Below are positions 1 through 63,762 of a stretch of 63,762 bases of DNA, piece after piece. Under the pieces are notes generated by a model. That model was not told the DNA's origin and made no database searches. It saw only the letters and a program-made list of their open reading frames with translations. Positions within the stretch are counted from its first letter, which is position 1, and every line of letters starts with the position of its first letter. The translations under genes and the position numbers were made by a program. The stretch comes from Paraspadella gotoi (lineage: Eukaryota > Animalia > Chaetognatha), in contig CM119266.1 in assembly GCA_051294375.1 (NCBI GenBank), positions 23,260,413-23,324,174 on the forward strand, written 5' to 3'.

Positions 1-1299
1 TTTTTTTATGAATGGGAAGTTTTCTCTGCTTACTCCCCTTGTGTTTAATTATCTAATATTTTAGAGGTATTTTCAAAAACCTTATATAATTACTATATTT
101 TTCACTTTTTTTCAATACTTTCAAATAAAAACAATATCATAAAACATTTAAAATTAATTAAAAAATTTGATTGAATGATTTTTTAAAAAAATATTTTGAA
201 ACTTAAGAATAATGGATTTTGAGAAAGGAAAACAATTTTGCAATTCTAAAAAAATCAGCCTTTAGCCTTTTTATTTTTTTAGAGGCTGATTTTTTCATTT
301 TTTTGATATTTTGATTTTCTATGCAAAACCATTATTCTTAATGAGCATAGGTTGGACAAACTTTATTTTCAACAATTAAAAAAAAATTTAACTTTTTTAA
401 TTAGGCTTTTTTGGGGAAATAAATAAATCAATTGTTATACAATGGGTATATCTGAAAGTGATATGTCTTTAAATGATGAAACAATTTTCTTCAAATTTTA
501 TTTTGAAATTTAAGTATTGTACCAATAGAAATAAGTGAGATACTCCCGCTTTGCCGAAATTTTTATTTAACAAAGATTTGTACTGCGTAGTTTAAAAAAG
601 TTATTTTTAAAAAAAACTTTTGAATGAAAAGAGGTAGCAAGGTGGGTTTGGTATCAAATTAAAGCCCTAATCCTGGGACACCTTTCTAAAAGCGTTTTAT
701 TAAATTAAATCCATAAATCTTACACAGCTTTTGTTTAAATCAGAGTTAAAGCCTTAAAGGTATAAAAGTTTTTTGCTTTAAAAATTTTAATGAAGGCATT
801 TAAAATTTTTATTTTTTTTTGTAATTTGAAAAAGGAAAGACTGAATTACATCTTGATTATTATTAAATTCCAGAAAATTGCTTATATTTCTCAGTTAAAG
901 TAAAAAACAAACAAAAATTTATATTGTAGCTTGATAAAATGTCTTTTTAAATATAAAAATGATAAATACAAAAATGTTTTCAGCTTGATATAAACAGTCT
1001 GGACGTCTACCTTCTTGTCTGTAAAAAAATCGCCATTTTTCATTATTTTTAACTGCAAACAAAAAGCTTGACAAACTGCTTGTTTATCATAATAAAGTTT
1101 TAAAAAAATACATAGCTGGCAACATATTTGACAAAGCAAGACATCATTGTGTTAAATTGTATTGATAATTTTTTTTTGAATATAGCAAGGAATTTAATTC
1201 TATTATTTATCATCCATAATTAAGAAACAAGTTTGAGAAAACAATGTCGGATCTGCCTACAATAATTAAGATGTAATCTGCTAATCAGATGATAAATCA

Positions 1300-1720
1300 C
1301 AATATTTTTAAAAAAATTTTTTAACTCGCATCATTTTTTGAACTCGTATAATTTTTTCCACACACATAATTTTTCAACTCATCATTTTTTCAATTTACAT
1401 CATATTTATAATTCGCATCATTTTTTTAACCTCGCATCGTTTTTTTAAATTGCATCATTTTTTCCACGCACATAATTTTTTCAACTCATCATTTTTTCAA
1501 TTTATATCATTTTTACAATTCGCATCATTTTTTTAACTTGCATCATTTTTTTAACTTGCATCATTTTTTCAACTTGCATAATTTTTTCAACTTGCATAAT
1601 TTTTTCAACTTGCATAATTTTTTCAACTTGCATAATTTTTTTAACTTGCATATTTTTTTCAACTTGCATAATTTTTTCAACTTGCATAATTTGTTTAAAT
1701 TGTATCATTTTTTCAAATTA
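1300..1720. repeat. 18-bp minisatellite (ttttttcaacttgcataa)n, degenerate at its 5' end
   Basis: Visible tandem periodicity. It explains the spurious (MQVEKI)n and (HNFFNL)n ORFs. Confidence 0.9.
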
Positions 1721-1769
1721 ATTAATTAATTAATTAAATAAAACATTTATTAGTAATCATAAATAAAAA

Positions 1770-2910
1770 AGATTCAAGAAAATGTGAATTATGTTTTTTC
1801 CATTTAAACTCATTTCCACAGGCACAATTCCATCAAAACTTTATATCGAACTTCTTCACACACTTTCCTCTTCAATCTATTAATTCAATTATGATTAATT
1901 CGAGTAATTATGGGTTAAAATAAGTAACATTGCAGGACTAGCAAGATCGTGAAAACAAAAAGATTCAAGTAAATGTGACTCATATTTTTTTATTTAAACT
2001 CATTTCCACTCGTACGTTTCCACCAAAACTTTGTATCAAGCTTCGTCACACACTTTCCTACCCACACACAAAATTTCAACTAAATCTATTCATCCAATTA
2101 TGATTAAATAGAGTATTTATTGGTTAAAATAAGTAAAAAGATTTTAGTAAATTCAACTTATGTTTTTTCAATTTAAACTCATTTCCACTAGCACGATTCC
2201 ATTGAAACTTTATATCCAGCTTCATCTCACACTGCCCTACCCACACACAAAATTTAATTCCAATCCAACCAGCCAATCACGAGTTATTGGAGCTTTTTGC
2301 TAAGATGGGACGGATGGATGGATTGATTGACTAATTAATTATTGATTAATTAATTGACTAATTTATTAATTAACTGATTAATCATTTGATTTATTAATAC
2401 ATCCTTCATTTACATTTAATATAAAAGGAAAAAAAGCATAATCAATTAGTGAAACAGGTTTTTGTTTTTTTCCATTTAATGTCATTTCCACTCAAACGAT
2501 TCCATCGAGACTTGATTTCCAGCTCAATCACACACTTACCTACGCAAATACAAAATTTCAAGTCAATCGCCCCATCCACTCTTAAGTAATTGGTGTTCAA
2601 ATAGTGAAATTTATTTTTTAATTTTTTCCATTTAAGCTCATTTCCACTCGGACGATTCTATCGAAACTTAATATACAGCTCAATCACACACTTCCCTACC
2701 CACACACAAAATTTCATTCCAATCCATCCATCCAATCACGAGTAATTGGTGTTTTTTGCTAAGGTGGGACAGACAGACGGATGGACGGACGGACATAAAT
2801 TTTTTTGCATAATTTATCATAATTCGATGTTCTGACATGATATAAGTTAGTGCCCGACAATATTGAGGGGGCGGACCGACGGACCGACAAAGTGAATTAT
2901 AGAGTCGATC
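1770..2910 (+). mobile_element. Non-autonomous dispersed repeat with internal tandem subrepeats and a (ggac/agac)n microsatellite; HINE/DINE-1-like
   Basis: About 5 tandem copies of ...tttaaactcatttccact...cacacacttccctacccacacacaaaatttca.... Related copies at ~5480-5810 (-), ~17580-17660 (+) and ~23490-23620 (-). The family assignment is an inference from architecture. Confidence 0.5.
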
Positions 2911-5048
2911 TAAAAATATTTCTCGTAATAGCCCATTGGAAAGGGTTCATTGACTGACTTAATGATCGAATTTTTTAGATTTCTTTACTGCCCTCATTTT
3001 ATAAGATATAAAAGGTCATGGTTATCATGTAAGTAAGTCCAGATTATCTGTACCCTTTCTGCAACCTGCATTCCAAATTTTCTTTTTTTCTCTTTTAAAT
3101 GTATTAAATAAAAAAAATTATTTGAAAGAATAATCGGCGTGGAGGATGCCATTAGTAAGCCTTAGTTACCCCACTTCCCGATTGAATTTTTAAATGAGGT
3201 TTTTTTTTCATTTATTTGAGACATAATACTAACTATTGGTACTATTAATTTTTTCTATTTTTTCTATTACAATTCTATGAATAAATATGAATAAGTAACT
3301 TTTTTAAAAAAATTATCATCTTTCACCCTATATTCAGTCATATCTAAAAAACAAAAAAAGATTTTGCATTGATATTTTGTATATCAACATATAAAACTAG
3401 GAGTCTACGTCGTTCTTAGAAATCGAGGAAGACTTTTTCAATGGAGATTTTCGTTAAAATCTGACTACCAAATAATGTCAATGCCCCTGGGAAAAATTCA
3501 GGTAAAAAATAGATGTAAAAACACTCGATTCCGATTCTGTTGCATCTGAAGGGCGTGCACTTTTTTTTCTCTTGACAAATAACCATCATTTTGACATCAA
3601 ACCATCAGATTCAAATGGACTGGTCTGCTTGGGAAAATATTTTTAACGCAATTTTTATATATAAAATAAAGGGATTTCTCAACTTCAATACAATGTCAAT
3701 GCATTTAACATATGTTGTGATTTTACAATAAACTTCAAATTCAGGAATCCGATAGCCATATGTCTGAAGGGCTCTCAAAATTTTTCTTTACATTTTATTT
3801 GGTTATTTTGATATGATACGATCATGGGAAAGTGAATTAGTCCATTTTGGTGAAATTTTTATTTAAAGTAAAAGTAAAAGAGGAGCTCACGATCGGAATT
3901 CTAAGAGTTTTCAATCAGGAGTCAGATTCGGGAAAAATCTTTTATGGCGAAAATCTTCCAAAGAAGGGGTTGATTTTCCGAAGATTTTGGTTAATATTTT
4001 CTATATTTATGGTAGGAATTTTTTGAAACTTAATATTAACAATATTGCCATCATTCTACCTTGGCCGGTATAAGAATATATTAAAAAAAACCTCTGGCTC
4101 TGTTCGTCAGAGCTTAATCCTGTGGGATTTGATCCCGGTTTCTTCGCTTTTGAAGCTGGTGGAGTTGGGCAAATCGCCAAATAATATTATGAACAAACTT
4201 ATCCTTAAACTAATATACAATTTAACAATAAACAATTTATTGAATCAAAATAAAAGAGTCATCTCCCGGATTCGATCCCGGGAAAGATCATCCACAAACA
4301 GCGAATTAAATATAAATATAAATATAAATATTCTCTTTGCATTAATTATTATTGCATGTCATATTGATTATGTTGAACAAGAGAACATTATAACCTTATA
4401 TTTTACTAGGGTACACTAGTAGTATTTTAATAGTTCTCATTTCTGTTATATCATTTAGTTCTTAGTTCTTCTGGTAAAGGATTTGTTATCAACATTTACT
4501 GTCCATCACTACAGTTTGAATACTTTATTCGTAATTGTTAAGCTTCATTGATTTTATGTATTCCTTATTGATTGTTAGTATTATTTCCTTTTGCTTGTTT
4601 GTGCATATAGATACTCTATGGATTTCTATGGAATATCTATATGCTTTGATTATTTTATTAAGGTCGATTTTATAAATGAACAAATAAATATTTTGTTCTT
4701 GGAAAACATTTTTATCTTTTGAACGAACTAGTAAGGCGCAGACGCACGTGGTGGTCGTTCACCACAGTCCTAATAAAACTATAACGTTTCAAAAAATAAA
4801 AAGAAATATAATAATATTGAACAGTGATTTTTTTTATGCTCGGAACAGTAACGTTACGCCATTTTTCATTGTGTCGTAAGGTATTGTGGAAGACGATACC
4901 GGAAGCAGTTCATCGTCTGTCCAATATAATATGTAATATCATAACAGTATGAACTAGTTAATGCAGCCCGCTCAATCAGGGAACTGTCTGTCAAGGCTTA
5001 GACACAATTCCGCCTTCGTATACTATGCATTAGCATTTTGACTTTAGA

Positions 5049-8000
5049 TTCCAACGATTCATTTTACAGTGAAACTCCAATCAACATTTGCCTCCTCTTA
5101 CCTGTTCTGGTGAAGGCCATCGTATATCCGTTTTACATAAACGAAATCTTGCTCTGGTTCTCCAAGGACGAGAGGGCTGTTAAGACTATTCTCATCATTT
5201 TTCTGATTGTTTGCAACACTATGACCATTTTGGAGATTTGGATCAGGAGCCGCTTGGCCTATTATGACAAGGCAGAAAAACGACTCATCTCTGACATGCA
5301 GAAGATTCACATTCACTACATTCGCAAGAGGTAGACATTAGATATTGGAAAACCCCCTCCACTGTCACTCCATAATATTATATTCTTTTTCTTTACTTAG
5401 CTCAATGCGACTCTGGTTTGAGAGTATATCAATAAATAACTCTTTGATCAGTCTGTCTCAGGGATGCCGGAGGCGTTGAATTTCGCTCCGCCCGTCCGTC
5501 TGTTTGTCCGTCCGTCCCCCCTGAACAAAAAACTCCTATTACTCGTGATTGGATGGTTGGATTGGAATGAAATTTTGTGTGTATGATTGAGCTGGATATA
5601 AAGTTTCGATGGAATCGTGCGAGTTGAAATGAATTAGAATGGAAAAAAAAGTCACATTTACTAAGCTTTTTACTAATTCTAACCCATAAATTACTCGAAT
5701 TATTCACAAAGGAATGGATAAAATGAGATGAAATTTTGTGTGGGTAGGGAAGTGTGTTATTGGGCAGAATATAAAGTTTCGATGGAATCGAGGAGTGGAA
5801 ATGAGTTACTTGCGAGTTTTTCTTTTAGATTCTTTTATCCCCGGGGCCATGTTTTAACTAACTGTACTGATAGTTTTCCTAAGGCCATATTTTGCTTTCT
5901 CAAAGATTTGAAGATACCCAAATTAGGAAATGTTTAGCTCTAACTTAAGCTAGATTTTTTTTTGCTTTCCCAAAAGCTAATTTTACTTTCCCAAAAGTTA
6001 CTCTTGTTTTGAAAATTTCTTAATAAGGTCAATTTTGGATTTTTTAAAAGCTAATATACGCATTAAGGCGTAGTGAAAGTTACATACGAAAATTCTAAAA
6101 GTCAATTATTAATAACATACCATCAGTGAACATTAATTTATTTATTTATTTATTATGAAATTGGTACAACTAATATAAAAATTATCCATTCATTTAATAA
6201 ATAAGCTATCTTGCCCCTGACTTTGGACAGGCTTTGGTGGTTTAAGGCATCCATCACTCATAGCAGGTCCCTGCAAACTTTCAATCAAGACTCTCTCTCT
6301 TATATTATTTTAATATATAAAAAATTAATTTTCAGCTTAAAATATAGCTTTTTCTAATTTTTGACCCACTTAATAAAGGAATTTTTCAAAAAGAGTTATA
6401 TTTCTTTTTATCAACTTTTTATGAGGAATCCAAATTTACAAAAAAATCTTAGAAAAAACTGTTTTGAAATTTGAACATTTATTGGTTTAGTACTAGTATA
6501 AATAAAACTATAAATATGGCCTACTGCGTAAATTGTAAAATTTATTAAAAATTTTTTTTTATTATATAAATGTTCATTAGTATAATGTTGTTCGTTCCTC
6601 ACTTTTAGAATTTTAATTAAAGTTAAATTTAGAAATTTTACTCCGCCTTATTACGCATTTAAAATGCCCAAATAAGGCAATCGTTTGCTTTTGTAAAAGC
6701 TATTGGTTTGTAATCATAACCAAATTAGGAAGTTTTTAGCTTTTCTAAAAGCAACCAAATAATTGTTAGTGTTTTATAAATAGCAAGAAACTTAATACTT
6801 AATGTAAATATTTTAACGTATTATATATTTTAATCTTTTTTACGCAAATAATTGATTTATTTAACATAAAGAAGTCGTCCACAACTTTTTTATCACATTA
6901 AAAAAAAGATTTCTGTTGAAAAAATGATGCCAGTATGGTAGACTAAAATCCACCAAACGTTCATCAGCGGCCATTGGTGCCGAATGACTTGCCTCCGGCA
7001 CCAATGGCCGCTGATGAACGTTTGGTGGATTTTAGTCTACCATACTGGCATTATTTTTTTAACAGAAATCTTTTTTTTAATGTGATAAAAAAGTTGGGGA
7101 CGACTTCTTTATGTGAAATAAATCAATTATTAGCGTAAAAAAGATTAAAATATATAATACGGGGTTCTAGTTCGGTGGTCGCCTAGCAGTTAAGAGGGAC
7201 GGGGCTCTTAATAGAAATCTACTATGAAATTAAATTCAATAGGAGCGGGGATTCAAAACTTTAGTCTTGAAGTCTACTTTTAGGTAAAAAAAGAATTTTT
7301 AACAAAAGTTTGATTTTAATGCTTTTATTGTTGCTATTAAAATTACAATATTACTATATAATGATTAAGGAGTGTAACGAAAATTCGTTTATGAACAACA
7401 ATTTATTTAACAGTTTCTAAGGACATATTTCGACTCTATGTTTCGAGTCTTCATCAGCAAGTGAAAATATTAGAGCCAATTATCTCAAACATCAGTTTTG
7501 GAGAGAGAGAGAGAGTGAGAGAGAGAGAAAAAGAGAGAGAGTTTCCAACAAAGAATTGAGTGAGGGATAGTGGCCAGATGTGAGGACAGGTGATAGGCCT
7601 ACCGAGGGCCCTCCTCTCACCTGACGGTGAGGCGGGCGGTTGCCTGTTCTGGCCTGTTTCGGGACAGGTGATACAGACTCCTCTTCCTCCTCCGGCACCC
7701 ATCGCTTTGGGCGGCGCTCGGTGTGAGAAGAGTCACACTCAAGTTGCTGCAGGTTCGGTTGAGGCATCGGATGTCCATTAAGGCGTAGTAAAATTTCTAA
7801 ATTTAACTTTAATTAAAATTCTAAAAGTGAGGAACGAACAACATTATATTAATGAACATTTATGTAATAAAAAATTTATATTAAATTTTACAATTTACGC
7901 AGTAGGCCATATTTATACTAGTTCTAAATCAATAAATGTTAAAATTTCAAAACAGTTTTTTCTAAGATTTTTTTGCAGATTTGGATTCGTCATAAAAAGT

Positions 8001-11000
8001 TGATATAAAGAAATATAACTCTTTTTGAAAAATTCCTTCATTAAGTGGGTCAAAAATTAAAAAAAGCTATATTTTAAGCTGAAAATTAACTTTTTATACA
8101 TTAAATATAGTTTTTTTTAATTTTTAACCCATTTAATGAAAGAATTTTTAAAAATGATTTATATTTTCTTTTATCAACTTTTGACGAGGAATTCAAATCT
8201 GCAATCAAAATTAAAGAAAAGCTTATTTTAAAATTTTTCGATTTTATAAGGATAGTACTATATATAAATATAGCCTACTGCGAAAATTAAAAAACATAAA
8301 ATTAATTTTTTTTACAAATTAATGTTTACTGATGGTATGTTGTTCATAATTGACTTTAAATTTTTGTATGTAACTTTCACTACGCCTTAATGTCCATTGC
8401 CTGCTGAGAGGCTTCCGCCTGATCCGTCGAGTAGTAACAGGGGAATCACCGTGCGGTTGAGGTGGCGTTGGGTGCTCCACCACAGTTTTGATAAGCGAAT
8501 CATAGCTTGGAGGGAGTTCGAATCGTCCTCCATCACGGTTCAAAGAGGGCTCGAGGGCCTTGATAAAAATGGCCTCTCTAATACCTCTTGAGAACCAGTT
8601 CTGGTCATGGGACAGCACGAGACAGTCTTCCTCTCTGAACAGATGGCCCATGTTCGTTGCATGCTCTGCAATTGCCGACAGGAAGTGCCCTCTCGCGTCG
8701 CGGTAGGGTTTAACGTGCTGCTGGAACCGATCTGAAAGAGATTTGCCTGTCTCGCCCACGTATGCTGCTGTACAGGCTTGGTTGCCCGCCCCTGCACAGG
8801 CCGCCCAGTAGACGGCTCCTGATGTTTTCGGTCTGGGGATTTTGTCTTTCGGTTTCACCAATTGCTCACATAAAGAGCCGCGGGTCGTCACTGAACTGGA
8901 GATCCCCTGCTTTGCTAGCACCCGCACCAATGATTCAGTGATCCCCTGGTGGTAGGGGAGGGACAAGTGACCCACGTTCTTGAGACGCTTCTGCTTATCT
9001 CCCAATTGCGCTGTGGTGGGCGCGGTAGGTCCTTCATGATAATAATAAAAAGTTTTTTTAATCAATCTTAACTTTTTTTAATGGATTCTGATAGAGCATA
9101 AAAAGTTAAATAAAAAATATAACTACAACTTTCAAAAATATTTATGTATTCTTGGTCAAAATTAAGAAAAAGTAATAAAATTATCAAAAAATGATGATGA
9201 TGATTATAAATAGTTTTTTATATTTTTCACACACTTATGATCAAAATATCGAAACAAGAATTATACTTTGTGATGACAACTTTTTGCAAGCTACCTGAAT
9301 CTGATCTTAAAAATAAAAAAATCCGAAAAAAATTTTTAGCCTTTCCTATTTATAAATAAATAATAAAAAATTAATATATGGAGTATGAAGTAATATTAAA
9401 AAAAATTGTCAATTCAAATTTGTTAAAAAATGTCTAAATTTTCGTTTGAGCAGGTGCTTAATTCAAATTTCTTAACCACCTTACTGAGTTAGTCTCCCCC
9501 TACTCTTAACCCGCCTGTAACACGGTGTTACAGCCTGATCCGAAGCTCAGGGACTGCTTATATTGAACGGTTCTGTCACTAGCACATAATAATAATTACT
9601 GTCTCTTCATTGGTGAGCCCGACTTCCGAACACAACAGCAACAACAACACTTTCAGGCGACATGCCTCAACCTGGCGATGCACTTTCCGCCAACAACACA
9701 TCAGGCAACATGCCTCAATTTTGTGACGAACCTTTCACCAACAACAACAATTGACTGAAGAGACGCAACAGACTTCTCCCTACGAGAGGGGGGGATGCAT
9801 GGTGGACTAAAATCCACCAACCGTTCATCAGCGGCCATTGGTGCCGGAAGCAAGTCATTCGCCTCCCAACCCAAAGGTCCGGAGTTCTAGCCCGGTGGCC
9901 GCCTAGCAGTTAAGAGGGCCGGGGCGCTTAACCCGCCTGTAACACGGTGTTACAGCCTGATACGAAGCTCAGGGACTGCTTATATTGAACGGTTCTATCA
10001 CTAACACGTAAAAATAATTACGGTCTCTTCAAGATATACTAAAGCTTTTAGTCTGAGCATGTATAAACTAAAAGTATTGTATTATCGTCAGGTTTCCTTG
10101 GGACTTTATCGCCCTCCTGCCAACGTGGGTCATCCATTTCACTTTGATGAGCAAAGACGAGGTCTTCGGGTCCATCTTCATTCGCATCTCTCTCGAACTG
10201 TTCGTTTTCTCTATCCCGATTTGGATCGACCTGTTTCAGATGCGTTACTATCTGAACAATGCTCGACAGGAGCAGCCGGCTTCCCCGGTTCTTAAGCATT
10301 CAAAGAAAATAGTTCGCTTCATAGTATTTTACGCCTGCATGGTGTCGATCTTGGCCGCCGCTTGGGTCTCGATCGGATGCATCGACAAAGAATTCGACAT
10401 ACTTCGTTGCCGAAAGAATTCCTGGACTTACTTTATCAACGTCAGCGCCGGCATCAAATCGAAATTCGGGATATTTTTGTCGGCGTTTTACTTTATCGTC
10501 AATCTTGGAGGCAATGGAAGAGGCGACATTCTCCCTCATAACACTTTCGGTAAATTTTTTTGGGAAAAATCTTTTTAACGAGGTTGTGGAAGACGATGCC
10601 GCGAGCAGTTCACCGTCAGTTGCACACAAGTTCCCGAACTTCGGATCGGGCTGTAGTCCGTCACTATAGCTGGGTTAGACGCCTCGTCGGGCTTCCTTGG
10701 GTGAATCAGCGGGGCGCGAACCCGAGTCCTTTGTTGGGAGGAGCTCGTGCTACCTCCGGCGCCATAGGTGCTGCTGATTCAAGTGAGGTACATAGCTATT
10801 TTAGTGTAATGTAGTCTGTAGAATTCGATGGTGATGACCATTTTTTGGTATAATTTTATCTTTCTTGTCGGAAATGACGGTTTTTAATGTATATAAAATT
10901 GTTATAAAATAGCAAAACCATTAAAAATTATGATAAATCAAATAATTAAAATTATATAAAATTTATATGAGCTTTTGAAATCTAAAAATAAAGACTTTTA

Positions 11001-14000
11001 AAAATATTTTGGTAAGTTTATTTCTAAATTTTATGTTTTATAAAATGTTAGTTAACTATATTTATTAATAATTATGAGTAAAAATTAGGCTAATATTAAA
11101 AAATAATAATTTCAAAATTTTTTTCATGGATTTGCATTCTTTGCAAAAAGTTGATATAAGAAAATATAATTTTTATATCAAAATTATGTCATTAAGAAGG
11201 TCAAAATTCAGAAAAACTATAATTTTAAGCAAAATTGAAAAATTAAACAAAAATAAGTTTTTAATATTTTTAACCTACTTAATGAAAGAATTTTTTAAAA
11301 TGGATTATACTTTCTTATATCAACTTTTTGTAAGGAATTCAAATCCGGTTTTAAAATTTTAAAATTTTTATTTTTTTACTTTAGCTTATTTTTTATTATT
11401 ATTTTTTAATAAATATAGCTAACAAACTATTAATAAAATATAAAATTTGTAAATAAACTTACCAAAATATTTATATGGGTCTTTATTTTCATATAATGTA
11501 AGTTAAATATAGCTTTTATAAAATCTTAAGAATTTGAGTTTCTTATACTCTACGATGTTTTCTCCATTTTAATAGCACCTTATATGCTGCAAAAATCGCC
11601 ATTTCCGACAAAGAAGATGAGACTATACAAAAAAATGGTTATCATCATCGAATTCTACAGACTTTATTACACTAAAATATCTATGTACCTCACTTAATTT
11701 GTTATATTTTGTTATTTTTCAACGTCCTACCGCGCAAGTGTGATGGCTATGATGCACGCGTTGTGCCCGAGCACTCTAGGAGGGGCTGCTTATTCCTGCT
11801 CTCGTCTTCACACATGATGTTCGAGGGCAGAGGTGTGTTAACATGCCCGGGAAGAGGTGTATTAACGTGCCAGCGTTTTCGTGTGGGCTCACCAATGTGG
11901 AAGATGACGACGCGAGCAGTTCGCCGTCCGTTGCACACAAGTTCCCGAACTTCGGATCGGACTGTTGTCCGTCCTTTGGGTTGGGAGGAGCTCGTGCTAC
12001 CTCGGGCGGCATAGGTGCTGCTGATTCTCGGACGAGTAACGGGGTATTAAATACTACAGTGGAGATCCTGAGTATAATTATATAAGAAAGAAAATAAAAT
12101 CGCCAGACGAATTCTTTAGAAATTGTTTTGTTTACCAATGTAACCAAAGTTTCTCTCTCTATAAAAATGAATTCCACTTTGTACAATTAGCCCATTCGAT
12201 TCCATTCGCTTTTCTGATTTCAATAAATCGATTCATCTCATTTTGTTCGCTTTTTCTTCTCGACGACCTCCACTCGACCGCTACAAGGTGCAGATTTCAG
12301 AATCCACAACTGTGAGTCGAACGTTTAAAATGTTTTTCTTCAAGTAATTAAAATTATTTCAAAATGATTTACAGAAAGGTATTTTAAACTCTGAAAAGAA
12401 AGTTCAGAGCAAAGTCCCTGCAAAAAAAGAGTTTCTTAAATCAATCAAATCAATTCGAACCTACTGCGGAGTCTCATGTTTTAAACATTTTACAAGTTTT
12501 TTACACAATTTAAAGATGTATTTTTCCATCATATTTTTGTAAATTAGCTTGTTAATCCAGCATTTCTTTATCTATTCTTTTGATTTAGAGATGGTATTCG
12601 TTGCATTGGCAATCTTTCTCATCAATTTTTTGCTTGTTTATAATCAAGCGCATGTTGGAGCTATGGTGTACATATTTACGATGAGAAGCCGAATATACCA
12701 AATGAATAAAGCAGAAAACCAAGCCATCTTAAAAATGTAATGAACTCCATCAGTCTGCCTTTGAAAAAAAATTATATTTCAGTTACTATTACATCTCTAT
12801 TAAATGAATACTTTTTTTAAAATTTTTTGTACCAATTCCATAACATAATGTAGAACAAATGAACAATTTTCTCTTTCCTTTCTCTCTCAACATAGAGTTG
12901 AGAGTTGAGAGTTGCTAAGTATTTTATGATAATAAACCTCTCCTAATCTCGGTCACGCTGGTTAAGTGTGATGTTACATACCCTCATATAACTTAAGATT
13001 CTTGCTAACTCTTAGGTATGACGCCGAACCCAACATCCACGATCGGGTGCAACGATATTTAAAAATGTCCGTCAACTACTATGAGCACCACCGTTTGCAC
13101 ACTCTTTTCAACAATCTTAATCTAACTCTAAAAAAGGACGTTGTCTATCCTTTATGCGAAAAATTTTTTGATCAGCTCCCTATGCTTGATTCCTTGTCAT
13201 CAGGTTTTTAAAAAAAATGCTTGATATTTTTTCACTGATGAACATTTGTCTTTTGTATTTTGGTTGCTCACCAACGCTATTATCGAAATAATACAAGACC
13301 AAGAGTCACCTCGGGGTAATTATTCTTATATTCAGGAATATTGCGTCAATTATCTCTTTGTGTTCGCGAGCAATTATTTCTTCCTGGAGACACTGTTATC
13401 GATATCGGCGAGACAAATTCCAGAGCGTTTTATATTGCCAAAGTATGCAGATTGCAGATTGTACAGACCTGTGCAAAAAAAACGCGCCACTTTATTTCAG
13501 ACTTTAAAAATCACTCTATAAACTAGAATTTAAAAAAAAAAATTAAAGTTGATTAAAGTTTATTGAAAGATGCTAAGTTTAGCATAAATTTTATTAAAAT
13601 CGGGCCATCCATTTAAGAGCAGTGATTTTTTAAAATGAAGTACTCTATCGCAAAGCTGAACAAAAAAAAATCTGATACATTTAAGACTAATCTTTTTCCT
13701 TCTCATATTTTACAATACTTGAAATAGATTAAAAATAAAAAAAATTACACTGGACATCCGGAGGGATAGCTGGATAACTGAATTGCCCCAGATCCCTAAA
13801 TAATAATCTTAAGGTTATTAAAACATATGATGAAAGATAGGTCCACGTCCATGATTCTGAAGCTTTTACACGGATTTCAAATGGGAGTTAAATGAAATGA
13901 TCAAATACTGTTAGGGGTGAGTCAAAAATTTAGAGTGAGTACAAGCTCAAACGAAAATTTATACATTTTTAAGTATACTTTAAAATTTCAATGGACAAAA

Positions 14001-16756
14001 TTTTTTTTATATGGCTCTATACCCTAGTAATTATTTTTTTAATATTTATTTATAGATAGGAAAGGCCAAATATTTTTTTGACAAATTTTAAATTTTAAGA
14101 CCAGATTCAGATAGCTTATAAAAAGTTGTCTACACAAAGTATAATTTTTTTAAAAATATTTTTATGATAAGGTCAAAAATAAGAAAAATCGTAAAAAATT
14201 GTCATCATCATCATCTTTTAATGATTTTATCGGTTTTTTAAGATATTAACAGAGAAAATGTGAGAATTTTCAAAAACTGTAATTATGTTTCTCGTTTAAC
14301 TTTTTATGCTCTTTCAGAATCCATCAAAAATTTTCTTTATATGGTAATATAATAATTTTAATTAGGCTAAAACCCTCAGAAAAAAGAATTTTTGACAAAA
14401 AATATTTTAATACTATAATCTATGCTCATGATAAATTATTTTAACGCTGTATACATTAGCATTTAAATTTCATCGGCTATGGCTAATACTGTGGCTAAAT
14501 TTTCTGATAGAACGACTTCAGATTTGTTACCCTGGTACAAAAATAGCTGACGGTTTAATATTTTAACTCCCAATAGTCAAGACTGCTTATTTTCTTAGTT
14601 ATGTGATCAATGGAATGATCGAATTTTTAAAAAACAAATTTTTATACATTTTAGTAGGACTTTCTTGTTATAAGATATAATTTTTATGAAAAATATGTTT
14701 TAAATTGTTGGTTCATATTACCTATATAGACATTGGAGAATGTGTCTGAGCAATCTGAATATCAAAAGCTTTTTCACAACCACAATGACAGCCTTTTTCA
14801 TTTTATAGTTTTTCCAGTTAAAAAAAATCCGTGTAGATAAAAGTCGATTATATCTCCTAAACCACTTGACTGATTGTAATAAAATTTAGTTACATTGATT
14901 CCTTTTTTAACAAATTTTATTTTTTTTATATAATTTTTAAAAATGTATTTATAGAGTGTCTGGAATTTAAAGTTATAAAGTGGCGCGTTTTTCTTCCACC
15001 GGTAACCGATAGTACTTATAATTCATAAAACAGAATCATTTATTAGGGACGTCTGGCGTTAAGCGTCCGAGATAAAAATTAGCGAATAAAAAAGTTGTTA
15101 TTTTACTCACTGAATAAAAATACTTAAAATACTTACAAAATACGTAAAATTGATAAAATTATTATTGCAAAAACAATGTTTAATCACATGCACTACATCT
15201 AGTGCCTTTTTTTCATTGAAATCGATAGATATTAACTAAATATATTAGAATTAATTTTTACTTTTGATATAATAAGAGAACCATACTTCCGTCACTTGAT
15301 GTCGTCAGGTTAATAATATATATGCGTTGGAGGATTCCAAATCTGTTTTTAAAATTGACCTATGTAGACGCGCATAGACGCGATATGCCTTGAAAGCAAG
15401 TTGTTTGGTTTGGTTCCACCTAAATTTTTAGCTTCGGCCGAGTCAATTGGTAATAAAAAAATTGATTTTCTTTGATATCTTTTGAACCAAAAATGATAGA
15501 ACGATGAGACTGGTATCGTATTAAAGCCATAATTATGGAGCATCTTTTCCATATAATTTTTTTAAAATGTTTCAAGGGATTTTTTAAAAATCTTGATCGG
15601 AATCTTAGTCAAAAGTATAACAACTTTTGAAATTAAATTAAACACACTTGGCCACATTTAAAAAAATAAATAAATATAGATTCTGAAAGAGAAAAGATTA
15701 AATTAAAAGATTAAATTATGTTTATGATATAAACAAAAATTTTCTATACCTCAAATGTTTATATAATTACTAAAGATAATGATTATCATTTTGTTGAAAA
15801 CAAAAAAGTTTAAAAAATTCATGTAGGAACCTTAAAAAACATATTATTTAAATATGATAATTTAAGAGTTTAAACTTTGTTCCCCTGATTTAAAAACTAC
15901 TGACATAGGGCTAAAAGACTGTATTATCAGATTTTAAATTTTTAAGATTTAGCTGTGTCTACGAGGCCTGGGAGAAAAAATTTATCACAATTTTTTTTTA
16001 TTTTATGTCATAATGCTATCATAAAATAATTTTAATGCATCACGTTAGGTATCATACGAAAGCTAACGATGTCTGCTACATGACAGCACGTGAAAAAAAA
16101 AATTTCTTAATAAAAATAAAAAAATCACCAGACTACCCTACATTTATATTGTTTCAAAAATAAAAAATAAAAATTAAGAAAGACGAAGGCGATTTTAACA
16201 GGTAACTTCAACACGTGCGTTAACAAATTCCGTTTTGATTATTAGGGAGAAGGTTATTTGATCGATAAAAAGAAAAAGGTTAAAATCGTGCACACCGAAG
16301 AAGTCGTGGCTAAAGACGCGTTGCTCATGGCTCAAGAGTCAGTCGTAAAGTTCAAGGCGAAAACATTTTTAGCTCTTTATTCTTTAAGTCAGGTTAAAAG
16401 CGTCGAAATCGCTTCGCTTTTAAAAGAAGACATTTCATGCGTTTCTTCTTTTTCTCCAGGACGACTTTATGCGGTGGCTCATGGCACTGGCCGACGCGGG
16501 TCTCCTTCAAGACGATAAAAGGTCCGCCTTTGTCACGCTTTTCGAAACGGCGGACAAGCAGAGCGTCTCCGAAGTGATCGATTTGTCCACGACGACCGCG
16601 ACCTACGAGGAAGAGCAGAGGATCGAGGCATGGGTCAACTCATACTGGCTCAAGACGCAAATGGACATGGCGCGTTCCAGAAGGGAGAGGAACGGTAAAG
16701 ACTGTGAAGAAGATTCCTTGGGGGGTTTCTCAGTTTCAGATGAGAACATTGTTTGA
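5049..16756 (+). CDS. Spliced CNBD-family (CNG/HCN/KCNH-like) 6-TM ion-channel-like gene; 5' exon(s) not identified
   Basis: Phase-consistent GT-AG exons at 5049-5330, 10092-10549, 12589-12736, 13016-13203, 13336-13442, 16246-16392 and 16460-16756. Motifs in order: S2-S3 (IRSRLAYYD...KIHIHYIRKRFPWDFIALLP), pore (FYFIVNLGGNGRGDILPHNT), S6 (EMVFVALAIF), C-linker (HDRVQRYL...LNLTLKKDV), CNBD (LRQLSLCVREQLFLPGDTVIDIGE..FYIAKG...ALL...KAKTFLALYSL). Confidence 0.85.
6064..6650. mobile_element. MITE with TAAGGCG-type TIRs and an 8-bp TSD (hAT-like), copy 1; contains a SINE-like insertion
   Basis: Ends taaggcgtagtgaaa ... ttttactccgcctta. Flanks atacgcat / ttacgcat match at 7 of 8 bases. It is an inverted homolog of 7779-8389. 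Confidence 0.75.
6153..6300 (-). mobile_element. SINE-like retroposon 3' fragment
   Basis: Same sequence (aaagcctgtccaaagtcaggggcaagatagcttattta...gtaccaatttcata) as 20099-20179 and 39700-39975; here followed by a (TAAA)n-type tail. Confidence 0.6.
6817..7161. repeat. Long inverted duplication: arms 6817-6982 and 6996-7161 with a 13-nt spacer
   Basis: The arms are near-perfect reverse complements and include the 5' part of a family-B LTR. Confidence 0.9.
7422..7457 (-). ncRNA. Minimal type-I hammerhead ribozyme core at the 3' end of the Penelope element
   Basis: The minus strand reads CUGAUGA-A-GACUC-gaaacaua-GAGUC-GAAA-UAU-GUC. The 3' strand of stem I is absent. Confidence 0.7.
7779..8389. 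mobile_element. MITE with TAAGGCGTAGT TIRs and a perfect 8-bp TSD ATGTCCAT (hAT-like), copy 2
   Basis: TSD at 7771-7778 and 8390-8397; inserted in the PLE ORF. Confidence 0.88.
9905..9980 (+). ncRNA. Twister ribozyme (P5-type permutation), family B 3' LTR, with point mutations
   Basis: agcagt-taa-gagg-gc-cggg-gcgct-U|AA-ccc-gcc-[tgtaacac/gtgttaca]-g-cctga-tacgaagc-tcagg-g-actgct. The split 5' LTR copy retains the canonical GA and the loop tccgaagc. Confidence 0.72.
10623..10703 (-). ncRNA. Twister ribozyme (P5-type), family D, decayed
   Basis: cacccaag...ga-cgag-gcgtc-U|AA-ccc-agc-[tatagt/actaca]-g-cccga-tccgaagt-tcggg-aa-cttgtgtg, preceded by a tRNA-like segment with B-box gggttcgcgccc. 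Confidence 0.62.
10781..11695. mobile_element. Foldback/MITE with long imperfect TIRs (aagtgaggtacatag...ctatgtacctcactt)
   Basis: More than 100 bp of terminal inverted similarity. The centre shares sequence with the TAAGGCG MITEs. Confidence 0.75.
13468..15004. mobile_element. Degenerate TIR element (aaaaacgcgccacttt TIR core) containing a dispersed repeat (13913-14480) also found at 22028-23325
   Basis: Inverted match between ~13468-13522 and ~14948-15002. The internal repeat provides the empty site (aagttgtctacacaaag) for the family-A TRIM. Confidence 0.5.
15044..16140. mobile_element. MITE with TAGGG..GTCTGG TIRs and 7-bp TSD CATTTAT, copy 1
   Basis: tagggacgtctgg ... ccagactacccta; catttat at 15037-15043 and 16141-16147. 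Confidence 0.85.
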
Positions 16757-18696
16757 GCAGTGCTTAATCTCGACTTAATATTAACTCAATCCATATATCA
16801 AAAGATAAAAATAGAATAATAACTTTATTAAGTATTCAATATCCAATAATCATTGAAAAACGTGCATCAGAATGACAGAGAACCAAAATGCAGCAGCAGC
16901 AGTAGAGCTGATACGCAGCAACAGTAGCAGCAGATGCAGCAACAGAACCGAGACGCAGCATCAGCAGCAGCAGAGCCGAGACGCAGCAACAGCTCAAAGC
17001 TACATAAAAGCTTAAAATTAATTACCATATTCAAATAATTTTACAAATATCATTTAATACCTGATGGTCTCAGAGGAATCTCCCAAAAATTAAGAATTTA
17101 CTCCCCTTTTATATACAAGGACACAATTATTACAACCAATGAGAGGAGAATTCACATTTTAAGAATAAGATCAAAACATCTACTAGTTATTATTAACCAA
17201 TGAGAGACCAGATATTCAAATTCAAGGTATAAAATTCAACCAATTAGAGACTTTAAACAGAACTATTGGAGTCATTCAATTAAACTTCAAACTCAGATAT
17301 TTGAACCACTAAAAAATAAAAGGTCAGGGCTCAATTCAGATAAAAATCTTTATAAACTCTTTAACAGACTGATTGCTCAGTGCCGCTAATGATAATAATA
17401 AATGAATCAAAATCGGGAAACTCCTTAAATATTCATCATGTTACGAGGATTTTAATTGTTTTTTTCTAAAGTTGTAATTAAATACATTTTTAAAAAATAT
17501 TTTCAGAATTAAAAAAAAAATTAAATTAAAATTACAACAACGATTTTGAGCCTTTTTAATCATCGAAGCCCCCTTGTCCTCCATAAAACTTTATATCCAG
17601 CTGTCACACACTTTCCTACCCACACACAAAATTTCATTTCAATCCATCCATTAGAGTTTAATGCTAAGGTGGGGCTGACAATGTTTAATGCTGTTCCAGT
17701 TAAATTAACTTATTTTTTCGTTTGGCCAGCGCTAAGGAAACACTCAAACATCAATACGAGTTGTAACTGTTGCCTTCCCTGTAGAAAAAGGCGAGAAGGG
17801 GTTGATGTTACGAACCTTTCAAGTGGAACCCTCGGGCGGTAGCGCCAAGACGGAAGTGCAGGACGCTCGAACAACGAGCGACTGGCAGAATAAGTACGAG
17901 CACCCTTCTTCGGAGCTGACAAAAAGACGAGCGGAAGGTTCGTTGTAGTCCAGGCTTTAAAATTAATGAGAACCGTCGAGTTCAAGGTATTATATATATA
18001 TATATATATAATTTATATATATATTATATAGAAGCTCTTCCCGACGATCATGATCACTTATCTGTTAAGGGCTATTAAAAATTATTTAGTCTTTCATGAA
18101 ACAAGCCACTTTGACTTTCTGATTCTGTGACCACATTTTTACAAGAGTAAAACATGTGCATAATAATTAATTATCAATAACCTACCTTTTTGCTAAGATT
18201 AACTTGAATGACTGGGTTTTATATGAATCATACCGCTTTTACTTTTTGGTCTTTTGATCGTATTTTTAGGTAATTAACTAATTATGTAACACAATCATAT
18301 TATGTTAATTCAACGTTTTAGTACAAGCAAATCAAGGCCCAACTAAAAATTGATCATAGTTTCTGCGTATCACCTTTTGTGGTATTTGAAGTGTAAACAC
18401 TTTAAACCTACCCCGCTTATCAAAACATGATTAAACGATGTGGTCGTTATGCAAATTACTGCTTCCGCGCAGCTTGTCACAGTTGCAAAATAGGGCGACT
18501 GTCAAATACGTGCGCTCCGGGTTTTTTGAAATCTCTGTCAGCCTAGTGACTGAAGGTTGTAGGAATTAGGAAGTATGTATGTATGTATGATTGTGCATGG
18601 AGCAACCACGTTCCCTTTAGCCAGTAAGTGAGTAAGGGACATGGACTTGAAGAAATTCTGAGTATTTGGTGATTAGTTTTATTTTTTCCTAAACAG

Positions 18697-19257
18697 ATAC
18701 GACTACTGAACCGCAGTCAGGGAAGAACTCGAATGAGCAGGTTATGCTTGTTTTATACTTTTTAGTCATACTAATTTAACTGAGTGAGTTGTTGCAGTTG
18801 AATTTGACAGGTAATCGATATATTACGCTTATACACACATTTAATTTATTAACACTTGTTTAACGATTTTAAACATGTGATCATCTGTAAATATAATCAC
18901 TTTGAAAAAAGCTTATGCGGAGTAATATTTCGGAATTTCCATTCCATTTATGGGGACTTTTTAAAATTTCGTTTAGAAGCATCAAGAGAGATCATATTCC
19001 TTCAATCGGCCTCACTTGAACGACGGGACATCGAATAACTCCTCTCAGAATCCCTTTTCCTCGGAGGCTAGACGCTCCGACAATCCATTTGTGGAAGAAG
19101 AAAACTTGGAGAGTCTCTCGACGTCTGATAGGCGCAATCGCTTTGTCGGGCCCTTCCGATCGATCCATTCCGACGGCGTTCGGTCGCGGTTCAACTCATT
19201 GAAGAAAAGAGTCGCCATCAAGGATGAAGCAGAGGACGAAGTCGAAAATAATTTCAA
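18697..19257 (+). CDS. Possible coding exons (18697-18740, 18977-19257) of an unknown gene, or the 5' end of the downstream TMEM121-like gene
   Basis: AG/GT-bounded, phase-compatible, GC-richer open frames (KHQERSYSFNRPHLNDGTSNNSSQNPF...). No recognisable domain. Confidence 0.35.
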
Positions 19258-19616
19258 GTTTTAGGCTAATACATATAAAATTGATTTTCTCAAGCAGAAT
19301 AATAGTTGAAGCAACTGTCGATTCGTGGTATATCCTAATTAATTAATAATTTCACGATTGTTCGATTATAATGATAAATAAATCTGTATAATCGAGCGTA
19401 TCGAGGTATTTTACAGTTTTTGTTCGTTTTTTACAATCTTTAGTCAATAATGTTCCTGCTTCGATCGTCAACATTATGCGTCATTTCATCAAAGTGGGAG
19501 AAAGCGGCGGAGGCGTAACCGCTTCCTTTGTTACCGCTTCCTTTGCTTCCGCTCTTCAGTCAATCAAAATTCATTTACGTTCAGAACAGTGGAAATAGTG
19601 GTATTTCAACAGATGG

Positions 19617-21187
19617 TAGGGAAGTCTGGCGTTAAGCGTCCGAGATAAAAATTAGCGAATAAAAAAGTTGTTATTTTAGTGACTGTCTGGTGGTCCTATC
19701 ACCACAGATGGATTAAAGCTGTTTTTTTTCGCAGCGCCTCAGTGGCTCAGTGGACTAATGAACCATCCTAATGTGCGTCGCTGGTTCGAGCGCTGAGGTT
19801 GTCATGTAGAAAGTGGGATGGACCGGGAAACCCGCCTGTTGGCAAGGGCCTGCTGCCAGATCCAAAGCTCTGGACTACATGAACGTGCTGTCTCGCTGTC
19901 GCCACGAGGTGACACCGCTGCTGGTGTGGCGCCCTGTAAAACCAGCCTCTTCAAATGAATAAAAATACTTAAAATACTTACAAAATACATAAAATTGATA
20001 AAATTTTTATTGCAAAAACATTGGTCAATCACATGCAATATATCTAGTGCCTTTTTTTTCATTGAAATCAATAGATATTAACTAAAAATAAAAATAAAAA
20101 GCCTGTCCAAAGTCAGGGGCAAGATAGCTTATTTATGAAATGAATGGATAATTTTTATATTGGTTGTACCAATTTCATAGAACTAATTTTTCTTTTTGAT
20201 ATAATAAGAGAACCGAACTTCCGTCACTTGATGTCGTCAGGTTACTAGCAAATATGCGTTTGAGAATTTGAAAATAATGTTAAAAATTCTCTAAAATAAG
20301 CTTAATTTAAAGCTTATACAATGTAATTGTTATGCACTTAAAACAATAAAAAAATGCTTACCTAGTAAGGAGAAATTTGGTAAGGTAGAAAATATCAAAA
20401 TATGCAAATGAGATTATGCTTATTTTAATTTAAATTTTTGAGACCACCAACAGATAAAGTATGCTTTGGCTATTTTATGGTTAAAAAATCAATCCAATTC
20501 TTTTCATATTTTAGGTATAAATGACAATTAAATTTTGTTATAAAAATTTTGACCTGTAACAATTTTTTTTTTTAAACGATCGAAACTCATATATGTTGTA
20601 GAGCTACAGAAGACCCATCTATAACTGTAATTTAAAAGTATAATATTCACTACTATAATAGTTGTGACTGATTAAAAAAGTAATAAAACAAAACTTTCCC
20701 TCAAAACTGGGATACTTTTCGGAAGGGGGTAATCAAATTCCTCTACCCGATATGTTGCTCAAATTAAAACGAATTATCAACCTTCCTTAATTATATTTTC
20801 CACATTCTTTTCCTGGGTGCTCAAGTCAATTAATGAAAAAAATCAATTCTGACAAAAAATTGAATAAAAATTTTAAAATAAATGAATTTAAAAAAATTAT
20901 TTTCGTCAATATTTATGATACTGAAGATCAACATTGAGGAGTTATAGACAGAATATATCAAAATTTATTAGTCCCAATTATTACAAATGTAAAAGTAAGA
21001 TTTAGCTGTGTCTACGAGGCCTGGCAGAAAAAAAATTATCACAATTTTTTTTATGTCATAATGCTATCATAAAATAATTTTAATGCATCATGTGAGGTAT
21101 CATATGAAAGCTAACGATGTCTGCTTCATGACAGCACGTGAAAAAAACATTTTCTTAATAAAAATAAAAAATCTCCAGACTACCCTA
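19617..21187. mobile_element. MITE with TAGGG..GTCTGG TIRs and 7-bp TSD CAGATGG, copy 2; hosts a family-A solo LTR and a SINE fragment
   Basis: tagggaagtctgg ... ccagactacccta; cagatgg at 19610-19616 and 21188-21194; termini homologous to 15044-16140. Confidence 0.85.
19684..19953 (+). mobile_element. Solo LTR of twister/tRNA-like TRIM family A (twister at 19802-19882, slightly mutated)
   Basis: TG...CA ends; closely similar to LTRs 22238-22509 and 22695-22963; absent from the homologous site near 15110. Confidence 0.88.
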
Positions 21188-22357
21188 CAGATGGTAAATG
21201 AGTTACTCTCATAGTAAACCGCAAAAATCTGTATTTTTTACGTTTAAATAGAATGGAAATAATCGAGCGTCCTCTCTTATTGTGTAAATGAATATATCAA
21301 ATGAAAATTTAAAAATGGTGTGGCGGTTGTATATATTGTAAGAATCAGATTAAATTAAGTGAACAACCAAGGAGGCGATAACAGGTAAAGCATGATTATA
21401 AAAATGCACCAGAACTAGATTACAAGATTGATAAAACCTCAGGCTGTTTAAAAAATATGGTAGGACAAATAAAAACTGCTTGGCGCTTATCTCTTCACAC
21501 CTGTCTAATTCTGATTCTATCTGTTCTTTGGACGACTTTGACACTGGCTATTTTTTTTTCAGTGTCGATTAAAGTTTTTTGAGGGCAACCAGAAATGATA
21601 CGACGTAATAAACAATTTTTTATCATTGAAGAGGTTCAAATCGAAACTGACTAGTCGATATTTCTCAGAAATTGTTAATCTTTCACCTTTGATCGATAAT
21701 CAACGTATCTTTTGAGCTAAGGACCCAGCACCTAGAAGATTCGCAAGTGCCTGCTAATTGGTTCAACTTAAAAATTGTATTATTATTGACATCCGCGGTT
21801 TTTCATGATGGATATGAGACTCTTCGTTTGGGCTTCCATTTGTTGCCTTACTTGCTTCGCCCTCGTTTCTTATCAAGGTTTCGTTCTCAACAGTCTCTAC
21901 AATAGTTTGACCTCGAACAGGTACTAGAGAATGTTGTTTCTCCAATGAAACAATTTTTCGATTCCGTTCTCCAGCCTCTTTATTTGTTGTAAATTTGTGC
22001 CTGTTCGCTAGAGGTAGCCGCACTCAATGGGGTGAGTCAAAAATTTTGAGTGAGTACAAGCTCAAACGAAAATTTATACATTTTTAAGTATACTTTCAAT
22101 GGACAACAAATTTCTTATATTCTTATACCTTTGTAATTAATTTTTTAAATATTTATTTATAGATAGGAATGGCCAAAATTTTTTTTATAAATTTTTATTT
22201 TAAAGACCAGATTCAAATAGCTTATAAAAAGTTGTCTTCTGGTGGTCCTATCACCACAGATGGATTAAAGCTGTATACTTTACAGCGCTCCCTCAGGTGG
22301 CCTCAGTGGACTAATGCACCATCCCAATGTGCGTCCCTGGTTCGAGCCCTGAGGTTG

Positions 22358-22438
22358 TCATGTAGAAAGTGGGATGGACCGGGTAACCCGCCTGTAGGCA
22401 TGGGCCTACTGCCAGATCCAAAGCTCTGGACTACATGA
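22358..22438 (+). ncRNA. Twister ribozyme (P5-type permutation), family A 5' LTR; predicted cleavage 22384|22385
   Basis: P5 tcatgtag/ctacatga; gtgg-GA-TGGA; U|AA-ccc-GC-c; P3 gtaggc/gcctac; P4 ccaga/tctgg with loop TCCAAAGC; pseudoknots T1 UCCA:UGGA and T2 GC:GC. Matches the twister consensus order UAA..GCC..(P4)UCCYAAGC..GA-T1. Confidence 0.85.
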
Positions 22439-22746
22439 ACATGCTGTCTCGCTGTCGCCACGAGGTGACACCGCTGCGGGTGTGGCGCCCTGTAAAACCA
22501 GCCTCTACAATGGTGAGCCCGACGTGATCCCGAACACGCAACCCGGCATGATAATATCCTCTGCCCTTGATGTGGTTTGAGCTACACAGCTGCCACTCAA
22601 AGCAAGGCCACCAGAATGAAGAGAGGTTCAGCGGAGGAGCATGCGCTTCATCCCCCTGCTTCGTACTCTCATATGCGAGAGTCCTGGGGGCGGCTGTCTG
22701 GTGGTCCTATCACCACAGATGGATTAAAGCTGTTACTTTCACAGCG

Positions 22747-22808
22747 CCTCAGTGGCTCAGTGGACTAATGCACCATCCCAATGTGCGTCCCTGGTTCGAG
22801 CCCTGAGG
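22747..22808 (+). promoter_or_regulatory. tRNA-like internal Pol III promoter in the LTR (A box TGGCTCAGTGG 22753-22763, B box GGTTCGAGCCC 22793-22803)
   Basis: Consensus A and B boxes, closing stem cctcag/ctgagg, and a middle stem gcac/gtgc around catcccaat. It is not a complete canonical tRNA. Confidence 0.8.
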
Positions 22809-22811
22809 TTG

Positions 22812-22891
22812 TCATGTAGAAAGTGGGATGGACCGGGTAACCCGCCTGTAGGCATGGGCCTACTGCCAGATCCAAAGCTCTGACTACATGA
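22812..22891 (+). ncRNA. Twister ribozyme, family A 3' LTR; predicted cleavage 22838|22839
   Basis: Same as the 5' LTR copy except for one missing G at the base of P4. Confidence 0.8.
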
Positions 22892-23459
22892 ACATGCTGT
22901 CTCGCTGTCGCCACGAGGTGACACCTTCTGCGGGTGTGGCGCCCTGTAAAACCAGCCTCTTCAGTCTACAGAAAGTATAATTCTTTTTTAAATATTTTTA
23001 TGATAAGTAGGTCAAAAATAAGAAAAACCGTAAAAAATTGACATCATCATCATCTTTTGCTGATTTTGTTAAATTTTTACTAAGAAAACGTAAGAATTTT
23101 TAAAAGCTGCAATTATATTTCATGTTTAACTTTTTATACTCTATCTTTATATATTTATATAGTAATATGATAGTAATATAATATTATATAGTAATATAAT
23201 AATTAGGCGAGTACCCTCAGAAAAAATAACTTTTAACAAAAAATATTTTAATAGTATAATCTATGCTCATGATAGATGATTTTAACGTTGTATACATTAG
23301 CATTTAAATTTCATCGGCTATGGCTATCTTCGCAATAGATAGCGTTTTATATTAGCCGGATCTCCTTTTCGCAGATTCCTGGCCTATAGTACACTTTGTC
23401 GGTCCGTCGGTATCTTTTTGGTAAATCACTTATAATCTTTTAAACTCCAATTATCAAAC

Positions 23460-23492
<33 letters not shown>

Positions 23493-23650
23493 GATGTCCG
23501 TCCATCAGTCTGTATGTCCGTCCGTCTGACCGTCCAGCCCCACTTGGCATTAAAACCCAACTACTCGTGACTGTATAGATGGATTGAGTTGGAATTTTGT
23601 GTGTGAGTAGGAAAATGTGTCTTTGAGCTATTGTTAAGCCTGTTTCCCAG

Positions 23651-25465
23651 CCTCCAAGACTTTTGGACCTTCACTGCGGTCGACGTTGTGCTCGCCGTTT
23701 TCCTCTCCACTTTCCTCGGCATCTCTCTCTGGCGAAGCGTCAAGATTCGCGCCGCCGCGCAAGAGGCGGCCGAGGCGCTGACGGCGCCGATTACCGACTC
23801 AGCCTTGATTCTCGACGTGTTGGGACCCATCCTCGCCTGGCTTCTCTATCTCATTGCGCAAGGATTTAAAACTGTTATCATCTATAGCGGTTCGTTTTGA
23901 CCATACTTGTTATCATAGTTCTTTTCCACAAGGGCGATTCATATTTTATACTTATTTATGAATTACTTTTCGACCAGCGCTTTTTACGTAAAAATTATCC
24001 GTAACCTTCTTGTAATTTTCAAGGCTTCGCCAATGCAAGCAGCTCCATCGACTTTGACGCCGACGTCTTACCCTGGAATGCCACTGACGCGATAGAATTG
24101 ACTTACATCGCTGACGAATTTAAATGGGGAATCTTTTTGACAGCGACCATCTTTTTCGTCATCGCGCTCGCAAACCTGGGAGAAGGTTGTTTTTTGTTTT
24201 GTTTTTTTTTTTCGATCGTTTGTTTGTATTGTGAGTTATTTTCTGTTATATTGTGGCGAATCCCAAAATTTGCCTCCCGTATAGCTTGGTGAAACTCACC
24301 CCGTCCTATTGGCTTACACAGCTCAGTACTCGTTCCCCAACCCGTGAGTTTCGGGTTCAATCCATTCACGGTCACACTGGTTAAAGTGAGAGGGTGTCGG
24401 AATTAACACGCCAGTGACTTGGGTTGGGCACTGCAGGTCCAAAGCCCTGAACGCCAGCTGTCGGCAGATGCCTCACACCCCAGGCATCACACATGTCCCC
24501 CCCGTTGCCATAATATACTTAATATTATACTTATTCTTCTTTCAATTGAGTCGCTGTCTCCTAAAATAAATAAGTATGACTAATAATATTTTTTCTTCGT
24601 TATACTTACTTACTGTTCGTGTATGTTCATTTTTTATTTACTTTAAATTAAAGTAAATAAAAAATGAACATACGCGAACATTAATATTGAGGATATTACG
24701 CAGGTCAAAATAGACGAAACGCGTATTTGGTCGCTGGAACCATGTTAATATTTTTCGATTTCTTGGACACGACGACTTTCGTGGACATTTGTTTCGATCT
24801 TGGTTACCAAAAGGCAAGGTCTTAATTTAAACGGACGAAAGCAGCTTAAATTAACTTATGATGATACCATTTGTTCTCGTTTTCAGCTTCGCAATGTCTC
24901 CACCATTCGCGTAATGGCGCTAGTCATCTATTGCTTGAGCCTTTGTTTTCCACTGTACGCCGTTTCCGAAATGATGAGAACGAGATTCGGCGTTTGCGAG
25001 ATTTATAGAAATTTCGAGGCGAGTTAAAATTGACGAAAATAGCAATAAGAATTACAACAATAACAACAAAAAAACATAAATTTAAAAAAAAAAATTACTT
25101 TTCAAATTAATCGTTTAGCAGCGAGAAGTTTTTTTTTCTTTTTCAACATTTTTTTTTTATTTTATAAAAAAAATTGTTTGAGCAAATTAGAATTCGTCCG
25201 AATCTGGGGTGGGGTGAAAAAGTCCCAGACTTACCTGCCTTACCCATTCTTACAGGTGACTTACTTTGTATCCCGAATGATCCTCGTCGACATTCCCCTC
25301 GTCGTCCTTCGATCCATCGCCGCCCACTACCAACTCTTCGTCGTCGGTCAGATCCTCTTCGTCACGAGGGCGTTCCTCGTCAAGAATTGCGTCTCGATCC
25401 TCGCCAGCCTTTGGCTCTTGTGCCAGTTGAACCCGGGGCGTCGTTTAAATTATAGCGTCTTGTAA
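23651..25465 (+). CDS. TMEM121/CECR6/TMEM26-like multipass membrane protein, paralog 1; 5' exon uncertain
   Basis: Exons 23651-23889, 24024-24185, 24704-24813, 24887-25018 and 25256-25465. Motifs FDFLDTTTFVD, LSLCFPLYAV and VDIPLVVLR...AFLVKN; colinear with paralog 2. The family name was assigned from memory of motifs. Confidence 0.75.
24252..24512 (+). mobile_element. Solo LTR of twister/tRNA-like TRIM family C, TSD ATAT (intronic)
   Basis: Termini tgtggcga...ttgccata flanked by atat (24248-24251, 24513-24516); B-box ggttcaatcc; twister-like motif inside. Confidence 0.72.
24377..24457 (+). ncRNA. Twister ribozyme (P5-type), family C, partly decayed; predicted cleavage 24404|24405
   Basis: ctgg-ttaaa-gtga-ga-gggt...U|AA-cac-gcc-[agtg/cact]-g-cagg-tccaaagc-cctg-aacg-ccag. 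P2 cac/gtg; T1 imperfect. Confidence 0.65.
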
Positions 25466-27210
25466 ATTATATATTTTATGTGCGACGTGAGTCCGCCAAT
25501 CAAAAAAATAAAAATAAACTTCTATAATCCATGCATTATAATTGTTAATTGTTATATGTTTTCCGGTTTGTAAATCTAACAATATATTTAAATCGACTCA
25601 ACTTGCGAAACTCCAAGCAATTGTATTTAGAATTTTTTTTTTTTAAACTTATTTAGCTTAGCTTTATCTCTCGTGGTCAGAATGGTATGAATTTTAATTC
25701 TAGATAATATCTGATATATATTTTCTCCTCGCATTACTCAGCAAACTGACAATCGAGAAAAGAGTGATCGCCCAGTGTGATTGATATTCGAATGAGGAGC
25801 AGACACCATCGAAAGTGGAGGCAGGAGCAGTCATCGACGAAGGCGTGTTCGAGCGACTATTGAAAAACCCCTCATAAATTTACAATTGTCAATGTTAATT
25901 GCTGCAGACAAAAACTGAAATCTTGTCCATTAAAATTCTTTTCAGGAAGAATGGGGATTTATTAACGGCGAGCCTTCGAATTTATGATTTGGAGGTAGTG
26001 AGTCACGTTTATACTACTTTGCTTTATCCTTTTTCCTTCCTTGTCTCCCTGTCTCCCTCTCCTTTTATTCCTGTCTCCCTGCCTTCCTCTCTCCCAGAGT
26101 CCCTCCAAGCCTCTTACATTTTCTATTACATTTACATTACGTTACATAAATAAAATCAAAAATAATATTTTTTTTAATCTAAAAAAAAATAAAGATGTGA
26201 AACAAGTAATTTTGCAACTTTCATTTCATTCATATGCCCTCTGTCCTCCGAAGTTCTGACCCCTCTTGCCAAAAAAAGAATAAAATCCAGTTCAACAACA
26301 AAAAAAAAAACCTAAAAACAAAAACAAAAAAAACAAAAAAAACAAAAAAAAAAAAGATTCTGCGATAAGAACTTCTGTCAGACTCCGATTTCAAATTTAT
26401 GTTACGTTAGTTTAGTTTTTAATTTCAAAAAGTTCAAGCATATGTTTTATTCTTAATTTATTCACCTATTCGCATTTTTTCGTCTAGTTTTGATTTAGTA
26501 GTTTTAGAAATCGACTGATATCTAAAGGAGAAACAGTTCACCACATAACGGCTAAAAAATGACAAATATCTTCTTCGTAGTTATTTTTTTAAATATTTTT
26601 AAAATTACACATTTTTAAATAATGCTTTGTCTCTCAGGAAAAAGAAATCGCATTTTTTATCCATCTTTTTAAGTAAATCTCGACATTTTCGTTTCGAGGA
26701 ATCAAAATGAATTACCGTATGTTCGTTGTTACTTTCTTTGTTTCCGAGACTGAGAAATGATTGTTTGGTTTTAACCTCCGAAAAAAAGCCGAAACAATTT
26801 TCTCGATTCGGTCGTCGTCCAATTTCCCCCCCCCCCAAATCCGTTCGACTCTCGACGTTTCCTAGTTTTTCAAAATATCATCGACTTGCACTCCCGGCTT
26901 CACCGTGACCATATATCAGCCCAGAGTTCGGTGAAGGCTTCGGGATTAAGCCTTTGACTCCTCAATCGTTTGTGAAACCCCCTTCTCTTCACCTTTTAAG
27001 ATTCTAGGCTTCATCTCTTCCTCCTCCTCCCTCTCGCCCTCTCCCTTCCTCTGTGCCCTCTCGATAGTCGACAGTTTTCACCCGACGAAGTCATAGCGTC
27101 AAAAACTCCAACGAATCGAAAGAAGTTTGTCTGAATCATCCTCAGTTTTTAACTTTGAAAATAAACTCAAAAAAATAAAATAAATAAAAAGAAACCAATC
27201 TGAAGGAAAA

Positions 27211-29069
27211 ATGGATTCCGTATTTGGGGATCGACAATCGGTGGCGGTGATATTTGGGCTTCTTTATGGGGCGACGGCTTGCGGGGTCGTTGTTTATCAG
27301 GGAAACATGCACAACGAAATCCTTAAGAAAATGTTTTCCGAAAGGTAAGTTAAGTACGGTAAGGTAAACTCTGTTAAACTTGGCAATTATTATTAACATT
27401 TGCCTTGAGCCGAGAAAGTAAAAAGAAAAATAAACCAAATTCATATAAAAAGTAGGTTTAAAGATGTTTGTTACAGTTGTCATCTGTTAATCTTATACTT
27501 ATCCATTTCAAACCCGAGTTGATACTTTTCTTACTCAGCGGTTTATTGATCGGCTTCACCGTCGCCGACGTCGTCATAGGCCTTTTCATTCTGCTCTTCG
27601 TCTACGAGTCTCACGTGACTCGGGCGCGCGTCGAGCGCCATCAAAAGAGGAGCCCTCTAGCCCGAAACGACGCCGCTCTTGAAGACACAAACACTCTCGT
27701 CGACGTCGTCGGCCCGACAGTCGTCTGGTTCGTCTACACCGGCGTTCTCGTCGCCAAAGTTGCTCTGATCTTTTACGGTAAGTTGGGAAGAGGTTAACGC
27801 AAATGATGTATTTATATTTCTCAAATCCTTTTATTTTTTTATTTACAAAACCGTAATAACCGTAATAACCGTAATAAAAAAAAATTTAAGTTCAATTTTC
27901 AACCGTTGCCCGGATAATTAACAATATTTATTTTCCGATGTCTTTTTACGATAGCGGATAATGTTTGAAACGTTTTTACTTTTATGTAAAAAAAATTATG
28001 CCTCGCTTACTTTTAAAAAAAAAATCAGATTTTTTGAAGAGAAATGCAGACTAAAACGATCAAAAAGTGTCATTACAATGGTCATAGATAGACATTAGAC
28101 AATCAAATCTCTCAATGCAACAAATCGAATCTTATCGGACAGGCTACGTCCATTCTCGACCCGATCTGCTGGTCGACTCGATCGTGAGCGACGACGTCCA
28201 GTGGGCGATCCTCTTGACCGCCGGCGTCTTCTTTGTCGAGATCTGCTCCAACGTCTCGGCCGTCTCGGCGCCGGATCGCGATGTCTTCCTCGTCTCCGGT
28301 TCCTTCGTCGTCTTGATGGATCTCTTCGACTCCACGGACATTTTGGATCTCTGGTTCGACGATGAATACGAGGAAGTGAGTAGAAGGGATGGGAGGTGAT
28401 TGGAGGTGATTGGTAGGGATGGGAGGTGATCGGAGGTGAGTTGAAGGGATGGGAGGTGATTGGAGGTGAGTTGAAGGGATGGGAGGTGATTGGAGGTGAG
28501 TTGAAGAACCATCGGCTAAGTTTTAATCGCTCTCAATTACATTATTTTTTTTTCTATTACTCTTCAGTCAATGCCATATGAGCCTCTTGTGACTATATAA
28601 TATATACTATATATATATGACAACAGATTTCCTCGATCGCTTCCCTTCGCTACGCCGCCGCTTTTTTTCACTGCGTCTCTCTTCTCTTCCCCTTTTTCGC
28701 CATCGTTCAAATCATGAAGTCGCGATACGGAATCTCCGAAATGGAGAAGCGATTCGAGGTGAGTTAGATTGGGATCGGGTAAGTATAGGTCGACGCTGAA
28801 AAAAGTTGAGCATCAAAGACGAATTATTATTTAGTTATAAATAATGTATGGTGTCTTTTACCCCTCTATCACTTACCCAGACCTGCTACACGCTGCTGCG
28901 CGCGGTGACTGTAAATCTGCCTTACCTCGTCCTCCGCTGCTTCGCCGCTCACACTCAGCGTAGTCGCGATCATCACGTCAAATTCCAGACGAAGGCGTTG
29001 ATCGCCAAAAACGTCTACGCCATCGTCTGCGCTGCCACCGAAGTTCAGCGGAAGCGTCGAAGGATGTGA
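27211..29069 (+). CDS. TMEM121/CECR6/TMEM26-like multipass membrane protein, paralog 2 (complete 5-exon model)
   Basis: ATG at 27211. Exons 27211-27344, 27539-27777, 28143-28375, 28627-28758 and 28881-29069 with GTRAGT donors and consistent phases. Motifs MDLFDSTDILD, VNLPYLVLR and ALIAKN. Confidence 0.82.
28381..28505. repeat. 30-bp G-rich intronic minisatellite (gggatgggaggtgattggaggtgagttgaa) x ~4
   Basis: Visible tandem copies. Confidence 0.9.
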
Positions 29070-30489
29070 AAAGGGAAAAGTGATTGGTTTGCAGTGAGAA
29101 TTATTGAAATGAAAACAGACGTAATTCCATCAAGACTTTTTTATTTCCCACTCCTCCCTGTTAAAAATTTAATTTTGATTTGTAGGAGTTACTGTTAAAA
29201 AAGAAAATACGTATTTTGGCGCAATAATTTTATGCCAAATATTGTTTTTATCATCAAAATTTTAATGCGACATGATAATTGTTGAAAATGCTGTTCGTGT
29301 TGATTTCATTCCACATTTTCCCATTAACGTTGTTTAATCCATTCTTTGTAGACGAGTGAAAATATTAACATTTAAAATTATTTCCTAACTAGTTTTTAGT
29401 AGTAGTTTTCTGAGTTTTAGTTAACTCTCATTTAAAAGTAAATGATCCTCTCGTCCCACTATTCTTTTGTTTTTAGCTCAGAAACTAGTCAAGAGATTGC
29501 AGCAGTAACTCAAGTTTAAGAGAACAAAAGACCATTCTCTTGAAGTGCGTGCATGCGACGGAAATGTTTCTACAAATTGTAATTAAAAAAAATAAAAAAA
29601 ACAACATTTAGTTATTAGTATTGTTTGTCGATAATAATAGTTGTACTACTTTTTTATTAGTTGTTTTTTTTTCAAATATTGGACTAACACCTATGTAATT
29701 GAAGAAAGAATAGCGAAACATCTTAAAAGGAGCCAGAAAGGAAAAAAAAAGAAGAGAAAAACTCAGAAATTCGGATCATGCGCGGCGCAATACCGAACAG
29801 GGAACACGGCGGCGTCGGATAGGAAGAGAAGGTAGCGGCTGGAGTTGCTGATCGTAATCGGAATACGGAACTAAGAGCAAAAGGGAAGAGGGGGAAAAAA
29901 TGGGGATGAACGCGAGATTGTAATTTTATGTAAGGAAAATAAGAAGGAAATGATAAAGGGTGATTAAACCAAAGATCAAAGGATTGTATGCATCTGGAGA
30001 GAGTGTAGGAGAGGTAATATTCTCTGCCAAACTTAAAACATGTAACTTTCAATTAATTATCGAAATAATCTATCTACAAGTTTTTAGTTTTTGACTTATA
30101 TATTTTGTAAAGAGAGTCTGGCGGTTAACCCAACAGAAGCTTGAAATTTCGCTATTAATTGCTTTAATTTCATTTCTTGTTTTTAATAAAAGTTGGAATA
30201 CACAGTCATAGGCAACTAAATCAAAATTTGAAAGATTTCTTTGTCTTTTTCGTTCCATTTTTATTGCTGTCAAATTTATATATCGTTGCAAACGTAAATT
30301 TCAGGAAAAAGTTCGACGTGATTTAAACATTTTAAAATCGGATTTAAAAAAAAAAAAAAATCGTTTAGATTTCTTTCAATTCGCCACGTTTACATTTGCA
30401 GCGAAAATTTTCGGCGTAACAGAGTTTTAATAACTTTACTAATACACGGTGAACATCCAATTACGTTATACTAAATATCTCTCTTCACC

Positions 30490-31260
30490 ATGCGGTCGTC
30501 TTACGATAATCGACGGAATTTTCTTTGCTCGTACTCGATATTCGTGGCGCTGATCGGACGTCAACTCCCATTCCAATCGGACGTCAAGACTTCCGAGACT
30601 TTCGTCTCTCCGCCCTCACCCAAACCGTGGGCCAACGAAACCGACGAATCGCGTCTTTCGGACGCCGACTGGCGCGAGCACGTGACCAGTGCCGCGTCGG
30701 TGCGAATTCCTCTCGATGATTGGAAGGGCGAGGACCTCGTCGTCCCGCGCGAAGACATTGGAGTCCTGACGATCGGTAGCGAAGACTTCGTCGTTCGCTC
30801 GTCTCCGAAGATCGGCGGCTTCGATTTGGAATGTCCCCGGTTTCGATCCGATTGCGCGGCGCCGATGGACGGAGAAGATGGCGGAGATAGTAAAGGAAGT
30901 GGCGGGGGAAGGGACGGAGATGATGGCCAAGAAAGCGGCGGCGGAAGAGACGACGACGACGGGGACGAAGGCGGCGACGACGAAGAATCGGGAGGAAGTA
31001 ACGCAGGTGGCGACAACGACGACGACGGTGACGGCAACGACGGTGAAGGAGGCGATGACCGCAATGAAATCGAGGACGTTTACGAAACGAGCGACGAGGC
31101 CGAAGACGCGGAAAGCAACGGCGAAGGCGAGGACGACCCAAGCGGCGGGGAAAGAGGAAGCGGGAACGAAGACAGCGGTGGCGGTGGGTGGAGTTGCGTT
31201 CTCCTCTCTTCGGAAGAGGAAGTAGTCAAAGGAAGATCATGGACCGAACGTCGAAGCTAA
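30490..31260 (+). CDS. Possible acidic Gly/Asp-rich low-complexity ORF (256 aa), unassigned
   Basis: The longest non-TE ORF, in a GC-rich island. Several overlapping frames are also open and no domain is recognisable. Confidence 0.3.
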   Translation: MRSSYDNRRNFLCSYSIFVALIGRQLPFQSDVKTSETFVSPPSPKPWANETDESRLSDADWREHVTSAASVRIPLDDWKGEDLVVPREDIGVLTIGSEDFVVRSSPKIGGFDLECPRFRSDCAAPMDGEDGGDSKGSGGGRDGDDGQESGGGRDDDDGDEGGDDEESGGSNAGGDNDDDGDGNDGEGGDDRNEIEDVYETSDEAEDAESNGEGEDDPSGGERGSGNEDSGGGGWSCVLLSSEEEVVKGRSWTERRS

Positions 31261-31274
31261 ATCGAGAAATAACG

Positions 31275-31311
<37 letters not shown>

Positions 31312-31327
31312 AATTCAGAACAATACT

Positions 31328-31776
31328 TGTTATCTGAACAAAAAGCATGGTTTCGGTGGCGCAAGCTTTAAAGGCACACAATAAAATTACTAACTCTGAG
31401 AGGTTTTCATATTAATATGTTACGTCCATGATTTTAAATATGCTTGCTTTTTAAGAGGCTGATCGTACCGTATCTATCTATAGTTTTTAAAAAAGTAAAA
31501 AGAAAAAAATAAGAAAAAAAAAACACATTGCTACATTACTTTTTGCTACTTAATGCTATTTGTTATCTGAACAAAAAGCTTGGTTTAGGTCGCACGCTGG
31601 AACTCGCAAGCTTTAAAGGCACACAATAAAATTACTGACTCAGAGGTTTTCATATTAATATGTTACGTCCGTGATTTCAAATATGCTTGCTTTTTAAGAG
31701 GCTGTTCGTACCGTATCTATCAAAAGTTTCTGAAAAGTAAAAAGAAAACCATAGAAAAAAATATATTGCTACATTA
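31328..31776. repeat. Tandem duplication, ~230-bp unit x2
   Basis: ttgttatctgaacaaaaagc...ttgctacattactt repeated from 31328 and from 31560. Confidence 0.85.
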
Positions 31777-34762
31777 CTTGGTAGAAATTGCGAAAGAAAA
31801 GGCTAAATACAATAATAGTGAGCTGAAAGAGATTATTAGACCTAAGCGGTGGTGATGGTTTAGGCAAGGACGAAGGCGACGGAGAAGGCGAAGACGATAG
31901 CAACGGCGAACGGCGAAGAGAATTCGCGAAAAAGTCAGCGACAAAAAAAAAGAAATATAAAAAAGAAGAGAATTTGCTTTAGCGCTGGAACAGACAAAAG
32001 GGGTTATTTGGATCCTTGGAAAAACCTGGCGCCTTTTTTTTTCAGACAAGGGATAAGAAGGAGAATAAGAGGAGAATGGATGATTTTAGGCCGAAGCGGA
32101 TTTTCGAAGAAAAAATTTCGCCTTTTTTATGATTAATGGCGAAAGTTGCTGCGAAGAAGGAAAAATAGTTGGAGAGGCAAAAAAAAAAAGGGGGCGGGGG
32201 GGGGGGAGTCTCGTGAGAAGGAATGAATATTCAATGCGCATTTTTGAACAAAGTTGTGCTTGACTAAATTATTTAATTGAATGGAAAGTAATATTTAATT
32301 GTTTAACGTATTTTGTTGCTACTGTTGTATTTACGTGGAGAAGTTTGCATTGTACTCGAGAAAGAAACATGGAAACAAAAAAACCTTTTAAAATATTGAG
32401 AGAAGCAAACAAAAAAAAATATCCAAAGCGTAGCGAGAATTTAAAAAGAAAAAGGGGGAAAAAAAAGAGAGAGTACAATGAGATATATAAAGAAAAATGA
32501 AGGGCGGGAAGGCGGAGTCTACCTCTGTGAAGTGGCGAAGGGGCTGAGAGCTAGAATTCATTTGTCAAACGCCGAACGGAGCTCTCTCGAGCAGAGAGAG
32601 AGAGAGAGAGAGAGAGATGATTAAATTCTGCCGGAAAAGATCAGTTCTGGTCTGCGCATAATTTTTTCCGAGCAGCCAGCGTTGCTAGGAACGGAAAGGG
32701 AAAGGAAGGAATGAATTTACTTGAATGGATACCGAGTTAGTAAATATACAATATACATTCATAAACATTGTACGTAAAGCTTTAAAGAGAGGAAAGAAGA
32801 GAGAGAGGACGAGAGAGAGAGGAGAGAGAGAGAGAGAAGTGAGACAGGCTGACCAAACTAAAAAGTATCTTGTGACTGTAAAAATTGTAAACAGTTTTTC
32901 AGAAAAACTCTCAGCGAACCAGACAGCCGAGTGAAGCAGACAGCTTCGCGACCGCGTTCGTCTCGAAGGTCATCTCTTATTCAAAGCCGCTAATGCATCA
33001 ACGCTTCGCCGTCAGCGGCCGACGAAATGCATCCTCACGCATCCAACGATCCGTCCGCCGGTCAGTCGGCCGGTCCGTACGCCGATCCATCCCCGCCCGT
33101 CTAGCCGTCTGGCCGGCGGGCGTCCGTCTCGAGGGAGTCTCGCCTCTTCTCAGTCGAGGATCCATTTGGGGCCACGAAGCGGATTCTCTCGCCGCCGCCG
33201 CCGCCGTGGGGAAGGGGGCTTTGTTTCTCGGTGTCAGCGGCGAGGGCGGCCTGAGACTGAGAGGCGAGGGAGCCCAAAGTGTTACATTTTTTGTAAAGAG
33301 ACCACCAGGTTAATTTCCAACCCCTTTTACCCGCCCATCTGATAATATATACCGCCATTCGTTTCAGCGTTCATGGGCCCTTCGTCTAAGCGGCAAGGAG
33401 TCTTCGAAGTTGTGCAAGAGCCGGTAAATAGAATATCAACCGTAATAATTAACATTAAGTCCTATATAACTTTATAATTCATGAAAACGCTGTAGTGAAC
33501 CTAACGTTTTAGCGTTTTTACCAAGCAAAAGACCATCTTTCACTTTATACAAAACTCGTAGTAAAACAATTTTTATTTATAAATGTGTTCCCTTTCAAAC
33601 TGTGATATAATTTTACACAAGGATGGAGCTTATCAACAATATCCTTGATAAAGGATAAGCTCCAATTTTACTTTCACCTTCATCACCTGCTACTTTTTCA
33701 AATCCCTGTGGACAAAATTAATCACGTGATCTTCGATGAAACTCGTCACGTGATTTCGATTCGAATTGAAACGAAACTCGAAAGTCGAACTCGAATCCCA
33801 TAAATTTCTATTTGATTGAGAGTCAAGCGATAAATTAAAGAGTCGATTCGATCCGCGATCCAATTCGGGATCAGAAACGGATCAGCGTTCGGATCGAGGA
33901 ATTTGTCACTTAGTGAAAGACTGACGATCGATTGACGAAGTTTAGATAAAACAAAATATGACATTTAAACGTTATCCCGTGTCTTTTTCTGATCCTGATT
34001 AAAAAAAATTATTTTCCGCGGTCCCATAATGATATTCTGTCACGCGCTTCCGTTTCCATCAAAGGAGACTCCCTATTCTCCCTTACTCATCACCCTCCAT
34101 CCCCTATCCCTTTTACGAAATTCCCCTTAATCCCTGCAACCCCTCGACCACCGCCCGTCCCCTCCACCCCCTTTCCTCCCTTTCGCGACCTTAATCCCCC
34201 TTCGCTACTTGACAACCCCATTTTTCAAATCTCCCACCCTTCTCATTATACTGGCCGGTCATCCTCGAGTCGGGTCCGCCCCCCCCTTTCTACCGATGGC
34301 CCCCCCCCAGCCTCGCGTTCATCAATCAGTCTGGATCCACGACGTCGGCGCTTCTCTGTCGCGTCTGGCGTCCCGCCGCCGACACCGCCGCCGCCGTCTC
34401 CCTCAGTGCCGCCACCGTTGACGCTCCGCCGCCTTTGAGATGCGCCGTCGCCGCCAAGGACGTCGTCTCCGCCTTCGTCGACGTTCACGATGATGTCGTC
34501 GCTGTCGTCGTCGTCATCGTCGTCAAGAGCGCTTCTTATCTTTATTAGAAATTCAAAGTTGTTAACATTACATACATACAGTTTGATAAAAACTTAAAAT
34601 AAGATGTCATCGCCAAGTATCGAATTATCTTGTTATGATCATGATCAATAACGTAGTCGTTGTTATTGTCGTCGTCGTCGTCTGTTGTTCTTCACCGCCA
34701 TCGATAACGAAGCAGTGGCGGAACGAGTGGCGAGGGCTCGGTCATGGGTCGGGGGACGAGAG

Positions 34763-34886
<124 letters not shown>

Positions 34887-37363
34887 GGTCAATGAGAAAA
34901 AGGGAACGAGACGTAATCGCAAACAAAAACAAGGTAAAGTCAACTCAAAGTTCTTTGTCTCGTTATGTTTGCCTCTGTCTGTGACGCTGTCTTTTCTTTT
35001 AGTTTTTTTCCCTCAATGTGTCGTTACCATTGTATAGATAAAAATAGTTTTATCGATCGTTTCTTCTGAATTTGAGTCCGATTAGACCGACGAAGAAGAT
35101 TTCAACGCGAAGGATGTTATTTATGTCCATCTCCATGTCAAATCGCGTTCGTGAACGATTATCTGTTTAAAAGTATGACCATTAATAGAGACATGAAAAT
35201 GAAATTTTAAATAATTGGAGTAAATATTAAATATATTTATTATTTTCTTACAGGACAAAATTATTGTGACATGTTTGTATGTGTATTATACGTTTTGTAA
35301 AGAAAAATCTAATCCATAGCCCAGTATAATTGAAATTTTATTGCGAAAGGAAGCGGAAGTGAACACATATCAGTTATTACTTAATTAAGCTATGTAAAAT
35401 CATTTTTTTTATGAGTTCACGGTCTCAAAAGAAAAATTGAAATCTGCTTTTTGGGCGTTATCGAGGTGAGAAATCAGAGGAGGAAAGGCGAAGGTTAAAA
35501 AGGAAATATGGAGGAAAGGAAAGAAAAAAAAGTAGAGGGAAGTGTAAGGAATATCAAATGTAAAATCACAAAGAATATTAGTTAAAATATAGATGAAATA
35601 CATTTTGTTAAAAACGCTAATAAGTAAAAAAAAGATTTAAAATGTACTGAAGCGTCCGCAAATATATACGTAATAAAAGGGTAAAAAAAAAGAATTAGGA
35701 ACCATCAAAATATAAAAGATGAAAACAGCTACGTAGAAATAAAAAAAATAAGTAGTACAATGAAGGTACAATGAAGATAAATGTGAACAAAAGAAAAAAA
35801 ATTACAACCTTATATATAGAATTCAAGAATAAAATTAAAACTAAGTAAATCGATTAATAATTTAAAATTAGATCGCTGATTCCTTTTCCTCCTCGTCGCG
35901 AATTAATCACTCTGCCCTTACCCAAGCTTCGCAGCTTTACTCACTCGCCCCTTTTTTTCACTTACCTCCAAACGATGATGAAGATCTCTCTCTCTCCCCC
36001 TTCACCCCGGATGTCGACGAAAAGGACTTTCCCGGATGTCATTGAGCGACTAGGTGACGCCGACGCGCGAAGACTTTTACGACGATCTTCCTTTTTTTTC
36101 CAAGAGCCGAGACTTTCTTTTTTTTTATTTCTTTTCTTTTTTATTATCATTTTTTTTTATTCTGCAAGACTCCTTTACATTCGCTTATCCTTCCGCGAAT
36201 GACAGGCGAGAGTGACGCCGACGACGATGACGACGACGACGGGCGGATGACCTTCCAATGACGTCATCATTAACGAGGTCACGTGACCGAGAGGACGAAG
36301 GAAGTTTAGGTCGACGACATCGACGACGACGACAACTTTGACGAACAACGAAGTATAGAGTTCAACACAACAACATAAAGTGAAGCGAATTATAACTTAT
36401 ATCTAAATTACCTAATGTGGTTTAAAAAAACAAAAACATTATCAGTTTAAAGGAAAGTAAGACTATGCGAGCGAAACTTGCAACATATCACTTTCGCCCA
36501 CCCAAATCTCTGATAAAACCGAAAGTGCCTCCTTCTATACACTTCCTCCTCCTCCTCTTCTTCTCCTCCTCCTCCTCCTCCTCCTCTCATCCGCGCATTG
36601 AAATTCAGTTGGAATCATCGGCGGCCATTTTTATTCTCGGGTGGACGCTTTCCCGCCTTGGGCTGGTCGGGCTGGCTGGCAGGGTGGGTTGGCTAGGTTG
36701 ATGGGCTCGGGTTGGGTGGGCCGGTTTAGAGTTGGTGGCGGCTTCAATGTTAGTTACGGTTTTAACTTTGCGAAGCAGGAGTTTTAACTTTTAAGCATTG
36801 CGTCGATGCGGGTTCTTGGTCGAGAGTCTTGTATTTGGTAAACTTATGACTTAAAATATGACATTGATAATTAATTTGTTCTTGTTGTTTATGAAAAAAT
36901 GCGAACAAAGATAGGGTTTTAATAGTTCGTTATAAAATCGACAATTGCTTTGTGACTTTGTCGACTTTGTGAACTATTCTCTAAGGGCGTCGTGGCAAAA
37001 CCCACAGACCGAGATATCGCCTCATAAGCTAAGGGACGATTGCATCAGGGATGGAAAATCTGGTTCGTTTGGTTCTGTTTCGCGACAGGAGAAAAGACTG
37101 AGTTATGGAATTTGTTTTTTTTGTATTAAATAAAATTATTAATTTATTTTGCCCTTGATAAAACATAGCTTCGAAATATATAGAATTCCAGCTAATATAT
37201 TTTCACCTTTTAAATCTTTTAAATCTCGCTTCTCGATTTTCTTGCGCTCATATCGCACCCGCTCGTTCTTTAAATGAAAATTTCTTACATTCAAAAATCC
37301 GCGGACGATCGAAGCTTAAGTTAAGTTAAGCCTTAACTACATTCACGAGATTCACCCTTGATG

Positions 37364-37484
<121 letters not shown>

Positions 37485-37874
37485 GAAGGGTGACGCCCCG
37501 AATAGATTACCTGCGAAGGCGAAACTGCGGAGACCGAACATCGAAAATGATGATAAAGACGACGAAGACGACGACGATGATGTCGACGATAATGGACAAT
37601 GTATGGACATAGTTTGTCTCACACCGCGAAAACAACCTTCTTAATACGGGATTTTATATTTGTAAGAAAATGTATAAAAAATAATTATCAGACGGCTTTT
37701 AACTCTTGGGAAAAAGGGAAAAATTTAGAAGGAAAAATGATTTTCATGAAACTCATTTTTTCTTCGTAGTAAAAAAGAAAAAAAAACACAAAAAAAATTC
37801 AGAAAAAAAAAAGGAAAAAAAGAGAGAAAATTGAATCGGAAACAAATGATTTTTTGTCGCCGGCGCTGACGCTT

Positions 37875-37905
<31 letters not shown>

Positions 37906-38384
37906 CCCAGATGTTAAAAAACGTTTCTTTAAAGGATATTTCTTTGAAATGAAATATGGAAATGAAAACCTGAGTGAGTCGAACTGTTATGACTCGCATT
38001 AATGTGCGGATTTTAATTTTAATGATTTGACTTTATTGTGAAATGATAAATTATGATTATAATTATATATATTATATTTTGGGATCTGTAACTATAGTAA
38101 CTATTCATTCTTCTTCCTCTGCTTTTCGTTCATATTCATTCTCGTTCTCCCGAGGCCCTTTCCTCCCATGTCTTCCTCTCTTCGCTCTAATTTCCTTCCT
38201 AGCCTCTCCCCCCCCCTATTCCCTCCCCCATTCCCTCTCTCTCCCCCCTTCGTCCATCCCGACTCTGACCCTCTTTCCGGCTCACATACACCAAGCGGAG
38301 GGACCGATAGATCAAACGCCCGCAAACCCAATTAATTATGTACAGCGAATCCAAAACCGGCCAGAAGAGCGAGAGACGAGGGAC

Positions 38385-38475
<91 letters not shown>

Positions 38476-39699
38476 TGAAGAGAGAGAGAGAGAGAGAGTC
38501 GGGTTTGAGCACAGAATAATGAAGAGAGCGTCAAAGGCTAAAATGTGTTCGAGATGAAAAAAGCAGATTCATATTCAGGTTTAGAAAAAAAAAATTAGAA
38601 AAAAATAGTTGGCAAAGAGGCAGATGTTTTGCGATCCTTCTCCTGATTTTTAAAATTATTCAATTTTTAATCACCATTCAAAGATTAACTTGACGATTTT
38701 TTTTATATAAATGACAAATTTAATCAACTTTCTCACTCCCATCATTTTTCTCCCTTTTCGACTCCGTCTCTTATAATCCCTCTCCGATCCCCCGCACCCT
38801 CTCCAACTTTCTTTCCCCCTTCCATCTATCTCTTCTTTTCTGACTCCCTCTCTATCTTTCTATTACTCTCCCTCTCCCACTCTCTCTCTCTCTCTCTCCC
38901 GTCGGTTCGACAAAAAATAGAATCCGACTAATTCTTCATAAAGTTTGTTTTGATTCTGCGACTTCGGAATCATTAGTCACGAACTCAATTTGACTATTCG
39001 ACTAAAAAAAAAAATGATCCGACATGAAAAGCGGCGAAAAACTCAAAACTACAACCTTTTCCCTCTTTTCCCGCCTCGATCAATCTTACAACAATCGACA
39101 TTAATTAGATGTTGCGAGATTCATTCGTTCACAAAAAACTCATCTTTGTCGGTTCGGGGTTTCGGTCGATCATTCGGTAAATTAGTCACCTAATTCGTCC
39201 TTAGGTTATATCAGACATCGTCTGTTAAAAAAAGAAAAAAAAAGAAAAGAAATAAAGTACCAACTTCCCTCCAACAGCGCCTCATCTCTGGCTCCAGCAC
39301 CGAACCTCTCCATCAGAATCGACCTTCATCCAGATTTTTCGATCTCATTTATCTCGCATTAAAGACCCGTCGTCGTGTCTTCGGCTTCGATTGAGATGTT
39401 TATCCTCCAAACGAAAATACGAATTGAAAAATCGTCTCGCTCCCTCGCGAGAAAAAAAAAAAAATCCGGGTCGGGGTCGGGTGAGGTTAGGCGGATGGGA
39501 AATTTCTGGCCCATTTTTTTCCCGGTTCTTGGATTGTAAAAACGTATTTAGTACAATTTCATAGAAATAATAATACATTGACGCATGTTTTACTGCAAGA
39601 TTATACAATGTATAATATAATAGTGCGGAGTACAATAGGTATTCCCCGATCTAATACTTAATGGAGTGGTCTTTTCATACAATTGAAACATTCTTTGAA

Positions 39700-39975
39700 A
39701 TATTTTCCACTTCATTGATAGGGAAGCCAGGTACTCTGGGAGTGAATAAACGAGACTGTGAGAGAGTCTTGATTGAAAGCTTGCAGGGACCTGCTATGTC
39801 ATTATCTTGTAAGAGTGATGGAGGCCTTAAAGTTTAAGTTTAAGTTAAACCACCAAAGCCTGTCCAAAGTCAGGGGCAAGATAGCTTATTTATTAAATGA
39901 ATGGATAATTTTTATATTGGTTGTACCAATTTCATAATATAATATAATATAATATAATATAATATAATATAATAA
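39700..39975 (+). mobile_element. SINE-like retroposon copy with a (TAATA)n tail
   Basis: Longest copy of the repeat seen at 6153-6300 and 20099-20179. The 5' boundary is uncertain. Confidence 0.6.
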
Positions 39976-40173
39976 TATATATATTAAACAATTTAGTGTC
40001 GATTGAAGTATATTATTTTAAAGGAGGTTATGGTTTATTTTCCTGGGAAAGCGCGTTCGATATCGAATGAGACGAGAGTCATTTGAAATCTCAAAATTGA
40101 GAAGTGGAGTGTCCCCGTGAAATTCTCATCTGGACGATTGCGACAAATCCTGCGAAGAAACGTCCGCTCATTT

Positions 40174-40237
<64 letters not shown>
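40174..40237. repeat. (TCG)n microsatellite
   Basis: Directly visible. Confidence 0.95.
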
Positions 40238-40238
<1 letters not shown>

Positions 40239-41127
40239 CCCAATCGTAAACGTCATCTTCGTCATCTTCCTCGTTTTCGAAAGACGTTAACGATCGTAAC
40301 AATCTCACGGGTCGGCGCCGCCGGACCCCCCAAGCCGCTTTACCGCCCTATCGCCGCCACCCCCTCACACGGCGCGCGCCGCCCCTCTAAAATAAAGGGG
40401 CAAAGGATGACAGTCATCGTCGTCGTCTTTCTCGAGTTTTTAATTCGAAATTCGGCGGCGAAATCATCGTAAAAGTCGCATTAACTTCCGAGTTACGTGC
40501 GTTTCCTCAGAATTTATGAGTCATAAACGTCGTCGTCGTTATCGTCGTCGCCGACAGAGGGCGGAGCGGACGTTTTGGGAAGCGGATCGTGAATCGTGGA
40601 AGTCTTTAGTCACGGATTCAAAGAGTCGGGGACAGAGTGAGACAGAGTAGGAAGAGAGAGAAAGGAGCAGAGGAGCGATGATAACTGATTAGTGTGTGAG
40701 AGTCGGAGTTGATATTAGAAATGAACAGCAGACGAGACTTGGACAAAGTTGATAGAAAAAAGTAAAACCAGAGAAAAAGAGTTTTATTATTAAGATAAAC
40801 AACTTAAAAAATTAAGAAACTAAGAAACTAAGAATTCGCTTTTCCCCGGGATTTCAAGACTCGGACTTAAGACTTAAGCAGTTGTTTTATCTCCCCTTTG
40901 AGACGAATCTCATTCTCGTTAAAAATCCTCTCATAATCCCTACCCTATCCCATTACAATCCCTACCCTATCCCCTTACAATCCCTACCCTATCCCATCAC
41001 AATCCTTACCCTTACAATCCCCATACCCAGTCCCCACTCATCCCAACCCATCTCAAGTCGTCTTCCCCGGTGCGGTGCTTTGAAGCTTTCAAAATTCTCC
41101 TTTCGCTTTCTCTTTCTCTCTCTCCCT

Positions 41128-41168
<41 letters not shown>

Positions 41169-41179
41169 CTCTTCTCTCT

Positions 41180-41219
<40 letters not shown>

Positions 41220-41625
41220 GCCCCCCCGCAATGACGCCTCGCTTTATTCGTATCTGCATAATGAAATCCGATCCAATCGCAATTTCCACCACCATGAAAA
41301 TTGGTTTTTTTTTCCTTTTCTTTTTATCATCTTCTTTTTTCATCTTTTTCTCCTTTTCTCTCGTTTTTAAAGCTATCTCTCTATCTCTTCTCTCTCTTCC
41401 TCTCTTCATCTCTCTCTCGTCTCTCTTCTCTCTCTCTCTCTTTTTCTCGAGATTTGAAATTCCTTTTTTCCTGAAAATCATAAGCGACAAAAATGAAAAT
41501 ATCGTTGCGTCGCGCAAAGGAAGGAAGTTTTTTTTTTTTTTATTTGAATTGGGGGTGTGAATTTGCGAAACGAGAAAAGTCGTTAGGCGCAGAAAGATTA
41601 ACCCTGTCGTAACGATAGGGAGAAG

Positions 41626-41662
<37 letters not shown>

Positions 41663-44384
41663 GGAGAGAGAGAGAGAGAAACAGAGAGAGAGAGAGTAAA
41701 ATCCCATCATTTTCCTCGTTTAACGCAGTGATACATTTCCTGTTTCGGTCAGGGATCGTCCAGGGTATTGCTTCGTCCGTCGACTCGTTTGTCCGTCAGT
41801 CCATCCGTCCATCAGTCCGTCCGTGCGTTTGTCCATCCGTCCATCCTTACACCTGGGTCGACGTCCGTCCAGGTTTCATCAGTCACCGACCAAAACAACA
41901 AGGGGCCGAAGCCTCATTTGCATAAAAGGGTAATTTTCGTCGAACCTCGAGCCGAGTTTGGGTTTCGCAATCTATCAGTTTTCGTTCGGCCCGTGAATCT
42001 GTTTTCTCTCTCTTGCTCTTTGTTCTCTTGTCTGTAGCAAAATAAAACACGAGAAAATGCTGTGTATTTAGGTACTATTTATTTCTTCATATTTTCATGG
42101 TAGGTTGAACAACATTTGTGTATTCTTTATTGTAATACCCTGCGGCGGAGCCAAGCAGCCTGATTGTTGCTATGTTGTTCTTTACGTTCCAAAATTTTGG
42201 AAACGATTTAATTTTAACAATTGATTATCAAATATGTTAAACGTATTTTTTTTTTGGTTTTGGTAAAAAATAAAACAGAAACAAGAAATACTACACTTGA
42301 CGGGTTCGTTCGAAAATAAAAAAAAAAGATATAACATGAATATCTTTTGAGATTTAAACAAAATGTTTAAATGACTTTTCATTATGCATTGGAAAACTTT
42401 AGGTAAAGTTTCTAATAATTCATGTTAACACTTCGGAAAACACTACTTTGTTACTAGATTATTGCAATCACTATGAAAGTGTAACATCACAATATAAGAA
42501 GTAAACATAATCGTAAGATAAAAACAATGACTGGAAAATAAAAAGAGACATTTATGATATAGAATTTTTTTTTTTGTATGATTTACAAATATATGGCAAA
42601 AAGGATTGATCTTGTTAGCAACAAGAGATGGGGTGAATGGTACAGGGTGAAAAAGGAGAGTTAATGAGCGAGATTTGAATACAATCTTCGCTACAATCCA
42701 CAAGTAATAGTTAATAGGACCATATTGACGTCACCGAAGCCGCGCGAGGCCGACCTAAAATGACTAGTGTCTCCGCCGTCGAGTCTCAAACGACGGACTT
42801 CATTCTCTTTCAGCTTTTTTATCTTTCACTGTTTAATGTTCTTTTCTTTAAACATTAGGAAACTTGATCGAGTGATCAAGATCGTATGTCATCTGAGATA
42901 AATATCCACTTTGACTGACTAAAAATGATCGATCCTCGAACGACAAAGGTGGTAAAATATAAGTTGGCTTTTGTTTCTTTTTTACATTGTCAAGAAGCAA
43001 TTGATATAATAATGACTTCGAAAGCTCTTCGTTATCGAGCTCGCACACCGACAAAATTTCACTTTTTTTTTTGCAAATGATATGAATAATTGCTTAATTA
43101 AGGGCGGATTTTGTTTCAGGATATATTACAAGTCTGAATAGATCGCGTAAAAAAACCGTAAATTAAGTTTATTTAGTTCATAAGTTAATAATCTTCTAAA
43201 ATTAAATTATTATAAAGGATTAAAAAACAAAAAAAATGATAATTTGCTACCTTGAGACCCTGATTAAAGCCCTAGTTGGTTTCAGTAGAGGAGTCGATAC
43301 ATTTCCGACTCGCACATTGCGCCTTTGGCACAATTACTAACGGAATACGAGACGCTAAAAAAATTCAAGTACCTTGTTTGGAGCATGTGATCACCTTAAT
43401 AAATTCGTAGGGCCCAAAAGATGGGCCCATTAAGGCATATCTGGCGGACCGTGTTTTCGCCACTAATCGCAAATGTACGTCTAAAATTGCTATTGATTGA
43501 ATTTAAAATTTAGCGCGTCCTTGTCGGGAAACCCTGGTCCACGCCGTAAAATATAAAAACAAGTTTTGACTCAATATGTCGCAAACCCTGATCGCAGAGC
43601 GAATAGAAAAACTAAACAATAGTTATTCGATATTAAAACAAAAACTCTAGATTTAAAAAAAAAATACATCGGACTAAAAAAGTCGCTGCAATTCGCAATC
43701 ATCAAATATACTTCATTTTAATTTTTAATCATCTCCGATTCGATCTTTCGTCTCGAATATTTTTGTGGATCGTTGGTTCGGATTGTAATATATATATTTT
43801 TTGGAAGATTTTTTATAAAGAAGAAATATTTACATAGTAACGGAACCTTTGGTCGTCTCTGTCGAGGAGTAATTTGCATACCGTTAATACGTTTATCACA
43901 CGATTTATTTTATAACTGCTTTAAGGGTGCGAAAAATTAATGGTGACCGAGTGTTCTTTAAAAATTAACAAAAAGGCCAGAAATAATTAAATTGTTAAGT
44001 AAAATGTCCGCTATATTTAATCACGTCTCTGACCTCAAGGAACGACGTTCATTCGGAGAAAAAAGTTTTATTTTTATTCTGGTCTGCGTGAAACACTCTT
44101 CCCTTCTTTTTTCACATCGTTTTCATGCACCTGCTGCACCTGTCACAATTCACCTCCTTTCCCTTTTGTTTAGCGCTTTGTTGTCTCACTAGACTACGAG
44201 AATCTGCGGCAGCGCCGACGGCGTCAGCGGCGGCGTCGGCGGCGTCGGCGACCTCTCTCGTCGCCGACGCAACATCCTCTTCCCATTTATTCGATGGCTT
44301 TTACTCTTGGCTTCAACAACTGACCATCTGGGTTCCACGGGATTAGAAAACGCGACGCCATGAGAGAGAGAGAGAGAGAGAAGA

Positions 44385-44431
<47 letters not shown>

Positions 44432-44837
44432 ATAATCAAACAGACTGACAGATCGACATAGTAGACAGAAAGATGAACATCATTCCTTTCGGTCGGAGAC
44501 CATGACACTACTCGTGTTTAAGTCATGACTAAAACATATTTTTTCAAAATAGTTAGCGCGAGAACAAAAAAATAAACGTATTCATCATTAAAATACCTTG
44601 TAACGCCAGAGTCAGGCATAAGATTTTTGACGGCGATAAAAAAAAAGAATTGACAAAAAATGGCGGTGGTTGAAATAAAGGAGAGAAATAGCGAGAGAGA
44701 GAGAGAAAGAGAAGAGAGTGAAAAGGTGGCGGGGGTGCAAAAGTCGGTGGGTGGGAAAAAGGGGATGAGTGGCGAGGGAGAGTGGTTGTATTGCGAAAAG
44801 AGGAAAGAGAGAGAGAAGCGGAGAGGAGAGAGAAGAG

Positions 44838-44873
<36 letters not shown>

Positions 44874-46043
44874 CAAGCAAGCGCTTTTGAAGCAATTGAA
44901 TTCAAAAAAACATGGGGAAATACAGATGTCAAGATGAGTCGAATTTATTTATTTTTTAATAATGATCAATTAAATTTTTTTGGGTTTTTTCTTTTCTTTT
45001 CTTTTTTTCAACTCGGCCAATTTGAGGAAGAGAAAAAAAAAGTAAATAGATGGACTAAAGTTGATGCGTTGAGATCGAATTAAGGAGATAAAGTGAGAAG
45101 GAATGGCAAGAGGGCAGCCTCGTCAGATCCAGTCGCATACATACACGACGACTTTTTAACTTTCGTTGTTGTTGTTGTTGTTGTTGTCCTTTTTATTTTG
45201 ACGCTGAGAGAGGGAAGCGAAGGGGGGAAGAAGGAGAGAGGGACCGATGCGGCGCCAAGTCCAAAATAGACGGCGCCATCTTTCAGGCGGCGCCGCGATT
45301 CTCTTTTGTTTTTTTGTTTTTTCGTCGATCAAATATTTTTTTCTTTTTTTAGTTCAGTTTCGATGATATGACAGTCGCGACTGGCAAAGGATTTGGGGAG
45401 GAAAGAGGGGGGACGAGTGGAAGGGGGAAAAAGGGGCGTCGTCGATGCGGAGAAAGTCAGTCGTTCGATCTGCGAAAAATAAAAACAAATTATTATAAAC
45501 GATAAACTCAAAAGATCATCCATATACAAAACAATAGTATTCATAACTATTATTATCGTTAATAACAAAACTAAAACGACTAATCGTTAACTCGCTGTTT
45601 TCGAGCTCGCCAAAGTCTAGCATTGACAACAGTTAATAAATAGTGCAAGAATAAATGCGTTGAGTCAAAAGTAATAAATTCGGAGATAATGGATTCTGTG
45701 GCGAAGAGAAGGAGAAAATATCTCCCGTCGAAATCTTTACCTTGACTGATCGGTTTTCACCACCCGGACTGCATCGTCCACCTGAAACCGACCCGTCGTT
45801 CGTCGCGAGAGGAAGCGTTAATAAAAAAGAGAAAAAATAATATTATTAAAATAAAAATAAATAAAAAAAAAATATTTAAAAAAAAAGTTTGTTTGATGAA
45901 ATCGAAGCGTTGCTTTTGATCGTCGAGCCGACAAAAGGTAGGAAAGAAAAATGAAGAGAAATGAGATGGACAGATGTGAATTTTACGAGACCGAATATCA
46001 TTTATCATTTATCTTTTGAGAGAGAGAGTAGAGAGAGAGAGAG

Positions 46044-46119
<76 letters not shown>

Positions 46120-47170
46120 TGAGTTTAAGCTTGAGAATCGGTGAAGATGGGAAGTTTTTTTAAACAAACTCACGCTCGAATGAACGCGAGCGAAGGCGAG
46201 GACCCAGACGAGAAACTTTCCTTGGGTGGAATGTTGAGAGGGTTGTGGGTGCGGCGATGAGGTGGTGTCTCAGGAGTTAGGGATTGTGACCGAAGTTTAG
46301 GTTTAAATTGCTTATTGTTTCGCTAATAACGCAAGATATATTTATTAATTAACATACACTGTGAAATAATATAGAATAGTTCTGCTTATAAGTATCTCTG
46401 TTGACAAATTACGTAAAGTACAGCGTCAACGTTTCACGTTTATTTCCTATAAACAAATGAGACTTTCTGATTAAATATTTCTCGAGTCGTTAGCGAGAAA
46501 AGAGAACGAAGGGAGAGCGAGGGTGAACGGAAGGCGGAAGAGGAGAAATTCCGAGGGAGGGGGGCGGAGGGAGGAGAGAAGAAAGGGTATAAAAAATGAT
46601 GGCGTTAAGGGATAGAGAGAAAAAAAAGAAGTAGAGAACAGAGGCGGGGTGGCAGCGGTGTTGCAAATACGCGTCATCATCATTAGGCGCTGAACAATTC
46701 CACAATCATTAGGATCTGGCATCGAGGCAGCTAAATGGTTCGGGTGGAGGAACGAGGAGGAGGAGGAGGAGGAAGAGGAGGAAAAAATATGAGGAGGATA
46801 AAAAGGAGGAGGTGGCGGTGTAGAAGAAGAGGGGGGAATGAAAAAGAGAAAGGGAAAAAAAACCAACGAGATCGCGAGACGAGTTGATCAGATGAATGAA
46901 GCAGATGCTGACATGAAATGAACGTCACTTGAAAAAAAAAAAATTCGCGAAAACAAGTGTTAATGACTGTGAGAAATATATCTTGCTTTGTTTTTACGTT
47001 ACTTTGAGCGTAATGAGCCTTGTAACGTTGAAATAGTTTTAAAAAATATGATTCGGGTGTAATAAAATTATTTTTTTTTAATGAATATTATGACGCGCAG
47101 TACGAAATTGGACTAGCGTAAAATTCACATCAGACGAAGAGTTTTTTTTAGTTTTATCTCACTTTTCTGG

Positions 47171-48263
<1,093 letters not shown>

Positions 48264-50658
48264 CTGCGGGAAAATTAATAGATTCATTAAATAAAACAAC
48301 TATAAAAGAGACTATAAATAATCGGTATCTAAGTTTATGTTGTAACCTCCAATATTTTTAATTCGATCAAACTCGCACATGATCCGGCTTCACTATTTTC
48401 CCTTACGCCACCGCCACGTCAATCTCAGGCCACATTCGTGTCACCGCTTCGTCACAACCATCGACTTTTACCCCTTAAAATGGCGCATTAAATATTCCAA
48501 CGAAGTGAAAAAATATTTCCATTTTTCATCNNNNNNNNNNACAACCAACGACTTTTACCCCTTAAAATGGCGCATTAAATATTCCAAGGAAGTGAAAAAN
48601 NNNNNNNNNNNNNNNNNNNNNNNNNNNNNNNNNNNNNNNNNNNNNNNNNNNNNNNNNNNNNNNNNNNNNNNNNNNNNNNNNNNNNNNNNNNNNNNNNNNN
48701 NNNNNNNNNNNNNNNNNNNNNNNNNNNNNNNNNNNNNNNNNNNNNNNNNNNNNNNNNNNNNNNNNNNNNNNNNNNNNNNNNNNNNNNNNNNNNNNNNNNN
48801 NNNNNNNNNNNNNNNNNNNNNNNNNNNNNNNNNNNNNNNNNNNNNNNGAAAGAGAGGTTTCGTTGATTTCAGAATTTGAGATAAGAAGACAAAGCTATCT
48901 AAGGTGAGGTTTTAATTCTTTTGGGAATAATTTCGATAAATTCAAGTCTATAACATAGATTTTAAACTGTGTGCTGGAAGAGTCTGTAAAGAAAATTCAC
49001 TTACTAAAAGTTATAGGTCCGCTAAAATACTATTCTGACACAAATTACAGTAAAAACTCAGACCAGCGCTATTTTTTTTTTAAATTAGTTGTGGTATTTC
49101 ATACGGTTCACACTTTACACATCCCCAACACCCCGCGTCATCCTCGCTCGAATCGGACAGATTTTCCAAGGACTCGATTTAAATTTCAAATTTCGAAAAA
49201 AAAGAAGTTTGAAACTCATCGTTCGTTTGATTGGAATTTATCGTTCCGGTGGATGCAAACAACGAGGTCGTTTGAGAGAGAGAGAGAGAGAGAGTGAGAG
49301 AGAGAGAGAGAGGAGAGAGAGAGTAGGAGAGAGAAGAGAGGAGAGAGAGAGAGAGAACGAGAGAGATCAAACGGCCGAGAAAACCCATTAATTAATTCTC
49401 CCACTGACATCCGCTTAGACTCGCATACAAAACACGTCAACGTTCCACATTACACAACCAACCGCGCACCATGAATTCTCCCGCTTCGGCCCATATTTAC
49501 TCGTTCTCGCGATCATTACTAGATCGAGCGAGAATTTTTCCGATTTTATTATTTTTTTCGCCTTCGTAATTAAAAGAATTGCAAGGACGACGATGACGAC
49601 GACGACGACGACGATGACGGGAATTCTAATGACCGTCGCACTGACCTCGGGCGAAGGGAAAGATTTTTTTTTTCTGTTCGGACAACTCGTTTCTGTTTGA
49701 GTTCCTCTTCGCTAAAATTCGTTTTTTTGCGGATGCAGAGACGCATCTTCGCAGCAACAATTCAGTGAACCATTTTCAATTGTTTCTCGAAATCATCTGA
49801 CTTCAGTCTGCCCGTTTGTCTGACTGTTCTGAAACATATACTATAATTTTTTCAATATTTTTGATCGTTGTATAATGTATATCTTATTTCGTAAACCTTC
49901 CCAGATATCTCTCGTTCCATTCATCCGTTCTGGCCGCCGGGTTCCCTTTTACCTTGTACCCATTTTTCTTCTGAATTTTGAACTAGTTTTGATTCCGGTC
50001 AAGTCAGTCGTTGTCCGTTTGCATATATTCGTTAAACTACTTAATCAACTTCGATTTTGAATATTATTCTTTATTAAATCCAATCTTATCGTTTCATTCA
50101 TTTTATACTCATTGTGTTCCTCCAACCTCACATGCTTTTTCTGCAGAGGAACGGTAACAAGTGGGAAACGGTCAGGGTTAAAAGAGTGAAAGTAAGGAAT
50201 TCGAGAAGGAAGCCAAACCATCGACAAAAAATTCCCCTTCCAAGCAGGTGGTGAACCTCGAACCGGAAAAAAATCTATATTAAGGAATAGGATGAAGGAG
50301 AGCAGAGAGAGAGGATGAGAGAGGAGAAGATGTGAAGAGAGAGATGAGAGTGAAGAGAGGAGAGTATGAAATAAAAGGGCAGGGAGGGTAGGAGACTAAA
50401 GAGGAGGAAGCTGCAGGGCGGAGATGAGCGAAAGATAGTTGTGAAGGAATAGCCAAAGAAAGAAAAGTAAAGAGAAGATAATAAAAGAGGAGTAGCTAAG
50501 AGATGCGAGGGTGAAGTGGAGGAGTGCCCGGAAATAGATATTCATTCTCGCGAGATGATCGGCGCTCGAGGGATGGAAAACGGAATAAAGAATGTCTTCT
50601 TGCGTTCGAGTGAGTTATTCTTAATTTATTTCGGATTCGTGCGAAAAGGACTGAGGAT

Positions 50659-50710
<52 letters not shown>

Positions 50711-51492
50711 TGAGAGAGAGACGAGAGAGAGAGAGAGAGAGAAGACATAAGGACAGAGTTGGGGGGAGTGACTCAAGAGTTTATTGATTGATGAATTGAT
50801 AGAAGTTATAAAAAAGAGGAATTTTGTGTTATATTGTTGTTGAGACTTTTGTAATTGTTTTTTAATTCACAAAAGTTATAGTTTATATTTATCAAGTTAC
50901 ATCTTCATGAATTTAAAAAGCCAAACCGATTTCAGGAAAATCGTCATAAAAATAAAAAGAGGGGAAAAAAAAGCCCAGTTAAAGCGATTCTGGAATCTCA
51001 AATCTTTTTTTTTCGCCAAAAACTTCGCCAATTTTTTGCTGGAACCGTGGAATGAAAGGTTCAAGATTGAAGCCGGCAAAGAAGGAGAGGGGCGAGAGGT
51101 GTGTGTTGAGCGAATATGAGGAGGGAAAAAGAAAAAGGAGAAGAGCGGAAGGAGAAATAACCGGAAGGGTCGGGGAATTCAGGGTTACTAATTTTCGAAT
51201 CTTTCGTCCTTTTTGACGAATCGTCGCTGCCGTTCGTCAAAACGCGACGGAAGACGGACGTAATAAGGATGGAAACGGTACCGACGCCCTTTGACGAATT
51301 TTCGAATGAGAGATGCGTCATAATTGGGTCATGGTGGTCCGGACGATTATAAAACGGGGTGGCCCCAACCCGATATCAATTTGGCGGTCATTTACCCGAG
51401 ACCGCGAACCATCTTTCGATGATTTATATAAAGGAGAGAGAGAGACGAGAGTAGAGACGAGAGAGAGACGAGAGAGAGAGCGAGATCGAAGA

Positions 51493-51526
<34 letters not shown>

Positions 51527-51812
51527 CGGAGAAGAGAGAGAAGTGTTGGAAAAACAGACAGCAGATGCGGTCGTTGAATTGTGAAACAAACTTTTCCACC
51601 GCGAAAAAAAAATTCGGCTTATTTTACCTTCAGCCATTTTGTTTTTCTTCTATCTTTTGTTCTTTTTGCATTCTTTTTTTTTCTTTTTATCCAATTTTTT
51701 CCCGTTCGCCGACAGTTCAGCTACAAGAAAGAGGCTTTCTTGATTAAATATGCAAATTGAGTTTTAAGGTGTGAAGTTTTTTTGATTGAAAAACATGATT
51801 ATTTAGGAATAT

Positions 51813-51875
<63 letters not shown>

Positions 51876-51876
51876 G

Positions 51877-51912
<36 letters not shown>

Positions 51913-54900
51913 CAGGTCCGTTATATGATAAAAAATTCAGAGAATGAGAGGGACACCAACGTAAGCCAGGCTTAGAAGACCCCCTTCTTTTCTCTTTTTC
52001 TTATTCGTCATTGTTCTCTTTATTGTTTTTCTAAAAATTCCTGTTTTTGTTTTCAGCTTCAGGTTATTTTTTTTCCCAATTTTTTTCATTTATCCTTTTT
52101 TTCGCTTTCTTTCTTTCTTTCTTTTCCTTCTTTCTTTATTTCTTTTCTTTCTTTCTTTTTTCATTTTTATATTTATCGATTTGTTTGCCATGTTCCTACT
52201 TTCCTTTTTTATCATCTTCTTTATTTCCTTCTCCTTCTACTTTTTCTTTTCCTTTTCTTTTCATGATTCTCCCTTTTTTTTTTTCGACATATTTCTTTTT
52301 CTTGACCTCGGTCTTGTTTTTTCACGTCGCCCTCCCCCTTCCCTCTCCCGCAGTTCAAAGTCATCGCCTTCCACTTTTTTTTTTCTTCAAAAAAATGCAA
52401 ATCAATTCCTGCAGCAAAAAAGGAGAGCGATTTTTCACTGAGCGATTAGTCGACGGGAAAATGAGGAAAAAATCGTTTCTCTCTCGCCTTTCGCTGCTCT
52501 TTTGATATCAGTTCGCCGTCGTCGTTCGTCTCGTTTGTCGTCTGGACGTCGTAGGTCGTCGCGGCGGCGGCGTGCTGCTCTACCAGTTTGTTTCTTTTTT
52601 TTTCAGTATTTATTTAATATCCCTCCTATTATTATTGGATGTTACAAAAATAAAATAAAGTTCTCTATCTAGTGCATTAGTGTTCTCTTGTCCTTTAATG
52701 AAATGTGTATTCAAAATAAGTCCTGGTATCCGCAGGCCATAAAACCACTCGTTCAACTAGTATCCCGCTTTGCGTCCTCCAAATCCGTCAGTCAGTGGTG
52801 CCTATAAAGTGAATCTCAAAGTCGGTCGTTAGTTAAGTAAATAAAGGGAATAAATTTTATCTTGGTGTACCATTTCATATATTTTATAAAATTTACCGCC
52901 TTTAGCAAAATAAAGATTCTATAATAGAACATTTAAAATTTAAATCCACTTATTTAGTTACTACTACTTTTATATACTTATCCACCGATAGAATTCGATA
53001 AAGACGGCGCTATAGTTAATAACAAAAAGGAATTCGAAAAGCTTTTGGAAAAAGAAAAAAACATTTTAATTTCGCAGCGAAAAAAATTCACTTTTGATCC
53101 AGATTTCAAATCCCTGAATGCATTTAAAAATCCATCCACGAATAATAAATAATAATAAAAGCTCGCCCTTTGTTCCATTTTACTCGCAATTCGCGTCTTC
53201 CGGCGAGACCAATCCCTATAGTCGCCCGTGCCCTCTGCCGAGACAGACGCAGCGAATATAAAGAATTAAGAAAAATCCGAACAACTAAGAACTATGGTGT
53301 ATACTGTGTGACCCCGGCAAAAAGACGAGAATATAATAATATGAAAAGATAACACTACACGCGAAATGATAATAAGATTTTAATGAATGCTGTGAGCAAA
53401 ATTATCAGATTCTTCCCAACCTTTCCTTTATAGTCACCGATCCACCACCCTCTGATAAAACTCGTCCAAACTGTTTCCATTGGTTTATTCCAGCGACACG
53501 AATCGTTTGAAGAATCCGCTACTTTTTGTTCCTCTTTACTCATTAGGTCCAACTCTAACCCTTATCTCTTTTTCTCTTAAAGTTTTCCTCTCGTACTCTT
53601 ATTTCTCTTATGGATCCTCTTTTAAATTCTAATTTTAAATTCTCTTTTCTCCCACCTCCTTTTCGAAATATTTCTCACTAATTCCTACTTATTCCTAATA
53701 ATGATATTCAATCTCCTATTCTGGGTTTCTCTTTTTCTATTTTTAACCTATCTCTGCCATTAATGTCCAATTCACCACTTGTAAATATCACACATAATTA
53801 AACTTGGCCCTATCTGAGTACTCCAACTTTTTTTTTTCGTTTTGACCTTCGTGAGCATCGTAAATTTTCGGCCCGAGGAACCAGACATCATAGGCAGCTT
53901 TAAACGAGCCACAACATTCACCTCGGGATTATAATAGAAGAAACCAAAAGTACCTCCCCACTCATGTACAGAAAAACTAAACATAAGACAAAAAACCTAG
54001 CCTCCCCTCCCCTTTCCGGTCCCCACGTCCTCTGCTTGACTTCTCGCCGTTTATTGAACTCGGCTTTATCTCACCCCTATGAGCTCCTCTGCATCTCTTC
54101 TCTCCCCGCCCCATATTCTCCTTGATCCGCCGTAAATTTGTCTCTTCGATGAACAGAGTTATGGAGAGGATTTCCGTATCGCTACACGCAGCGAAGTACG
54201 AAAGAGAGCATTGAGATGAATTAGCAATTGGCGACCCTGAATAACAAAGTTTGCTGAGCAATCTCTAATGTTTTAAGAAGCGCCGGCAAACTGGAAAGGA
54301 GGAAGAGAAAAAAAATTGGGCCTCTCTCTCTCTCTCCTCTCCTCTCTCCTTCTCCCCTCGTCTCCCCGTTCCTATACTCTCCTCCACTATCCCCACCTCT
54401 CGTCGGCTCCAAACGCTCCATCCTCCTCTCCCTCCAATTCGCGCCGAACTCATCGAAATGAGTACGAGAGACGATTGTATGCAAACCGGACTGACACTAA
54501 ATGGAGACGAGAGAGATGTAAAAAAGGCTGAGTAGTAACGAGGAGACGCAGAAATTCCAGATGCATGACCTGAAGTATTAAGAGATAGTTAGATATATGA
54601 AAGCACGACCGGAAAGATAAAATTTCCATTCAGAAGAAGAAAAAATTAATCAAAGAGAGAGAGAGAAAGAGGAAAGAGCAGAAGAGTAGAATAACCAAAA
54701 GAGAGTCAAAATTTATAAGATTCTAGGCGGTAGGGAAAGCCATTGACTTGCGCGCTTGATAAATCGTTCTGATGCGACCACAACCAATTATGATCGATAG
54801 GTTTTATATACTATGCCTTAACAAAAGAGCCCTGATGCGCCGATGGTTTGGTGTGAACGACGGATAATGCAGAGGAGATTGAGAAAGACGCCAATTAACA

Positions 54901-57900
54901 AACCAAGTAGGGAGTTGATAAACGGTAAGAACGAATAGGGGATAATAACGGAATAAGGCGTGTGCTATTTCGAGACGGAGTGTGGAGAAAATAGAACGAT
55001 GTGGCTAGAGGGGCGTAGTAAGACGTGTGCAGTCGGTTATGAATGGTATGGGTGGAGTAGATGAACAATGAGTGTAGTGATTGTGAACGATTAATTGTTC
55101 CTTTTTTTGGCGCGTATGGCATATGTAATAATAAATTTAAATCTTTTTTGCAGTGATAAGAGAGATCGAGAGCTATTGTGAAAGTTGTATGTAAATATTC
55201 CTTATAAAAATAACTCGTGGGTTAAATTTCAAATATTTTTATTTTTCACGTTTAAATTTATCCTATTAGATAAATTTATGATTATTTTTAATAACGGAGG
55301 ATTCCTGTGGAGTTCGCCACTAATAGGAAATTGAGAAACTTTTATAAGTATGTATAGGTGAGTGGATATTTTATTATATTTGTACACAAAACAAAACGTC
55401 TTTTAAATATTTACCTATAGTGTTAACTCATTACAGGGGAGGATAAAAGCCTTCTCGTGTTTTAGAATGCTGAAGGAGGTGATCTATGAACTTTTTGATA
55501 ACAGTGTTTTTTTTACGTTTTAAATTTTAAACTTTTTATTGAAGGAATCTGAATATTTTATTAACCAGTTTATTAATAAAATTATTAATAAGGAATTATT
55601 TTTTAGAAATTTACTATATTACATATCCAGAATATTACTTACAAAATAGTGTATTATGAGGTGTTTACTATTTTGTGCTCCTCCCTGTCGAAGGACAAGG
55701 GATGAACAAAATATTTATGGGTACTAGTTAATCATACTATCTCACTTCTAAATATTCCTTGTTTCGCATCACTCAAATAAATTTTGGTCTTTTCCGGAAG
55801 TGCTTCCACTCTAGCTGTATATAGAGGGGACTAAGAGGGTGTGGTGAATGGTGTGAAAGATTAGGAAGAAATGATTAGCGAGGCAGTCGGAGAAAAACAA
55901 GCGCGAATTTTCGGAACGACATGATGAGACGTTTAAAAAGTAAGAAAGCTAATAAGTTAACTTATGGAAGCAATTAAAAGGAAAAAAATTACTTCAGTTG
56001 GTGCGAAGAATGGCCTTAGTAACGGTATGAGTAGCCCGAACAACCGACCGTTTTCGGTTGTTGAACCAACTACATGTTTAATACGCTGGCTCAGAGCCGG
56101 CGCTTAAACTAAAACTCTGAGTGGGTGAGAATAATTATACTACGGAGAAGAAGAAGGATTGTATAAAAAATGAATTAGTTTAGTATATATTATTGGGTAT
56201 TTTTATGTGTGGTGATAACAGAGAGGAAGAAGTATGATAAAGATGGTAAGCGCGTAGTAATAAATTGGCCTGTATGATCTTGAAGTATTCTAACCGCTTC
56301 GAAGAAGTCGCCGCCCATAAACGCAGGTGAATCCACGAAGCGAAACAACCAGATCTTATTCAACGGACAATGACCGAATTAACGCGCAATTCGAACGAAC
56401 GACGTAGGGCGAAACGGAGCTAGGACAGCACGAGACAAGAGCTCTCGCCCGTGAGATTAGGAATATGATCTGATGGGGTGTGAACTGAAGTGATTAGAAA
56501 AAATATGTAAATTCTTATATCAAAGGACATGTATAGGGAGTTTCCCTGCGTCTAAACATTTAAATTGTTGTTATATCTTATTTTTTTTTCTATTTTATTA
56601 TTGGTCTTTGCTTCTAAATACAAAATTAGGGTAGCTTCAGGTAGTTTTGTATGGTTAAGACTATTCAAATTAATTCATAAGTTTATATAATGTGTTTTAA
56701 TTTTTGACGAAAAAACGTTATCTGCCAAATTATTCCGAACTTATTAAAATTTGATCCATCTGAGTTATTTCAGAAAAAATTGAAAACCAAAATTAAATTT
56801 ATAGAAAAATATGAAATTATTATTCTCGATCTCTCTAAAAACAATTAAAACTAATAAAACATTAAATTTGTACATATTTTTTTATTACCCCTACTTTAAA
56901 ATTCGATTTTTTAGGAAAAGATGCGATTTAAATAAATAAATAAATTAAAATATATATTAGAATCAAATAGTTTAACAAAAATAAAATAATAAATAAAAAT
57001 ATGCAATTATCAAAATGAAGAAGTTATATGTATCACGCTTACACTTCTGAATTCACCTCTCTGTTGGCATATAAAGACAAATACAATCATATTCAACATT
57101 CCCATTAACCTCAAAAACCCAGATCAATACACGGTCTCGTCGTGCTGAATATCACGTCTTTAGAATTTCTCATCTCAACTTTCACTGCCAATCTCCACGT
57201 TCTATACCCTACCTCAGCTTAGAAAATCTCACCGGTACTCCGTATCGCTTGATTACCCTTCGCCATAATGCGCAAGCGCTGATTTAAATTCCTGAACATT
57301 GTATTGAACGAATTTTCTCTCGGGTTCGATGACGTCTGTTCGTCCGTGGCGTCGTTTCTCCGCTCGCCGTCGCTGTTACCTGTTCGACGTCCGTGTGTAG
57401 AGCCTCAGGCGTCAGTCGCGTCTCGCGCCCGCCGCTCCGCCGCTCGTCCGGAAAGTCGGACGAAAGGAGCTTTCCCTTGCCGCGCAACGGTTGGCTGTTG
57501 GAGGAGGAGGTCATCCGGAGGAGGAGGAAGGCGTCGAGGAAGAGGTTCGATGGGAGAGATGCTGCTAAGATCGTAAGGTATTTCTTCTGGGAAGGCAGTT
57601 TGCTATGCCAAAGAGGGAAGATGACGAGTTGTTTGTTGTTAGTGAGGCTCGTCGTCAGGGGCTGGATTCGCCTCCGAGTTGGAGGAGGACGAGGAGGCGT
57701 CGAAGACGACGACGACACCGAGGAAGAGGAGAGGAGCTGCTTCCTCGTTTACCTCTTCTCTCTGCTCTGCTTCGTTGTTCTGCTCTTCGTCGTCCCTCCT
57801 CACCTCGTCTCCCTCTCCTCTCCTCCTCTCTCCTTTTGTCTGCTCGTGTTTCTCTGTATCCTGCGTGAACTGATTGGTGTATCTTATGGTTGATGATATG

Positions 57901-60900
57901 AGCTGGCTCACGAAGTAGCACGGCATCACAGTTAAATCTGCCTGATCGTCGTGCGGAAAGAAGAATACCCGACACAGAGGCGGACGGCTCCGGAAGTTCG
58001 CTCTCAGCCCGTCGCCCTGTCGTCCTCGCAGGCCTACAACGTATCGTGACTCGCGCATAGACAGACCGGGAATCATCCTCTCTCCGCTGCCGTTGTTCCT
58101 AGTGGTCCGTCGAGGATCCGAACCCGGCTGGGTACGGCTCGCTTCAAGTTGTCTAACGGTTCATGTGGTCCTGTAGTGATAAAGAAATAGAGCGAAGCGG
58201 CTAATCGAGTACGCACACAAAAAATCTTTCTATTGTTTATGTCTCTAGCCACTGCTCGGCATACGCGCTGATTTGTGCAGAGCCTGCGCGAGGCTGCGAT
58301 TTATTTAGTTGTTTTGGTTTTGAATCTTACATAAAATTTAACGTATAAGCTTATGCGTAAAGATAGAGCACAGAGGGTGATGCAAGGAGTGAAAATAGGA
58401 TGCACTCTTTCCCTCAGCTTTTCCTCCTCTTTTTGGGTGGAGAAAGCTGATCTTTGTGCACTTTCGGATGTGCCATCAAGTAAGGAATTGTTTGCTTGCT
58501 AATGTCTCGTGGCCTCGCGTCTCTCGTATCGGAGTGAGACGCGTGTAGGGACTCTTCTCTTCTCTCCTTCTCTCCCTCCTCCCTTCTCTATGCGTCTCTG
58601 CTACCTCTCGTGCTCTATCTCATGCACCAGTCCTCCGGTGGTCACAGTGTTCCTCGTCTATGGTTACCTATTTCTCCTCTCTTAACTACATGGTTCTTTC
58701 TACAATTATTACATAACTTAATTAAAATTCATAATGTGCTTCTCGGTCCTCTTCTCTGAGTGTCTATGCTTCCTTTATCTCCTTATAACGTACTTCTTCA
58801 TGTCTGAACTGAGATCGTGGAAAATATATGATTTGGTCTTACTACTCGGTAGTATTATTCAAGTGATTTCATACTAAAATCTGGACCTACTTGAAGTATA
58901 AACTGGTTTCTTTATTTTTCTATATCTTTCTTTCTTTTATCTGTAATCATAAATTAGCATAAATTGTAGTACATGAATTACTAAACATGTATGTGCAATG
59001 TCTACCTGTAATAGGAGTTTAAGTCGCATTATGGAGGCCGCTAACACTTTGAGTAAGCGCCGGCATAACGCGGTGTCGATCGGTGTGAGAGACAAAGAAT
59101 GAAGCGAGTCTTTGACTTGAATTGAAGATCGGCCGCCGATATAACCAAAAACCCATTATCGTAATCTGTTCTCGGCCTTTTCTTGAGAGGGAACATGATT
59201 CGCGCAGACTCAATACCATCGCTGAGGGACATACGTCGAGCTCATCTGTACTGCGTTAAACGAACACGTGCCATCCTAAACTTGTTACACATCTCGTCCG
59301 TATGATGTTGCATGTTGCTCCGCTGTCCATAGTACTCTGAACAACCAGAGTGATTTATGTATTGATGATGGCTCTGGACTGGTTGTTGAGTAGAGAAATA
59401 AGGCCACGTGCGCGACCATCAGTCGGAACCGACAGAAGCAAAAGATGGAGATGGAGAGGCAGAGACGGGCAAGAGAGATGCGAGGCGAGACGGAGGCGTG
59501 AGAGGCGGCGACAGAGAAGTTGGAGTGGAGACGGGACGTGGTGAGAAGCCGCTTGATGAAGGCGGGAGAGAGACAGAGGCGCATGCTGCTTCTGGAGCGT
59601 CGGGATGGCGGTGCGGAAGCAAGAGAATGAAAAATTGGAAGGGACCAAGATGAAAGTGACGTAGGTCTCCTCGATTATCTGCTCGTCTGACCGCGCGCTG
59701 CGTTGGATCATCGCATGCCGCGGCTGCGAGCTGCTGGGCCTGTGGCCATCCGCTCGCTGAAGAACACTCGCCCGTAGCCAACGTGGTGTACACTCGATGC
59801 ACTGAGGAGGAGAGGAGGAGATGTCAGAGGAAGGGAAAGAGGATGGAAAGAGGTGATGTGACAAAAAATAAAAAAGAGGAGGAAGGAAAAAATGAACGGA
59901 TAATNNNNNNNNNNNNNNNNNNNNNNNNNCTCTCGCTCTCCCCGTGTGTGTGTGCTTCTGCTTCATGTCACTTTTTTTTACCTCCGTGACCGGAATCCTC
60001 GTAGGATAATTTTTTTAAATATTGGGATCATCTAAAAAAGTACACAGTAGTCCATTATTTGCGAGGAGTAGAACCGAATTACGTAATTTCAATAATGTAC
60101 TAATAAAAGGGAAAAGTATGTATATTTTTGTTACATTACTAAATAACTAATTAGAAAAATTCCTGTTTGTTTCTCTGCCCAGAATCGACCGGTATAACCC
60201 CCGGGGGCACCTAAAACCCTTTACAACGTCGCTGCTTTTGATCTCAGGGCCCAGATTTATTTTTTCAAAAAAGAAAAAAAAAGAAAAAAAAAAGAAAACC
60301 GATTCAGAGTCGACGAGTTTTTTGGAGGAAACGAAGCGGAGGAGACAAATGATCAAATTCGATTCAGNNNNNNNNNNGAGAGAGGAATGAAAAATGATTT
60401 GATGGAACGAAAGAACAATGTTTTCCGTACAAAAGGAGGAAAAAGCGGGAAAAGAGTTGACATTTTTTATAATTTCTTTTTCATAAAACTTTTAAATTAT
60501 ATGTAAATTCATAAACAAAAAACAACTAAATAAATCGACCCGTTGCGAAAACAAATATAAAACAATTTTTTTTTTACATCCCTAATTTTAGTTAACAAAG
60601 ACGACAATAATTAAGAATAACAAAAGTAAAGAGGGACCAAGACTAAAACGACGAGACTTCCGGTCTTCGACTCAGAACCTGAAACTCTAAAGGGTTTGAA
60701 GCGAGGGACGGAACTGGACGGGTCTTTGGCTCTTTGATCTCTTCGGACAAATCCGCGATTAATGATTCTTTGATTCGACCATTATTGATTTCAGCCAGGA
60801 GGAGGAAGCNNNNNNNNNNNNNNNNNNNNNNNNNNNNNNNNNNNNNNNNNNNNNNNNNNNNNNNNNNNNNNNNNNNNNNNNNNNNNNNNNNNNNNNNNNN

Positions 60901-61085
60901 NNNNNNNNNNNNNNNNNNNNAGAGAGAGAGAGAGAGAGAGAGAGAGAGTAAAGCAGCTGTTGAACAGAGAAAAGTTTACGACTTTATTAGACTCCCTCCT
61001 TTGAGAATTAATGATGGAAACACTGAAAAAAAAACAGTCGGACTGGAAACGGGGAAAATGAATAATGGAAGGAAACGCTACGGAG

Positions 61086-61150
61086 ACGACGACGATGATA
61101 ACGACGACGATGATAACGACGACGATGATAACGACGACGATGATAACGAT
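61086..61150. repeat. 15-bp tandem repeat (gacgacgatgataac)n
   Basis: Directly visible. Confidence 0.85.
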
Positions 61151-62863
61151 TAGGATTTAAGATATTTCTTCGAATGGAGGAAGGGAAAGTGTTTTAATTT
61201 TTTTATTTTTTAACTTTAAATATTTTTTATGTAAGGTGGAATTGTTTTTATTCATTACAACAAATAATAATTCACTGAATTCACTTTTTTGTTATTAGAC
61301 TAAAAAATAATTATCACATGAAAATAACACATCTTAATAATGTTTTAAATAATCATGTAAGTCTTCGATGGTTAACAACTTTACCAACGATTGTGAAAGG
61401 TTTCCTCACCAAAACGCTCATCCTCAAGGAACAAAAAACAAAAAAATAAAACATTTTTCTTTCCCTCAAGAAAAAAAACAAAAAAAACAAACAATACTTC
61501 TCACCTTTGAGATAAACGAGTTGGACCCGAACGGACTTCACCCGAAAGGCTTTGACCCACGCCTCACCCCAAAGCCCCCTCCAACCCCCCCTCTAGGTCC
61601 CCCCTTCCCCCTCCAGGCCCCTCCTCGACTCCCAGCCAAAACTCCCCGGAGTCCGGATCCAGAACAAACCCCCGCCAGCCGAGACAATACTCTCTGGATT
61701 CGGCAGCACCTCCGCCCCCTCCCTGCGCCCGACCCAACGCCGACCTCAGCCACGCCCTTCCCTCGTTTACAATCCCTCGTCGAAGCCGGCTTTTTATTTT
61801 TCTTGTTGTTGTTGTTGTTTTTGTTGTTATTGTTGTTGTTGAGTGTTTCAAGAATGGCGAGCAGGATCTTTAGATTAACCAAGTGGTGCCATATGTACAG
61901 TTACTAGAAAAATTTAATNNNNNNNNNNNNNNNNNNNNNNNNNNNNNNNNNNNNNNNNNNNNNNNNNNNNNNNNNNNNNNNNNNNNNNNNNNNNNNNNNN
62001 NNNNNNNNNNNNNNNNNNNNNNNNNNNNNNNNNNNNNNNNNNNNNNNNNNNNNNNNNNNNNNNNNNNNNNNNNNNNNNNNNNNNNNNNNNNNNNNNNNNN
62101 NNNNNNNNNNNNNNNNNNNNNNNNNNNNNNNNNNNNNNNNNNNNNNNNNNNNNNNNNNNNNNNNNNNNNNNNNNNNNACGACGACGATAAGACGACCGGT
62201 TTGGAATAAGAAAAAATCGGCCTTGAGCAGGGAGAGAGGAATAGTGGTCGGGATCGAGGAGAAATCGAAAAGACGATTCGTAAGAGAGGAAGAAATGTCT
62301 TCATTATTGAGATATACTACATATAGTTACTTAAAACTAATGTTAAATTTTATTTAGTCAAGTGATCAAGTCGGTTTGCAAGGAACAAAAATGGACAATG
62401 GGCATCGTGAAATTGACAAATTGATAAACAATTTTAAAACAATGTACCAAGTGTATGTATTTAATTTATTTTTAATTGGAGAACGAAACAAAACCCCCAA
62501 AAAACCCAGAAATGGCAGATCCAAAAGCTGGAGGCGAAGATGGTGCCACAGCTGCTCTCGAAATCGAGGCACGAGAGAAAAGAGTCGAGGTAATGACCCC
62601 TACGTTCCATCACCCATAAGGGCTCACCGAAGGCACCTCGCGCCCTGCCCTCGAAAAAAGGGCGGTTCCCTACCGTCGTAGACTTTCCATTATTAGGGAC
62701 CCAAACAGAGAAAGAGAGAGAGAGAATGAGAGAGAGAGAGACGATCCCGAGAGACAAAAACAAAGAGAAAGTCCGCATTAATGTCCGACTTAATGGAATT
62801 TTTTTTCCCGCCGACGACGAGACGGAAAAAAAAATATAGGGAGAATATATGTACGTGAATCGA

Positions 62864-63027
62864 TAATGTTTTGTCGGTCGCTCAATGTTTTGTCGGTCGC
62901 TCAATGTTTTGTCGGTCGTTAATTGTTTTGTCGGTCGTTCATTGTTTTGTCGATCGCTCAATGTTTTGTCGGTCGCTCAGTGTTTTGTCGGTCGCTCAAT
63001 GTTTTGTCGGTCGCTCAATGTTTGTCG
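62864..63027. repeat. 19-bp minisatellite (tgttttgtcggtcgctcaa) x ~8
   Basis: Directly visible; explains three spurious ORFs. Confidence 0.92.
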
Positions 63028-63762
63028 ATTTCGTCTGGTATGTTGCGTCAGTTGGCGAATGTTTTGAGGATTGATGAAGGATCGGGTTTCGCAAAAACCG
63101 TTTTGTCTCTGGATTCTTGTTTTGTCTCACGAAAAAAAAAATGTCACGTTGAATGAAAAAATCATGAAGAGAACATAATTTTTTTTTTTCAATTAGGTCG
63201 TCAATCGGATCGATTCGCTGGCAAAGTCAAGTCCTCGCCGTCTTGTTACTATTTTTAGTTTCGCCGCGAGGTGGAAATCGCGGAGGAACTCTTTTAAGTC
63301 ACTTTTCGGTCGGTCGGTGGCTCGGTCGGTTTCTCGGTCGGTCGGTTCGTCCGTAAGTCTCTATGTCCGTCTGCCTGTTTCAGTTTTGTTTGAAGAGCTC
63401 ATACTAACTTAGGTAATACTGAATAATTTTGAATAATACGTGCCAGTAAGGTGATGTATCATGAGATTAATAATGTGCGTATGTTTTATACTGGTGTCGT
63501 CACGTTAACTTGTTAAAATGCGTGCACTTAAGAAAGTCACCTGGTTCTCGTAAATAGTATAGATTTGGAGCCCAATGACACATTAAATGAATTTCAATAT
63601 ACGTTCGCTTCCGTTGGAATTCGCTTCTCCACGATACTTTAATTATTCGTTGTTTACATTTTTATTTTCATTCTCTGCCCACTTTCCCATACCGCTAATG
63701 GAGGAAGGAGGAGGCTTATGTAAACGGCTAATTTCTAGCCACGTCCCTTTCTCTCTCTCTCT

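What the first reader, a model, noticed from the sequence alone, without database searches (positions are those of the whole stretch)
9503..24512. Four diverged families share the architecture, and the ribozyme covaries across them
Seen: families A (19.7 and 22.2 kb), B (7-10 kb), C (24.3 kb) and D (10.6-12 kb, minus) have little primary similarity but keep the order tRNA-like module > twister > LTR end. Stems change compensatorily: P4 ccaga/tctgg (A), cctga/tcagg (B), cagg/cctg (C), cccga/tcggg (D); P5 tcatgtag/ctacatga (A), agcagt/actgct (B), ctgg/ccag (C), cacccaag/cttgtgtg (D); P3 gtaggc/gcctac (A), gtaacac/gtgttac (B); pseudoknot T1 UCCA:UGGA (A) versus UCCG:CGGG (B). Inference: catalysis has been under selection across an old radiation that is probably abundant, given about 8 LTR copies in 20 kb.
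Basis: partly seen in the sequence, partly recalled or inferred. Interest (0 to 1): 0.9.

Follow-up and report, generated by a model that had tools for sequence, protein, structure and literature searches.

The report
Twister-ribozyme mini-retrotransposons in an animal
Four abundant families of tiny jumping elements in this animal genome carry, in their end repeats, a tRNA-like stretch (a likely promoter) followed by a conserved twister-ribozyme fold that is predicted to cut the element's RNA into units that would circularise, a life cycle known from plant elements that use a different ribozyme.

Summary
The window has eight LTRs of four non-coding mini LTR-retrotransposon families. Three families have a tRNA-Trp primer site; two insertions have exact 4-bp target duplications. 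All four families put a tRNA-like A/B-box module before a P5-type twister fold. Across one copy per family, 86 of 98 pair cells pair and 13 of 25 pair columns change on both sides, including both pseudoknots. Of the 12 unpaired cells, 10 pair in most other copies in public runs. Those runs show dozens to hundreds of different flanks per family. The chassis matches Helenus (tRNA-promoter TRIMs); the ribozyme-in-LTR logic matches plant hammerhead retrozymes. Ten literature searches found no twister in an LTR element and no animal LTR retrozyme described. Best model: Pol III read-through, cleavage in both LTRs, a ~454-nt circular RNA, and Gypsy-type reverse transcription. Caveats: cleavage, Pol III use and circles are untested. 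Rfam does not call the motif. P2 is one pair short in three families. The window's B, C and D copies are damaged. Four families are few for covariation statistics, and the age is undated.

The parts
22238..22963 (+). Full family-A element (726 bp): two LTRs and a non-coding internal region, flanked by the 4-bp duplication GTCT (22234-22237, 22964-22967)
   Evidence: a joint skipping 730 bases at this place appears in 4 of 4 runs; the flank is itself a repeat, so the empty site may be paralogous
22238..22509 (+). A 5' LTR (ends CA; the G of the TG start is missing)
   Evidence: 263 of 265 aligned columns identical to the 3' LTR
22358..22438 (+). P5-type twister fold in the A 5' LTR, all core nucleotides present; predicted cut between 22384 and 22385
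22511..22543 (+). Primer-binding site complementary to the 3' end of tRNA-Trp (17 of the first 18 bases match the human tRNA-Trp complement; the match continues into the T arm)
22686..22693 (+). Short purine-rich tract just before the 3' LTR (candidate PPT)
22695..22963 (+). A 3' LTR (TG...CA): tRNA-like module about 22743-22810 (A box 22753, B box 22793) and twister fold 22812-22891 with a 1-nt deletion in P4; predicted cut between 22838 and 22839
19684..19953 (+). Family-A solo LTR (TG...CA, no matching TSD) with twister fold 19802-19882
6935..7211 (+). 5' pieces of the family-B 5' LTR (6935-6982 and 7160-7211, separated by an inverted duplication), ending at the predicted cut-site motif
9503..9609 (+). 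3' piece of the B 5' LTR (3' half of the twister fold and LTR end CA); a 7-bp duplication (7205-7211, 9503-9509) flanks the 2.3-kb insert that splits this LTR
9611..9799 (+). B internal region: tRNA-Trp-type PBS 9611-9623, purine tract 9784-9795
9800..10031 (+). B 3' LTR: tRNA-like module about 9829-9903 and twister fold 9904-9981, broken at one T1 pair and at the conserved A after the general-base G
11896..12058 (-). Family-D 5' LTR (TG...CA); an internal deletion removes the 5' half of the twister fold; PBS-like TGGTGAGCCC follows at 11894-11885
   Evidence: (33 contigs carry this 5' extension)
10585..10780 (-). Family-D LTR lacking its first ~30 bases: tRNA-like module about 10780-10704 and twister fold 10703-10623 with six broken pairs
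24252..24512 (+). Family-C solo LTR-like unit (TG...TA, TSD ATAT at 24248-24251 and 24513-24516; no PBS seen): tRNA-like module about 24301-24373 and twister fold 24374-24460, broken at the cut-site A, P2, P3 and T1

Best explanation
These are short non-coding LTR retroelements whose LTRs hold a tRNA-like module (a likely RNA polymerase III promoter) followed by a conserved P5-type twister fold that is predicted to cut the transcript once in each LTR, giving a unit-length RNA that would be circularised and then reverse-transcribed, likely by a Gypsy-type helper, from the tRNA-Trp primer site. Shown: LTRs, PBS in A, B and D, purine tract in A and B, 4-bp duplications in 2 of 5 insertions, the covarying fold, many insertion sites. 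Inferred: (1) Pol III starts at the tRNA-like module of the 5' LTR and reads through, as the full A element has no T run longer than 3. (2) Cuts at 22384/22385 and 22838/22839 release 454 nt holding one permuted LTR plus the internal region, with no terminal repeat. (3) A host ligase joins the 5'-OH and cyclic-phosphate ends. (4) Copying around the circle rebuilds both LTRs, including the promoter that lay upstream of the first cut, and can also give solo LTRs. It works like a plant LTR retrozyme, built on a Helenus-type chassis with a twister in place of the hammerhead.
For: Element anatomy. Covariation: 86 of 98 cells paired and 13 of 25 columns with double changes, including one T1 and one T2 column; 0 of 20000 column shuffles reach the paired count; the independent tool control agrees. 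A model built from the three A copies alone ranks B (38.4 and 21.1 bits) and D (18.2) next, and C scores 13.7; adding structure raises B from 19.5 and D from 11.8 bits. Of 12 unpaired cells, 10 pair in the majority of other copies: B 1 of 1, C 4 of 4 (one of them in only about half the depth in two runs), D 5 of 6. The sixth D pair is seen paired in one contig, and the last cell is a U.U also present in published S. mansoni twisters. Both missing conserved adenines (B, C) are present in 96% or more of the depth in the two runs that both calls laid (X1, X9). The ribozyme is the most conserved module between families. Natural twisters tolerate P1 and P2 imperfections in vitro (PMC11662667). No T4 terminator in the full A element, C or D. 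The retrozyme model predicts loss of the R repeat, circularisation and solo-LTR products (PMC4918200).
Against: No cleavage, Pol III transcript or circular RNA was shown. In the one RNA-like run the elements appear only as contigs, which cannot show level or ends. Rfam twister models miss A, B and D even at E 10. P2 is 3 bp plus a bulge in A, B and D; an older structural paper suggested that P2 length changes disrupt the active site (cited in PMC5408937). In A a competing 5-bp stem that buries the general-base G and T2 is 6.9 kcal/mol lower when pseudoknots are not counted. The T1 change between A and B/D is two CpG-type transitions, and CpG decay is visible among B copies. One majority difference in C removes a G.U at the tip of P3, and the table was cut (77 rows not shown). 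B has one T4 run in its internal region and the A solo LTR has a T8 run. TSDs match in only 2 of 5 insertions, C shows no PBS, and structure barely raises C's score (13.7 against 12.2 bits). Registers of P3 and P5 were chosen by hand, n is 4 families, and no autonomous partner was identified.
Confidence: 0.55

Rival explanations
1. The twister is active but serves mainly as a 3'-end former in place of the Pol III terminator. Transcripts that escape the first cut and are cut in the 3' LTR keep a ~95-nt terminal repeat and replicate as ordinary linear LTR RNA by strand transfer, with no circle.
For: No T4 terminator in the full A element, whereas published Helenus LTRs seen in the supplement passages have T-rich tracts soon after box B. 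A competing stem could slow cleavage and give partly cut RNA. Cassandra replicates through a short terminal repeat (PMC10886601).
Against: Both LTRs carry the same ribozyme and the 5' one is transcribed first. Nothing seen would silence it selectively.
Confidence: 0.2
2. The fold descends from a twister but no longer cuts, at least in A, B and D with the short P2. It is kept as a structural signal for packaging or RNA stability, and the elements are ordinary Helenus TRIMs.
For: Short P2 in three families, no Rfam call, a competing 5-bp stem, and no natural example of the short-P2 form among 17 P1-type and 10 P5-type pattern hits in prokaryotic and viral collections.
Against: The cut-site AA, the GA general-base motif and the L4 adenines are kept across four families whose flanks have lost similarity. 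C has a canonical 4-bp P2 in most copies. P2 defects are tolerated in vitro.
Confidence: 0.15
3. The units are SINE-like or Penelope-derived retroposons (promoter plus ribozyme, as in schistosome Sm-alpha repeats or animal non-LTR retrozymes), and the LTR arrangement is secondary.
For: Most copies appear to be single units: internal-region depth is well below LTR depth for A, and 5' flanks of B are mostly AT-rich. C shows no PBS. A Penelope-like ORF fragment lies inside the split B LTR (family label recalled, Pfam gave no hit). Earlier unchecked notes report P5-type twisters in Penelope-like tails.
Against: The same tRNA-Trp PBS lies 1 base after the LTR end in three families, with purine tracts before the 3' LTR in A and B, TG...CA ends, 4-bp duplications, fixed 5' and 3' ends and no A-rich tail.
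Confidence: 0.07
4. The 'twister' is a decayed class II tRNA read on the wrong strand; its three hairpins mimic P3, P4 and P2.
For: 5 of the 7 P5-type pattern loci scanned against Rfam held a tRNA on the strand opposite the match.
Against: Neither ARAGORN nor Rfam finds a tRNA on either strand here. Loop-to-loop T1 and T2 covariation has no meaning in a tRNA. The P3 base of A matches published twisters, and C hits Rfam twister-P1.
Confidence: 0.03

Closest known systems
Helenus / TRIMp3 (Kojima 2024, PMC10886601; read: text parts 1-4 of 6, passages, supplement searched with 11 motifs, not read whole)
   Same: Non-coding TRIM under 1.3 kb, tRNA-like A/B-box module in each LTR, tRNA 3'-end PBS (tRNA-Trp occurs in wasp families), PPT, 4-bp TSD in animals, many solo LTRs, several families per genome, Gypsy helper inferred.
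   Different: No ribozyme is reported (0 occurrences of 'twister' in the text). Motif searches of its sequence file showed no L4-type hit in a twister context (motifs broken by line ends are missed). Here 80 nt of twister fold follow the tRNA module and a T-tract terminator is lacking.
Plant LTR retrozymes (Cervera et al. 2016, PMC4918200; read: passages)
   Same: Non-autonomous element with a self-cleaving ribozyme in each LTR, PBS, PPT, 4-bp TSD; unit RNA between the two cut sites lacks an R repeat; solo LTRs.
   Different: They use a type III hammerhead and tRNA-Met, occur in plants, have no tRNA-like internal promoter described in the passages read, and their circular RNAs were shown by experiment. 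Here: twister, tRNA-Trp, animal, nothing shown at RNA level.
Type-P5 twister ribozymes (Rfam twister clan CL00120; PMC5408937 passages and section 11; PMC11662667 passages and section 35)
   Same: Order P5-P2'-GA-T1'-(P1)-NAA-P2-T2-P3-P4(L4)-P5, conserved AA, GA and L4 adenines, two pseudoknots.
   Different: T1 is CCA/UGG or CCG/CGG rather than CCC/GGG, P1 is vestigial, P2 is 3 bp with a one-base bulge in three families, T2 has an A-U pair in D; below Rfam thresholds.
T-variant twisters of Perere-3 in Schistosoma mansoni (PMC8501958; read: abstract, sections 3 and 17)
   Same: Twister used by an animal retroelement to process its RNA; the base of P3 in family A has the same sequence pattern.
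   Different: P1-type, a single ribozyme at the 5' end of an autonomous non-LTR (RTE) element, target-primed insertion.
Schistosome SINE-like hammerhead repeats and animal non-LTR retrozymes (PMC6765202, PMC7761336, bioRxiv 10.64898/2026.07.22.740005; passages only)
   Same: A Pol III-type promoter lies upstream of the ribozyme, so that cleavage removes it and a second unit must restore it.
   Different: Hammerhead, tandem arrays, no LTR, PBS or PPT.

Membership tests
Helenus (TRIMp3) | Short non-coding element with two LTRs | tested here: met
   Full A element 726 bp; B and D have two LTRs but are rearranged; C is seen only as a solo unit
Helenus (TRIMp3) | tRNA-like sequence in the LTR with box A and GGTTC box B | tested here: met
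   Box B GGTTC in A, C and D window copies and in most B copies; box A TRGCY...YGG is full in A and partial in B, C, D. Not a callable tRNA
Helenus (TRIMp3) | PBS and PPT | tested here: met
   tRNA-Trp PBS in A and B, 10-nt match in D, none seen for C; purine tract in A and B, not seen in D
Helenus (TRIMp3) | 4-bp TSD (animal families) | tested here: inconclusive
   Exact in 2 of 5 insertions (full A, C); not matching for A solo, B and D
Helenus (TRIMp3) | Transcription by RNA polymerase III | not testable with these tools
   Unvalidated for Helenus too
LTR retrozyme | Hammerhead ribozyme in each LTR | tested here: not met
   The ribozyme fold is a twister; no Rfam hammerhead hit in the LTRs. 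Works like a retrozyme, not a member as defined
LTR retrozyme | Same ribozyme at the same place in both LTRs, flanking PBS and PPT | tested here: met
   Full A element, unit length 454 nt
LTR retrozyme | Abundant circular RNA | not testable with these tools
   Only contigs were available
Twister ribozyme, type P5 | Conserved cut-site AA, GA general-base motif and L4 U/AA | tested here: met
   3 of 3 A copies and D complete; B and C each lack one in the window copy but have it in most other copies
Twister ribozyme, type P5 | Pseudoknots T1 and T2 with P4 | tested here: met
   Intact in A; double changes in T1, T2 and P4 across families
Twister ribozyme, type P5 | Four-base-pair P2 | tested here: not met
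   3 bp plus a bulge in A, B and D; 4 bp in most C copies. Reported as tolerated in vitro
Twister ribozyme, type P5 | Rfam twister model at gathering score | tested here: not met
   Only a partial twister-P1 hit in C, 19.3 bits against 67.2; none for A, B, D
Twister ribozyme, type P5 | Site-specific self-cleavage | not testable with these tools
   Needs an in vitro assay

The most novel reading that the evidence does not exclude
These are the first animal LTR retrozymes and the first twister-based ones: Pol III-driven mini-retrotransposons that replicate through a ~450-nt circular RNA cut out by a short-P2 twister variant that Rfam misses, diversified into at least four high-copy families in one genome. 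They would be a genomic reservoir for viroid-like circular RNAs that carry twister ribozymes.
Probability: 0.5. Interest if true: 0.8.

Novelty: new variant of a known kind. Interest (0 to 1): 0.68.

Why it matters
LTR retrozymes are described mainly from plants and only with hammerheads, and tRNA-promoter TRIMs (Helenus) are described without ribozymes. This element joins the two and swaps the ribozyme class, so circle-based LTR retrotransposition would have arisen at least twice. It offers a testable answer to how a Pol III-driven LTR element rebuilds the promoter end of its LTR. It gives twister ribozymes, whose biological roles are mostly unknown, a second retroelement role. The short-P2, altered-T1 form escapes Rfam, so similar families may be unseen in other invertebrate genomes.

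Tried and rejected
No whole genome is held, so copies could not be collected and R-scape-type statistics were not possible. Rfam on the whole window found no ribozyme or tRNA; ARAGORN found none. Relatives elsewhere: a box-B-plus-twister pattern gave 11 viral and 120 metagenome loci (that scan stopped at 39 of 64 parts), and 0 of these 131 passed the structural descriptor. Short-P2 patterns gave 13 + 10 viral and 4 prokaryotic loci. None of the 17 P1-type loci had a P4 of 3 or more pairs. Of the 10 P5-type loci, 3 near-identical ones had a 3-pair P4 with a matching T1, but they did not score with the A model (35 of the 158 loci given); its top hit was an antisense tRNA. These collections are mostly non-animal, so this says little about other invertebrates. 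Runs X11 and X12 (organisms B, C) laid 0 contigs on B and D, which is no proof of absence. No RNA holder is listed on record. X9 skips a GT-AG intron with no intron cover, so it is RNA-like, but contig depth cannot rank expression, and its ratio to DNA depth for A, C and D was like that of neighbouring AT-rich repeats; expression and circles stay open. Summed depths in X1 (single-copy 167-293; A LTR bins up to 5.1e5, C up to 2.7e5, D up to 3.0e5, B up to 4.4e6) suggest hundreds to over ten thousand copies, but the tool states that they are no copy number, and X1 may be the source of the assembly. Single-sequence folds were strong only for the A 5' LTR core (z -2.5) and the tRNA-like modules (z -2.0 to -3.7), weak for the C and D cores (z -0.4, -0.3). 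The predicted circle folds only slightly better than shuffles (z -1.9). A model hit at 39800-39886 (15.8 bits) lacks the core motifs and was dropped. Pfam and PDB searches did not name the two ORFs at 8319-9077 and 10072-10575. The supplement of PMC11662667 could not be read; it may hold tested twisters with a short P2. Three earlier-finding look-ups returned nothing.
Full report
What was checked. I read 6.5-26 kb and mapped the repeats by self-comparison. The host is an animal (homeodomain exon). No genome is held, so other copies were seen only through six public runs laid on two stretches.

Anatomy. Family A has a full element at 22238-22963 and a solo LTR at 19684-19953. The full element has two LTRs identical at 263 of 265 aligned columns, a tRNA-Trp primer site one base after the 5' LTR, a short purine tract before the 3' LTR, and a 4-bp duplication; a joint skipping 730 bases appears in 4 of 4 runs. 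Family B is one element whose 5' LTR is broken into three pieces by an inverted duplication and a 2.3-kb insert; it has the same primer site (9611), a purine tract and a 3' LTR at 9800-10031. Family D lies on the minus strand as two damaged LTRs, one followed by a 10-base match to the same primer site. Family C is a solo unit with TG...TA ends and a 4-bp duplication; no primer site was seen. Duplications match exactly in 2 of 5 insertions. Each family has an A/B-box module that neither ARAGORN nor Rfam calls a tRNA.

The ribozyme. Directly after the tRNA-like module each family has the order P5, P2', GA, T1', vestigial P1, NAA, P2, T2, P3, P4 with loop UCCNAAGY, P5: a type-P5 twister (features from PMC5408937). 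A descriptor finds 3 sites, all A, against 0.01 in shuffles. With one window copy per family, 86 of 98 cells pair and 13 of 25 columns change on both sides; leaving out the hand-registered P5, 65 of 75 and 7 columns; 0 of 20000 shuffles reach either paired count. The tool control on 12 motif-anchored pairs over 6 copies gives 88.7% paired, 0 of 500 shuffles as high, and at most 50.7% for slid registers; the tool warns that related sequences can beat shuffles without structure. A model built from A alone finds B and D next and gains from structure for both (38.4 against 19.5 bits, 18.2 against 11.8), but hardly for C (13.7 against 12.2). Between families the ribozyme is the best-conserved module and the tRNA-like module second; the 5' part, tail and internal regions show no similarity. 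So 'little primary similarity' holds only outside the two modules.

Damaged window copies, intact majority. All window copies of B, C and D have defects in a pseudoknot or a conserved base, the kinds that reduce cleavage in vitro (PMC11662667), or are split or deleted; they are probably dead. Of the 12 unpaired cells, 10 pair in the majority of other copies (B 1 of 1, C 4 of 4, D 5 of 6). One more is paired in a single contig, and the last is a U.U that published S. mansoni twisters share. Both missing conserved adenines are present in 96% or more of the depth in runs X1 and X9. Against this: one majority difference in C removes a G.U at the tip of P3, the outer P5 pair of C is restored in only about half the depth in two runs, minor variants in B and D break pairs at CpG sites, and the table omits 77 rows. 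The pattern means that the copies which amplified had the whole fold, in four lineages whose flanks no longer align.

Departures from a canonical twister. Rfam gives only a partial twister-P1 hit in C. In A, B and D the 5' strand of P2 has three bases against four, best read as 3 bp with a bulge whose base differs in each family; most C copies have the usual 4 bp. An older suggestion holds that P2 length matters; a test of about 2600 natural twisters found P2 imperfections well tolerated (its supplement was unreadable). In A a competing 5-bp stem is 6.9 kcal/mol lower without pseudoknots, but its pairing is not kept in B or D, whereas T2 covaries. The T1 change between A and B/D consists of two CpG-type transitions, so it is weaker evidence than the P4 and P5 changes.

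Abundance and age. In run X1, 194 contigs leave B at its 5' end into unlike flanks, and 52 and 40 leave C at its two ends. Summed depths are hundreds to over ten thousand times single-copy depth, a rough guide only. A and C also appear in runs of a second study. The age is undated, and no relative was found in viral, metagenome or prokaryotic collections, which hold little animal DNA.

Mechanism. The full A element has no T run longer than 3, and neither have C or D; B has one T4 and the A solo LTR a T8. Pol III starting at the tRNA-like module would therefore read into the 3' LTR. Cuts in both LTRs release 454 nt with no terminal repeat, which can rebuild both LTRs only if copied as a circle: the model published for plant retrozymes (PMC4918200). 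I give this 0.55. The main rival is that partial cleavage leaves a linear RNA with a repeat, the twister acting as terminator (0.2). An inactive relic gets 0.15, a SINE or Penelope derivative 0.07, an antisense tRNA 0.03. None of the RNA-level steps could be tested: only contigs were available.

Comparison and novelty. The chassis is Helenus (PMC10886601), for which no ribozyme is reported; 11 motif searches of its sequence file showed no hit in a twister context. The ribozyme placement is that of plant LTR retrozymes, but the hammerhead criterion is not met, so I do not file it as a member. A 2026 preprint still describes LTR retrozymes as primarily plant and hammerhead-based. Twisters are known at the 5' end of RTE elements. 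Ten searches of the open library (listings, plus the passages named above and those of PMC6765202, PMC7761336, PMC5680766, PMC10085705 and PMC13570524) showed no twister in an LTR element; subscription journals and Repbase were not searched. Unchecked earlier notes of this scan report P5-type twisters in Penelope-like tails of other genomes, a possible donor that I did not test.

Verdict. Real and statistically supported at the level of structure; a new variant that joins two known kinds and changes the ribozyme class; function inferred. Interest 0.68, and 0.8 if cleavage and circles are shown.

Noticed in passing
window 7205-7211 and 9503-9509: The B 5' LTR is split at the predicted ribozyme cut-site motif by a 2.3-kb composite insert flanked by a 7-bp duplication. 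It may simply be a TTAA-type target.
   Followed up: partly
window 8319-9077 (minus) and 7457 (minus): An ORF fragment with a VGETG...H motif resembling the GIY-YIG endonuclease of Penelope-like elements (label recalled; no Pfam or PDB hit), and a minimal hammerhead-like core about 0.9 kb downstream.
   Followed up: partly
window 10090-10549, 23648-23889 and 24024-24183: Stretches covered as exons by longer contigs of the RNA-like run. If the gene is on the + strand, as the GT-AG intron suggests, A, B and C lie in sense and D in antisense within introns. The first exon reads like a channel membrane segment (recalled; no database hit).
   Followed up: partly
window 47171-47524 (minus): Homeodomain exon of Antp-class type (Pfam PF00046, E 3e-15), so the host is an animal.
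   Followed up: no
window 22699-22713, 9800-9819, 24287-24299: A short GGTG...CACC hairpin sits upstream of the tRNA-like module in families A, B and C.
   Followed up: no
tRNA-like modules of A-D: All four keep a CCCAA run at the anticodon-loop position (one base differs in the A solo copy), suggesting a shared tRNA-Gly(CCC)-like origin (inference).
   Followed up: no
window 10781-11695 and 6817-7161: Long AT-rich foldback repeats interrupt the D element and the B 5' LTR.
   Followed up: no
window 24275 (loose end in run X5): One contig joins a C-type 3' end to a C-type 5' start, a possible head-to-tail LTR junction.
   Followed up: no
window 22379-22401: A diverged A-related subfamily with six listed differences around the cut site and P3 is the only form laid there in run X7; the table was cut, so its pairing could not be judged.
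   Followed up: no

Follow-up and report, generated by a model that had tools for sequence, protein, structure and literature searches.

In the genome of the chaetognath Paraspadella gotoi, a 726-bp non-coding LTR element carries in each of its two LTRs, after the B box of a tRNA-like promoter, a segment that as judged from its sequence is a type-P5 permuted variant of the twister ribozyme and represents a conserved subtype. By every testable feature the element is a Helenus, and it probably belongs to a new animal lineage of Pol III-type LTR retrozymes. It lies within a stretch of 63,762 nucleotides (NCBI GenBank assembly GCA_051294375.1, contig CM119266.1, positions 23,260,413 to 23,324,174), hereafter called the window, in which a twister-like fold is also found in two more LTR families with a Trp-type primer site and in two other repeats; the 726-bp element is referred to as family 1. 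As Rfam returns no match, P1 and P2 are non-canonical and a hammerhead is lacking, we have placed it outside the twister and LTR-retrozyme families proper.

Architecture and Insertion of the Element

The original prediction, made from the letters of the window, had described a non-coding LTR-PBS-PPT-LTR element with a 4-bp target site duplication (TSD) of GTCT and an empty-site paralog, all of which is borne out by the coordinates (Table 1) and by alignment. The two LTRs are 96.0% identical over 274 columns, with 263 of 265 aligned bases the same and nine further gap positions, and the element, in which the longest stop-free frame extends over 92 codons, has a GC content of 56% compared to 22% in its flanks. 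The primer-binding site (PBS) has been compared against the tRNA-Trp line of Fig. S2 of Kojima (PMC10886601). Five ORFs have given no Pfam match, and one ORF has been classed as a piece of a eukaryotic ion channel.

The sequence that hosts the insertion is an AT-rich repeat, whose paralog at 13914-14485 holds one GTCT against two at the filled site. Both family-1 insertions, i.e., the complete element and a solo LTR, are flanked by a 4-bp TSD of the animal type, in one case with a mismatch, and in both the LTR has been found to start with TC, two bases inside a TG that follows the purine tract. A canonical TG start has been considered and is ruled out by the empty sites of both insertions. Contigs from three public sequencing runs also span the family-1 insertion site, and the reads show that family 1 is multi-copy within one organism. 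One read-derived contig is identical to the element across 22340-22438, and the unusual features of the fold are consequently not copy-specific errors.

Table 1. Coordinates of the family-1 element, its ribozyme-like segments and related repeats in the window.
Feature	Position	Strand	Remarks
Left TSD, GTCT	22234..22237	+	One GTCT copy in the empty paralog
5' LTR	22238..22509	+	Begins TC rather than TG; CA at end
tRNA-like unit, 5' LTR	22290..22355	+	Acceptor-like stem; A box 22298-22309; B box 22339-22349
Type-P5 twister-like fold, 5' LTR	22358..22438	+	After the B box
P5, AAA, P2', GA, T1' of the 5' LTR fold	P5 22358-65/22431-38, then AAA; P2' 22369-72; GA 22373-74; T1' 22375-77	+	
Palindromic linker, predicted cut, P2, T2 of the 5' LTR fold	Linker 22378-83; predicted cut between 22384 and 22385; P2 22387-89; T2 22390-91	+	
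P3, P4, L4 of the 5' LTR fold	P3 22392-22411; P4 22412-16/22425-29; L4 22417-24	+	
PBS for tRNA-Trp	22511..22528	+	17/18 bases
Non-coding internal region	22529..22675	+	
Purine-rich tract, PPT candidate	22676..22694	+	Imperfect
3' LTR	22697..22963	+	Contains stem, A/B boxes and twister-like fold
tRNA-like unit, 3' LTR	Stem 22746-52/22803-09; A box 22753-63; B box 22793-803	+	A box consensus
Twister-like fold, 3' LTR	22812-22891	+	Predicted cut between 22838 and 22839
Right TSD, GTCT	22964..22967	+	
Empty paralogous site	14128-14131		Single GTCT
Solo LTR, family 1	19686..19953	+	4-bp TSD ACTG/AATG (one mismatch); empty paralog near 15111
Family 2 sister element	6935..10031	+	Trp PBS 9611; PPT ~9780-9797; 3' LTR ~9798-10031
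Family 3 decayed sister element	10585..12027	-	Trp-type PBS 11894; tRNA-like stem
Family 4 non-LTR-looking repeat, (TAA)n tail	39760..39954	+	Twister variant without P3
Family 4, other copies	6139-6297 (-), 20098-20179		
Family 5, single tRNA-like unit, then P5-type twister-like fold	24298..24456	+	Longer linker

tRNA-Like Promoter

The A and B box consensus and the Pol III terminator rule have been applied as they are generally known. A tRNA-type promoter in each LTR, as had been proposed, is supported by a unit per LTR in which A and B boxes accompany an acceptor-like stem of 7 bp, with one extra base in the A box of the 5' LTR; ARAGORN has called no tRNA gene. The family-1 element is free of any T4 run, the first one being located at 22984, 21 bases into the flank. 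A T-rich tract is present 5' of the A box, comprising eight T in the solo LTR, and position 22735 is a T in most contigs, and family 2 bears a T4 in its internal region. Either this tract or the family-2 T4 could terminate Pol III ahead of the second ribozyme. By analogy, we regard it as very probable that the family-1 element is transcribed by Pol III, which has likewise been inferred for Helenus (PMC10886601).

A Permuted Twister Fold

When the fold is compared to the S. mansoni twisters listed in PMC8501958 (Table 1) and to the twister-P1 consensus of Rfam, all twister blocks are recognised, and they follow the type-P5 order, namely P5, AAA, P2', GA, T1', linker, U/AA (with the predicted cut at the slash), P2, GC, P3, P4 and P5'. 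The twister hallmarks named in the original prediction are all present at their places, with the correction that T1, previously given as UCCA:UGGA, is CCA:UGG with 3 bp; T2 has 2 bp, and both are wholly Watson-Crick. The catalytic A+1 and A+2, the general-base G and the A-A pair are all intact, and the P4 loop reads UCCAAAGC, a loop U of twisters being known to pair inside L4 (PMC5408937). Further likeness to the twisters of RF03160 and the S. mansoni T-variants (PMC8501958) is found in the N-A-A and GC motifs, the base of P3 (CUGUAG...UACUG), the L4 pattern, the AAA and GA blocks and both pseudoknots. The fold differs from them by its P5 permutation, by a P2 of three bases against four (3 bp and a bulge), by a P4 of five pairs that is closed by A-U in place of the near-invariant G-C, and by the missing P1 hairpin, in whose position a self-complementary, palindromic linker of 6 nt is found; moreover, the T-variants reside at the 5' end of RTE, whereas the family-1 twister resides inside an LTR. 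In the 3' LTR fold, one base is missing in P4.

The original prediction overlooked the deviations in P2 and P1, the A-U closure of P4, a competing inactive helix, the palindromic linker and the sister families. According to a review, the P4-closing G-C is essentially invariant, and a change in P2 length has been suggested to possibly disrupt the active site (PMC5408937). Natural imperfections in P1 and P2 have been reported as tolerated in McKinley 2024, but changes to the pseudoknot or to catalytic residues have not; the positions found intolerant there (A+1, A+2, the general-base G and both pseudoknots) are all preserved in family 1. In 2D folding, most pairs of P5, P3 and P4 reach probabilities of at least 0.9, and the twister-compatible structure lies at -23.2 vs. 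-31.2 kcal/mol for the minimum, in a model to which pseudoknots and Mg2+ are external; P2 has a probability of 0.00, and an alternative 5-bp helix that buries the catalytic G one of 0.63. The predicted monomer of 454 nt (22385-22838) folds as a circle only modestly better than shuffles (z -1.76).

A covariance-model search had been put forward as a check, and its outcome is divided: the Rfam twister models give no match, neither in the whole window at the gathering threshold nor at E<=10 in segments of 1,001 nt and 106 nt, and two control twisters have been recognised by Rfam with 56-71 bits, while the reverse test with a model built from the window passes (see below).

Sister Repeats in the Window

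Families 2 and 3 have been located by PBS search, and apart from the shared features their sequences are divergent. In family 2, the 3' LTR combines a tRNA-like stem with the permuted twister, in which compensatory changes are seen, the 5' LTR is rearranged and interrupted by a 2.3-kb block (7212-9504), and the two LTRs differ at two core positions. An alignment of family-1 and family-2 LTRs comprises 145 identities, 83 mismatches and 48 gaps. The family-2 repeat starts at 9505, and its distance of only 3 nt to the predicted cut that follows has been considered as a cleavage footprint. This has been rejected, since the remainder of that LTR is found at 6935-7211 and CTTAA is duplicated around the 2.3-kb block. 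Family 3 has retained P4, L4, P5 and the palindromic linker, and its P2 cannot form. Families 1, 2 and 4 share the three-base P2 with a bulge, each time with different bases, and the linker length of 6 nt is common to families 1-4.

Statistical Tests of Twister Identity

The descriptors used here have been written after the copies had been seen. The main one, based on crystal-structure pairings, is passed by all three family-1 LTRs, one of two known twisters, none of 49 look-alikes and one of 200,000 shuffles; it supersedes a first version that neither of two controls passed, with N bases and a P2 deletion in the controls. A strict descriptor has found four sites in the window compared to one in 300 block-shuffled windows, and a loose one, which carries little weight, five compared to 62 in 300 shuffled windows. 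Local alignment to known twisters is weak, as the score is reached by 133 and 775 of 5,000 shuffles and, in a further series, by 39 and 1,491 of 10,000.

For covariation, seven copies from five repeat groups have been aligned, two poor copies included. Paired cells amount to 80.8%, and double-sided changes are seen at 12 of 27 pairs, counts that relatedness may inflate; the columns of P5 are loosely aligned, and the structure has been drawn from the same sequences. The number of double-sided pairs is reached by two of 500 shuffles, and slid structures yield 0-4. These changes are spread over T1 (U-A vs. C-G), T2 (G-C vs. A-U), P2, three pairs of P4, five pairs of P5 and both ends of the linker, and A+1, A+2 and the G are constant in the six rows aligned in register. 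The covariation among related repeats of the window thus makes the case for a twister stronger than could be known when the original prediction was made.

A covariance model from the seven window copies has found three further copies at E<0.01. When this window-only model is applied to 26 loci, part of a set of 51 pattern-matched loci that share the primary motif, the two Rfam-confirmed twisters rank first and second (E 0.0003 and 0.014). Pattern scans outside the organism gave 0 and later 30 matches in metagenomes, one and 0 in viral sequences and 20 in prokaryote genomes. Among these, no relatives outside this organism have been found: 49 of the 51 matches are chance by eye, and the remaining two are P1-type twisters on short contigs, which served as the controls. 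The covariance model R1 has retrieved nothing in the two genomes behind the control twisters. The family-1 twister probably self-cleaves.

The Palindromic Linker and Possible Pairing between LTRs

The linker, which spans six bases and connects T1' to the cut site, has been compared in eight copies of families 1-4, with family 5 and its longer linker omitted. Self-pairing at or below -6 kcal/mol is found in six of the eight copies, and two of the eight linkers are non-palindromic; hexamer backgrounds at the same cut-off amount to 11/267, 19/229, 11/191 and 3/176 (2-8%). In the unconstrained minimum-energy fold of a two-LTR transcript, LTR1 pairs with LTR2 across the linker region, with P2 in an inactive register. 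The swapped twister has been calculated at -245.2, the local one at -242.0 and the inactive fold at -255.8, and the ensemble probability of P5 is 0.17 across LTRs vs. 0.02 locally.

Pairing of the linkers would bring together the 3' half of the LTR1 motif and the 5' half of the LTR2 motif in a nested twister of type P1, into which the monomer is inserted, and the remaining two motif halves would form a second twister. For such a 'double twister' one may tentatively postulate, as a possibility that we rate somewhat below even, that P1 forms between LTR copies and that cutting would be favoured only in two-LTR transcripts, by which the one-copy circle would be spared. In amphibian retrozymes, a hammerhead helix of one pair carries a tetraloop of palindromic sequence as its cap, and efficient cutting occurs only as a dimer (PMC7229834).

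Proposed Life Cycle and Alternative Explanations

In the proposed cycle, a Pol III transcript initiated at the tRNA-like unit in the 5' LTR would extend across the 3' LTR, cleavage by the twisters at 22384/5 and 22838/9 would liberate a 454-nt monomer without terminal redundancy, and a host tRNA ligase would close this monomer into a circle; RtcB has been found to ligate animal retrozyme RNA in vitro (PMC7229834). A Gypsy-type reverse transcriptase, acting in trans with a tRNA-Trp primer, would then proceed for more than one lap of the circle, by which two LTRs would be rebuilt, multi-lap copying of a circle being the model for plant retrozymes (PMC4918200). Very probably the partner is a Gypsy-type enzyme, based on the 4-bp TSD and the Trp PBS and following the argument of Kojima 2024 (PMC10886601). 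Use of the circle as a template, argued by analogy, is in our judgement evenly balanced, and we would also give equal weight for and against the complete picture of a Helenus-type miniature LTR element that has a permuted twister per LTR and works as an LTR retrozyme with a circle.

The circle would be dispensable if the twister were active as an end-former only and singly cut linear RNAs were copied by ordinary LTR strand transfer. From the coordinates, a transcript cut at one LTR would retain ~100 or 125 nt of terminal redundancy, which would suit such a course, as would the lack of a T4 terminator in the element and the competing helix, by which cutting would be left incomplete. The linker palindromes, however, suggest coupled cutting at both LTRs, and circles accumulate in LTR retrozymes of plants and non-LTR retrozymes of animals, in which two ribozymes are arranged in the same way (PMC4918200, PMC7229834), so that we regard a pure end-former, the chief rival with an active ribozyme, as improbable. 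Likewise unlikely, and the chief rival with an inactive one, is a fold that persists as a non-catalytic relic, or as a packaging or recognition structure, from a twister-bearing repeat in an element that moves as an ordinary Helenus. Such an origin is consistent with the missing Rfam match, the short P2, the A-U closing pair and the lack of a P1 hairpin, as well as with the dominance of the inactive helix in 2D and the loss of P2 in family 3, but it would not lead one to expect double-sided changes in both pseudoknots next to A+1, A+2 and G positions that are constant in six in-register rows. In addition, the same deviations recur in the unrelated flanking sequence of family 4, and being shared in this way they are to be expected of a working subtype, not of decay.

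Two further explanations carry far less weight. The repeats might be pseudo-LTRs in a unit of Penelope-like or other non-LTR type that is non-autonomous and inserts by target-primed reverse transcription, and family 4, in which the same twister variant stands ahead of a simple-repeat tail, points in this direction; yet a tRNA-Trp PBS directly 3' of the 5' repeat in three families renders it highly improbable, as do the 4-bp TSDs, the TSD-flanked solo LTR, the CA ends and the purine tracts. A twister resemblance by chance, for which the weak local alignment to known twisters and the post hoc descriptors could be adduced, is already largely refuted by the single pass among 200,000 shuffles, the covariation and the reciprocal model test, and we regard it as barely credible.

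Comparison with Known Systems

The family-1 element agrees with the description of Helenus, as a comparison suggested earlier has confirmed: like Helenus (TRIMp3, PMC10886601), it is a non-coding TRIM of <1.3 kb with A/B boxes in its LTRs, a PBS and a PPT, it has the 4-bp TSD of the animal families, and its Trp PBS corresponds to that of Helenus-2_SyJa. That paper describes no ribozyme for any Helenus, and its text names ribozymes in one reference title alone. Most Helenus LTRs contain, by eye, a T-rich run and end soon after the B box, whereas here ~160 nt with the twister fold follow, and the family-1 LTRs start with TC, unlike Helenus. A motif search of the Helenus Data S1 has given no sequence match to family 1; of these consensus sequences, all animal ones have been read by eye, and the fungal parts 2-4 have been covered by motif search only.

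A complete type III hammerhead, with stem III, GUC, a 7-bp stem I, CUGAUGA, stem II, GAAAC and complementary loops, has been recognised by eye in Data S1 just after the B box of Helenus-2_SyJa and Helenus-2_SyUm from Synergus wasps. Among the entries in Fig. S2 of Kojima (PMC10886601), no other than the former is primed by Trp. Both resemble family 1 by a Trp PBS, a 277-bp LTR and a 4-bp TSD, and also in that the B box is followed by a ribozyme-shaped segment without T4 there, and differ in that this segment is a hammerhead, as read by eye and unannotated in the paper, vs. the twister here.

Plant LTR retrozymes (Cervera et al., 2016, PMC4918200) share with family 1 the LTR-PBS-PPT-LTR layout, the 4-bp TSD, the lack of an ORF, a ribozyme per LTR (predicted here) and a predicted monomer without R region. 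They differ by a type III hammerhead, a tRNA-Met PBS and experimentally shown circles, which are only proposed here. With regard to their promoter, a 2020 review saw none, and a 2022 abstract reports one in the LTR. A simple pattern scan of the window has found no hammerhead core. In amphibian retrozymes and in Penelope-like elements (PMC7229834, PMC6765202), the hammerheads combine, much as here, a weak helix of about one pair with a palindromic tetraloop and are rescued by two-copy pairing; they belong, however, to another ribozyme class and to non-LTR elements, and dimer action has been shown there and is inferred here. The SINE-like hammerhead repeats of Schistosoma (PMC6765202) likewise have a self-cleaving ribozyme (predicted here) behind a Pol III promoter, but are non-LTR tandem repeats with a hammerhead and without PBS, PPT or LTR.

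Novelty and Implications

The claim that a tRNA promoter and a twister within an LTR constitute a new combination stands in the literature searched, which has yielded no prior description of it, no twister-bearing LTR element and no ribozyme-bearing Helenus, the scope being literature outside Repbase, Dfam, subscription journals and the McKinley 2024 supplement. The supplementary sequences of McKinley 2024 may include the twister variant of the window. A preprint of July 2026 describes LTR retrozymes as primarily of plants and equipped with type III hammerheads (10.64898/2026.07.22.740005).

As a rather doubtful generalization, the slot after the B box would, in Pol III-driven LTR retrozymes of animals, hold either a twister, as in two or more families of the genome described here, or a hammerhead, as in Synergus, with the twister's P1 formed between LTRs, cutting to exact unit length confined to full two-LTR transcripts and the one-copy circle protected. 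The hammerhead in the published wasp Helenus consensus sequences constitutes a second, named system. So far, LTR retrozymes have been known mainly from plants and with hammerheads, mobile twisters from non-LTR elements, and Helenus without ribozymes. All three would be joined, provided that cleavage holds, in an LTR retrozyme of animals that brings its own Pol III promoter; it would reveal a twister subtype that is missed by Rfam, possibly the first twister acting as a dimer, and would assign to the twister a natural role in the production of unit-length or circular RNA.

LTR Ends and Interruptions of the Ribozyme Motif

In both insertions of family 1, the miniature element with a twister-like fold in each LTR, the LTR has been found to start with TC (22238, 19686), 2 bases inside the TG (22695-22696) that comes after the purine tract. 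This start could represent a non-canonical end, or over-trimming by 2 nt during integration. The TTAA around the predicted cut is the point of interruption in two motif copies (Table), which probably reflects TTAA/TA targeting. The twister variant of the family-4 repeat, which ends in a (TAA)n-type tail, is without P3 and has AC/GU as T2; this repeat is a possible ribozyme donor to the LTR families.

Table. Interruptions, tailed repeats and palindromic repeats in the window
Feature	Position	Description
Interruption 1	7207-7211 / 9505-9509	2.3-kb block, CTTAA duplicated
Interruption 2	39828-39850	Short repeat expansion
Twister-variant repeat	39760-39954; 6139-6297 (-); 20098-20179	(TAA)n-type tail
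MITE-like repeats	7779-8345; 9075-9502; 10781-11695; 13914-14485; 22009-23326	AT-rich, palindromic

Surroundings of the Sister Elements

Nesting with the MITE-like repeats is seen in each of the three LTR families. An inverted duplication of 345 bp (6817-7161) takes in the start of the 5' LTR of family 2, and an LTR end of family 3 survives as a 37-base remnant at 4884-4920. Between the family-2 and family-3 elements, a frame of 168 codons (10072-10578, +) shows likeness to an ion-channel segment with a very high atlas score. A stop-free frame of 252 codons (8319-9077, -) has returned no Pfam matches, and presumably resembles a Penelope-type endonuclease end.

Related Ribozymes and Subfamilies

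The LTRs of the Synergus wasp Helenus consensus sequences Helenus-2_SyJa and Helenus-2_SyUm (PMC10886601 Data S1) have been seen by eye to carry an apparently complete type III hammerhead immediately 3' of the B box, with loops that read as complementary, on which the paper apparently makes no remark. Pattern scans outside P. gotoi have located type-P1 Schistosoma-like twisters (L034:50-116 and L051:57-126) in two bacterial assemblies, on contigs of 660 bases, where they are probably contamination. In the public sequencing run X1, a contig of 1,442 nt (record 4) has been aligned to the ribozyme region 22354-22498 with 31 differences and no gaps. This contig represents a divergent subfamily, and as such would be ideal material for covariation analysis.
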